Assembly: GCA_964187785.1 (NCBI GenBank)
Contig: OZ076409.1
Coordinates: forward strand, 42,782,001 to 42,846,000
DNA length: 64,000 nucleotides
Source: Amphiscolops sp. MND2022
Taxonomy: Eukaryota
Direction: 5' to 3'
The translations under genes were made by a program, and so were the position numbers. Under the pieces are notes generated by a model, which ran no database searches, was not told the origin of the DNA, and worked only from the letters and a program-made list of their open reading frames with translations. Shown piece after piece: positions 1 to 64,000 of the stretch. Every line of letters begins with the position of its first letter. Within the stretch, counting starts at the first letter, position 1.

Positions 1-882
1 ATGAATACAGTGAAACTTCTTCCAAGTTAAAATGGCTTCTCAAGGTCGTAAATCCATATAAGGAATAAGATAAAATGACCTTGAAAATAAATAAACTTCC
101 TATAAAATCATGAAATAATTTGTAAAAATGGTAAAGTTTCGAAATAACTAAATAAATGTGGATATTGCTGGCAGACTTCATCCACATAGTAATGTACACT
201 GTAAATAACTGTAAATTTGACACCATATTGTATAGCCACGAACTCCAATTTTGACACTTTGTCACATTGCCGATTCACCTTTCAATTCTTTTACATTCGA
301 ATTATCTCAAATTACTTTCTTCGTATTATCGCCCGTATTTATTCTTCTTTAGTCTTCTAGTCTTTGAATCGTATTTATCCGTACTTTGTCTGAAGTTTCC
401 ATTTATGTTTTCTCCTCGTTACACCTTCTGTGGATTTCTTGGGTCAACCTAGGACAATCGACACTGAGTCCTTTTCGGCAAACCCACCCATATCCAGCAT
501 TCTCTCCCTCTTTCAAGGAAGAATTTCCTCCTCTCGCTCAGTTGCTACCGTACAATCACTATTTCGAATCCAAAATACTTCTTCTCGGCAGATCGACTTC
601 CAGGACTGACAATTCATCCAGCATCCGCAATCTGTACTCAGAACTTTTCTTCTACAATTTAGTCCGCACAGGTCAGTAGCGTTTCAGGGGTTTTCATTTC
701 TATCTTTGGTAATGAACTAATTTGAGAATAGATCAGGGCTCTCATTTCATTCACGTACTTCCTGTCCCGTAACTTAAGCATTCACTTGAGTTCAAATATC
801 TACTTCCGGAAGGTTTTTTAATGCGGCAATGGACTCTTTTTCAGGAAGTTCTCCGCTTGAATTTATCTCTTTCTATTTAGAC

Positions 883-3800
883 ATGTCGTCCGAAGAGCAC
901 AATGAAGTTGTTCCCGCTACCGCTACTGGGACTCTGATAGAAGAAGAAGTTCCACAACAGCCCGAGGAAACAGTCGTCAACCAGACCGCCACCGCAATAA
1001 AGGACGCTGAGTCCAAGCAGCCTGATCCGCCGAAAGACAGCTCATCTAAGACTGGTCCAACCCCCAGCCCTTCCACCGATGAGAGTATCTCTGCGTACAT
1101 TGAGCGTCAGTTGCAGACTCTAGGTTGTCAAGATACTGGACTGGACATCTCTTTCTTGCCTCCTACCACATCTGCCATCGTGGACAATGTGCTAAAGCCA
1201 ACCACTGAGAAAGCTTCGGAGTCGGAGCCAATCCCTCACGTCGCAACCGGGCCGGCAGACAAGGAGTCTCCCGAATTTGAGACTGGCCGAACAATTGACA
1301 TCGTCAGTGAAGCTGAGTTTTCCGTCATCAAGGCGGATTATTTTCAAACAGAAACAAGCGACGTTGAAGAGCTTCTCGATAGTTCTGGAGCTGAGACTGT
1401 CAAACAATCTCCATTCTTACTTACAATAGAGACACAAAGCGCCACCGGGTCCGAGGCCCGTAAGGAGACTGAACAATTGTCCTCAGCAGGGTTGCCAGAC
1501 GTCTCTTCCCCAAAACTTTTTAGTCCTACCAGGCCTCTATCTGCTTCAGCTCGCACTCTCATTTTTCAACATTTCAGCGAGACCAATCCAAGTATCCTTC
1601 CAGTAGGATACGCAACAGTAGCCTTCAATCAAGGACAGGTACATTCCATTTTGCGCGCCGTCTCCACTGAGACCATTACCTCTTCTTTACACCAAATGAA
1701 GAATATACTGGAAGAAGCGATTCGGGTGGGGGTCCGTTTCCAAGGTACCTCACAAGGACCCGGTAAACAGCGGATCAAATGTTTCAGCAAACAGGCTGAC
1801 AGCCCTGGACCAGATAGGCAAGATAGCGACATCGGGACTGAGGGGTACACCAGTGGAGCCCTTAGTTCAGAGGATGAGTTTGTCATCAACTCACAAAGGA
1901 CTGGTAAGGAGCTTAACATCATTCATCCCCCAAGTCCTCCTGGCCAGGCTTCGTCCCTGGCGCCTGGGCCGACACCCATGCACCAAGTCCCCAGTCCAGG
2001 TTTCTGCTCAACTGATTATGAGCCGTTGGCCACATTGACCACTGATCAAGCCTCCGCTTCTAGTCCACCCCGCAAACGTCGCCGCCTTCCAGGTCGCACT
2101 GGTACGATAAGGAAGGAGGCTTATTTCAAAGGAATCCAATGGACCCGAACATTCGTCACTGGCCCACTCGACCCGGAGCACAACAAGCATAAGTTCTATT
2201 GTCAAATATGCAAGACGAATATTTCCATTTTCACAAAAGGTGCCCGGGAGATTGTCCGTCATTTCCAGTGTGAATCCCATTTCCGCAAGGGCCAGCGCTG
2301 GAGATATGAACATCTGAAGAAGAAGGATAAGGTGACTGGCCGAATCGTCCATGAGGTCAGGGGGAAGAAGGGCCAACTGCTAACACCTCTGGAACTTGAA
2401 AGAGAGAAACCCCTCTTTATGCAGGCCCCTTTAGTAGAAACTGGATGCAGTTACCCATTTTACGAGGACCATATGACAGGCCTGGGATCCCTTGCTGGGC
2501 AGGAAGAGATCAGACTGTGCGTCCAAATCTCCATGGTTGCACTCTTTGCTCCTCGCTGTGGGGATTTATACACCCTTGAGTTGCTGTGGTCACAGATTGG
2601 CACTGTAACCAATCATCAGAGCCTGTTCTCTCCATACGATTGGGGTTCCTCCACATTGACAGTAAGTATCGTTAGTTCCTAGCCTCAGGGTTCTTCCGTA
2701 CTAGCATAGCCTAGGTATATTTTCATCCGTGTTGATTTGTTTCAGACAATTTTCCATCACATCATTCTCTGTGGAATTACGGACATCGCGTATCATGTCA
2801 GTGTCACGGGCCAATACTCTTTGGAGTTTGAGATGCGAGGCACCTACAGCTTTGTCTCGATTCGTTTCTGGAAGGGCGAATTCCTCAATGTCGTCTGTTT
2901 ACTGCGTTACCGGACTGCTTCAGAGCCTGCTGCCGGTTTCCTGTTGGCACTTTCCCGTCTCCTGTCCGTGTTGTCAACACAGCCCCAAATCGTGAGTGTG
3001 TCTGGATGTCCCGCTAAGCTAATCCCGCTTCTTGAGCGTTCTTGCTTCTTCCAAAAGGGAATTGAGTACCCCTTTCGATTTGATGCACTTTCTTTGCCAG
3101 ACATGATGCACGAACGATGGGGAAGCGTGTTTGGAACCATCAGCTTCTTTTCACAGCTGAAGTTTCTGGTTGCCTTCTTGGACGGCTGGAGTGGACAGCC
3201 CTGGGCCGCCCTAATGCCTGAATTCGTCAAGGTAAGGGTATTGTCTGTTCGACTGTAGGTCCAGGTTTAGACTGCCTCTAATGCACATATTATCTGTAGG
3301 CTATGTCTACCCATCGTGTGGAGATCGCTGCTGTGCCAACCATATGTTCGGAGCTAATAGCGAACTGGAAGTCTGTGCACCAACACTTGACAAAGATTGC
3401 GCCTCCACAAGTTAATCAGGGGGTCAAGAGTAAGCCCCAAAGTCTCGAGTGGGAAATCATATCTGATGATCTCTTCAACATCAAACTGGAATTCTTCGCA
3501 CGAATTGTTCGTGATTGTTAGTATTTTGATCTTTTCTTTCTGTTCTCGGGACACACTGTCTCAGTTTTATTTGCCACTGATTAAGGTTCTTACAAGGTGT
3601 AGCAGATTGACATATTTGGTCCAATGATGTCGTTAGGACCAGGTGGGACAATAATATATTTTGTTTTCCAGACACCAAGAGCTTTCAGAGTCAGTTTGCA
3701 AAACGAAGGGATAGCGGTTTCTACACTTTCCGCGAATTCCATACCTTCATCCGAAAACTCGCTGCCCGGGCTCTTCTCCCCAAACACGTGACTGAGATGC

Positions 3801-4752
3801 TGGACTGGAAGTCGCTATGTGACTTACAAGGACAGGACTGGCGACAGCTGTCAAATCGCGATTTCTTGAGTCGGTTGAAACTCAAAGAGAATCTGGATGC
3901 TGCATGCCTCGCTCGTGTCAAGAAGGTCTACAGTGAGAAACAGCCGTCCCCCGAAGGAATAGAAGCAGCGGTTGAGGCCACACGGGACGATTTCGCCACC
4001 AAGGCTCGAGGTTACCTCGTGCATCTTCTGAAAGTCTTCCTGCAGACATCAGCCTCAATGCTGGTATCGTAAGAGGCTTGGGCAGTTTTGATCCAGTAGC
4101 CCTCCTGAGTCTGCCGCTTGAACAGGCCACATATTGTTTCTCCGCTTTATATCGATCCTTCAGTTTGCGAGGATGGTTGGAGAATTCCCCCGAGGCCGAT
4201 GCCCGAGACGAGTACATTGATTTTGTGGAGCACTTCCGTCAAGCAATTTCTGGAGCCAAGAACACCCCGGAGGTCATCTCCGACATGATTGCCTTTCTGA
4301 TGGACATGCCCGAATTGAAGTTGCGTAAGCATTTGTTCTACATCTTCCAGTTGAGTTGTCTGTGTCTGACTTCTAAATTGCCAGAGCTCCCAGATATCAA
4401 ATTCTCTGGAGTTGACTGAAATGATCCCCGGAGTAGGCTTTTCGATGTCATCATGCCTGCACAGTCCTACCTCGCTAATGTGGCTAATTCAGTAGCTGTT
4501 TGTACTACAGAAGCTTCCCTGGATACTTTCAAGGATTTGGAGTTTCGTTTCAGTAGCGGCAACGTCCCAGGAGATCCTGGGACTCACGTAGACAGTTTCG
4601 GCAAGGCCAATTTGCATAAAACCTTGATCTCAGTTTACAAGGCTCTGGGCAAGAGTGTTCGTCTTGACAACGAGTCCATTTCCGGTTCTTCGTCTAAAGA
4701 AGCAGAACTGAAGCCACAATGTCCTCCGATGGAAACACCCCGGAACTTCTAA
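883..4752 (+). pseudogene. Spliced gene with a BED/C2H2-like zinc finger, probably hAT-transposase-derived; convergent with Gypsy pol; 3' part disrupted
   Basis: Exons 883-2661, 2746-3231, 3300-3516 and 3672-4752 join in frame through GT-AG introns 2662-2745, 3232-3299 and 3517-3671 (phases 0, 0, 1). Motif FYCQICKTNISIFTKGAREIVRHFQCESH is present. There is a frameshift near 4030-4070 and an in-frame TGA at 4417. AATAAA lies at 4928. Confidence 0.75.
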
Positions 4753-4989
4753 ATCTTAAATGTACAAAAATACATTTGTTTCTAGACTGTAATTGTTGTA
4801 AACTGTTTTGTATTTATTTCATCTATTTGTTGGTTTGTTCATGGCCTTGTATTATTCGCCACTGAGTCTTCTTTTCTGTATATAATTATTCCAAGTAGAA
4901 AAATAAGTCGGAAAGGTCCCCAGTAAAAATAAATGTCCAGATGGACTGGTAGTCAAAGTGAAGAAGGGACTATTAATTCAAGTTTCTGG

Positions 4990-5933
4990 CTAGTATCTGT
5001 ATTCTTCAGTGAAGTTGGGGTTGGGGTTAGGTCGAAGATTGTATCTCCCTCCTCTAGGGCTAGCGTTTTCTTCAGAATTTTCTTTTTCCGATATTCCGGG
5101 CACGGTAATATCTGCGCCTCTATTTGAAACATTTCCTGCATCTTGTAAATCATTAGTGACGTCATTTTCATTTTGCGTACTATTAGTCTTTTCATCCCAT
5201 GGGGACGACACGTCTCGGCTATTACGCGATTGCGTTCGCGTTTCGTTCTCGTTGACGTCATCCTCGTTAGAGCGTTCGCTGTGTCCTTCATTCTCGCTTG
5301 CGCTGCCATGTTCATTCTCGATGACGTAATTTTCTACGCTGCCGTCCTCAGTGTCGGTCGGCCGGCGTGTGGCCACGTCGGTCCAATCATCTTTTCTCGG
5401 TTCAAATAATTCGTATTCGAAATCCACTTCCCATGAGATAGTGTACAAGTCGTCCTGTGGTACTACGATCTCATTGTCAGGTTGTAATTTTTCGCCATCA
5501 TATTTGTCCTCTAAGGGGGCATTTGGAGCGAATTTCTTTAGTCTAATACGATGGAGTATTTGCGTTTTATTAGTATTCAATCGACGCAGTAATTGTCATT
5601 GGACAATACTGTCTGAACGACAAAGGGGCCAATCCAGCGGTATTCCCTAAATGGGATTTTTGATGCTTGGTTGTCCGCTTTAGGCTGTAAAACGAAGCAA
5701 TAATCCTTCTCTTTAAGCGGAGCCGCTTTGGCCTTTCGGTCGTAATAGTCTTTGTATTTTCAATAGAACTGCATAATGTTCTTTTTAGTCTGGTCAATAA
5801 GGATTTGTGTCCTCTGTTGTACTTCCTCCGCAAATTCCGTAGTTGGCAAGAAAGTTTTATTGGGGTTATTTCCCACTTTGTGATCTAGGACGTTAAAAGG
5901 AATTCTGCCATGAAAGACTTTACTCGGCTCACA
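4990..5933 (-). pseudogene. Frameshifted integrase C-terminus and acidic tail of pol
   Basis: Integrase-like residues continue after the stop at 5934 (CEPSKVFHGRIP). ORF 4990-5580 has QILHRIRLKKF and ends GRYNLRPNPNPNFTEEYRY. Confidence 0.8.
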
Positions 5934-8900
5934 TCAAATACTGGAGTGGTATGTAGTATTGTAGTTGAGCACGGCCAATGGCAAATATTTATGCCACTGA
6001 TGTCGATATTCCCCTGAGGCCATTTTCAAGTTGGTCTTGAGTGAGGCGTGCGTCCTCTCGAGCTTGCCAATTGTTTGCGGGTGCTTTGTAGTGGCACATT
6101 TGAGTGTTATGCCCAAAATTTGAGTTATCTCAGCTATGATGGTTGATGTAAATGCGGACCCTTTGTCCGTAATAAGAGTTGTCGGTAAATATGAATGTTT
6201 CGTCATAATGTCTATTATTACTTTGGCTACATTTGTGGTTGTCGCCTCAATTAGCGGGTAGGCGAATAGGTATCTTGAAAAAACATCAATAGCTGTCATT
6301 ACTGTTTGGTAGCCGCCACTGGTCGGTAGATTTGGTAACAAATCAATTTGCATGGCGTCTTCAGGCCCGAGGTCCCATTCGGGCAGATTTAGCAATTCCG
6401 GTGTAATAGTATTATTAGGGACTCTTTTGTCTCTGGCACACGTTTCGCAGCCTTTTACCCATTTTTGGACATGTTTAGCTATTCCGGGATAGTAGTATTT
6501 TTGGCGAATTTCTTGTAGCATTTTAGATATGCCTGGGTGTCGGTGTGCCGTGCCATGTATTGCTTGTAGTAATTCTTTCAACAAATGTTTTGGCAGTAGA
6601 ATCTGGTGATATTTGATTTGGCCTGTTTCATCATAGTATTTCCTTGTCACGATTTCGTCTTTGAGGACAATTCGGTCTAGGTTATTCAAATAAAGTCTAT
6701 ACCGAATGTCTTGCTGGAGGATTTCTTCAGAGTATTCCTCATTCTGAATTTTTGCTTTTAATTGAAGCAAGATCGGATCTTTGGATTGTTCTAGCAGTAT
6801 TTGGTTAGTTCTGCGTAGTTTCTGCGTGAAATTAGTAATTTCTTCTACAACGTTTTCAGATATGGCATCAATCTGGATGGCGGTCTGTCCGACCTTGAGT
6901 CCTGTTTTCGACTGCCTTTTTCGTTCCCAAATTTGTTCTTCCGTTTCATTGTCTTCCTCAGTAAAGAATACTTGTTCTTCTTCGAACACACCGGCCGATT
7001 GTACATTGACCTCAATAGGTTGTGTTTCAACGTCCGCACGAATCTTCAGGACTAACTTTTCAGTAGGGTCCATTTCCATACGGGACAGGTAGTCTGCCGC
7101 TGTATTGTTTTTGCCTGGAATGTGAGCTATAGTGAAATTGAACTGAATGACAAAATCACATGCATTCCATAATGGCGGCGGTATGATCTTGGTCTGGAAG
7201 AACCTTGTGACCGATTTGTTGTCTGTAAGGATAATTACCGGTTTGGGTGTCCCCCAGAATATATGTCCGAATTCTTTAAATGTGTAATATATAGCGAGAA
7301 ATTCTTTCGCATATATCGACATTTTGAGTTGGGAAGGAATAAAAGTTTTCGAGCCATACGCAATAGGCGCGTAGGATTTCTTGACTGAAGTGAATTTCTG
7401 GTTTCGGTCGTCTTCAGTGAGTATAGCGTATCCTGCTGCTGTAAAGCTGGCATCTGTCATCAGGACTAGCTGTCGATTCGGCAATGGTTGCCTCAAGGCT
7501 AACTGGCTACATCGATCCAGGTCTCTATTGATTTCGTTAAATTGTTCGATTAACTCGGATGTCACAAAGACCTTCTCGTCCTTCTTGAGTAATTGAAAGA
7601 AGGGTACCAATTTTTCTGAAAGTCTCGGTATGTAGTTTCTGTAGTAATTGAGGAATCCGAGGTATCTTTGCAAGGCCTTTTTGGATTTCGGGAATTTAGT
7701 TTTTTCTAGGAAGTTTGTAATACTTTCCTTTTGAGGCTTGACGCCCTCGGGGATGATTGTTCTTCCCAGAAAGTCTATTTTGGTTGCGCCGAAATGGCAT
7801 TTGTGCATAGTCAATTTTAATCCAGCCCCTCTGATGCATTCAAATGTGGCTCGGAGGTTTTTGATCAAGTGTTCAGCATCATTTGCCGCTATGCCAATAT
7901 CATCGACATATTGCGCACATTGATCAGCCTTGATAACACGGTCCAAGTATTCCCTCATAAAACTGGAGAAGGCCGACAGGGCTCTACTGAGTCCTTGAGC
8001 CAATCTTCTGTAGGCAAAGGTTCTGCTGGCAAAATTGAAGGCCAGCATTTCAATAGACCTTTGGTCTGCCATTTGAAGGCAGTGATATGCCTGTGAGCAA
8101 TCGAGGTTGCAAAAAAGCTTCTTCCCGGCCATATGTTGCGCAGCATCCGTCAAGGTACTAAGTGGGTGGTTATTAATAATATAATCATCGGAGATCAAAT
8201 TGTTGATCTTCCTAAGGTCTACTAATAACCGAAGCTTCCCATTGGGCTTCTTTTGCGCAAAAATAGGACTGGCGTATTTTGAGAATGGTAATGTGGTTAT
8301 GATACCGTATTTGTGGAGTAACGCCAACTCAACCAGGATATCCTCTTTTAAATTGATGGGAGTCGGTAAGCTTTGGCTATAGGCAGGTGAGTCGTCCTTC
8401 GGGGTCAGATTGACCGTGAACTCCTCGTTCATCCCAATATCAAACCTATGGCGGGCGAATATGTCGTGAAATTCCACTAAGAGAGCTTCTATTTGTTTGA
8501 TTTCATGCTGCTGTAGCATTGAGTCTTTCCAGTCGAAATTACTGAGGAACTTTTGCCGAGATTCGTCATCTTCTTGAGGGTTGAGGCTTTCTGCTTCTTG
8601 CAAATCTCGCAGTTCTCTGAGTATTCGTTTTTGTATTGGCGTGTGGGACGCTTCGTCCCCCGGATTCTCAGGAGTTGGGAACCAATATTGTTCGTATTGG
8701 TCGTTGTTCCTGTTGGCTTTCAGAAGGCTGCTAATATAGTGAACAGCGTCTTCTTCGTTTTCATTGAGTAGGTGCCAGGTGGACACTGGGTCTATTGGCC
8801 TGACGTGTTTCATCTGCTCGGGCGTCATTACTGAAAAGTTGGCTATATGCATTCCCTTTTTAAGTTTGTAGGGTTGATCAGTGAAATTATTGACGTGTAT

Positions 8901-10487
8901 CCTTGTGGTTCCTTCATCCAGCGTGATTATAGCAGCGCAGAATGTTATGTCGTTTTCTTCATTTAGGGGTTCACTGGGCTGTAAGATCCCAGTTACAGCA
9001 TTTTCTGCGTAAATTCTGGATTGGATTGAGATAATTGTGCGGTCATTTGGTGGAATTGTTACATCCTCAGGGTTGAGGATGGGTTCCATGACGTTCGAGT
9101 ATTTGTGGTCAGCCGTTTTTAATTGCATTGAGAAAAAAGGAAAATTTAGTATTCCTTGGCGCATGTCTAGGACTGTATGGTTTCTTTGTAAGAAAATAAG
9201 TCCAATTATAGGGCTGGATAGTTTTTCCATTACAATGAAGATTTCATAAAACTCAATGTCCCCCACTTCAAATTTCAATTCTACGGTACTTTTAGGAGTC
9301 TCTAGGTCGCCATTTGCAACCATTATTTGGAAAGATGGGGCAGGTCCCTCTTTGACAATGGATTGAGGCGCTAGTAGCCGTATTTTCCTGAGGTCCGCTT
9401 CTGGTATTGCACTGGAGTGAGCCCCAGTGTCTATTAGTCCATCTAGCGTTAATTCTCCAAAGTCCATTGGAAAGTATAACATCCGCCTTTTGATTTTAAC
9501 TCCAAGGTTTGTGGAAAGGGGAATATATGGCGTCTCGCCTTGTTTTTCCACTAAAATATGCAGGAAGGCTGTTTCGTCCAAAAGGCTGTTGAGGCCTTGG
9601 TAGTCTTCCTGGTGTTGCAGTTCCTCTATTTCTTCTATAAGTGCTTCAGAATTTGGCTGCCAGAGTTCAATGAGGGCCCTAGAGAATTTGGTGTCCTCTA
9701 TCTGGGGATCGTCCTCATCGTCCGTTGATGGATAGTCGTCACGTCTGAATTGCAGGTTTTGTCTATCATATAGTTCGTCGTCCCAATACGGGTCTTTGCC
9801 GTACTCAGGATCAGGGTACTGAGGGTGATAATCTTCGATCAAGGGTAAAGGTCGGAATTGAGTCTCGAAGTCCTTAGTATAGTCAGTTTCGTAAAATCGG
9901 TCTGGGCGATCATTATGTACTATTTTATAAGTTCGAATATAGGCTTTTTCCATTTGTTGCTGCCAGACAACGGTGGGAGTACCTTTTGTATCCTCAGTTT
10001 TTTTACTGTAATTGATCATCGTGTGGAACAAGTCCTCGAAGAGCTCAAATTTTTCGCTTTTCCCGTCGAATGTCATTGGCGTTGTTTGGACAGGTCTAAT
10101 GGTCATATTGTGAGGTTTGTTTTGTAAATTGACTAATACATCAGCGAATCTATTAAGCGGGTCCTGAGATGTCTCTGGGTCCTCGAGGTCCGGGGCTGGC
10201 AGAGTCGCATCCAGAGAGACATTGTGGTTAGATTGTTGCCTCTCCAGGTTGGGGATTGAGTGGATTCGTCCGGTCAGAAATTCAGGGATTTGCTGTTGGG
10301 TGTCAATAGCTCCTGTCACCATGTAAGAACTTTGACCCGTGGTCTCTCTTAGATCACCAACAGATCGCGAATCCTTCTTTGTAATCTTTATTTTAGGCCC
10401 AGATGCGCTTTCCCTATTTTCCTGACTGCTAGGGGACGAACTGGCCTCAGTGTCCCTGTGCCCCCGTAGAGGACATTGAGTTAGCAA
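5934..10487 (-). CDS. pol: Gypsy gag(partial)-pol polyprotein: aspartic protease, RT, RNase H, integrase
   Basis: Protease LIDTGAHSSAI; RT LRLLVDLRKIN, LDCSQAYH, YVDD; RNase H TDAS...TDNK...ADYLSR; integrase HHCC (H..HPG...CETC) and DDE core (QIDL, TDKGSAF, GKLER). Ends at a premature TGA inside the integrase. Confidence 0.95.
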   Translation of the reverse strand: MLTQCPLRGHRDTEASSSPSSQENRESASGPKIKITKKDSRSVGDLRETTGQSSYMVTGAIDTQQQIPEFLTGRIHSIPNLERQQSNHNVSLDATLPAPDLEDPETSQDPLNRFADVLVNLQNKPHNMTIRPVQTTPMTFDGKSEKFELFEDLFHTMINYSKKTEDTKGTPTVVWQQQMEKAYIRTYKIVHNDRPDRFYETDYTKDFETQFRPLPLIEDYHPQYPDPEYGKDPYWDDELYDRQNLQFRRDDYPSTDDEDDPQIEDTKFSRALIELWQPNSEALIEEIEELQHQEDYQGLNSLLDETAFLHILVEKQGETPYIPLSTNLGVKIKRRMLYFPMDFGELTLDGLIDTGAHSSAIPEADLRKIRLLAPQSIVKEGPAPSFQIMVANGDLETPKSTVELKFEVGDIEFYEIFIVMEKLSSPIIGLIFLQRNHTVLDMRQGILNFPFFSMQLKTADHKYSNVMEPILNPEDVTIPPNDRTIISIQSRIYAENAVTGILQPSEPLNEENDITFCAAIITLDEGTTRIHVNNFTDQPYKLKKGMHIANFSVMTPEQMKHVRPIDPVSTWHLLNENEEDAVHYISSLLKANRNNDQYEQYWFPTPENPGDEASHTPIQKRILRELRDLQEAESLNPQEDDESRQKFLSNFDWKDSMLQQHEIKQIEALLVEFHDIFARHRFDIGMNEEFTVNLTPKDDSPAYSQSLPTPINLKEDILVELALLHKYGIITTLPFSKYASPIFAQKKPNGKLRLLVDLRKINNLISDDYIINNHPLSTLTDAAQHMAGKKLFCNLDCSQAYHCLQMADQRSIEMLAFNFASRTFAYRRLAQGLSRALSAFSSFMREYLDRVIKADQCAQYVDDIGIAANDAEHLIKNLRATFECIRGAGLKLTMHKCHFGATKIDFLGRTIIPEGVKPQKESITNFLEKTKFPKSKKALQRYLGFLNYYRNYIPRLSEKLVPFFQLLKKDEKVFVTSELIEQFNEINRDLDRCSQLALRQPLPNRQLVLMTDASFTAAGYAILTEDDRNQKFTSVKKSYAPIAYGSKTFIPSQLKMSIYAKEFLAIYYTFKEFGHIFWGTPKPVIILTDNKSVTRFFQTKIIPPPLWNACDFVIQFNFTIAHIPGKNNTAADYLSRMEMDPTEKLVLKIRADVETQPIEVNVQSAGVFEEEQVFFTEEDNETEEQIWERKRQSKTGLKVGQTAIQIDAISENVVEEITNFTQKLRRTNQILLEQSKDPILLQLKAKIQNEEYSEEILQQDIRYRLYLNNLDRIVLKDEIVTRKYYDETGQIKYHQILLPKHLLKELLQAIHGTAHRHPGISKMLQEIRQKYYYPGIAKHVQKWVKGCETCARDKRVPNNTITPELLNLPEWDLGPEDAMQIDLLPNLPTSGGYQTVMTAIDVFSRYLFAYPLIEATTTNVAKVIIDIMTKHSYLPTTLITDKGSAFTSTIIAEITQILGITLKCATTKHPQTIGKLERTHASLKTNLKMASGEYRHQWHKYLPLAVLNYNTTYHSSI

Positions 10488-10872
10488 TATTTTGAATCTC
10501 TGGGATGACTCTTTCAGCTATTGCCGCCGTAATGGCTCTATTTATCTGACTATGCATCATTGACATCATTGAATCCATTTCCTGGGATAGTCTAAGGTTA
10601 AATTCGTTTGAGAAAGTTTCAAATGACTGCCTAACCTCGTTTTGTCTCAATAAGTCATTTTCGTGTAAATAATTTCCAAATTCATTCCCATGGTACGCGT
10701 TTGTATCAGTGTCCCCGTGGGCCGATGATAGATCTATGGCGTCAGTTAATTCTCTCTCTAAGGGGTTATTATTTTCACTCCCTAACATCACGTCTAAGTT
10801 TTCAAAGTCAGACATCATGTCCATTTCTCTAGATTTCCTGGCTTTTGCCTTTTGTCTTCTTGTGGAAGGCAT
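10447..10872 (-). CDS. N-terminal part of the Gypsy ORF1 (helical/coiled-coil-like), separated from the long ORF by a 1-nt frameshift
   Basis: 141-aa ATG-initiated ORF overlapping the pol ORF. Removing one G from the G-run near 10461-10465 would fuse ...SMSSTG to HRDTEASS... Confidence 0.7.
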   Translation of the reverse strand: MPSTRRQKAKARKSREMDMMSDFENLDVMLGSENNNPLERELTDAIDLSSAHGDTDTNAYHGNEFGNYLHENDLLRQNEVRQSFETFSNEFNLRLSQEMDSMMSMMHSQINRAITAAIAERVIPEIQNIANSMSSTGAQGH

Positions 10873-11328
10873 AAGAAATGTTACAAGGTAAAGATGTCAA
10901 TTATATTCTAACTTGCAAATATAGTGTTATATTACAGTAACAAGTAACTTTAACATGTAGCTTCTTCACAACTACGGGTATATATATTGAAAACTACATG
11001 ACAGTCAGAATATGAATTGTCATATTCTAAAATTAGCCTTAAGGGCTTTCTAAGAATAGTAACATTCTAAAAATAGCAACAAAGAGCTATTGACGTCATT
11101 ATGATGTGAGTGACTTCAAAGGAGATTTCCCGACAGGTAGCACGTTGGCGGGAAGCCCTTGTGTCTAAAAGTCATATTAACAGCATACATATACATAAGC
11201 AAATTACATGCATTCAACCATCTTACATGAGATTTGTTAATAGCACGCAACATTTCATTACCATGCGGTCTTTCGATACTACGTACCCATTTCATGAAAA
11301 ATTAAAGCTTTTCTAAGCTCTGAGTAAT

Positions 11329-11644
11329 TGTATTCATCATTCAGCACCTTTAATTCAAAAGTGGACTCAGCGTCCCATAGACACGGCAGTCCTCATTTGT
11401 TTATTGACAGGCGGCATATGGCCGTCAAGTCCTTTAATTAAAGCGCCGCGTACAGTTTTGAATAAGAGCACTGGTTAATTAAATACTGCACTCTGATTGG
11501 CTAAGGTTTGCTCGGACTTGCTGTCCAAGGCGACAGGCGAGGAAACATTCGAACGCGTTTCCTCTACCTGTACGCCTTGGTGTCCAATTTACTAGCAACG
11601 TACAAATTAGCGCCGGTATTACGTAATATTAAATCATCACTACA
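11329..11644 (-). repeat. LTR-like terminal unit (316 bp)
   Basis: The minus strand starts TGTAGTGATG and ends GATGAATACA (imperfect terminal IR). In order it contains CCAAT (AGCCAATCAG, ~11495-11503), a TATA-like TATTTAATTAA (~11475-11485) and AATAAA (~11400-11405). Confidence 0.7.
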
Positions 11645-11779
11645 TGATATTTTACATTCAGAATAAATAAATTACATGACTTCTGAGATACAAATGCAGT
11701 TCATTTAAAAAGTTTCAATTTAATTGGATCGTGTTGGGTAGGGTTTTTTGATAGTTATGGCAAATAGAATACAAGTTGC

Positions 11780-13215
11780 CATCACAGGCGGACGCCTGGG
11801 ACAACTACGATCTCAAAGTTCATGGACCTGGCTACGTATACCATTTAAGAAAGGCTATCTGATTTTTCGGAAAGACAAAGATTAGACTTAACAGGAGTTT
11901 TTTGCGGATCAAGACATTGATTTTTTGGATGGACACAGAGTGCTCGACTCGATCATAAGTATTGACACTGCATGTGCTTCCTTCATTGTCAACAAAGCAA
12001 ATGAAAACGGTAAACTGATCAACAATCTGGCTGACTATTCCAAAGTGTCTCTACAATCCGTTTCTGAAACATATTCACAATGAGTTCAGCAGAGATCAAC
12101 ATTTATTACTAGGACGACGCCAGACAGCGTGTATAATTTGCATAAGTCAGAAAAAAGCTATCAAAGATGCTTTTTCAAAGAAAATGTTGGCAAAAACTAT
12201 TTCGATCAGAATCTTCGAAACGTGTTTTCGTTACCAATCAAAGATAGTGGTCTGAAGATCTCGATGACCGAACACATGAACATGCCCACCCAACGAAACG
12301 GTGCAAAATGGTTTAATAATTATAAGGGACCCTTTCTTGAAAACGATGTCGTAACATTATGAACAGGTCCAATTGCCACAGCTGAGTCAATGCGAAGGAA
12401 AACGAAAATTACTCAAAATAAAACGAAGCCATCTGATATAGCCATTGGAAGATAACCAAAGTTATTCACTCGGCTTGTCCTCAGATAAACAATGGTCAAG
12501 TTGGATTCACGCCCTACCGGTGCAAAGGTTTAACTTTGACTTGTCTAAGTGTGAAATCACAGATGGAATAGCTCTCAGGTACCAGTTGGACCCCAAGCGG
12601 AAACCATCCTACTCAAAAAATATACCGTGATGCATTGTCCGAACTGTGGGTACAATCACATCAGGAAATCAGAGACAAATTAAATGGCCAAACTGATGCT
12701 ATGCTACGACCTATCAGTCCAACAGAATCTTCAAGTGTTTCAAAGTGAACAAATCCACAACCCGAGAAGATGAGGCTCGACTGGACAACACAGGAAAAAG
12801 CCTTTGGGAATCATGGATTTCCACAACATTTTTCGACGTCAAGGTTGTCGACCCGCATGCTAAATTGTGCCCCAAAAGCATCGCAGAAGCATACAAATAC
12901 CACGAGTCGATGAAAAAGTAACTATGAAGAATGCGTCATCAAAGTTTAGAAGAGCACATTCTGTTCGCTGATTTTTTCATGCACATGAGGCCCATCAGAG
13001 ACCAAAGTGATGGAGGAACTCGGTAGGTTGATCAGCAACAAAAGAATCGAGCCCTGCAGATGTTGTTTCTTTCATCAGAACAAAACTTAGCATCGCCCTG
13101 CTGAGAAGCAGTCTTCTCTGCATAAGGGATTGTAGATCACTGATATGAACGACAATACAAGAAATTAAATCAACATACTCTGTGATTGTATAAGAAGGGA
13201 AGCTATCAGTCAATA
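11780..13215 (+). mobile_element. Decayed RLE-type (CRE-like) non-LTR retrotransposon, 3' part
   Basis: Fragments SSWIHALPVQRFNFDLSKCEITDGIALRY and EDEARLD...TTFFDVKVVDPHAK...AYKYHESMKK resemble the C-terminal restriction-like endonuclease region. Many stops and frameshifts. Confidence 0.7.
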
Positions 13216-13689
13216 ATTGATGTCTCAGTTGCTGGGCAACTCAAGAACACAAAAGTAAAAACTGAAAACTTCCATTTCTCTGCACATCCTCTAACATACT
13301 TTCTTTTCTTTTTTGTTGCCAAGAACGTCAATCCTAAAAAATAATCTTGACCTTCATTTTATTTCAATGCATCAATGTATATGAAATTTTTTTAAATAGA
13401 CAAAGAATAACTATTTATACAAATAATGAATTCAGGTTTACTTTCTGTTCCACTGAGAAAAAGTGGACGCTTGAAGATATCGCGCAAAGTCCGAAGTTTT
13501 GACGTTATATCAGAACTATATTGCGTTTCATTGAGGAGGACGCGTTGATTCGAACAAAGAGCTTCCATCCACTCCCGCTCTTTCTACCCGAGCTCGAAGC
13601 GTTTTCCAACATTTAATGTTTCGACTGAAAAAGTGGTGTAATAGGCTTGTTGAAAAGGTTCAGAGATGGACATGATTAGAATTTGAGAT

Positions 13690-16043
13690 CACTGGACAAA
13701 ATCTCTGGCGCTGTTTTGTCGGTTTGTTGCTGCACTTGGGCTAAAAGAACTATTACAACCCGGTGAGATATTTCCATTCATATTTCATCTTATCAATTCA
13801 ATGTTTTGTTTCATATTTTGTTTGCTTCACTGTGATGGTGGTTTTTTGGGGAGATTGGCACACACCCGCATGTGTTATTCCGGCAACTGATTTGGGTTCG
13901 ATATTGAATTTTGATGAAAAACAACGAAACCTGCAACGCTCTGAAGTGCCTGAAGCCCTCATGGTTGTTCGACTGGGTGAATTGTAGGATTTGCAACGGA
14001 TAGGTTCTAATATCTTGTGCCAATTTATCAGAAACAGTGGCCCGTAGCCTAACCGAATTTAAATGTTGTAGGTGCTCTTTCGTCAACACTATCCTTCAGT
14101 GTTATGATGATAACTTTGGACCAGCCAACTTTTTTCATTCAGGCATTTTTCACTAGAAAAGAGTTCTTAAAAATTCACGGATGTCTGTAGCTGAAACCTT
14201 GATACCCGAAAATAATGATTTTAGAGAAACCCCGTCAAATATTGTCTTCTGGTGATTAGTGCTCACCACCTCGAAAAACCACCAGCTTCAAAAACCACCT
14301 CGAGGAAGTAAGCGTCAGAAGTCATTCTTCAGTGCAGTTGTCACCAAATGTATTCGGGAAAGTGTCATTGAGAAAACAACACAAACGCGAGAGAAAACAC
14401 AACAGAAAAGCAGTTTAGATGGACGACTGTGTTCCACTAATTTAGACGAAGTAAATGTTAGGACCGGAAACAGGAGGGTAGCAGGCGACAACAAGATTGT
14501 AGAATTCACGGTCGACAACTACGCGGCCCTCAAGTTGAAACATCCGCAGAGGGCAATTTGCTCTGTCCCAGACGCCAGATGTCGATTGTTTTTCAACCTC
14601 GGAGTTCTTCGTCCACAAGGCTCTCATGTCCTTTCTCAACGGCTCTAGTGTAGGTTTGGTTGGCATTTTGCCGCAAATTTTAAAAGACTTGACTGCCAAT
14701 GTGAACGTGCAAACTGGACTGAACTTTCTCAGAGACTCAACAAATCTTGTGAATGTGCTTCTCGAAGAAAAAATACCTTCCGAACAGTGACCGTACTTCT
14801 TTGCTGCAAAATTAATTGCGTTGAAAAAGCCCGATGGAGGACTTCGACCTATCGCTGTAGGAAATACTTTCCGCCGGTTGTCCCCAAAATGTGCCGTATA
14901 CCATGTCTTCGAATAGCTTCAAGCAAGATACGGAAGTCGACAAGTAGGCACCAGAAGGGGCGCTGAATTGGAGTTTCATGTTTTCCGTTGTCTGATAAAA
15001 ATCGCCCAGCCCAAAGTAAAGGTTATCTTGAAAGTTTTTTTACGGCGATTCAATAATCAAATATTGTGAAGGGACCAAACAAGGAGATCTTGAGTCTCCT
15101 TCTCTATTTTTGGATCCATTCAGGATCTGATTGACAGCTTAAAGTCGAAAAAAAAAACTTGTGATACCTCGACGATTCAATATTAGAAGATGACTTTGGA
15201 AGCGTTTTGAAAGATCTCAAAATATTTGTTGAAGCAGAAAAAACGCAGGGACTTTAAATTAAACCCACGAAAAGCGAAATTTTTCCTCGGTGACCTCACT
15301 GAAAAACGACGATCGACAAATTTAGCATCCGTCCCAAAAATCTGTCCGGTGTCAAAACACCAAAGAAACCTGAAGTTATCATTCACACCGCAGGCCGACT
15401 TGTTGGAAAAAAGTATTGAATTGGAAAAATCATAGAAATTGTTGAAAACTGGATGCACATTCTGTTTTTTTTTGGGTTGAAAAAGTGCTTCAATTTGTCA
15501 GAGTTGACGTACTTCTTGAGAACCAGTACATGTTATAATCAACCAAGTCTCGTCAAAGTGTATGAAAAAACCGTACGCGACGGGCTTCCCATAGTTTGTG
15601 ACGTGAACTTCGATGGTACTACCAGTACTCAGCTGAATCTGCTACCAAATCGGATGGTCTTGGGGTTCCATCCGGATCATTATTTCCACTTCCCGCTTTT
15701 TTGGTCTCAGGTTTTGGTGCGAGTGACTTTCTCACGACATTTTCTTGGAAACCTTCGAAGATGTTTCGTTCACAAGAGAGCTTTAGAAATGGCTGAGATT
15801 GACAAAACATGGAAATCCTCTCCATGGAACTCAGAAAAATGGACCCAACCTGTTGACCTTAAAACCGCTGAAAGTTTGATATCTGGAATGGACGACAAAG
15901 ATTCGAAAGTCATCAAGGCAGATGACAAACATCAACGGTCATCAAGGCAAACTCGGGCTTCAGTTGCTGAACGTTGTTTCTTAGGATTGGACTGCAAGAA
16001 CTTAGGATTGGAACTTGATGATCAGCAGCTTCGGATTTCAATT
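13690..16043 (+). mobile_element. Second decayed CRE-like non-LTR retrotransposon (RT region), 3'-truncated by the repeat nest
   Basis: PYFFAAKLIALKKPDGGLRPIAVGNTFRRLSPKC at ~14790-14890, a GP.QGD-like motif at ~15070, YLDD at ~15165, and LGLELDDQQLRISIS at ~16000-16045. Confidence 0.75.
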
Positions 16044-16506
16044 TCTAGTGCTCCGCGGCCCCTAAAGGCCGCTTATGTTCACATCTCGCTAACGAGGTTG
16101 AACAGGATCAAAGACCTAGCGAGAACGGAGATCGCGAAGCTATTGTAGTGAGAGCTGGTCTTTGCGACGGTTAGGGCGAGCGTGCATACACGGTAAATGA
16201 CCCCATATTAGGTGAGGAGAAGTACCTAATCTATTTTAAACACTTCACAGGAGCAAAAACCGGATACGGGACAATTTGCCGAACGACAATTTGCCGAAAC
16301 CCAATTTGCCGAACGTGAAGGACAATTTGGCGAAAATTATTCGGCAAATTGTCCCTGAGTCAATTTTCGCTTAATTGTCTTTCAGCAAATTGTCCCGTAT
16401 CCCTGTTTTCAACTAACAATTTTTTGGCCGTCGGATATTCCCCATTTCCCCTAGTGCCCAGCGGCCCCTTAGGGCCGCTATTATTCCCATCTTGCTAAGC
16501 AAGGTC
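16044..16506. repeat. Copy of hairpin-rich repeat unit with an embedded GACAATTTGCCGAA palindromic MITE
   Basis: Same unit as in 19855-21886. Inverted termini CGGATACGGGACAATTTG...CAAATTGTCCCGTATCC at 16261-16402. Confidence 0.8.
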
Positions 16507-16509
16507 GCT

Positions 16510-19500
16510 CGGATTAATTTACAGCTAGATATTAATTTACACTTGACAATAATACGATGTTGTAGTTAATCGAAACGTCCGCTAAATGGTATGAATTCAA
16601 CCAGATTTACACAATCTCGTAAATTGTAGAGGTTGAAAGTTTTTGCGGGTCGGTTCGTAGCTTCGTATATTGTACAGTCGAAAAAAAAGTGAGTAGCTGT
16701 TTCTTTTGTTTCTTTGCAAGGGCAAAGCGGGCTAGCAATTAGACTTCTATTGTAGGCGAAGTTATTCATTGAGGGGTAGATATCCAGTAATAGTTCAATA
16801 GCGGTCCGCATTACTTGTTTAGTAGCGTTTACTGGTTTACTTTTATCAGCATTGGGTCATTGTCTACTCTATGTACAAGATTCATTAGGTGTAGCAAAAT
16901 CCGGGTATGGCATCTGGAGTTCCATCTAAGAAGGATGCGAGTTCTACTCACACCTTCGGTGTAGCTATGGTCGTCAGATGAATCAATATATTTCAGACTG
17001 TAAAAATTTTTCAATATGTTTCTCTGAGAGGTGATGAATGTTAATGAGTTTTGTTGTTAAATAACTCGTTTCCTCAGATGATCATGGTATTGAAGAACTT
17101 TCGTTAGAAATTTGGCTGAGATGTTTTGAACAACAATGTTTATTGGAGGTATGCCCAGTAGCACTTCTGTAGCCCATGAATTCGGATAGTACTTTGTCTC
17201 AAACATCGCAATTGACAAACGATTGAAAATTTTCTGCGAGCTTCTTGGTATTGTGATTCGCCCATACAGGAGCACAGTAGAGTAGCGTCGGTAGAATAAG
17301 AGTTTTGTATAGAAGAACGAGCGTGTTCCGCGAAAGACCCCATTTTATATTACAGTGAATTCTCAATCCTTTCCACCGACCTTTGCAACGAGCAGTTATC
17401 TTTTCTGCCTTTTAAAAGAAAAACTGTCCTCGACGGTCAGTCCCAGTATTTTTGTATCATCGCCTATTTTCCATTTTTCACCTTTTAGTTTGAATACAGG
17501 TATTTTCTCATCCAGGTTAATGGGCACAATTTCGGTCTTGGTGCCGTTCAGTTGGATCCACCCGGTTCGACACCAATAATCTACCGCATTCAGACTTTGT
17601 TCAAAAGTGAGAAACGTGATTGATTGGTTAACAGTAATCACGAGTATCTGTGAGTATTCAGCATATTTGAACTTTATCCCTGTTGTATTGCTGAACAGAT
17701 CTGCAATGTAATAAATAAAAAGCAGGGGTGATAGTACACTTCCCTGAGGATTGCCCTGTTTAGGTTCGAAAGGATAGCTGATCACATCGTCAAGTCTTAT
17801 TTTGACAACGTGGCAAGCGAGAAACTTGCTCAGTAGTTTAAAGAGAAGTCCTCTGATTCCTGCTGTCCATAGTTTGAGCAACAACCCATTGTGCCAAACA
17901 CTATTAAATGCTTTTTCTAGGATCAAGGTTAATGAGAGCAGCTTTCTTTTTGTCCCTGGCAAGTATTTCGTATTTTCAATCTGTTGTTTAGTATCCTCTC
18001 AAACACTTTTCCGACATGGTTACTCATGCAGATAGGTCTATATGCAGAGGAATCAATATAGCCTGGTTTAGAAAGTTTCTTATTAGAAAGAACACGAGAT
18101 TCAGTCCACGGCCATACACTATTTGTAGGCAGGATTTGAAGAGATTCACTAGACATGTACGGAATTTTGGACCAGATTTGACAATCATCTTAGGGTGGAA
18201 TTTGTTTTCGTCAGATGAACAAGCGGTGTTGTGAAGTTTGTTAATGACATTATCAAGTTCATGCATCTGGACATCTCCATTACACCATACATTATCCGGT
18301 CCTTGTTTTTGTTCGAGCTGGTGAATGAGATCCATTTGTTGATTCGTCATTTGCTTGAAAGTTTGGACAAAATCCACTTCATTCAAATGTTTTCCGCTGA
18401 GAAAGGTGTCCATAAGTACATGGGTTTTTTTGTGGCTGTGAAGCAGAGTCCTTTTGTACATTTTAGAGGATCAATCCTTGTGTATCTTTCATTACAGAAG
18501 ACTTTTTTGAAGTTTTTCCAGAACTCATTTCCGTAATGGGCATTGTTAAAATTCTTGCAGTTTTTTTTCGTCCAAATAGTTGCCGCCGTCTCAATTTCTT
18601 TTTTGAGTTTTTCGCGAGCGTCATTCAGAGCTGCATTTCCTGATTTCCTGGAGTCGAAGTACGTTTAAAACGTTCTCGAAGCTGTCTTGTGCTGTTGCTT
18701 AAATTCGTAAAATGTGTGTTCCAAAAGGGCTTATTATGTACTGAGCAAATTTTGGTTGGGATGCATAGCCGATTTACTTCTTCCAGTAACTTACTAAGTG
18801 TCAGCCATGTTTCATCAGGTTTATTGTATTTCGGGTTTGCAGGGTCCGTCCATTTACTGGCTTCTTCTTCCAAAGCTTCACGCCATCTGACCCAGTCTGC
18901 GTTTTCCAGGTCAAATTTAGTTTCTCTGTTGTTGCTTCTGGTTGGTATGTCAAAAGTTACATGTACCGGTACATGCACTCTATTAGAATAGCCAGTGAAC
19001 AGTTCGATTTCAGTGTCTGTGTAAAGAGAGAAATTCCAGCTGGTTATACTGTCCGTTACGATGAAAACATCAATGATGGAGGCTCCGTTAGCTGCGTAAA
19101 AAGTATATTCGCCATCATTTAGAATGTTCACCTCAGGCTTTTCGACGAAATGTTCCAGCATTTTGCCACTCTTATTGCAACGTGTATCGCCCCACAATAG
19201 CTTCTAGCATCTAAGTCTCCCACGAAGATAACTCCCGTCATGTTGCTTCTTTTGGCATAAGCTCTTGCATTTTCCAGTGAATTAAAGAAGTCTTTAATAG
19301 AGTCTTCGGCGTTTCGAGGAATGTATGCAGTTGCTAGAATGAAGAATTTAAGACCAAGGTACACTACGCACCAGATTGAGTCAAATGTTTTTTCCTGGAA
19401 AGTCGGAATTTCACAGCAGCTTACGTCTTTAGGTAAAAAAAAGGCAACCCCGCCATGATGTGCTAGCTGATGGTGTGTAAACGTCCGATAGTTTTCGAAA

Positions 19501-19553
19501 ATGTCATGAGAAATCCATTGTTTGGTTTCGTTTAGTGATATAAAGTCTGGTTT
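16510..19553 (-). mobile_element. Decayed APE-type LINE ORF2 (endonuclease, RT, C-terminal CCHC)
   Basis: APE motifs DFISLNETK, GDLDARS and YTFYAANGASIIDVFIV; RT motifs YRPIC, EKAFNSVWHNGLLLKL and QGNPQGSVLSPLLF; zinc motif SPLCPCKETKETATHFFFDC. Multiple frameshifts. Confidence 0.9.
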
Positions 19554-20039
19554 CGGGTTAGGGACATTTTGCCGAAAGAAAATTTGCCGAAAGACAATTT
19601 GCCGAAACCCAATTTGCCGAACGTGAAGGACAATTTGTCGAATATTTTCGGCAAATTGTCCTTTGAATTTGCCGAATTCTGTAGGGACAATTTGCTGAAG
19701 ACCTAGCGTTTTCGGGTTAGGGACAGTTTGCTGAAAGACAATTTGCCGAAACCCAATTTGCCGAACGTGAAAGACAATTTGCCGATTTTTATTCGGCAAA
19801 TTGTCCCTTTGAATTCACCGCATTTGTAGGGACAATTTGCCGAATACCTAGCGTTTTCAATACCAATGATTTTGGCCGTCGGATATGCCCCCTACTCATA
19901 TAGTGCCCCGCGGCCCCTTGGGGTCGCTTTTGTTCCCATCTTGCTGAGCAAGGTCGAACAGAAGCAAAGACCTATCGGGAACGAAGATCGCGAAGCAATC
20001 GTAGTGGGATCTGGTCTTTGCGACGGCGATGGCGAGCGT

Positions 20040-20811
20040 CGGGTCAGGGACATTTCGTCACCAGCTATTTGGGCGACAAGATGGCGTCGGTCATAAGGGC
20101 GACAAAAGTGTCGACCAAATGGGTTGATCAAATTGATCAATTAACTAATATATTTAAAGAAGTTAGCGTATTTGTTGTATGGCTCGGTCGCTTCGCTGCC
20201 TTCGCCAAGTAGCAACATTGAGGCATGGCCATATTGCACGTCGCTTCGCTTCGCTTCGCTCCTGCATTTAGGACACTAGGGGTATGTGAACATATTTGAC
20301 GAGACAATTGGATGACATTATTGTCGCCGAAATGGGCAGAAATTTTTGTCGCCCAAATGGCTGGTGACGAAATGTTGGTGGCTGTAAATAGGTCAAATTT
20401 TTCTGGTCGAAAGGACAGATGTCGAACCTTTTGATCGAATTGCAGGGATCGAATGGAATGCGGTCGAATTTTATCGTATTTGTTGTATGGCTCGGTCGCT
20501 TCGCTCCCTTCGCCAAGTAGCAACATTGAGGCATGGCCATATTGCACGTCGCTCCGCTTCGCTTCGCTTCGCTCCTGCATTTAGGGCACTAGGGGTATGT
20601 GAACATATTTGACGAGACAATTGGATGACATTATTGTCGCCGAAATGGGCAGAAATTTTTCTCGCCCAAATGGCTGGTGACGAAATGTTGGTGGCTGTAA
20701 ATAGGTCAAATTTTTCTGGTCGAAAGGACAGATGTCGAACCTTTTGATCGAATTGCAGGGATGCCGTTCCTTCGACCTATTTCCGCCCACCCACGTAATG
20801 GCCCTGCCCCG
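20040..20811. mobile_element. MITE-like insertion with a 7-bp TSD and an internal ~308-bp tandem duplication
   Basis: TSD CGAGCGT at 20033-20039 and 20812-20818. Termini CGGGTCAGGGAC / GCCCTGCCCCG. Duplicated block starts at 20167 and 20475. Confidence 0.7.
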
Positions 20812-21121
20812 CGAGCGTCCATACACCGTATATGACCCCATATTAGGTGAGGTTGTATCTAATCTATTTTAAACGCTTCGCAGGAGCAAAAACCGAATAC
20901 CGGACAATTTGCCGAACGTGAAGGACAATTTGCCGAAAATATTCGGCAAATTGTCCCTGAGTCAATTTTCGGCAAATTGTCCCGTATCCGCGTTTTCAAA
21001 TAACAATGTTTTTGGCAGTCGGGTATGCCCCCATTTCCTCTAGTGCCCCGCGGCCCCTTGGGGCCGCTTATGTTCCCATCTTGCTAAGCGAGGTCGAACA
21101 GGAGCAAAAACCTAGCGGGAA

Positions 21122-21680
21122 TGGTATATGGTCACTTGGCTTAATGCCATTTGGCTTAAAGTCAATTGGCATAATACAATTGGTCATTTGGCTTAATTTT
21201 TTTAAGCTTAGTGTCTCAGGTATTGGTCACTTGGCTTAAAGTCATTTGACTCGAAACCACTTAGTTGATAACAAGTGTCAGATTTTGTCGAATTTATCTT
21301 TATAACGTAGTCAGCGTATTATTATAACATGTCATATCAAGTACCCCTCGGAAATGTCCCCATTTCCTCTAGTGCCCTGCGGCCCCTTGGGGCCGCTTAT
21401 ATTCCCATCTTGCTAAGCGAGGTCGAACAGGAGCAAAGACCTAGCGGGAACGAAGATCGCGAAGCGATCGTAGTGGGAGCTGGTCTTTGCGACGGTGAGG
21501 GCGAGCGTGCATACACCGCATATGCCCCACATTATGATATTTCTGGGAGTTGACATATTTATTCCTTGAGTTAAAATGGAGTTGGCTTAATTTTGTGGTC
21601 ACTTGGCCTAAAGGTTTTAAGCCAAATGACTCGACGAAAAAATTAAGCCAAATGGTATTAAGCCAAGTGATTGGTAACCG
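21122..21680. mobile_element. MITE-like insertion with TTGGCTTAA-repeat TIRs and a 6-bp TSD
   Basis: TSD CGGGAA at 21116-21121 and 21681-21686. TIRs TCACTTGGCTTAATGCCATTTGGCTTAA / TTAAGCCAAATGGTATTAAGCCAAGTGA. Confidence 0.7.
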
Positions 21681-22339
21681 CGGGAACGGAGATCGCGAAG
21701 CGATCGTAGTGGGAGCTGGTCTTTGCGAGGGCGAGCGTGCATACACCGTATATGACCCCATATTAGGTGAGGAGAAGTACCTAATCTATTTTAAACGCTT
21801 CGCAGGAGCAAAAACCGGATACGGGACAATTTGCCGAAAGACAATTTGCCGAAACCCAATTTGCCGAACGTGAAGGACAATTTGCCTGGGATAAGGGCTG
21901 GTATGAGTAGTTTGTTGGTTGTTTTTCGTTGCTACTGGGATAGTGGCTGGTATGGGGTTCCCTCCTTTCGTTGCAGTCCATGGGTGTGTGTCTTCCCCCC
22001 CCCCCATGATGACACACATGGCACTTGTTTGATGACGAAGATCCATGATATCTGATAGTGAAGAAAAGCTTGAAAAAATTCATTTAAAGTCCTCAACATT
22101 TTCCAGAGACTTCGCAATTTTTGGGCTTTAAATGGCGCGCCAATTTGAGACGTTCCCGTGTTTTTCATCGGACGTCCTTTGCTTTTTTTGTATATTTCAT
22201 CAAGGCGTTCTTTGCGTTAGGGAATAATGGTCCTGTGGCTCGAAACAAGCCCAGCCATATTGTGGGTTCAGCTGATTTTTGTTTTCAGTTGAGGCAGAAT
22301 GATAATAACTTTATAGCAGCTGCTTTTCTGCCTCGATAA

Positions 22340-25300
22340 ATGCGTATACTGGTCAGCAGCTTAATTGTCCATATTTTGATTGAATATGTCGCTGGGTCAA
22401 ACGTTACCATACTGGGCCTGCGACCAGCTGATGACTCCATAACTGTAAATAAAGATGGCATACTGCAAGCGGTTACCGGGAAGAATGTCGACCTTATCGT
22501 TTTCGGTAATGGAATTACCGGAGACACAAAGGTCTCTTTCAGCGATAAATTGCATGATGAAGATTCGTCATGTGTCAGGTAGTAAAATTCCTATTTTCTC
22601 TAAAATTAGATATATAGTCTGTATACAGATATAAAGTTGTATTTTAATTTGACTTATTTCCTAATTCAGCCGATGTTAGTGAAAGCGAAACCATTTGCAA
22701 ATTTTTCTCCGACAGATTGTCTTATAAAATTATACTTATTTATAAACTTATAAAGTTTATTTTGTCCAGGAAACGAGAAAGTTATCCACGGGACCCGCAG
22801 AGCATCAATTCTGGTTCTTTTCGCGTAACAGAGTTTTTCGAAAAAGCTGATTCTTGGTTTCTTTGTATTGAAGACGACGAAGGAAAACTGTGGAAAATAG
22901 ACTCGGAATATACCCGAGTAACGATAGTCATAGACGGCGTTGCGGGATGGGTGAAAGCATTGCAAGTTATAGCCATCTGCATTCTGTTGGTTCTCTCTGG
23001 TCTATTCAGTGGATTGAATTTGGGCTTGATGGCACTCAATCCCGATGAGTTGCAAGTAGTGAAAAACGTCGGAAGTGAAACAGAACGCAAGTACGCTGCT
23101 CAGATTTTGCCCCTTCGGAAACACGGCAACTTTTTACTATGTACACTTCTTCTGGGCAATGTGATAGTAAACACAACGGCCACAATAATGCTGGATGGGC
23201 TCACTGGAAGTGGTCTGGCTGCTGTCTTTGGATCAGCTGCTGGTATTGTTATTTTTGGAGAAATCGTGCCTCAATCTGTCTGCACCCGACATGGGTTGGC
23301 AGTGGGAGCAAAAACCATCTGGTTGACCAAAATGTTCATGATTCTCACCGCCGTTATTTCGTGGCCTCTTAGCAAGGTTAATTTACTGTAGATATTGCTA
23401 ACTCCATGCTATGGTTGAAACATGAAAAATTCTTTTGAATCAAACAAATGCTACACTTGAAAAAAAAACATCGCGCGTCCGCATTCCCTGTTAATTTTAT
23501 AATTCGAACGATGAATTTTTTTGTGTAGTTCGAAATTTTGATTAGCAGTATAATTTTTTGATTTTGGTATATATCTGATTCTGACTCATCACCATATAAC
23601 GTTCTAGCTGCTGGATTGTCTCTTTGGCGAAGAGATTGGTCAGCGCAACAACCGAGACAAGTTTATCGAGATGGCGAAACTGAGTCAGCAGAAAGGAGAC
23701 GAGCATTTTGACCCCAATACAGTTGCCATCATCGACGGCGCCTTTCAACTGAAAGAGAAGGTAGTCAAAGATGTCATGACTCCCATCGAGAAGGTTTTCA
23801 TGATAGACTACAACGAAAGACTCACATTCGAACTCATATCCAAGATATCAGAGAAGGGTTTTACAAGGATTCCAGTGTTCAAAAAAGAGGACAGCACTAA
23901 AAATATCGTCGGCATAATTTTTGTGAAAGATTTGATTTTCATTGATCCAACAGACAACATGCCCATCAAAGCTATCTGCGATCACACCAATCACCAATTG
24001 ATGTTCACCTACGAAGAAATCACCTTAGATCACATTTTAGCCGAATTCAAAACGGGTATGTACTAAATTTTTTATAGGTAGTGTTTTAAAATTCGCCGCT
24101 TTTTAGTCGGCGCTTTTCTTAAGAAAAGAGCCCGACTATTACAGTCACTCGTTTTTTTTTCTTTTTTTTTTATTTAAGACAGACTCGAAGCGACGAACGT
24201 TAAAATTAACGTTCACCTACTAAAAGTACTAAACTACTGGACCGCTAAAGGCAAACACGGGGAGCGCATTCATTTACTTTTTCAACGTTACATACAAGCC
24301 CGGACGGGACTAAAGTTTCGTACACCCCCCCCCCCCTTTCGATTTTTTTTCGGCGCTGTGAGATTTTTTTTCGAATTTTTATTAATGTCCCCAAAGGGTC
24401 CCCCCTTTGAGTTTTTTGTTATTTTGCTACAGAATGCGTGTTTATAAATCAAAAAGGGTCCCCCCTTTTACATTTTCCGGCACTGTGCGACATTTCCCGA
24501 AAGAAATTTTTTTTCCGAAAATTTCAAGTTTTTTTCCAAAAAAAATGTTTTGCGCTTTTTGAGCCTTAGATATAGCGCCGACTTGAGGCGTTCTCGTCTT
24601 GTTTGCTTTCTCTGCTAACTTTCATCTTTTGAAAATGATTCAGCAATTCCCCCTTTCCAGTCTAAGGCATTTGGAACAGAAAATCACGAATCCCAATTTC
24701 CATTAGTTTCTAGTGCGTTCATCAATACATTGGTTTCAAAATGTAAGAGCGGCTTCTTCAGACAAAATAATCAACTGCCCTCTTGCCAAAAAGACTAGCA
24801 GTCTTGGTTAAGACCAATGATGTAAATGTTCCAGTGATGCAGAAATATTCCGAAATTTCGTTAGCAGCAGCGTCATTTCGTTATAACTACTTTTTAGCCT
24901 GTTGTAAATTCCTTTGGCGAAAATTCAATTACCTAAAAAACCGTCGTGTGCAAGTATTTTGTCTCTAGTTTTTCTATTTTTTTGTTCAACATTAAAATGC
25001 CGAAACTTCTTTTCTGTGTTTAGAAAAGTCTCGCATTTGTATACTTTGTCCAGCCAAGATGAATTGAATTTTCATTTTATAGCAGAAAATCATTTTGCCA
25101 AAACTTAGTTCTCTGGATTTCAACTAAGGATTTCCTGGAAAATATTCATGCTTAGAATAATTTGAGAGGAGCCGATTTTCGTGTTTTGCTTTCACTGCTG
25201 AAAAATGATGCTCCAAAGCTTTGATTAAATGCATTAATACCAAGCTCTATCGATTTTCCAAAAAATTCCCCGTCTTTTTTCACTCAAATTCTTCGGTTTT

Positions 25301-28300
25301 GATCTCAATAGAAATAGAAACAACCTTTAGATATATTCAAGTCAAACCTGTTATCAAGATTTTGTCAATTTAGAAATACTTTTGAGAAATATTGGTCGAA
25401 AATAGCGGAAAGTGATTTTTAGCAGTGGATGCCGTTACTAATCGATTCAAGTGTTGATCTTCCCTCCGCTATGCATAGTCGTTTCAGGATCTTCACACAT
25501 GGCCATTGTGCAGAAGCCAGTGAGTGTGCCTGGCAAGGATCCGTACTACGAGATCACAGGAGTGGTGACTTTGGAAGACGTGATTGAGGAAATGATAGGG
25601 TCTGAGATCATCGATGAAACTGACTACTTCGGTTAGTGTCCTTAAAACATTGGAATTATCATTAACTAACATCAAATCGAACAGTTGCAATCAGGCGTGT
25701 CAATTATATGCGGCAAAAAACTCTAAAATATGCAATGCTTTATGCGGATAATTTCTTCAAAATATGCGGCAAAATGCTGCTTTTTGCTCAAAAATATAAA
25801 CGAAGTAATTGAGAGAAAATATTTTTGCCGAAACTAAATTTTTTTGGATTTCAACTGAAGTTTTCCTGGAAAATATTCATGCTTCGAATAATTTGAGAGG
25901 AGCCGATTTTCGTGTTTTCACTGCTGAAAAATGATGCTCCAAAGCTTTGATTAAATGCATATATACCAAGCTCTGACAATTTTCAAAAAAACCCTTTTCC
26001 ACTTAAATTCTTCGGTTTTGATCTCAATAGAAATAGAAACAACCTCGGTAGAAACAACATTTTATCCGCGGAAACACAGGAAGATGCACAAAACTGAATT
26101 AATCCAATTTCTCTGAATTGAAATATAACATCATAAGATGTAGAACTTTTTTTCCTCAGTCAGTTATTCCCACTCTTCGGAAAGTAGCTAAAAAGCCGTT
26201 CAACAGAGGCTGAGTCGCGAACAAGAAAGACAAGGATAGTTTGTCCTTTGGGACACGTTCAAAACCGTGTATATAGCGGTTCAATTTCATCGATTTCACA
26301 AACGATCAGTTACAAAACCAGTAACTGTTACAAAACAATAATCAGTCAGATATGCGGTTTCTCAAATCTAGCAAAATATGCGGAATATACGGGGCATATA
26401 ATTGACAAGTTTTGTCCTAATCTGTTTAAATAATAATTAATTTACAATAATTGTCATTATTACTTTAAATTTTTACGCTGACCTCGTATATGTGAAATCT
26501 TTTGAAATCTTTTGTATTTTATCATAATGTGAGGAATGATATTATGAGGAATTATGATATGATATAATGAGGAAGGAATAAAAAAGTGTTTTTTATCTGG
26601 AAACAGTTTAAAACAGCATTTCAGCACGAGCTCATAAATTCAATCAAAGCTGCCCTGGAGTGAGACTGAGCTCACCTTCGGCAAAATGGTGAAGACGAAA
26701 TGAAGATTCGATGTGCAAACAATTCCGTTTTGGTGTCTGGAAAGGTCTATGTTCCGCGGATATTTCTTGAGACATGCCAACACATTTGCATAAAAGCAAT
26801 TAATAATTATTTAGAACATTTTAAATTGCTGTTAAGTGAAGATTACGTAAAGAGTCCTTCCTGCAAATGTTGACCGCTTGGTTGGCTTGAATTACCATTT
26901 GAAACGCTTCAAAAGTTATACAATTATTCCAATGCGTACAATCCAATTAGAGGGATTCGTTTTTCTGATAGGTTTCGTTGTGGAGCATCCTGTTCAAATA
27001 AGTCACATCTAGCGTTTAATTTTGCATCCAGCATTCCTCTCCCAATTTTTTCGTCTTTCTTAACCATTGTTTCCGAGCTAAACCTGTTAATAGCTATTAT
27101 CTTGTGGAGCCTTGTTGGAGAATTTTTTGTAGTTCTTGAACCAATGTGGAAAGTGAAGTGAAGTAACCTCATCGATAAAATGTGAAACGAGTGAACGCTT
27201 TTTGACGCAATAAAACGAAATTATCCTGAATAATTGCATTTTTCTAGAATGTTTTCGAATGTTCAACTGTTTCGTTACATTGTTTGTTTAAACCCATAAT
27301 TTCTATGCTGAAAAGGCGAAAGCGCTGAGATGACAAGAGGGAGACTGTTTTGGGTGGAGTTAATGTGTTTTATGTAATGTTTTCAGTTGACAACACTGGG
27401 CGACATAGAGCTAACAGACACAGGAAGATGGACTTTAAGGCCTTCCTGCGTCAACCGTCCTCAACAGTGTTTCCTCCGCAACTCAAGTTGGCCTGCTTTC
27501 AGTACCTCCACTCAGGTAATTGAGATGCCTTTCCTTTCAGGTGGAAAGAACGAACAATCTCTAATGGCTAATGCGTTCTTCACCCCTCAAGTTACTTCTG
27601 AATCGTTTGTTCTTACCGTCGCTGCTCAACATCGTTTGTTGTTGGTGGCTCTCAGAAAATATGATATTAAAATCGATGCAAGCTAGCCGCCCACAAGGTA
27701 CGGCGGTAGAGAAAAATGGTTTCAGTGCTTCCACTGTTATGGACATTAGTGCGCTCATTACTTTTTTGTGTTGTACAACAGCGGCATTGACGTTTTCCCA
27801 GACTACGCCTGCTCATCCACGATTTGTGAGATTGCCATGTAATCTTTCACCTGCAAAAAGGAAGTGGTGTTGAAAAAATGTGATTATCTTCTAACGCCAC
27901 AGCTCTTATTGATATTTCTTTTTAGTGTTGTTAGCCGACTAGCTGCAAGTTACTATTTGGGATCGTCTCCCCTAATTGGTAACAGCTCTTGTGTGGTTGC
28001 AAAAGACAATTGCACCGAGAGATGCTCACATGAATACATGGGCTCTGTTGAAATTTTGATCTCTGAATCTAACTATTGAGAGGGAATCAATAGCGGCTTT
28101 AAGCTCAACATGAAAATGTTTTGTTCTAGTTTGAGAAATTATTGGTGCTTAGCCAAAATTAGGCCTTGTTTATTCTTGCGAAAATGTGCACTATTCAGTG
28201 TGTGAAATGTTTCCAAGTAGTTTCAAGAGCTCCAACAAAACAGATCGATTGCCGCCAATTTTTAATATTTTTGCTTTAGCAGGAATATTATTGAAATCTG

Positions 28301-31300
28301 GAAACGTGTACTTTTTTTCAGAACAATTTTTCGGACGATCTGAATAATTCAGATATTTTGTTCGGCAGTGAGTGTAAGCGAGAGAGCTGCCGAAGACAAT
28401 TCAATTCTAGTGCGATGGAACGAGCGAGTGGTAATTATCCATTCGTATGCTGACGTCATTGAGATGAAGCGAGTGAATGTTCGTAATTGTGCTTTCGTTG
28501 CCCCGAGTTATTGAGATGAAGCGAATGAGTGTTAATTATTCGTTCGTTGAGAGCTTCGCCTGCATTCAAATGCGAATGCGAAACTTCGTCTACGCTTAGT
28601 AGTTATATTTTCTTTAGTCCGAGAAGAATTGAAGGCGGTGTAAACTTGTACAGTGATTAATTGTGCTCTAAGTAATGATTAAACAGGAGTGTATTGGTAT
28701 TCCAGATATGATTCTTTTATTAATGATTTTTTTGTTTCAAAAAAAATAAAGATTAAAGCAGAAATAGTACTGAGCCCGGAGGGGCCTATTTTATTACTGT
28801 CAAGTTTGAATTGTACATGAAAACATGAAAGCTGCTTGCAAAACTTTGAGATGAACCGATGGCTGTGAACGTGAAAAGGGTTTTTTTCTTCAGGGTGCCA
28901 ATAAACATCTTGAAATATGGGATGATGAATGACTGAATTTTTGGTCAAATGTAGTTTTGATTCTAGAATGAAACATACTGAACGCGTTAATATCACGGTG
29001 TAATTAAAGGTTTAATACCGAAGACTTTTTAGCAAACTTTTTGCAGCTAACTTGTGCTCTGAATTGGAAAACCATATGTTACTTTTTTATTCTTAATAAG
29101 GAAGTTTTAGTACGCAGCATACACTATCATCGAATTGCAATAGAGCAATTGTTCACGTGTCAGTAAGCAAATATCTCATTCAGTGCACAGATAGACTTAT
29201 CATTTTCAGGAGTCGAACACAGTATATCATGTGGTTTTTGTAAATTTCCGTGGCATCAAGATCTCAACTATTTTCATAATCGTGGAAGTTCCCCTATAAG
29301 GTCCTTTTAAATGATTCGTTTGCATCCTCAAAAAGGCTTCAATATACCTGTTAACTGCTTCCTATTTGAGGATATTAAGCGTACGGAAACTTCAGAAGCT
29401 TTTTCAAATAATAGTTGAGAAGAATAAAATGGTCTGTAAACTAATCCCTTGGCGTTATGTTAATTTCAAGAATCTTTTCCACATTTCAGAGATCGAAGCG
29501 TTTGGTCCGTCAAAGGTGCACTCGAGTGTGTTGAAGAAGTTGATGGAATGCAATGTGCTGTTTGAGATCAAACTTGACACGGCTGTGAACGACAACTCGC
29601 ACGTGCTCTATCGCAAGAACGTGCCCTCGGAGTACTTCATCCTCATTCTAGAGGGCCGTGCCACTGTCTCCGTCGGAAAGGATGACCTCACCTTCGAGGC
29701 GGGACCCTTCCACTACTTTGGGGAAGCTGTTCTCACTCCCGTCGCATGTTAGAAATTCTGCACCTCTCAATTCTGCAGTTGAAATAGCTTCATTTCTCTT
29801 ACAAGAGGCATAGTGATACTGCGATATATTTCTTATACATCTTTCAGCCTCAAAATGAGTTCCGCTATAGATCTGAAAAGTATTTCATTTATCTATGAAT
29901 ATACGATTCGACCGTTTGGTGAGATTAAAATATGAACAGTTTATAAAAGGCATTGAATATATAAGAGCTCAGTGACGAAAAAACCAATGGGGAAGTCTCT
30001 TTTAATTTCAGTTATGTTAAAATAAGCACCTTTCAAGGTTGATATTGTCATCTTACAAAACATAACATGACACTGAACGAGTCTGGCCTTTTTTCTCGCG
30101 AAAAAGTGGTGACTAAAAATAAAATAGCTCAGAGTTCTGTCTGAAAATGGAAAAAAGCAAGGTGATTGCGAATTGGTTGAAAAATATACTTCGTTATGGA
30201 AGAATAATACAAAAGCAAAACAAATTACTTTTTTTAAAACAAGGATACAGGTTGTAACGTCACAAGCTCATTGATATTTTATACAGTTGAGCATGGTATA
30301 TGTTAGCATTGGAATTTCGTTCTTTGCATCGGTAATTAGAGCCCTACAATTGACAAGCAAGCACCGCTCCTGATGCTACATATCAAGCCAGTAATGGATA
30401 AATCATTGAAACGAGAGTTAAAAAATATCGTAGCAACCATAATCACGTCATTTCAGCCTCTCATTCAATGATGTTCATTTGATTTTTAGTCGGCGCTTTT
30501 CTAGGGAAAAGTGCCCGACACTTACAGTGGCTAGTTTTTTTTTCGTCAGACTACAATCTCACTCTGATTGGGCCACTTTTCTTACAATCGAAACCACTAA
30601 AACTACTACCATAAGGCCAAGTCCCGTCAGCGGAAATTAGTGCAAAAGGGTCCCCCCTTTCATTTTTTACTATTTTAACGTAACCTACAAAACCGGACGA
30701 GACTAAAGGGTCCCCCTTTCGATTTTTTTTGGCATTGTGCGACTTTTTTCGAAAATTTTTAATGTCCCCAAAGGGTCCCCCCTTCGAGTTTTTTGATATT
30801 TTGCAACAGAATGTATGTTAATAAATCCAAAAGGGTCCGTCTTCTACATTTTTCGGCACTATGCGAAATTTTCCAAAAAAATCAAAAATTTTTGTTCAAA
30901 AGTCTTTTGCGCTTTTTGAGCCTTAGATATAGCCCGGACTTTAGACGTTCCCGTCTTGTTTATTTAATATTGAAGTTTAAATTAATAGTTCCAAACAAAA
31001 AATATAAATTGGGTAGAGAAATAAAATCTTGAAGGTCGCGACACGTTTGATTGTTGAAACGCTTGCTAAAATTTGTCAACAGCTTACTTCAGCAATTGTT
31101 TACCGAGGACGATAGCTGCTACTTAGGAAAGTGTACCCTGGTTGACCAAACATACTCACCATGCTTTGATCATAGTATGATCATACTATGATCATGCTCA
31201 TTCCATGATCATGATCTTGCCAAGATCTTATCATGGCGACCATGTTTCATAGTATGATCATACTATGACCATCATGTTTCATATCATGAACATAGTATGA

Positions 31301-34300
31301 AAACCATGTTTCAAGAGAAAAAATGTAAGAATGTCGGACATGGCAGCTACCTGTGCACATAGTTCACAGAAATTGCTTGCCGAAGTCCTTATGCTGTATT
31401 TTTAGGGAGGTTCTCAGCTCGTGAGATTCATAGAACGTGACCTCCTTCGGGTCTCAAAACTGGAAAAATTTAAAACCAAAACTGCTTGAAATCAATAAAA
31501 ACAATTCAGATCTGTTAAGATACACTAGAATCTATGAATTATGAAAATAAAAAGACCATAATGTCTAGTGTTTGGGTTAAACAATTGCTGGAAATATCCG
31601 CAATAACGATGATGCAAAACGGGAATAACGTCTAAAGCCAAGTCATGCCCATTCCCTATATAGAGACCTTGAGTTTTAGTATGGGCGCAAATAACGACTG
31701 AAAATGTTTCGGAATAACGTCTAAAGTTCAATGTATTAAGATTGGAAATGAGCATGACTCGGCTTCAGAGAGCGGGAATAACATCTGGGAAGGAAAAAAA
31801 CGTCTAAAGGTCCACCGGCAGAAACGTCTAACGGAATAACATCTAAACTGTTTTCCGCTTTCATATATCATGGATCAAGTGCCATATCAAGATATCATGG
31901 ATATATCATGAATCAAGTGCCATGTGTATCATCATGTTGGGGGGAGAAGACATCTAAACTGAAAAGAAGAGGAATAACGTCCAAAAACTCGGTAATAACG
32001 TCTAAAAAGTGAAGTAACGTCTGAATGCAAAACAGGAATATCGTCTAAATGCAAAACGCGAATAACGTCTAAAGCCATGTCATGCCCAATCCTTATATAG
32101 AGACCTTGAGTTTTAGTATGGGCGCGAATAACGTCTGAAAATGTTTCGGAATATTGTCTAAAAATGTTTTGGAATAATGTCTAAAAATGTTTCGGAAAAT
32201 AATATCTAAAGTTAAATGTTATAAGATTGGAAATGAGCATGACTTGGCTCTAGACGTTATTCCGGAGAGCGGGAATAACATCGAAGGAATATCGTCTAAA
32301 TTCATAACGGGAATAACGTCTAAAGCCAAGTCATGCCCATTCCCTATAGAGACCTTGAATTTTAGTATGGGCGCGAATAACGTCTATAAATGTTTCGGAA
32401 TATTGTCTAAAAATGTTTTGGAATAATGTCTAAAAATGTTTCGGAAAATAACATCTAAAGTTAAATGTATTAGGATTGGAAAAGAGCATGACCTAGCTTT
32501 AGACGTTATTCCGGAGCGGGAATACCATCTAGGAGGGGTTATATTGTCTGAGGAACATCGTCTAAAGGTCACCGGGAGAAATGCCTGATGGAATAACATC
32601 TAAACTGAAAAGAGGAATAACGTTTAAAAATTGGGGAATAACGCCTGAAAAGTGGAATACTGTCTAAATTCAAAACATGAATAACGCCTGAGGCCAGGTC
32701 CATATCCAATTTTTGGAATGAAAAACTAACGAAAACACACCCACCCAATCGCAGTTAGTTACACTAGAATCGATTATTTATTAAAATGACAAGACCACAA
32801 CATCTAGTTATTGGAGAAAAAAACTAAAATACACCCGAAAAACCAGTAAAAAAACTCAAAATGAGAAATAATTGCGAAACGTGCGAGATCCTTCAATGAA
32901 AACCATTCAGATCTGTAGTTAGATACATTAGCAGCGATGAATCATTAGAATGATGAGTCATGAGAATGATAAGACCATAATATCTAGTTTTGTAACAAAA
33001 ATTAACGAAAATACACCCAAAGTGAAAGGAATAATACCTAAAAGGAGCAGTCACTGCGGAAATCATGGAATTCAGTTTTTTCGACGAAACCAATTCAGAT
33101 CTGTAGTTGGATACTCTAAAAGAATCGGCAAAATATGAAATTGATAAGACCATAATATCTTATAATAGTTTTGGGAATGAAAAATAAGATTTAACACCGT
33201 AATTAGATGGTAGCAAAGAGTGGGAGTTCACTTTGCAGTGGTATCGTTTATACAAGCAAGTTCATTACTTATACTACAAAGAATAAAGCTTCAGAACGAA
33301 AAAAAAATCATTATTGAATGAGAAAGGTCTAAGTTAGCAACAGAAATACGGAGATTGACAGTTGACCTAGGAGTCAGCTAAAAAAGCCTGAAAGGTAAGC
33401 CGACTCAAAGGCGCTTGTTAGTCATCGTATTTAGATAGTAGCCTAGAGTGGGAGTTGACTTTGCAGTAGTATCGTTTATACAAGCGAGTTCATTACATAT
33501 ACTACGAAGAATGAATCTTCAAAACAAAAAAAATGATCAATATGGAATGAGAAAGGTTTAAGTTAGCAACAGAAATACGGAGTTTAACAAATAACCTAGG
33601 AGTCAGCTAAAAATCCTGGAAGCTAAACCAACTCAAAGGCGCTTGTTGTTCACCGTAACTATATGGTAGCCAAGAATGAGTTTAGTTTGCAGTAGTATCG
33701 TTTATGAAAGCAAGTTCAATACATATACTACAAAGAATGAAGCTTCAAAACAAAAAATGATCAGTATGGAATGAGAACGGTTTAAGTTAGCAACAGAATA
33801 CGGAGTTTACCAGCTAACCTACGAGTCAGCTAAAAATCCTGGAAGCTAAGCCAACTCAAAGGCGCTTGTTGTTCACCGTAATTATATGGTAGCCAAGAAT
33901 GAGTACACTAGAATCTATGAATTATGAAAATAAAAAGACCATAATGTCTAGTGTTTGGGTTAAACAATTGCTGGAAATATCCGCAATAACGATGATGCAA
34001 AACGGGAATAACGTCTAAAGCCAAGTCATGCCCATTCCCTATATAGAGACCTTGAGTTTTAGTATGGGCGCAAATAACGACTGAAAATGTTTCGGAATAA
34101 CGTCTAAAGTTCAATGTATTAAGATTGGAAATGAGCATGACCTAGCTTTAGACGTTATTCCGGAGCGGGAATACCATCTAGGAGGGGTAATATTGTCTAA
34201 GGAACATCGTCTAAAGGTCACCGGGAGAAATGCCTGATGGAATAACATCTAAACTGAAAAGAGGAATAACGTTTAAAAATTGGGGAATAACGCCTGAAAA

Positions 34301-37300
34301 GTGGAATACAGTCTAAATTCAAAACATGAATAACGCCTGAGGCCAGGTCCATATCCAATTTTTGGAATGAAAAACTAACGAAAACACACCCACCCAATCG
34401 CAGTTAGTTACACTAGAATCGATTATTTTTTAAAATGACAAGACCACAACATCTAGTTATTGGAGAAAAAAACTAAAATACACCCGAAAAACCAGTAAAA
34501 AAACTCAAAATGAGAAATAATTGCGAAACGTGCGAGATCCTTCAATGAAAACCATTCAGATCTGTAGTTAGATACATTAGCAGCGATGAATCATTAGAAT
34601 GATGAGTCATGAGAATGATAAGACCATAATATCTAGTTTTGTAACAAAAATTAACGAAAATACACCCAAAGTGAAAGGAATAATACCTAAAAGGAGCAGT
34701 CACTGCGGAAATCATGGAATTCAGTTTTTTCGACGAAACCAATTCAGATCTGTAGTTGGATACTCTAAAAGAATCGGCAAAATATGAAATTGATGAGACC
34801 ATAATATCTTATAATAGTTTTGGGAATGAAAAATAAGATTTAACACCGTAATTAGATGGTAGCAAAGAGTGGGAGTTCACTTTGCAGTGGTATCTTTTAT
34901 ACAAGCAAGTTCATTACTTATACTACAAAGAATAAAGCTTCAGAACGAAAAAAAATCATTATTGAATGAGAAAGGTCTAAGTTAGCAACAGAAATACGGA
35001 GATTGACAGTTAACCTAGGAGTCAGCTAAAAAAGCCTGAAAGGTAAGCCGACTCAAAGGCGCTTGTTAGTCATCATATTTAGATAGTAGCCTAGAGTGGG
35101 AGTTGACTTTGCAGTAATATCGTTTATACAAGCGAGTTCATTACGTATACTACGAAGAATGAAGCTTCAAAACGAAAAAAAATGATCAATATGGAATGAG
35201 AAAAGTCTAAGTTAGCAACATAAATACGGAGATTAACAGTTAACCTAGGAATCAGCTGAAAAAGCCTGAAAGCTAAGCCGACTCAAAGGCGCTTGCTAGT
35301 CACCGTATTTAGATGGTAACCTAGAGTGGGAGTTGACTTTGCAGTAGTATCGTTTATACAAGCGAGTTCATTACATATACTACGAAGAATGAATCTTCAA
35401 AACAAAAAAATGATCAATATGGAATGAGAAAGGTTTAAGTTAGCAACAGAAATACGGAGTTTAACAAATAACCTAGGAGTCAGCTAAAAATCCTGGAAGC
35501 TAAACCAACTCAAAGGCGCTTGTTGTTCACCGTAACTATATGGTAGCCAAGAATGAGTTTAGTTTGCAGTAGTATCGTTTATGAAAGCAAGTTCAATACA
35601 TATACTACAAAGAATGAAGCTTCAAAACAAAAAATGATCAGTATGGAATGAGAACGGTTTAAGTTAGCAACAGAATACGGAGTTTAACAGCTAACCTACG
35701 AGTCAGCTAAAAATCCTGGAAGCTAAGCCAACTCAAAGGCGCTTGTTGTTCACCGTAATTATATGGTAGCCAAGAATGAGTACACTAGAATCTATGAATT
35801 ATGAAAATAAAAACCATAATGTCTAGTGTTTGGGTTAAACAATTGCTGGAAATATCCGCAATAACGATGATGCAAAACGGGAATAACGTCTAAAGTCAAG
35901 TCATGCCCATTCCCTATATAGAGACCTTGAGTTTTAGTATGGGCGCAAATAACGACTGAAAATGTTTCGGAATAACGTCTAAAGTTCAATGTATTAAGAT
36001 TGGAAATGAGCATGACCTAGCTTTAGACGTTATTCCGGAGCGGGAATACCATCTAGGAGGGGTAATATTGTCTAAGGAACATCGTCTAAAGGTCACCGGG
36101 AGAAATGCCTGATGGAATAACATCTAAACTGAAAAGAGGAATAACGTTTAAAAATTGGGGAATAACGCCTGAAAAGTGGAATACTGTCTAAATTCAAAAC
36201 ATGAATAACGCCTGAGGCCAGGTCCATATCCAATTTTTGGAATGAAAAACTAACGAAAACACGCCCACCCAATCGCAGTTAGTTACACTAGAATCGATTA
36301 TTTATTAAAATGACAAGACCACAACATCTAGTTATTGGAGAAAAAAACTAAAATACACCCGAAGAACCAGTAAAAAAACTCAAAATGAGAAATAATTGCG
36401 AAACGTGCGAGATCCTTCAATGAAAACCATTCAGATCTGTAGTTAGATACATTAGCAGCGATGAATCATTAGAATGATGAGTCATGAGAATGATAAGACC
36501 ATAATATCTAGTTTTGTAACAAAAATTAACGAAAATACACCCAAAGTGAAAGGAATAATACCTAAAAGGAGCAGTCACTGCGGAAATCATGGAATTCAGT
36601 TTTTTCGACGAAACCAATTCAGATCTGTAGTTGGATACTCTAAAAGAATCGGCAAAATATGAAATTGATGAGACCATAATATCTTATAATAGTTTTGGGA
36701 ATGAAAAATAAGATTTAACACCGTAATTAGATGGTAGCAAAGAGTGGGAGTTCACTTTGCAGTGGTATCGTTTATACAAGCAAGTTCATTACTTATACTA
36801 CAAAGAATAAAGCTTCAGAACGAAAAAAAAATCATTATTGAATGAGAAAGGTCTAAGTTAGCAACAGAAATACGGAGATTGACAGTTAACCTAGGAGTCG
36901 GCTAAAAAAGCCTGAAAGGTAAGCCGACTCAAAGGCGCTTGTTATTCATCGTATTTAGATAGTAGCCTAGAGTGGGAGTTGACTTTGCAGTAGTATCGTT
37001 TATACAAGCGAGTTCATTACGTATACTACGAAGAATGAAGCTTCAAAACGAAAAAAAATGATCAATATGGAATGAGAAAAGTCTAAGTTAGCAACATAAA
37101 TACGGAGATTAACAGTTAACCTAGGAATCAGCTGAAAAAGCCTGAAAGCTAAGCCGACTCAAAGGCGCTTGCTAGTCACCGTATTTAGATGGTAACCTAG
37201 AGTGGGAGTTGACTTTGCAGTAGTATCGTTTATACAAGCGAGTTCATTACATATACTACGAAGAATGAATCTTCAAAACAAAAAAATGATCAATATGGAA

Positions 37301-40300
37301 TGAGAAAGGTTTAAGTTAGCAACAGAAATACGGAGTTTAACAAATAACCTAGGAGTCAGCTAAAAATCTTGGAAGCTAAACCAACCCAAAGGCGCTTGTT
37401 GTTCACCGTAACTATATGGTAGCCAAGAATGAGTTTAGTTTGCAGTAGTATCGTTTATGAAAGCAAGTTCAATACATATACTACAAAGAATGAAGCTTCA
37501 AAACAAAAAATGATCAGTATGGAATGAGAACGGTTTAAGTTAGCAACAGAATACGGAGTTTAACAGCTAACCTACGAGTCAGCTAAAAATCCTAGAAGCT
37601 AAGCCAACTCAAAGGCGCTTGTTGTTCACCGTAATTATATGGTAGCCAAGAATGAGTACACTAGAATCTATGAATTATGAAAATAAAAAGACCATAATGT
37701 CTAGTGTTTGGGTTAAACAATTGCTGGAAATATCCGCAATAACGATGATGCAAAACGGGAATAACGTCTAAAGCCAAGTCATGCCCATTCCCTATATAGA
37801 GACCTTGAGTTTTAGTATGGGCGCAAATAACGACTGAAAATGTTTCGGAATAACGTCTAAAGTTCAATGTATTAAGATTGGAAATGAGCATGACCTAGCT
37901 TTAGACGTTATTCCGGAGCGGGAATACCATCTAGGAGGGGTAATATTGTCTAAGGAACATCGTCTAAAGGTCACCGGGAGAAATGCATGATGGAATAACA
38001 TCTAAACTGAAAAGAGGAATAACGTTTAAAAATTGGGGAATAACGCCTGAAAAGTGGAATACTGTCTAAATTCAAAACATGAATAACGCCTGAGGCCAGG
38101 TCCATATCCAATTTTTGGAATGAAAAACTAACGAAAACACACCCACCCAATCGCAGTTAGTTACACTAGAATCGATTATTTAATAGAATGACAAGACCAC
38201 AACATCTAGTTATTGGAGAAAAAAACTAAAATACACCCGAAAAACCAGTAAAAAAACTCAAAATGAGAAATAATTGCGAAACGTGCGAGATCCTTCAATG
38301 AAAACCATTCAGATCTGTAGTTAGATACATTAGCAGCGATGAATCATTAGAATGATGAGTCATGAGAATGATAAGACCATAATATCTAGTTTTGTAACAA
38401 AAATTAACGAAAATACACCCAAAGTGAAAGGAATAATACCTAAAAGGAGCAGTCACTGCGGAAATCATGGAATTCAGTTTTTTCGACGAAACCAATTCAG
38501 ATCTGTAGTTGGATACTCTAAAAGAATCGGCAAAATATGAAATTGATAAGACCATAATATCTTATAATAGTTTTGGGAATGAAAAATAAGATTTAACACC
38601 GTAATTAGATGGTAGCAAAGAGTGGGAGTTCACTTTGCAGTGGTATCGTTTATACAAGCAAGTTCATTACTTATACTACAAAGAATAAAGCTTCAGAACG
38701 AAAAAAAATCATTATTGAATGAGAAAGGTCTAAGTTAGCAACAGAAATACGGAGATTGACAGTTAACCTAGGAGTCAGCTAAAAAAGCCTGAAAGGTAAG
38801 CCGACTCAAAGGCGCTTGTTAGTCATCGTATTTAGATAGTAGCCTAGAGTGGGAGTTGACTTTGCAGTAGTATCGTTTATACAAGCGAGTTCATTACGTA
38901 TACTACGAAGAATGAAGCTTCAAAACGAAAAAAAATGATCAATATGGAATGAGAAAAGTCTAAGTTAGCAACATAAATACGGAGATTAACAGTTAACCTA
39001 GGAATCAGCTGAAAAAGCCTGAAAGCTAAGCCGACTCAAAGGCGCTTGCTAGTCACCGTATTTAGATGGTAACCTAGAGTGGGAGTTGACTTTGCAGTAG
39101 TATCGTTTATACAAGCGAGTTCATTACATATACTACGAAGAATGAATCTTCAAAACAAAAAAATGATCAATATGGAATGAGAAAGGTTTAAGTTAGCAAC
39201 AGAAATACGGAGTTTAACAAATAACCTAGGAGTCAGCTAAAAATCCTGGAAGCTAAACCAACTCAAAGGCGCTTGTTGTTCACCGTAACTATATGGTAGC
39301 CAAGAATGAGTTTAGTTTGCAGTAGTATCGTTTATAAAAGCAAGTTCAATACATATACTACAAAGAATGAAGCTTCAAAACAAAAAATGATCAGTATGGA
39401 ATGAGAACGGTTTAAGTTAGCAACAGAATACGGAGTTTAACAGCTAACCTACGAGTCAGCTAAAAATCCTGGAAGCTAAGCCAACTCAAAGGCGCTTGTT
39501 GTTCACCGTAATTATATGGTAGCCAAGAATGAGTACACTAGAATCTATGAATTATGAAAGTAAAAAGACCATAATGTCTAGTGTTTGGGTTAAACAATTG
39601 CTGGAAATATCCGCAATAACGATGATGCAAAACGGGAATAACGTCTAAAGCCAAGTCATGCCCATTCCCTATATAGAGACCTTGAGTTTTAGTATGGGCG
39701 CAAATAACGACTGAAAATGTTTCGGAATAACGTCTAAAGTTCAATGTATTAAGATTGGAAATGAGCATGACTCGGCTTCAGAGAGCGGGAATAACATCTA
39801 GGAAGGAAAAAACGTCTAAAGGTCCACCGGCAGAAACGTCTAACGGAATAACATCTAAACTGTTTTCCGCTTTCATATATCATGGATCTTCGTCATGAAT
39901 CAAGTGCCATGTGTATCATCATGTTGGGGGGAGAAGACATCTAAACTGAAAAGAAGAGGAATAACGTCCAAAAACTCGGTAATAACGTCTAAAAAGTGGA
40001 GTAACGTCTGAATGCAAAACAGGAATATCGTCTAAATGCAAAACGCGAATAACGTCTAAAGCCATGTCATGCCCAATCCTTAAATAGAGACCTTGAGTTT
40101 TAGTATGGGCGCGAATAACGTCTGAAAATGTTTCGGAATATTGTCTAAAAATGTTTTGGAATAATGTCAAAATGTTTCGGAAAATAACATCTAAAGTTAA
40201 ATGTTATAAGATTGGAAATGAGCATGACTTGGCTCTAGACGTTATTCCGGAGAGCGGGAATAACATCGAAGGAATATCGTCTAAATTCATAACGGGAATA

Positions 40301-43300
40301 ACGTCTAAAGCCAAGTCATGCCCATTCCCTATAGAGACCTTGAATTTTAGTATGGGCGCGAATAACGTCTATAAATGTTTCGGAATATTGTCTAAAAATG
40401 TTTTGGAATAATGTCTAAAAATGTTTCGGAAAATAACATCTAAAGTTAAATGTATTAGGATTGGAAAAGAGCATGACCTAGCTTTAGACGTTATTCCGGA
40501 GCGGGAATACCATCTAGGAGGGGTAATATTGTCTAAGGAACATCGTCTAAAGGTCACCGGGAGAAATGCCTGATGGAATAACGTCTAAACTGAAAAGAGG
40601 AATAACGTTTAAAAATTGGGGAATAACGCCTGAAAAGTGGAATACTGTCTAAATTCAAAACATGAATAACGCCTGAGGCCAGGTCCATATCCAATTTTTG
40701 GAATGAAAAACACACCCACCCAATCGCAGTTAGTTACCCTAGAATCGATTATTTATTAAAATGACAAGACCACAACATCTAGTTATTGGAGAAAAAAACT
40801 AAAATACACCCGAAAAACCAGTAAAAAAACTCAAAATGAGAAATAATTGCGAAACGTGCGAGATCCTTCAATGAAAACCATTCAGATCTGTAGTTAGATA
40901 CATTAGCAGCGATGAATCATTAGAATGATGAGTCATGAGAATGATAAGACCATAATATCTAGTTTTGTAACAAAAATTAACGAAAATACACCCAAAGTGA
41001 AAGGAATAATACCTGAAAGGAGCACAGTCACTGCGGAAATCATGGAATTCAGTTTTTTCGACGAAACCAATTCAGATCTGTAGTTGGATACTCTAAAAGA
41101 ATCGGCAAAATATGAAATTGATAAGACCATAATATCTTATAATAGTTTTGGGAATGAAAAATAAGATTTAACACCGTAATTAGATGGTAGCAAAGAGTGG
41201 GAGTTCACTTTGCAGTGGTATCGTTTATACAAGCAAGTTCATTACTTATACTACAAAGAATAAAGCTTCAGAACGAAAAAAAAATCATTATTGAATGAGA
41301 AAGGTCTAAGTTAGCAACAGAAATACGGAGATTGACAGTTAACCTAGGAGTCAGCTAAAAAAGCCTGAAAGGTAAGCCGACTCAAAGGCGCTTGTTAGTC
41401 ATCGTATTTAGATAGTAGCCTAGAGTGGGAGTTGACTTTGCAGTAGTATCGTTTATACAAGCGAGTTCATTACGTATACTACGAAGAATGAAGCTTCAAA
41501 ACGAAAAAAATGATCAATATGGAATGAGAAAAGTCCAAGTTAGCAACAGAAATACGGAGTTTAACAAATAACCTAGGAGTCAGCTAAAAATCCTGGAAGC
41601 TAAACCAACTCAAAGGCGCTTGTTGTTCACTGTAACTATATGGTAGCCAAGAATGAGTTTAGTTTGCAGTAGTATCGTTTATAAAAGCAAGTTCAATACA
41701 TATACTACAAAGAATGAAGCTTCAAAACAAAAAATGATCAGTATGGAATGAGAACGGTTTAAGTTAGCAACAGAATACGGAGTTTAACAGCTAACCTACA
41801 AGTCAGCTAGAAATCCTGGAAGCTAAGCCAACTCAAAGGCGCTTGTTGTTCACCGTAATTGTATGGTAGCCAAGAATGAGTTTAGTTTGCAGTAGTATCG
41901 TTTATAAAAGCAAGTTCATTACATATACTACAAAGAATGAAGCTTCAAAACGAAAAAAAATGATCAATTTGGAATGAGAATGGACTAAGTTAGTAACAAA
42001 AATACGTAGATTAACAGGTAGCCTAGGAGTCAGCTAAAAAAGCCTGAAAGCTAAGCCGATTCAAAGGCGCTTGTTAGTCACCGTAACTAGACGATAGCCA
42101 AGAGTGAGAGTTTACTATGCAGTAGTATCAGTTTATACAAGTAAGTTTATTAGTGAGAAACAAAATAATCACTGAGAACCATGCTCTTCATTGAGGCAAA
42201 GAGCTCTCAGTGGGAGTAGCTGGCGTTGCCATGCTGTACTTTTTAGTCGGCGCTTCATGAAGTGAAACGCGACTATTATAGTGACTCTTTTTTTCTATCC
42301 ACACGAACTCACCAAAATAGTTCTACAAAATATTATTGCATCAAAATGCACTATTTGGTCTAGCGAACTGAACCAAAAAGGTTTTTCCTGTTTTTCCGCG
42401 TAACATACCATACCGGGCGAGACCAAAGACTCCCCCCTTTCATTTTTTTCGGCACTGCGAGACATTTTTTTTCGGAATTTTTTTCCTCAAACGGTCCCCC
42501 CTGCATTTTTTTGATGTTTTGCGACAGAATGGATGTTGAAAAATCCCAAAGGGTCCCCCCTTTCAGTTTTTTTTGGCATTGTGAGATTTTTTCCCGAAAA
42601 TGAAAATTTTTGTTTTCTTCAATTTTTTCATGTTTTGCGACAGAATGGATGTTGAAAAACCTCAAAGGGTCCACCCTTCCAGTTTTTTGGCATTGTGAGA
42701 CTTTAGCGCGCCAGGGGCTCGCGCTAGCGAGCCCCGGCGCGCCACTCGGTCCATTTGTTTGAGTATGTAATTGTTTCGAAAAATTTTTTTTTCAAAAGTT
42801 TTCGATTTTCGAGTACTGTAAAAGAGTACTTGACACTTGGAAGTCTTTTTGCTATATTTGAGCCTTGGATATGGCGCCGACTTGGGCCGGTCCCGGCTTG
42901 TTTTTAGTTCTCTTAGCTGGTTCGCAGAATTGCGAGCCAGCTGATACGCGTATTGCGCCTTTATTGGGCCTCTTTGGGTGAGCCCACAAAACCAAAGTTA
43001 GCAATCTTTGCTGGGTCAGCTGGTGGCCGAGTAGCGTTGTTTCCTTCAGGCTCTATCATAGCGTGGATCAATCCACAGTCGTTACCCCTGCCGAAAATAT
43101 ATCCGGCAATTTTTCTTCCGTATTTGGAAGGCTCGTAGGGAACTGACAATTCGCGCAGATTAGTGCCTTCATATATAATTACGCGAAGAGCAAGAGTTTC
43201 ACCTGAGATGGATGCTTCAGGCTCGACGACAGAATCATCGACAACATATTCGGGTTCTGGTTGTCTTCTGTTTTTGAAGAAAAATTCGACATATTTGGAC

Positions 43301-46300
43301 TAAAACATGGCTAAAATGACAGGTGAAACTGCAAACTAGAACCGGCCAAAGTCGGTGCCATCTCAAAGTTCAAAAGTGTACCGGGGACGTGGTTTTAGCG
43401 AAACATAAATTTCTCAAAACATGCAAAAAAACTTCATAAGAACAGAAATTAGCCTTCAAAGATGTTTATCAGATAAAAATTTTCCGGAACACTCTGACTT
43501 CAACACGTCACCCCTACCCAACATGAAAAATGCCAACATACCCAAATTCCAAAGACTGTAAACTGAATGGAAAAACATGAGAGAATTGGAAGAATGCGAA
43601 TTCTATGGCATTGAGCCCGAATATCCGAAACAAATGCCTTTGTAGACGGCATTTGACACCTTAGTCGTTATCATTGCAAATCAAACGACTTGGAAAATGA
43701 AGTCAGCTTCTCAGGAAACAACTTTTATCATGAGTCCAGCTTACCAGACGTTCGCGTTCCTTCTTGGCTTCGTCGCGTGATTCCTTCCAGCAGTCCCTTT
43801 GAGTCTCGAGAAGCTTCTCCATCGTCGAAGTGAAACTTTAAAACTTCTCAAATTGCGCTCGATGTGGACTGAAGACATTTATAGAGAATAATTTAGCATT
43901 AGTGTTTTATCAACTTTCGTGTGACTTCATTTAAGGAAACGAATGTGCACAAATGACGTAAGGAAATCACAGGAGCAGATACGAGCTGACTTATCAAATT
44001 TATTCTGTTGAAAACAAACGCACGCCACAACTGCAAGGTGTCGGAGACAATGGAGCAGCATGATCACTCAGCGCAACTGGCGACTACTCGAAAACCGGCG
44101 CCGGTTGAACTAAATGAGCTCTCGTAAGAACAGGTTACTCGATTTCATCATCTAAAGAGAGTGAGCGTCGATCTTCATCGGAGTCTGCACAATCCAACAG
44201 AGGGGAGGTATGTTCTCGTCCCCAAAAGAAAACGCTCAAGTACAGCAAGGTTTCTTGCATATTGGGAGATTAGTTGAGCACCCTTCGCCTCAGCCTTTCT
44301 CAGATATGTTTCAGTTCCTTTGTCAATCAAAGAACATTCGTGATAGTTTCTGGTCAACGGATTCCTGATTTGCACTTTGTCGTCCTTCTGCAGGCTTAAC
44401 TTCCTGTTCAAACTGAGCTCCTTAGGCCACCCTGAACTTTGGGCGAAGATCATGAAGACAGTTTTGTCTGGGCAATAAAAGAGCCAGCGTGTGTTCGCCA
44501 CATCTTTTAGCAGGGCTTTGGTGTCATCGCTTCTCTTCTCTCGTTTATCCATAGGGACAATCAAACAAATTCTAGAAGAGCGACAGATTTTCTGAAGATT
44601 ATTTCTCGTCCAACATCATCGCTGAAGAAACCCATGTTTAAAATGAACTTGCTTTACTGAGAAACTTGTGAAAAACATTGAAAAGTGATTCATAAGTCAG
44701 CTTGCTATAAAAAACAGCTAGTAGATACATGAGTTTGAACTGAAAGTTGGGAAGGAATAGAAGGCACAGAAGTCAGTTGAAAAAGCGTTAAAACTGAACT
44801 TACTCAGTGGATAAAGTCCTTTGTTGGCACAAAAGTGGTTCAGCCTAAGTGTCAGTCCAGAAGGCATAGATTTGCCGATTGAATGACTGAAAAGTTATCA
44901 GTACTTATTGTATAGAAAACTAATTAGTATCATCAGTGAAATTTATTTCAACTCCAGAGTCAGCCAAGAAAGCATAGAACTTTGCTGACTCATAGAAAAT
45001 ACTATTTGCACGGAATCATCCGGTCCAGGAGTCAGCAGAAAAAGCATAAGAGCTAAGCCGACTCAAGGACTGATAATATTAGTATTTCATTGATAAACGT
45101 TCAGTTGTGATCAAAGTGTACAGACAGTTTGATGAAGATTTTCTGATGATCAGTGGAGAAGGCAACCAACTTTCCAGAAACTGTCACAGGGTAGATCAAT
45201 TATTTCATTGGTAGTTTTGCAGAGATAGAACGCACTTGGTACATCATTGACACCAGTGCATTCAAATGATTTTTCAATTGAGTAAAGCTCAACCAAAGAA
45301 AACCGGCGTCCTCCAACATCGAAAAAAGCAATCACTTGACCAAAAGAGCTGATTGGAACCAACTGGAAAAAAACATGATATGGGAGTTAGAGCTGGATTT
45401 CGTATCACTGGCTGAGTCAAACACGACTCCGTGCAACATTTCCCTCGCAGTGACTGATGGGGCGCGATTACAAAGCTCGCCAACAACATCGGTGTTCCTC
45501 AAATGTCCATGTGTAAACTTCTTCCTTCCTGAAATCAACTCACTTGTCAAGTCAAAGAGGGCATCGTTCTCAATATTCGACCCCAGGACTGACTTTTTAA
45601 CCAGATACCGTTCGACCAATAACCTCAAGTGGTTCACTGAACCAGTGAATGTCGAAACAAGAGAGTGATGAGCAGATTGAAAAGCGAACCAAGAGGCTGT
45701 CCACAATGGGCCATAATTTCGTACTTGCCATGTTAGATGACGCAGTGAGTGTAAATTGAAAGTTTGCTCAGCTCGATCGAGGACGCCCAACCCGGTGCAA
45801 AAATCAATAATCAACTGATCGCATTCGATCAAGTACTTGTCGCTTTCCAGCAACAAACGAATTGCATATGAGAGTTTCCACAACAGATCGTTGACAGTTT
45901 CATTGAGCAATCCCATTGTGACAACTGGTGCCACGTATAAAAGCCAGGTTTTGAAGTTACTCGCTTTGAAAGTAGATAATTGGTCCAAACCACGAACTGA
46001 ACGCTGAAATTCTGAAGGCAGTTTGAATTGTTTCGCTTTGATTTAATTATTCTCCTTTTCGCTGGCTGTAATGAAGAATACATGTAAACCCGGAAGTTTT
46101 TAGTCACGCCGAAGTTAACTGTGCATATTGTCAATTGTGCCAAAAGTATTCTGGCCGTTATTAGGCTCAAAGAACTTCTACCTGAAGAGTATTAAGCTTT
46201 ACATGAGTTTGCATCAGATATGAGCGACCTAGTTAAAATTTACACGAGAAAATTGTTAAGGACTATTCGTGTATCCATCAAGACAATGAAACAAAATCAT

Positions 46301-49300
46301 TTGAAGAAAAGTGATAAACACTTCACAGTAAAAATTTTGTTCAATACCCTTGATGCCTTTAGCTCTGTTGCGAAAAAACTTTGAACCCGGATCAGTTCCA
46401 GCTGCTTCAAATTTTTGAGCTTCCACTAGATTCTGTTGATATCATTCGTAAGTACGCATTTTGATAACTGTATCACTGGGATATAATCGCTGACTGTGAT
46501 ACTATTTCGCCTTCATCTTCGCAGAGATGGCAACCAAAATAACCATTGAACTGCTTCATGTTGAGCATTGCAGCTTTGGCGACATGTCGGCACTAAGAAA
46601 CAAGAAATCAATTCGCACGGAGTACGAGAAACTATGATGATGAATGTATTTCAACTCGGAGACCTCTCTTTGGACATACTGGAAAATCTATTCAAAATTG
46701 GGCTTTCCATCACCGAAGCATAAACTTGCCAGAGCAATGTGGTCAAACGAGAAACGCATTACTGGAGGTAAATCAGCAATTATTAACGATAAAGGGTAAA
46801 GATGCTTCCCTCATGAATGGATGATTTTGACACCATCAGTTGAAATAATCAAATGCAGCATGATGCCAGTTTTCGTTAGATTTCGTTTCCAATTTTTATG
46901 TCACATCCATCATCAGTAACAGCGTTATGTGATCGTTTCCTCAAGATCCGCCAATTACGACAGCAAATTTCCTTCAACTCTCGAAAACTTCATCAAACCA
47001 CCTGCTTTACAAGCAACCTGGGTGTATGTACTCTCCAGAAATAATATTCTTTTTTCAATTTGATTCCTGACAGGCCATTGCTGGGTTTCATTCGACGAAA
47101 AACTTTTAGGACATCGTTCATGAGCGCATCCGACGCTTGGTGTTTAGAACCGATTGCAGTTAAAGATAAATTGACATTACTCAAACCAATTTCTGTACTG
47201 GAAACCATTTGATGGTCTGGTCTCGAATAACTTTCACTGCTGGAGCTTGGGGGATCGAGCAGCTCATCGCATTCGTCGTAAACGCCGGGACAAACAAGTT
47301 CCGTAATTTGATGAATAGGAGTTTGATGAAAAGACCCGATTGGTACAGTCTCTACCTCGGAGAGTTGTTCTTCGTAATGGGATTCTTCTGAGGGGGAAGT
47401 ACTTGATTCGTCAAATGGCGGGAAACGTAGATCTTCATTGCAAAAAGTGCCCATGACCATTGTTCGTTTCCTTTCATATGAGTTTCCTGTCTCTGCTCCA
47501 GAAATGGCCAAAACTCCCGACAATGAAATACGTTGTCTTCTGTATTTTTTGGGCAGCGAATAAGGCAATGAGAGACGTGGAACAGTTGATTCCTCTGGCA
47601 AATGCTTAAGATGCTTATGGGGGCAGCGACACTCAAAAGTTTCGAAGAATTCTTCACCATAAAAGACTGTCAATTCCTCTCCCGGCTGAATAGTCCGGAG
47701 AGTTTTCAACTTGACGCACGGTGAGGCATCTGGAGAAGTGAATTCATATTGGCAGTTGGGATCACATGACGAATTGACAAATCGAATACTTCCAGCTTAA
47801 AGTCTCGGGAATTGGCATAATTTAGTAGCGGCTATAGTTGAAATGTCATCGAAAAGCTGCTCTTCAGGCCTAATTTTCGCTACAAGACCCAACGGATAAG
47901 GGAGAACGAAGTTCTTCGGTGTGCTTTTGACTTTTTAGGCAGTGGCCACCGAATGCATCAGCTGGGAATCTACATCCAGTTTTAATCGTCTCCTCGTATA
48001 TGCCTTCCAAACGGCGGAGCAAATCAAAATCTTTCTTGGTTGCCATTTCCTCGAAGGTCTGGAACTCTGGAAGTGCCGTTAATGTACCAACACTGCTTCC
48101 AGAGGTGGAAACCTTTTCTGGCTGCAAAACCATCACACAGAGCCATGCTAACTGGTCGTAAAACCATTTTCTCAACTCTTTGAAACAAAAAAGCTACGAT
48201 AATTTTTTCTCGTCAAATTTAACAAGGCGAACAACGATTTCTTGAACAATAGAGAAAAAACTGAGTGATCAATTTTGACAACTGAAAAGGAAGAGAAATT
48301 ACCAAATCGAAAAAAATCATACAGGAAAAAACATCGAACAAATTTTTTGTTTTTCTTACCTCCTCTTCTTTTTCTCGGCACCGGTCAATCTTTCACGAAT
48401 CCACAATGGGCCATAATTTCGTACTTGCCATGTTAGATGACGCAGCGAGTGTAAATTGAAAGTTTGCTCTGCTCGATCGGGGCGCCCAACCCCGTGCAAA
48501 AATCAATAATCAACTGATCGCATTCGATCAAGTACTTGTCGCTTTCCAGCAACAACCGAATTGCATATGAGGATTTCCACAACAGATCGTTGACAGTTTC
48601 ATTGTGCAATCCCATTGTGACAACTGGTGCCACATATAAAAGCCAGGTTTTGAATTTACTCGCTTTGAAAAAAGATAATTGGTCCAAACCACGAACTGAA
48701 CGCTGAAATTCTGAAGGCAGTTTGAATTGTTTCGCTCTGATTTAATTATTCTCCTTTTCGGTGGCTGTATTAAAGAATACATGTAAACCCGGAAGTTTTT
48801 AGTCACGCCCAAGCGAACTGTGCATATAGTCAATTGTGCCAAAAGTATTCTGGCCGTTATTAGGCTCAAAGAACTTCTACCTGAAGAGTATTGAGCTTTA
48901 CATGAGTTTGCATCAGATATGAGCGACCTAGTTAAAATTTACACAAGAGAAAATTGTTAAGGACTATTCGTGTATCCATCAAGACAATGAAACAAAATCA
49001 TTTGAAGAAAAGTGATAAACACTTCACAGTAAAAATTTCGTTCAATACCCTTGATGCCTTTAGTTCTGTTGCGAAAAACTTTGAACCCGGATCAGTTCCA
49101 GCTGCTTCAAATTTTTGAGCTTCCACTAGATTCTGTTGATATCATTCGTGAGTACGCATTTTGATAACTGTATCACTGGGATATAATCACTGACTGTGTG
49201 ATACTATTTTGCCTTCATCTTCGCAGAGATGGCAACCAAAATAACCATTGAACTGCTTCATGTTGCGAATTGCAGCTTTGGCGACATGTCGGCACTAAGA

Positions 49301-52300
49301 AACAAGAAATCAATTCGCACAGAGTACGAGAAACCATCATGATGAATGTATTTCAACTCGGAGACCTCTCTTGGCACATACTGGAAAATCTATTCAAAAT
49401 TGGGCTTTCCATCACCGAACCGTAAACTTGCCAGAGCAATGTGGTCAAACCAGAAACGCATTACTGGAGGTAAATCAGCAATTATTAACCATAAAGGGTA
49501 AAGATGCTTCCCTCATGAATAGATGATTTTGACACCATCAGTTGAAATAATCAAATGCAGCATGACGCCAGTTTTCGTTAGATTTCGTTTCCTATTTTTA
49601 TGTCACATCCATCATGAGTAACAGCGTTATGTGATCGTTTCCTCAAGATCCGCCAATTACGACAGCAAATTTCCTTCAACTCTCGAAAACTTCATCAAAC
49701 CACCTGCTTTACAAGCAACCTGGGTGTATGTACTCTCCTGAAATAATATTCTGTCTTTTTTGAATTTGATTCCTGACAGGCCACTGCTGGGTTTCATTCG
49801 ACGAAAAACTTTTAGGACATCGTTCATGAGCGCATCCGACGCTTGGTGTTTAGAACCGATTGCAGTTAAAGATAAATTGACATTACTCAAAACAATTTCA
49901 GTACTGGCAACCATTTGATGGTCTGGACTCGAATAATTTTCACTGCTGGAGCTTGTGGGATCGAGCAGCTCATCGCATTCGTCGTAAGAGCCGGGACAAA
50001 TAAGTTCCGTAATTTGATGAATAGGAGTTTGATGAAAAGACCCGACTGGTACAGTCGTTACCTCGGAGAGTTGTTCTTCGTAATGGGATTCTTCTGAGGG
50101 GGAAGTATTTGATTCGTCAAATGGCGGGAAACGTAGATCTTCATTGCAAAAAGTGCCCATGACCATTGTTCGTTTCCTTTCATATGAGTTTCCTGTCTCT
50201 GCTCCAGAAATTGCTAAAAATCTCGACAATGAAATACGTTGTCTTCTGTACTTTTTGGGCAGCGAATAGGGCAATGAGAGACGTGGAACAGTTGATTCCT
50301 CTGGCAAATGCTTATGAAGATGCTTATGGGGGCAGCGACACTCAAAAGTTTCGAAGAATTCTTCACCATAAAAGACTGTCGATTCCTCTCCTGGCTGAAT
50401 AGTCCGGAGAGTTTTCAACTTGACGCACGGTGATGCATCTGGAGAAGTGAATTCACATTGGCAGTTAGGATCACATGACAAATTGACAAATCGAATACTT
50501 CCAGCTTAAAGTCTCGGGAATTGGCATACTTTAGTAGCGGCTATAGTTGAAATGTCATCGAAAAGCTGCTCTTAAGGCCTAATTTTCGCTACAAGACCCA
50601 ACGGATGAGGGAGAACGAAGTTCTTAGGTGTGCTTTTGACGTTTTAGGCAGTGGCCACCGAATGCATCAGCTGAGAATCTACATCCAGTTTTAATCGTCT
50701 CCTCGTATATGCCTTCCAAACGGCGGAGCAAATCAAAATCTTTCTTGGTTGCCATTTCCTCGAAGGTCTGGAACTCTGGAAGTGCCGTTAATGTACTAAC
50801 ACTGCTTCCAGAGGTGGAAACCTTTTCTGGGCTGCAAAACCATCACACAGAGCCATGCTAACTGGTCGTAAAACCATTTTCTCAACTCTTTAAAACAAAG
50901 AAGCTACGATGATATTTTTTTCTCGTCAAATGTAACAAGGCGAACAACGATTTCTTGAACAATAGAGGAAAAACTGAGTGATCAATTTTGACAATTGAAA
51001 AGGAAGAGAAATGACCAAATCGAAAAAAAATCATACAGGAAAAAACAAACAATTTTTTTTGTTTTTCTTACCTCCTCTTCTTTTTCTCGGCACCGGTCAA
51101 TCTTTCACGAATCCACAATGGGCCATAATTTCGTACTTGCCATGTTAGATGACGCAGTGAGTGTAAATTGAAAGTTTGCTCTGCTCGATCGGGGGCGCCC
51201 AACCCGGTGCAAAAATCAATAACTGATCGCATTCGATCAAGTACTTGTCGCTTTCCAGCAACAACCGAATTGCATATGAGAATTTCCACAATAGATCGTT
51301 GACAGTTTCATTGAGCAATCCCAATGTGACAACTGGTGCCACGTATAAAAGCCAGGTTTTGAATTTACTCGCTTTGAAAAAAGATAATTGGTCCAAACCA
51401 CAAGCTGAACGCTGAAATTCTGAAGGCAGTTTGAATTGTTTCGCTTTGATTTAATTATTCTCCTTTTCGGTGGCTGTGTTGAAGAATACTTGTAAACCCG
51501 GAAGTTTTTAGTCACGCCCAAGCAAACTGTGCATATAGTCATTTGTGCCAAAAGTATTCTGGCCGTTATTAGGCTCAAAGAACTTCTACCTGAAGAGTAT
51601 TGAGCTTTACATGAGTTTGCATCAGATATGAGCGACCTACTTGAAATTTACACAAGAGAAAATTGTTAAGGACTATTCGTGTATCCATCAAGACAATGAA
51701 ACAAAATCATTTGAAGAAAAGTGATAAACACTTCACAGTAAAAATTTCGTTCAATACCCTTGATGCCTTTAGTTCTGTTGCGAAAAAACTTTGAACCCGG
51801 ATCAGTTCCAGCTGCTTCAAATTTTTGAGCTTCCACTAGATTGTTGATATCATTCGTAGTTACGCATTTTGATAACTGTATCACTGGGATATAATCACTG
51901 ACTGTGTGATACTATTTCGCCTTCATCTTCGCAGAGTTGGCAACCAAAATAACCATTGAACTACTTCATGTTGAGAATTGCAGCTTTGGCGACATGTCGG
52001 CACTAAGAAACAAGAAATCAATTCGCACAGAATACGAGAAACCATCATGATGAATGTATTTCAACTCGGAGACCTCTCTTGGGACATACTGGAAAATCTA
52101 TTCAAAATTGGGCTTTCCATCACCGAAACGTAAACTTGCCAGAGCAATGTGGTCAAACGAGAAACGCATTATTTGAGGTAAATCAGCAATTATTAACCAT
52201 AAAGGGTAAAGATGCTTCCCTCATGAATGGATGATTTTGACACCATCAGTTGAAATAATCAAATGCAGCGTGACGCCAGTTTTCGTTAGATTTCGTTTCC

Positions 52301-55300
52301 AATTTTTAGGTCACATCCATCATCAGTAACAGCGTTATGTGATCGTTTCCTCAAGATCCGCCAAATACGACAGCAAATTTCCTTCGTCAAACTTCATCAA
52401 ACCACCTGCTTTACAAGCAACCTGGGTGCGTGTACTCTCCAGAAATAATATTCTGTCTTTTTTGAATTTGATTCCTGACAGGCCACTGCTAGGTTTCACT
52501 CGACGAAAAACTTTGAGGACATCGTTCATGAGCGCATCCGACGTTTGGTGTTTAGAACCGATTGCAGTTATAGATAATTTGAGATTACTCAAACCAATTT
52601 CAGTACTGGCAACCATTTCATGGTCTGGACTCGAATAACTTTCACTGCTGGAGCTTGTGGGATCGAGCAGCTCATCGCATTCATCGTAAAAGCCGGGACA
52701 AACAAGAACCGTAGTTTGATGAATAGGAGTTTGATGAAAAGACCCGACTGGTACAGTCTTTACCTCGGAGAGTTGTTCTTCGTAATGGGATTCTTCTGAG
52801 GGGGAAGTACTTGATTCGTCAAATGGCGGGAAACGTAGATCTTCATTGCAAAAAGTGCCCATGACCATTGTTCGTTTCCTTTCATAGGAGTTTCCTGTCT
52901 CCGCTCCAGAAATGGCCAAAAAACCCGACAATGAAATACGTTGTCTTCTGTATTTTTTGGGCTGTGAATAAGGTAATGAGAGACGTGGAACAGTTGATTC
53001 CTCTGGCAAATGCTTATGAAGATGCTTATGAGGGCAGCGACACTCAAAAGTTTCGAAGATTTCTTCACCATAAAAGACTGTCAATTATTCTCCTGGCTGA
53101 ATAGTCCGGAGAGTTTTCAACTTGACGCACGGTGATTCATCTGGAGAAGTGAATTCATATTGGCAGTTGGGATCACATGATGAATTGACAAATCGAATAC
53201 TTCCAGCCTAAAGTCTCAGGAATTGGCATAATTTAGTAGCGGCTATAGTTGAAATGTCATCGAAAAGCTGCTCTTCTTCAGGCCTAATTTCCGCTACAAG
53301 ATCCAACGGATAAGGGAGAACGAAGTTCTTAGGTGTGCTTTTGACTTTTTAGGCAGTGGCCACCGAATGTATTAGCTGAGAATTTACATCCAGTTTTAAT
53401 CGTCTCCTCGTATATGCCTTCCAAACGGCGGAGCAAATCAAAATCTTTCTTGGCTGCCATTTCCTCGAAGGTCTGGAACTCTGGAAGTGCCGTTAATGTA
53501 CTAACTCTGCTTCCAGAGGTGGAAACCACTTCTGGGCTGCAAAACCATCACAGAGCCAGGCTAACTGGTCGTAAAACCACTTTCTCAACTCTTTAAAACA
53601 ATAAAGCTACGATGATAATTTTTTTCTTGTCAAATTTAATAAGGCGAACAACGATTTCTTGAACAATGGAGAAAAAACTGAGTGATCAATTTTGACAATT
53701 GAAAGGAAGAGGAATGACCAAATCAAAAATATATATACAGGAAAAAACAAACCCCTTTTTTGTTTTTTTACCTCCTCTTTTTCTCGGCACCGGTCAATCT
53801 TTTACGAATCCACAATGGGCCATAATTTCGTACTTGCCATGTTAGATGACGCAGTGAGCGTAAATTGAAAGTTTGCTCAGCTCGATCGAGGGCGCCCAAC
53901 CCGGTGCAAAAATCAATAATCAACTGATCGCATTCGATCAAGTACTTGTCGCTTTCCAGCAACAAACGAATTGCATATGAGAATTTCCACAACAGATCGT
54001 TTACAGTTTCATTGAGCAATCCAATTGTGACAACTGGTGCCACGTATAAAAGCCAGGTTTTGAAGTTACTCCCTTTGAAAAAAGATAATTGGTCCAAACC
54101 ACGAACTGAACGCTGAAATTCTGAAGGCAGTTTGAATTGTTTCGCTTTTAATTCTTCTCCTTTTCGCTGGCTGTAATGAAGAATACATGTAAACCCGGAA
54201 GTTTTTAGTCACGCCGAAGTTAACTGTGCATATAGTCAATTGTGCCAGAAGTATTCTGGCCGTTATTAGGCTCAAAGAACTTCTACCTGAAGAGTATTGA
54301 GCTTTACATGAGTTTGCATCAGATATGAGCGACCTAGATAAAATTTACACAAGAGAAAATTGTTAAGGACTATTCGTGTATCCATCAAGACAATGAAACA
54401 AAATCATTTGAAGAAAAGTGATAAACACTTCACAGTAAAAATTTCGTTCAATACCCTTGATGCCTTTAGTTCTGTTGCGAAAAAACTTTGAACCCGGATC
54501 AGTTCCAGCTGCTTCAAATTTTTGAGCTTCCACTAGATTGTTGATATCATTCGTAAGTACGCATTTTGATAACTGTATCACTGGGATATAATCGCTGACT
54601 GTGTGATACTATTTCGCCTTCATCTTCGCAGAGATGGCAACCAAAATAACCATTGAACTATTTCATGTTGAGAATTGCAGCTTTGGCGACATGTCGGCAC
54701 TAAGAAACAAGAAATCAATTCGCACGGAGTACCAGAAACCATCATGATGAATGTACGTCAACTCGGAGACCACTCTTTGGACATATTGAAAATCTATTCA
54801 AAATTGGGCTTTCCATCACCGAACCATAAACTTGCCAGAGCAATTTGGTCAAACGAGAAACGCATTACTGGAGGTAAATTAGCAGTTATTAACCATAAAG
54901 GGTAAAGATGCTTCCCTCATGAATGGATGATTTTGACACCATCAGTTGAAATAATCAAATGCAGCGTGACGCCAGTTTTCGTTAGATTTCGTTTCCAATT
55001 TTTAGGTCACATCCATCATCAGTAACAGCGTTATGTGATCGTTTCCTCAAGATCCGCCAAATACGACAGCAAATTTCCTTCGTCAAACTTCATCAAACCA
55101 CCTGCTTTACAAGCAACCTGGGTGCATGTACTCTCCAGAAATAATATTCTGTCTTTTTTGAATTTGATTCCTGACAGGCCACTGCTAGGTTTCACTCGAC
55201 GAAAAACTTTTAGGACATCGTTCATGAGCGCATCCGACGCTTGGTGTTTAGAACCGATTGCAGTTAAAGATAATTTGAGATTACTCAACCCAATTTCAGT

Positions 55301-58300
55301 ACTGGCAACCATTTGATGGTCTGGACTCGAATAACTTTTACTGCTGGAGCTTGTGGGATCGAGCAGCTCATCGCATTCATCGTAAAAGCCGGGACAAATA
55401 AGTTCCGTAATTTGATGAATAGGAGTTTGATGAAAAGACCCGACTGGTACAGTCGTTACCTCGGAGAGTTGTTCTTCGTAATGGGATTCTTCTGAGGGGG
55501 AAGTATTTGATTCGTCAAATGGCGGGAAACGTAGATCTTCATTGCAAAAAGTGCCCATGACCATTGTTCGTTTCCTTTCATAGGAGTTTCCTGTCTCCGC
55601 TCCAGAAATACGTTGTAGTCCAGAAATACAACAATGAAATACGTTGTCTTCTGTATTTTTTGGGCTGTAAATAAGGTAATGAGAGACGTGGAACAGTTGA
55701 TTCCTCTGGCAAATGCTTATGAAGATGCTTATGAGGGCAGCGACACTCAAAAGTTTCGAAGATTTCTTCACCATAAAAGACTGTCAATTCTTCTCCTGGC
55801 TGAATAGTCCGGAGAGTTTTCAACTTGACGCACGGTGATTCATCTGGAGAAGTGAATTCATATTGGCAGTTGGGATCACATGACGAATTGACAAATCGAA
55901 TACTTCCAGCCTAAAGTCTCAGGAATTGGCATAATTTAGTAGCGGCTATAGTTGAAATGTCATCGAAAAGCTGCTCTTCTTCAGGCCTAATTTCCGCTAC
56001 AAGATCCAACGGATAAGGGAGAACGAAGTTCTTAGGTGTGCTTTTGACTTTTTAGGCAGTGGCCACCGAATGTATTAGCTGAGAATCTACATCCAGTTTT
56101 AATCGTCTCCTCGTATATGCCTTCCAAACGGCGGAGCAAATCAAAATCTTTCTTGGTTGCCATTTCCTCGAAGGTCTGGAACTCTGAAAGTGCCGTTAAT
56201 GTACTAACACTGCTTCCAGAGGTGGAAACCACTTCTGGGCTGCAAAACCATCACAGAGCCAGGCTACTGGTCGTAAAACCATTTTCTCAACTCTTTAAAA
56301 CAATAAAGCTACGATGATATTTTTTTCTCGTCAAATTTAATAAGGCGAACAACGATTTCTTGAACAATGGAGAAAAAACTGAGTGATCAATTTTGACAAT
56401 TGAAAGGAAGAGGATTGACCAAATCGAAAAAAAATACAGGAAAAAACATCAATTTTTTTTCTTACCTCCTCTTCTTTTTCTCGGCACCGGCCAATCTTTT
56501 ACGAATCAAAGGCAAAGTGCCTTTGTTAAGTCGGCTCACTATTCCCGACAGAGTTGTCCTGTTGGAAAACCTCGTTTGGTGAAACGGATCGCCAGCCTTG
56601 AAATGAAGCCCGCCCAAAATTATTTCGTGGACCTTCAAGGAACCGTTCAAATTGCACTGCAGCAACGCAGTTCTGCACTCCAGATTGATCTTTTTTATGT
56701 CACCGGGCAGTTTACATATCTCCCGACGCCACATCATAAAATTTTTCTCGCTTCCGCGTTTTTTCTTTGTCTCTTCGCGAAGCCAACAAAAAAATCGATT
56801 TTGCGTTGATCGCACAGTCCGTTCACCTCTCAGTGATATACCTTATCATTTCCATATATACATCATATATACAAAGCAAAAATTACTCCGACTAAAACAT
56901 TTTCATTTGCAGGGTCAAAAAACTAAAAAGTTCAACAGCACGGGTAATATCGGTATCTCATAAGAATCTCGCTATCCAATCTTGTAATTGTGGTTTTTCC
57001 GTTCCGAATTATTACAGAACTTTAAAAATTAGACTGAAAAAAAAAGAATATCACTGACTTCAACCAAGGTCTTCACTACATCAGCACAAGATATGTTATC
57101 ATTCAGACACCCGGGTTTGGAGAAGAGGGAATTCTGGATGAAATCAGGATATACAAAAACACAATTAGCTCCCCATGCCAAGGCATCATTATGAGCACCT
57201 TTCAAGGCCAAACTGCTCGTCCGATGCAGGAACTTAGCACCACCTCCACCGAAGCATTTCAAATGACAGTCCCCCAAATTACTCCAAGTTTCTCATTTTT
57301 GAAAATGATGCTGAAAGTTCGGCGAAAGGCACAGGCAAAAGTGATGACAAAACTCTAAAATGCAAAAAATAGACCAAAAAATCAAAAAATAGCGCAAAAT
57401 TTCCGATTTTCCTGTTTTCTTGTGAGGCCACTTTATAATACTGGGGGACAAGATTAGGTCAAAGTGGCCCTAGCATGTTTTGAAACAAGCTGAACTGCAG
57501 CCAGAGACACCACGCGTGCAAAGTCCGGAGCCAGTGCGGCGAAGTTTAAAATTGATTTGAAAGCCCTGATGCTCCTCTTTCGAACGCTGTATAAATCGTT
57601 TGTCGGACTCGAATAGTTTGGGAGATATTGCGGTTTAAAGTTTAAGCACCAGATTTTTGAATGCATCCAGAAATTTCCACCTCCATTCCGGGTTAAACGC
57701 AGCCTTTTTGAGGCAGCAATCAATTGAAATTCAACTGATAATTTAAGTTAATTTAAATTCCAATTTTTGAATGTTCATTGCTCCTCGCCTATGGAAAAAT
57801 TTAAAAACTGCATCTACTTTCCTATTGAAATTTCTAGTAAAATTTCAATCCAAGAAATGAAGAAAATAGATTATCGGTCATGTTGAATCAGTGTAAAAAA
57901 TCTTCTACTGATGGTGGTGGTAATCTGTTTAAATCAGTTCTAACTGTGAACCGAATCTACATTTTTTTTATGATGTAAAAGGCCTTCTATCAGGTCTGCC
58001 ATAAATTCACGGCGGTTTTCAACGTTAAATTGCGTGTATTTAGCTGCATTGATTTATGTGTAATTTGGCTGGTAAAAATCATTTCACTGCGAGAAGCAGT
58101 GTCAACAATGATGAAATTTCTCCCTGAATTTTTGACTGACCTCCTACTCAATTTCTTTCATCAGATTTTAATGCTCAGGGCATGTGATCTCTTGTGTCGT
58201 GTATGGCCAGTGAAATATTTACAATGAAAATAGATCGCGACTTCGGTTTTTGTGCCGCGCTCATTCAAAATTATGTAAAATTAGTTTCAACCTTATTTCG

Positions 58301-61300
58301 GGCGCTTCTGTTTCGATGAAGCAATGGCCGTCGCTTTCCGAAACTGATTTGTTAACTGCACTTGTTATTTTCTTTAGTATTGGTCACCAAAATGTACTGT
58401 AAGGAGGCAAAAAAAAACAGTTCAACCGCAGTATGTTCGCTAAAAAAACAATCGCGAAGTGTTCTTTTCAAGCTTGTCATGGACGTTTTTTCAAACCAAG
58501 AAAACGCAACTTCCTGTTGCAGTTGCACGACGAGCTATCAAAAATAAGCGCTTAAAATAAACTGCTGTTTTTGATGTTTTGCTGTTTAATTGAACCGTTT
58601 TTCTCCTTCGGATAAATTCTATGAACATTGAGCAACCTCAATTTACAGCTTTTTAATTTTATGAATCGCATATTGTGTATTGGCTTTAGTTTGCGCGATT
58701 ACAGAGCGTATACCAAAAGCTTTGATGCTTTGTCAAAAATTAAAAATGGATTTCAGCAAACTACCGCATTTGTAGTAGAATTGATGACATGGTATGTGCT
58801 GTTTAATTTGCGAAGCTTTGAAATCGGATATTTGACGCCCATTATAATACATCACGTAAGCAATCCATATACGTTTAGCTTCAATTTCTTGCATACTAGA
58901 TGCTCTAAACTGTGTTTCGTTATGAAGAAAAAAGTAAAGAAACACGTGCTTCGTACTCCTAATTACTCAAGTTTTTCCTTGTGATGATAAATCTGTTGGA
59001 ATTATCCTCGTTTCTCAGGTCCAATAAAGACAGGTTCAATTGAAAACGCTACCAATTATAGAAACATCGTTGTTCTCAAAACATGCATTTTTAAAGTTTG
59101 GCATGCATATATTACAAACATAACAATGTTACTTTTTTGTTTTTCTGTTTCATCCAGCTTCAGAAACAGTGGCGGTTTATTTATGCATTCAAATAGTTTT
59201 TTTTTAAATATTTCTTTTCTTTCACAAGTTTGACTTTTTGAGGAATTCATTATCAAATGTTCCAACATGTTCCTCACAGTTATAAACAGCATTGAATGTG
59301 GATTTCTCAAATGAGGGAGGGGATTATTAAGAAGACAGGTGAAAAATTAGAACAGTGAATGAGAGTTGGACTCTATTAAAAATTGAAGTTCATTTTCAGC
59401 CAATCGGAACTCGCCTGCTCGGGAGCTGCCTCCCCTGCCTAAACCGCTGCCCTTGCCACATCGGCTGGGCAACGCAGATATGCTGAGCATCCGCAAGGGC
59501 AGTCTAACGGTCATTTCCAACCTGCTGAGCAGTAGTAGCTCCAGCAGCGCCATCCAGCAGCAGTCTAACCAGGCTGCCGCTGCCCCCTATCAGGCCACCA
59601 TGCCTCACAAAGCACACAACTTGGTCTATAGAGGTAGGACTAACTAACCACCCAGCAAGCAAGGGATGGCACATCATTTTAGAAGTCAGAGAAGAAGAAA
59701 GTAGATAGGTTTTATGGTGATGCTGTTTGATTTGAAGAGCAAGCGCTGGCAAAATGGTAGATTAATGGCAGAATGTCATTCTGAACCATGTTAAGTTTGT
59801 GAAAGTGCTGAGTAGTTTCTCCAAAACATGCTTCTGAGACGACGCAGGTGATGACAGAGTATGAAAAATCATGTCTAATATCTTCATCCTTACAAAACAT
59901 TGCACAATAATTATGTGCCCACTTCTCTTTCACTCCTCCGCATTACTAATGACTCAATCAGTTGTTTTTCAATCTGTTTTTTTTTGTAATCTAATCACGG
60001 CCCCTTTCTTCATTCTTCCCCACACTTTTTTCTGCTGGCTGGTTTGCGTTTTCCACGCGATGCATTATGTCACCTCTTGGAACACTAAATCGTGTTTCAT
60101 GCACTGGCAGCCATGCACTGCCGTTTGTCTTTTTAACCGGTTGAACCCATGGACTGAATAATGCCATACTGTTGACATTATTATGCGATTTATAAGTATT
60201 TGCTTTTAGCTTTTAGTACTCCAAATTTGAAGCCTATATCAATTTTTAAAATTCGTTTTTGGTGGCACGCAAAAACTGTTACATTATTTTTTTGGTTTGA
60301 GCTATTAATGTCAACTTGTTTCAAACCTAGTAATGCTCTTTTTTAGATATAAATCTGATTTTTAGTTTTACTCAATTGTTTTAGCCTTGATATGGATCTT
60401 TTTTAATGGATTAAAAGTTTGTTGTAAACATATTGCGGCTTTTTGTTTTGGCACAAGCTTGAATTTTTCGGCATTGCATATTCACTAAAATTTCTTGTTG
60501 TAGAGACGACAGTTTTTGCAGCTGTCTTTCGGTTCTGACCATAGTCGTAGCACTATATTGAGATCTGCTTTTCATGCACGCGTTTTGTTGGTGCAAAAAA
60601 ATTAAAATCAACTTTTTAAGCGCACTGACTTAAAGAGCAGCTTTTGCGAACAGCAAATTTGATCTGAATTGCCAAGTAAAGCTGTAATTTTGATGCTAAC
60701 ATTTTTCGTTTACTTTTGAAAATTATATGGTCGTCTTTCGGGCAAAATTTCCATCTTGTTGCATTTTTTTCGTAACATTTACAATTTGAGTTGCCTACTT
60801 AACTTGATCAGCATTCAAGCAAGCTATGGATACATATTGTGCCCACTTCGCTTCCTTGAGCAGAGCTTCATTTTATTTGCTTCCACTAACCGCGAGCAAG
60901 GTGCCGCCTCAAAAGCTAAAGCTAACGTCGGATGAAGTTGAACGCTTTGCCTTCGTCATGTATTTGAGTATGCCAATCAATGCAGTTGGGTTGAACAAGG
61001 CTCATTAGAAGCAGTCAACAAAAGTCTCTGGAGATTACATTTTATTGCTAAAAAAGGAAATTTTATAGACAAGTCTACTGGTGCGTTCGGTGTCCCCACA
61101 AGCAAGTCTTAAATTACTCCGGCCGATCCGTGCGTTAGCTCATCCCATTCATAAATTTCATGTAGACATCTATTTTCAAAACTGCATGAACTATTACATA
61201 CTGGTGTTAAATATAAAATGCTTTCTCTTTTGAATAAAAGTTTTGGGCTAGTTCCCAAAGAAATCATCTGCCATCTTAGATCTCAGGATTTCTTCCATTT

Positions 61301-62692
61301 GCTGTGTTCCAGCTATTTGGCTCAAACAATTATGCTACCCAAATCTGAAAAGGCTTCATTTTAGCAACCTAGGGCGGAAACTCACGTGACGGGGAGCGTA
61401 GGTTGTGAGTAAGAGTAATTTGCGTTGAACTTATTGTTTCAGCTACTTCTAGTTCTGGAAACGTGCAGGGTGGTGGCTCAGAGGAAGGGGGCAAACCCCG
61501 AGCGAACAGTATCATGTCCTCCCAAGACTCTACATTCTCGGGTTCAAAAATAAGCACGCCCAGTCACAAAGATTCTATATTTATGCCCGACTTCACTGTC
61601 ACAGCCACGTCTAATTTGGTGATATTCAAGGTTTGTTTCCAACCTGTCACTTCTAATACTCCCACTACACAATGCAAATCGGCAAATTTAGTTTTTATTT
61701 TGTATTTGTCCGAATTTTCTCCAACGTTTTCATCTTTCGCTATTTTTTTCCAGAAAGCACTGTAGAGGAGCGTGTCTGTGAATCACGAATGCGCTTTTAA
61801 CGACATGTTTTTGCAGCAAACGCAAAGTTCATGTCTTGCATCTTCGCAATATCATAAGATGACCAAAACACCTCAAAGGTTAATAAGGTGAAGTGACCTT
61901 TCTTTAAATCAGGCAATGAATGCTTGGGCTGAAATTTCTGCTTTTGCGCGGGACTCAAATTGCCACTACAATAAACACTTTGGAGATGAATATGAGCGAA
62001 ACTATTTTAATTTGAATTCTCCAAGTGTTTGGTCGTATTGACTCCAAGACATTCTTGTCAGGTTTATTGTTTATATTAGTAGCATTAATGAGTTTGCTCA
62101 ATATAAAGTTAGCTTCGTACGCTGAGTATATTCAACCAAAATGAAGTTTACTGCATGTAAAAGTGGATTTTGCAATACCCACATGTTCTAGATAAAGCAC
62201 AAACACTACATGGCCGCCGTGAAGACAAGCCAGATGATCTACGATCAGCAATCGTCTGAAAAAAGTGGCACTTCAGCCTCAAGTCCCGATGACATCGATT
62301 CAAAGGCCAACGAGTTGAAGGAAATGGCAAACGTGGAGAAAATGCTGAGTGACGAGTTGAGTAAAGTTGATGCACAAGAAAAGGGACTCTCGGTTATAAC
62401 TGGCAGTGTTTCTGCCAATGCCACATCTGACTTTGTTGGCTCCATGGGTTCCGTCTCAGAAGACAAGAACGGGAGGCTTGCTTCTAGCCGAAACACGAAG
62501 GACGAAAGCTCGCCTGCCTCAGTGAGGTTTTCAGACTCGAGTGTTGCTGAAAATGGCAGAATCAAATCTGGGGGTTCTAAAGAGAAGAAGAAAGACAAAA
62601 AAGAGGAGCAGCCTTTGTTAAGTGCCGCCAGTATGGATGATAGTGTGAAAATATCGGTGGAGGAAGAGGATACGAACAGTGTGAAAACGTGA
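22340..62692 (+). CDS. CNNM: Metal (Mg2+) transporter of the CNNM/ACDP family, 9 coding exons
   Basis: Exons 22340-22578, 22770-23376, 23608-24055, 25488-25631, 27387-27515, 29490-29747, 59400-59633, 61443-61630 and 62192-62692 all join in frame with GT-AG. Signal peptide; DUF21 ([35 protein letters not shown]); CBS pair ([23 protein letters not shown]...DPYYE...[20 protein letters not shown]); CNBH ([10 protein letters not shown]...[17 protein letters not shown]). Confidence 0.95.
24100..24603 (+). mobile_element. DINE-1/HINE-like non-autonomous element, copy 1 (CNNM intron 3)
   Basis: Starts TTTTTAGTCGGCGC and ends GCGCCGACTT + short hairpin + TTGTT. Internal AAAGGGTCCCCCC repeats. Confidence 0.7.
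25692..26413. mobile_element. hAT-like MITE (CNNM intron 4)
   Basis: Starts CAGG. TIR core TGTCAATTATATGC (25698-25711) is inverted at 26394-26407. Subterminal AATATGCGG motifs. Confidence 0.55.
30483..30960 (+). mobile_element. DINE-1/HINE-like element, copy 2
   Basis: Same termini and internal AAAGGGTCCCCC repeats as 24100-24603. Confidence 0.7.
31137..31315. repeat. CATG/ATCATG-rich palindromic repeat beginning CCCTGG; possible subterminal region of a CACTA-type element
   Basis: The palindrome CATAGTATGATCATACTATG occurs twice, with many ATCATG/ACCATG motifs. Confidence 0.45.
31500..42150. repeat. Higher-order tandem array (long-short-short-short-long; short unit ~1877 bp)
   Basis: Marker ACACTAGAATCTATGAATTATG at ~31522, 33906, 35782, 37659 and 39536. 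Each unit is an AATAACGTCTAAA-rich block, a TCAGATCTG/AAGACCATAAT block and 3-4 diverged ~227-bp monomers. Confidence 0.95.
42240..42903 (+). mobile_element. DINE-1/HINE-like element, copy 3 (related subfamily)
   Basis: TTTTTAGTCGGCGC start; GGCGCCGACTT followed by hairpin GCCGGTCCCGGC and TTGTT at the end. Confidence 0.7.
42905..44564 (-). pseudogene. Second spliced ORF of the CACTA-like element (coiled-coil plus BEN-like domain), decayed
   Basis: ORF 44175-44564; coiled-coil-like exon ~43745-43870 ([26 protein letters not shown]) ending at a GTAAG donor; last exon [14 protein letters not shown]...[18 protein letters not shown], which resembles the BEN pattern. Same orientation as, and downstream of, the transposase. 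Confidence 0.5.
45100..48400 (-). pseudogene. SET-transposase fusion, copy A (the only copy with the transposase C-terminus)
   Basis: SET motifs [14 protein letters not shown]...[19 protein letters not shown] and post-SET-like CRC at ~47620-47800 are in frame with the transposase N-terminus ([17 protein letters not shown]). Transposase ORFs 45332-45988 and 45150-45362. Confidence 0.8.
48401..51112 (-). pseudogene. SET-transposase tandem copy B (2712 bp)
   Basis: Near-identical to copy A; ORF 49657-50481 spans the SET C-terminus, linker and transposase N-terminus. Confidence 0.85.
51113..53809 (-). pseudogene. SET-transposase tandem copy C (2697 bp)
   Basis: Same unit; ORF 52335-53084. Confidence 0.85.
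53810..56506 (-). pseudogene. SET-transposase tandem copy D (2697 bp)
   Basis: Same unit; ORFs 55578-55823 and 55031-55774; contiguous with the unique 5' exon. Confidence 0.85.
56462..56815 (-). CDS. Probable first coding exon of the SET-transposase gene
   Basis: 117-aa basic ORF ending ...AEKKKRR at an AG|GTAAGA donor (~56466). Candidate acceptor TTTTGCAG at ~56240 precedes the SET-coding exon. Confidence 0.55.
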   Translation of the reverse strand: MRSTQNRFFCWLREETKKKRGSEKNFMMWRREICKLPGDIKKINLECRTALLQCNLNGSLKVHEIILGGLHFKAGDPFHQTRFSNRTTLSGIVSRLNKGTLPLIRKRLAGAEKKKRR

Positions 62693-64000
62693 ACCACACC
62701 ATCACTCAGTCTATGGATCCTTTCATAAACTTAACTCACTTGTATTTTAATCCTCTAAGCCAAGCCAATCCAAAAAGCGAATAGCGTCGCAATATATTGG
62801 TGTTAACCTTTTGTTGTAGAGAAACGAGACCGATCCATCTCACTAACACAGTAGCCAGCCACATTTTATTCAAGACGATATTTCAGCACGAACTTCACAA
62901 GAAAGCATTCCAACTTAGTTTTGTACGTGCCTGATAGTAAATTTGGTCATAACCACCTTGTACAATTGAGTAGCTGTGCACATACTTTTAAACTCAGTGA
63001 CTCATCTTAAAGACGAAAAACTGATTTCGAATAGAAATAGTCTCATATCAACTTCAATCCAACTTCTAGTGTTCCTTTTTAAAAGGAATATTATATGGGT
63101 AGGTAGTTGATCAAATATAGGGTCAACTTCAAATTTTAATCCTTCAGCTTCCTATTCGATTAGAAAATAAATGATTCTATGAAGTTGGAATGAGATATGT
63201 GCAGTTCATTGACTGTTTATTTCTTTTCCGAACTTATTTCTTTGTAGAGCTTTCCCTCCGTTTTCAACACCAAATAGAACTTTAATGTTTGTAAAACTTT
63301 GTTCACTTCGCATGGATGATCGAACAAACGTTTTCCTTCTGGAAGTTGAAACGTTTCGTATGAGCATTAATCTGAAATTTTGATCTATTCCATGTTTTAA
63401 TTTTTGCAATTATTGGAATAATTTAATGTTTTTAAGATAGTTTACTTATCTTCCTCTAATATTTTTTAGAGAAACGTGGATGCCATTAAGACTTTCAATA
63501 TTTGAGGTATAAGCTTTATAACGAGTGAACATTTTAAATTGAGAGGTATCTATCGGAAGTCACTTTGAATTTATCGATCAAAAATGTAACTACGGTTTTG
63601 TGTAATATCCTGCCAAAAAACGACCGAATCGTTGAAAAGCTTGACGATTTAGTGTTGTATCAATTAGGTAAATAGCATAAATGTCATAAAAGGTGGTTTT
63701 GTTAACGTGGTAAACCACCACGCAATTAATTGTTCGTTTATCTCTTGAACATTCTTTTTCATTGCTTGGATATTATACATTGTATCAGGGGCGGAAATAA
63801 AACACGGAGTGAAATCGCGTGAAATTCCATGTAATTCGACTAGTCAAATCACTCCGTGATAGAGCATGAAATTACAGCTCAATAAGTAAAATGGTGTGTA
63901 AAATAACACAATTACCGCCATCGTATACCCCTTTTATCGTTAATACATAATAATTTAATCACTTATTAACTAATTCATTTCTTCCCTCGTCTTCTGCGTC

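Follow-up and report, generated by a model that had tools for sequence, protein, structure and literature searches.

The closest known counterparts of the gene described here are the antisense open reading frames (ORFs) of the plant Retand and Grande retrotransposons. Such ORFs, termed aORF-3R when they lie between pol and the 3′ long terminal repeat (LTR), are described from plant Retand/TRP28, maize Grande gene23, rice RIRE2 and fungal Boty (PMC11963269, PMC7264820). A regulatory role has been proposed for them, their origin and function are stated to be unknown, and they have no clear link to other transposable elements (PMC7264820). Maize gene23 has its own internal promoter and a nuclear protein product. 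Extra cargo is also carried by the planarian Gypsy element Burro, which has a dUTPase-like domain between protease and reverse transcriptase (RT) (PMC6431247). A functional parallel is offered by VANC of VANDAL DNA transposons, described as a fast-diverging anti-silencing accessory protein repurposed from another gene (PMC13547354).

Here we analyze a Ty3/Gypsy LTR retrotransposon, a decayed copy, in a window of 64,000 nucleotides from Amphiscolops sp. MND2022 (contig OZ076409.1, positions 42,782,001–42,846,000). The complete element is 14.5 kb long and encloses an antisense cargo gene that lies between pol and the 3′ LTR and is kept in most copies, and thus shares with aORF-3R its place, its orientation and its presence in nearly all copies. 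It differs from them in its length of about 1,200 codons, its BED finger, the absence of PF04195 and its head-to-head arrangement with a second ORF. It also differs in having three to four conserved introns, a term that does not occur in PMC11963269, and in its likely hAT fold. For a promoter and transcript of its own, as in maize gene23, the cargo offers indirect signs, its conserved splice sites and precise intron losses. The extras of Burro, which shares with this element both extra cargo and a dUTPase-like domain, are in-frame domains or upstream ORFs, and the word “antisense” is absent from PMC6431247. Within the literature searched, which excludes most subscription journals and Repbase, we found no LTR element with an antisense gene that bears introns or derives from a hAT. 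Sequence comparison and structural models lead us to regard it as probable that this cargo, likely hAT-derived and disarmed, serves the Gypsy element as a nuclear DNA-binding regulator.

The element extends past the window start. The 5′ LTR (1.48 kb, minus strand) occupies 10322–11803, so the end at 11644 given by the original prediction falls short, and the 3′ LTR lies upstream of the window start, at positions 7344–8847 of locus L001 (G000 C1:42779344–42780847). As observed earlier, the pol stop at 4990 is not followed by an LTR. Both LTRs begin with TG and end with CA, are 96.3% alike (K2P divergence 0.023) and are flanked by ACTAC, at 11804–11808 (plus strand) and at 7339–7343 of L001. Target-site duplications (TSDs) of 5 bp also surround elements b, c, e, f, g, i, L054 and L057; beyond length, the TSDs of nine elements have no motif in common. 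A primer-binding site (TGGTGACAGGAG, 10310–10321, minus strand) adjoins the 5′ LTR and a polypurine tract precedes the 3′ LTR. The primer-binding site has 887 T-arm-like matches, compared with none for the control, and ARAGORN called a tRNA in none of three such loci. The minus-strand pol (4990–10019) encodes protease, a dUTPase-like domain, RT, RNase H and integrase, the domain order of Gypsy elements, and ends in an extension at the C terminus. It is broken near 5570–5936, and only a gag remnant is left (10012–10872, minus strand), with its start codon at 10872 within the 5′ LTR. About 890 bp of gag are deleted at 10012–10019, and with them the gag-pol overlap, which in relatives carries A AAA AAC. 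The family that carries the cargo gene is large and recently active.

The cargo gene lies on the plus strand and its stop (4750–4752) lies 237 bp from the pol stop, tail to tail, close to the distance of about 240 bp first proposed. A conserved MDS[FY]xG motif places the start at 829 rather than 883, which extends the large antisense gene from the roughly 1,180 codons originally estimated to about 1,205. Exon 1 (829–2661) encodes this motif, a low-complexity linker, a KRRR basic patch, a BED-type finger and a helical region after the finger. Exon 2 (2746–3231) holds a predicted RNase H-like core in codons 23–111 (about 2812–3078). It is followed by exon 3 (3300–3516) and by exon 4 (3672–4752), which encodes an all-helical domain. 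Exon 4 is broken in the window copy by a frameshift near 4040, a stop at 4417–4419 and a deletion of about 59 bp at 4701. Gene and pol are both decayed, as had been noted, and gag is as well.

The three predicted GT-AG introns are all present on the plus strand, in phases 0, 0 and 1. Of 41 loci, 39 have intron A (2662–2745, 84 nt, GTAAGT..TTTCAG) at the same position and in the same phase; intron B (3232–3299, 68 nt) is found in 38 and intron D (3517–3671, 155 nt) in 37. A further intron, C, follows codon 45 of exon 3 in most subfamilies (27 of 41 loci, plus two shifted calls) and is precisely absent from the window copy. It is missing from 11 loci of the window subfamily and from L054, as well as from 20 of 20 sister copies. 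Intron D is precisely absent in L049, L055 and L057, and homologue P0104 runs continuously over its junction. Across the 41 loci intron lengths range from 64 to 201 nt; the four sites are kept across subfamilies, with three precise losses on separate branches.

The cargo gene lies inside paired LTRs and accompanies pol in every copy examined. Among copies selected by the gene, pol lies tail to tail with it in 40/40 (10/10, 10/10 and 20/20), and the cargo-pol junction was spanned in all 40 scored; among copies selected by integrase, the gene follows pol in 20/20. This linkage, which the original prediction had anticipated, is kept down to 30% protein identity. Neither of two arrangements named beforehand as evidence against it, a 3′ LTR directly after pol or an independent gene with terminal inverted repeats (TIRs), occurs in the 60 copies: none is TIR-bounded or stand-alone, and all 60 abut pol. 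Locus j at first looked as if it lacked pol, but its sequence stops in a run of N just past the last pol codons. No long inverted repeats flank the gene in the window, and the TIRs and 8-bp TSD expected of a hAT element are lacking there.

The cargo reading frame is under purifying selection, and the four intron sites are kept. The dN/dS of the cargo core is 0.07 between the window copy and the sister subfamilies L105 and L112, with 0.13–0.14 in the linker and 0.04–0.05 in the finger region, the most conserved part; across eight unsaturated pairs it is 0.05–0.28. The corresponding integrase value within the window subfamily is unreliable owing to insertions. Open frames and splice sites are conserved across 30% identity. 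These data bear directly on the idea of a nested hAT insertion carried as a neutral passenger, or active only as antisense RNA. The broken exon 4 of the window copy would fit such a passenger, and RNA roles of this kind are known in other elements (PMC7264820). Selection at the codon level nonetheless refutes this explanation, which we consider extremely improbable.

The cargo has also moved as a cassette between pol backbones. Between L105 and L103 the cargo dS is 1.73 and the integrase dS 0.07, and between L105 and L112 the relation is reversed (0.18 and 0.58). The cargo diverges far faster than integrase, with a tree distance of 1.45 as against 0.22. Between the window copy and the relatives nearest to it in cargo, the LTR U3, promoter and ORF3 are only 64–79% alike, which is evidence against a tight co-evolution of the cargo with U3. 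Such fast divergence would fit a weapon directed at other elements or at host defense, either a dominant-negative subunit of hATs or a protein that decoys silencing factors, from which the carrier benefits indirectly, and hATs are indeed numerous in the genome, with long open frames in some of them. The cargo is, however, diverged from these resident hATs beyond profile detection, and at the scale tested its low dN/dS shows no trace of an arms race, making a weapon improbable.

The protein encoded by the cargo likely descends from a hAT transposase, judging from its sequence and predicted structure. The BED-type finger (2140–2280, plus strand; W..C-x2-C..H-x5-H) was assigned from its conserved residues, with W17, C37, C40, H57 and H63 invariant in 21/21 aligned copies, and from its Atlas neighbors (zf-C2H2_12/SPIN-DOC/zf-BED at 0.90–0.92). 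The families it resembles are hAT-derived. Pfam zf-BED matched one of 21 sequences (E 0.22). For exon 2 we used the read-through ORF of relative L031, whose model contains a β1-β2-β3-α-β4 core (pLDDT 72–84). Foldseek placed Hermes at ranks 1, 2, 3, 5, 8, 9 and 10 of 350,542 chains, with a best E of 0.0025 that is short of significance. In VIA, Hermes is at rank 20 (Z 6.2, rmsd 4.3, 116 aligned), level with integrases, kinases and Argonautes. The order of finger, RNase H strands and helical part is that of hAT transposases (Hermes; THAP12/ZMYM-like, SPIN/Charlie types) and their dead domesticated derivatives. Finger type, domain order and the Hermes-first ranking thus favor the proposed hAT-type identity, though no sequence or structure score for it reaches significance.

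Other searches gave no match. Pfam and PDB-sequence searches of the cargo exons returned nothing significant and no hAT family, and PF04195 (Transposase_28) matched no modeled exon scanned by Pfam, a set that excludes exon 3. With one hAT subgroup as the profile, 73 THAP12/ZMYM-type sequences, hhalign gave a probability of 0.1%. The all-helical model of exon 4 has no Foldseek match, and no Pfam or hhalign match to PF05699. Its Atlas look-alikes, GBP/Sey1 helical bundles (recognition 1293, low), were set aside as generic helical similarity. Capture of a host gene, or of some other gene with an RNase H fold, whose zinc finger arose by convergence and which became integral to the element would account for a sequence link to hATs that is never significant, for the many RNase H-fold families tied in VIA and for the generic bundles of exon 4. 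Against such an origin stand Hermes as the top Foldseek cluster, hAT-derived neighbors of the finger and the lack of a named host homologue among 85 matches or in 10 clusters examined; we think it unlikely. Longer homologues (773–2,205 aa) were absent among 7,992 scored, and scans of metagenome and viral contigs found no relative.

The protein, likely hAT-derived, looks disarmed. When the catalytic positions are placed by eye on the predicted strands, the first D site is E/A/V and the predicted second aspartate site S/T in 26/26 sequences, neither CxxH nor ERxFS is seen, and the RW motif has W in 25/26 and lacks R. The DDE residues have thus likely been lost, in agreement with the original prediction, and in this the cargo differs from hATs, as it does in having a retrotransposon rather than a host as carrier. 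The proposed accessory module in the env position is indeed kept with pol, but “env” describes its place only: it is antisense, with a zinc finger and an RNase H-like model, not a sense-strand ORF for a membrane glycoprotein, and it shares the region with a sense ORF. This ORF3 (8762–9595 of L001, upstream of the window; 278 codons), the second conserved ORF after pol, lies head to head with the cargo gene and matched nothing significantly in Pfam and PDB-sequence searches.

We propose that a hAT element once landed behind pol in reverse orientation, and that the cargo introns would have survived because the genomic RNA is read from the opposite strand. The cargo would have an mRNA of its own: ORF3 starts 405 bp upstream of the window, and the spacer between the two starts (window part 1–828, unstranded) likely holds a putative internal bidirectional promoter. 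Spliced cargo mRNA may occasionally have been reverse-transcribed and recombined back, producing the precise intron losses. At the other end, the AT-rich gap between the stops (4753–4989, unstranded) contains TATTTATT, with AATAAA on the gag-pol strand, and an ATGTACA motif common to copies. The facing AATAAA signals noted earlier are both present in the window, at 4928 (plus) and 4813–4818 (minus). The minus-strand hexamer is found in 26 of 29 gaps compared with 13.6 in shuffles (maximum 21 over 300), the gaps being related rather than independent. The plus-strand hexamer is at shuffle level (3 of 29 compared with 3.1), and the pair was rejected as a conserved feature.

How the cargo protein acts is a more tentative matter. 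As the most likely action, the BED finger and dead RNase H scaffold may bind the DNA of the element itself or its chromatin and sustain its transcription, by trans-activation or anti-silencing, though we put this somewhat below even chances. The model for such action is by analogy VANC, likewise a fast-diverging accessory, but an unrelated protein of plant class II elements. The same hAT-derived accessory could instead act at integration, binding cDNA ends or target chromatin and steering or escorting the pre-integration complex. hAT proteins oligomerize and use BED for binding DNA ends, the RNase H scaffold is retained and conservation is highest in the finger region; nuclear import has been suggested for plant antisense ORFs (PMC7264820). 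As the product of a separate antisense mRNA, however, the protein would have no obvious way into the particle, and the nine sets of TSDs share nothing beyond length, so an integration role seems rather unlikely.

The domestication of transposases by hosts is well known; if our reading of a nuclear regulator is true, the tamer here is another mobile element. We lean modestly toward the view that a retrotransposon has domesticated a DNA transposase, with a catalytically dead hAT protein, encoded by a gene with introns and made from its own antisense mRNA, having long been an indispensable but exchangeable regulator for thousands of Gypsy copies in more than one host species, and with spliced mRNA reverse-transcribed back into the element, so that the clade records cDNA-mediated intron loss. 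For antisense ORFs of LTR elements, the clade offers an origin that can be traced, a DNA-binding domain that can be recognized and numerous young subfamilies that have diverged, and so makes cargo specificity and function directly testable. It also poses a puzzle of selection, the strong conservation of a protein without cis-preference, and makes repeated precise intron losses within a retroelement available for study.

The window occupies C1:42782001–42846000 of the genome (G000). With 10 kb of upstream sequence added, two LTRs are apparent (window 10322–11803 and 7344–8847 of the upstream stretch, L001; 96.3% identity, K2P 0.023). Both are bounded by TG..CA, with an ACTAC TSD at each outer flank; the PBS adjoins the right LTR and the purine tract the left. 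The element spans 14.5 kb in minus-strand orientation, its parts following in the order 5′ LTR, gag, pol, plus-strand cargo, spacer, minus-strand ORF3, 3′ LTR. The cargo thus sits inside the LTRs and is, as first proposed, a module of the retroelement. Pol comprises protease, dUTPase-like, RT, RNase H and integrase domains. The dUTPase-like domain (window about 8820–9070, minus strand; E 0.0006, under the cut-off) lies between protease and RT, where some Gypsy elements are known to carry one (PMC6431247). Decay in this copy affects gag, the end of pol and cargo exon 4. By the features tested, this is a Gypsy element with an aORF-3R, an antisense ORF between pol and the 3′ LTR. Such ORFs occur in plants and fungi, where their origin and function are termed unknown (PMC7264820, PMC11963269), and they share their location with the cargo. 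No intron-bearing or hAT-derived antisense gene of an LTR element was found in the literature covered by listings and the openings of abstracts.

ORF3 (L001 8762–9595, minus strand, just upstream of the window) has 278 codons, is sense to gag-pol and ends at a stop inside the 3′ LTR. Of 20 distant copies, 17 contain it inside the range fetched. It has no Pfam match, and in the window copy it goes with the LTR, not with the cargo. Its conserved motifs are DCxxCG[KR]S, VDTP[LM]SPP, ACDGNxY and an IxISSD(D/E)E stretch, which we take to be reminiscent of a SUMO-interacting motif. In all full-length relatives, as here, the LTR contains the start of gag together with about 180 of its codons (window 10322–10872), so that the PBS falls within gag and the 3′ LTR holds a second gag start; Ty1 shows a similar arrangement on a smaller scale. 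In L023/L024, L033/L034 and L037/L038, the end of gag overlies the heptamer A AAA AAC and pol continues in the −1 frame, likely a ribosomal frameshift site. The gap between the cargo and pol stops (window 4753–4989) contains TATTTATT, AATAAA on the gag-pol strand, found in 26/29 gaps, and ATGTACA occurs in 21/29. These motifs may form either an internal poly(A) site stopping the gag-pol mRNA ahead of the cargo or AU-rich/Pumilio-like elements of the cargo 3′ UTR.

Cargo and pol are associated throughout the copies sampled. First-look candidates from DNA and protein searches (573; 6990–7537; integrase 25016) are not copy numbers, and linkage was scored in samples of best-scoring hits, which distant cargo-less pol lineages or weak free-standing relatives could escape. 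Among gene-selected copies, pol lies tail to tail behind the cargo in 10/10 close copies, 10/10 across subfamilies (one, scored as linked, runs into Ns after the last pol codons) and 20/20 from an outgroup query. Conversely, the cargo is present, once partly deleted, in all 20 integrase-selected copies, spread down a list of 150 hits. In these samples, the co-occurrence is borne out from both sides. Eight full-length relatives (b, c, e, f, g, i, L054, L057) have LTR identities of 98.7–100% and 5-bp TSDs, indicating from sequence that this lineage is recently active. In L035/L036 (h), L027/L028 (d) and L002 (c1), the cargo region is internally deleted or duplicated, in one case between repeats 99.6% identical.

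The cargo begins at a conserved start motif at 829. Unrestricted spliced alignment of a 365-codon reference to 41 loci, covering the 3′ two thirds of the gene, places introns at four sites, each with its own constant phase (39/41, 38/41, 27/41 and 37/41 loci); they are 64–201 nt long and have canonical ends. The phase-compatible GT-AG introns originally predicted recur across the family, at sites that are constant although the proteins are merely about 30–48% alike. Where either of the first two introns was not detected, the copy is damaged or the call is shifted. By contrast, the window subfamily, 20/20 sister copies and L054 cleanly lack the third intron, and L049, L055 and L057 the fourth; in the cargo tree (built without d) these losses map to three distinct branches. 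Since the gene is antisense, splicing of the genomic RNA cannot be the source of precise loss. The likely route would be reverse transcription of spliced cargo mRNA followed by recombination back into the element.

The cargo protein has no Pfam match and no PDB sequence match. Its finger has an invariant W, CxxC, H and H, and its Atlas neighbours at 0.90–0.92 include SPIN-DOC, GTF2IRD2, FAM200/ZBED5 and BED clusters (the top three hits are unnamed), in agreement with the BED-like finger first described. A natural read-through ORF spanning finger and exon 2 was modelled (mean pLDDT 60, core 72–84; exon 2 rows misaligned at ten columns), and the model shows an RNase H-type sheet. The suggested hAT likeness stands in part: Hermes chains take Foldseek ranks 1, 2, 3, 5, 8, 9 and 10, and the finger neighbours agree, but the best E is 0.0025 (none <0.001), hhalign against 73 THAP12/ZMYM-type hATs returned nothing, and VIA upholds an RNase H fold with integrases, kinases and Argonautes tied (Hermes Z 6.2, rmsd 4.3, 116 aligned). 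On comparison with hAT motifs by eye, E/A/V stands at the first aspartate site and, in 26/26, S/T-G at the DGA site; CxxH and ERxFS were not found, and the W of RW is kept, in line with the lack of evident catalytic residues first described. We consider hAT descent probable and, given such descent, loss of catalysis very probable. By the features tested, the element itself is not a hAT transposon, but its cargo protein likely derives from one. The exon 4 model had no structural match; its profile matches 687 clusters (the 150 among the matches listed are each ≤418 aa; 10 looked up are without names). One matching cluster reaches at best 31% identity to anything scored in the Amphiscolops genome, so the family likely extends to at least one other species.

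Purifying selection on the cargo is indicated by dN well under dS. Against two sister subfamilies (11 chosen pairs), the core gives dS 0.73 and 0.77 with dN 0.052 and 0.050, and the linker dN/dS is 0.13–0.14, set beside 0.01–0.02 for integrase. Distant subfamilies give a dN/dS of 0.05–0.28 across eight unsaturated pairs, and the window's own decaying subfamily dS 0.058 and dN 0.025 (55 pairs). Over 24 elements (six omitted), mean tree distance is 1.45 for cargo versus 0.22 for integrase, with a Spearman correlation of 0.74. The modules of the element recombine: L105 and L103 have integrase in common (dS 0.07) but not cargo (1.73), and the window copy matches c3 and c7 at 95–99% from about 560 onward but at 64–79% in ORF3, spacer and U3. 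Exchange of U3 beneath an unchanged cargo weakens the case for a tight cargo-U3 lock.

Nearby, tandem arrays occupy window 31500–42300 (units about 1.88 kb, with internal 58-nt inverted repeats) and 45700–56300 (about 2.70 kb), and decayed non-LTR (endonuclease-RT)-like ORFs were seen by eye at 17000–19800 (minus strand). At C8:35587799–35639033 of the same genome (G000), a long array of about 296-bp period is tRNA T-arm-like, its 3′ end matching the element PBS; 887 PBS-matching T-arm-like sequences occur genome-wide, and no tRNA was called in three further such loci outside this array.

Cargo and ORF3 diverge from a 1.2-kb spacer, likely an internal bidirectional promoter by parallel with Grande gene23, which possesses its own promoter (PMC7264820). 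The basic patch, BED finger and likely dead transposase scaffold suggest a nuclear DNA-binding protein. A separate cargo mRNA would entail no cis-preference, and strong conservation would then be best explained by recognition of its own family and upkeep of expression, with a role in integration as the main rival. Like VANC, a precedent for keeping its own element expressed (PMC13547354), the cargo protein would recognise its own element family and maintain its expression.
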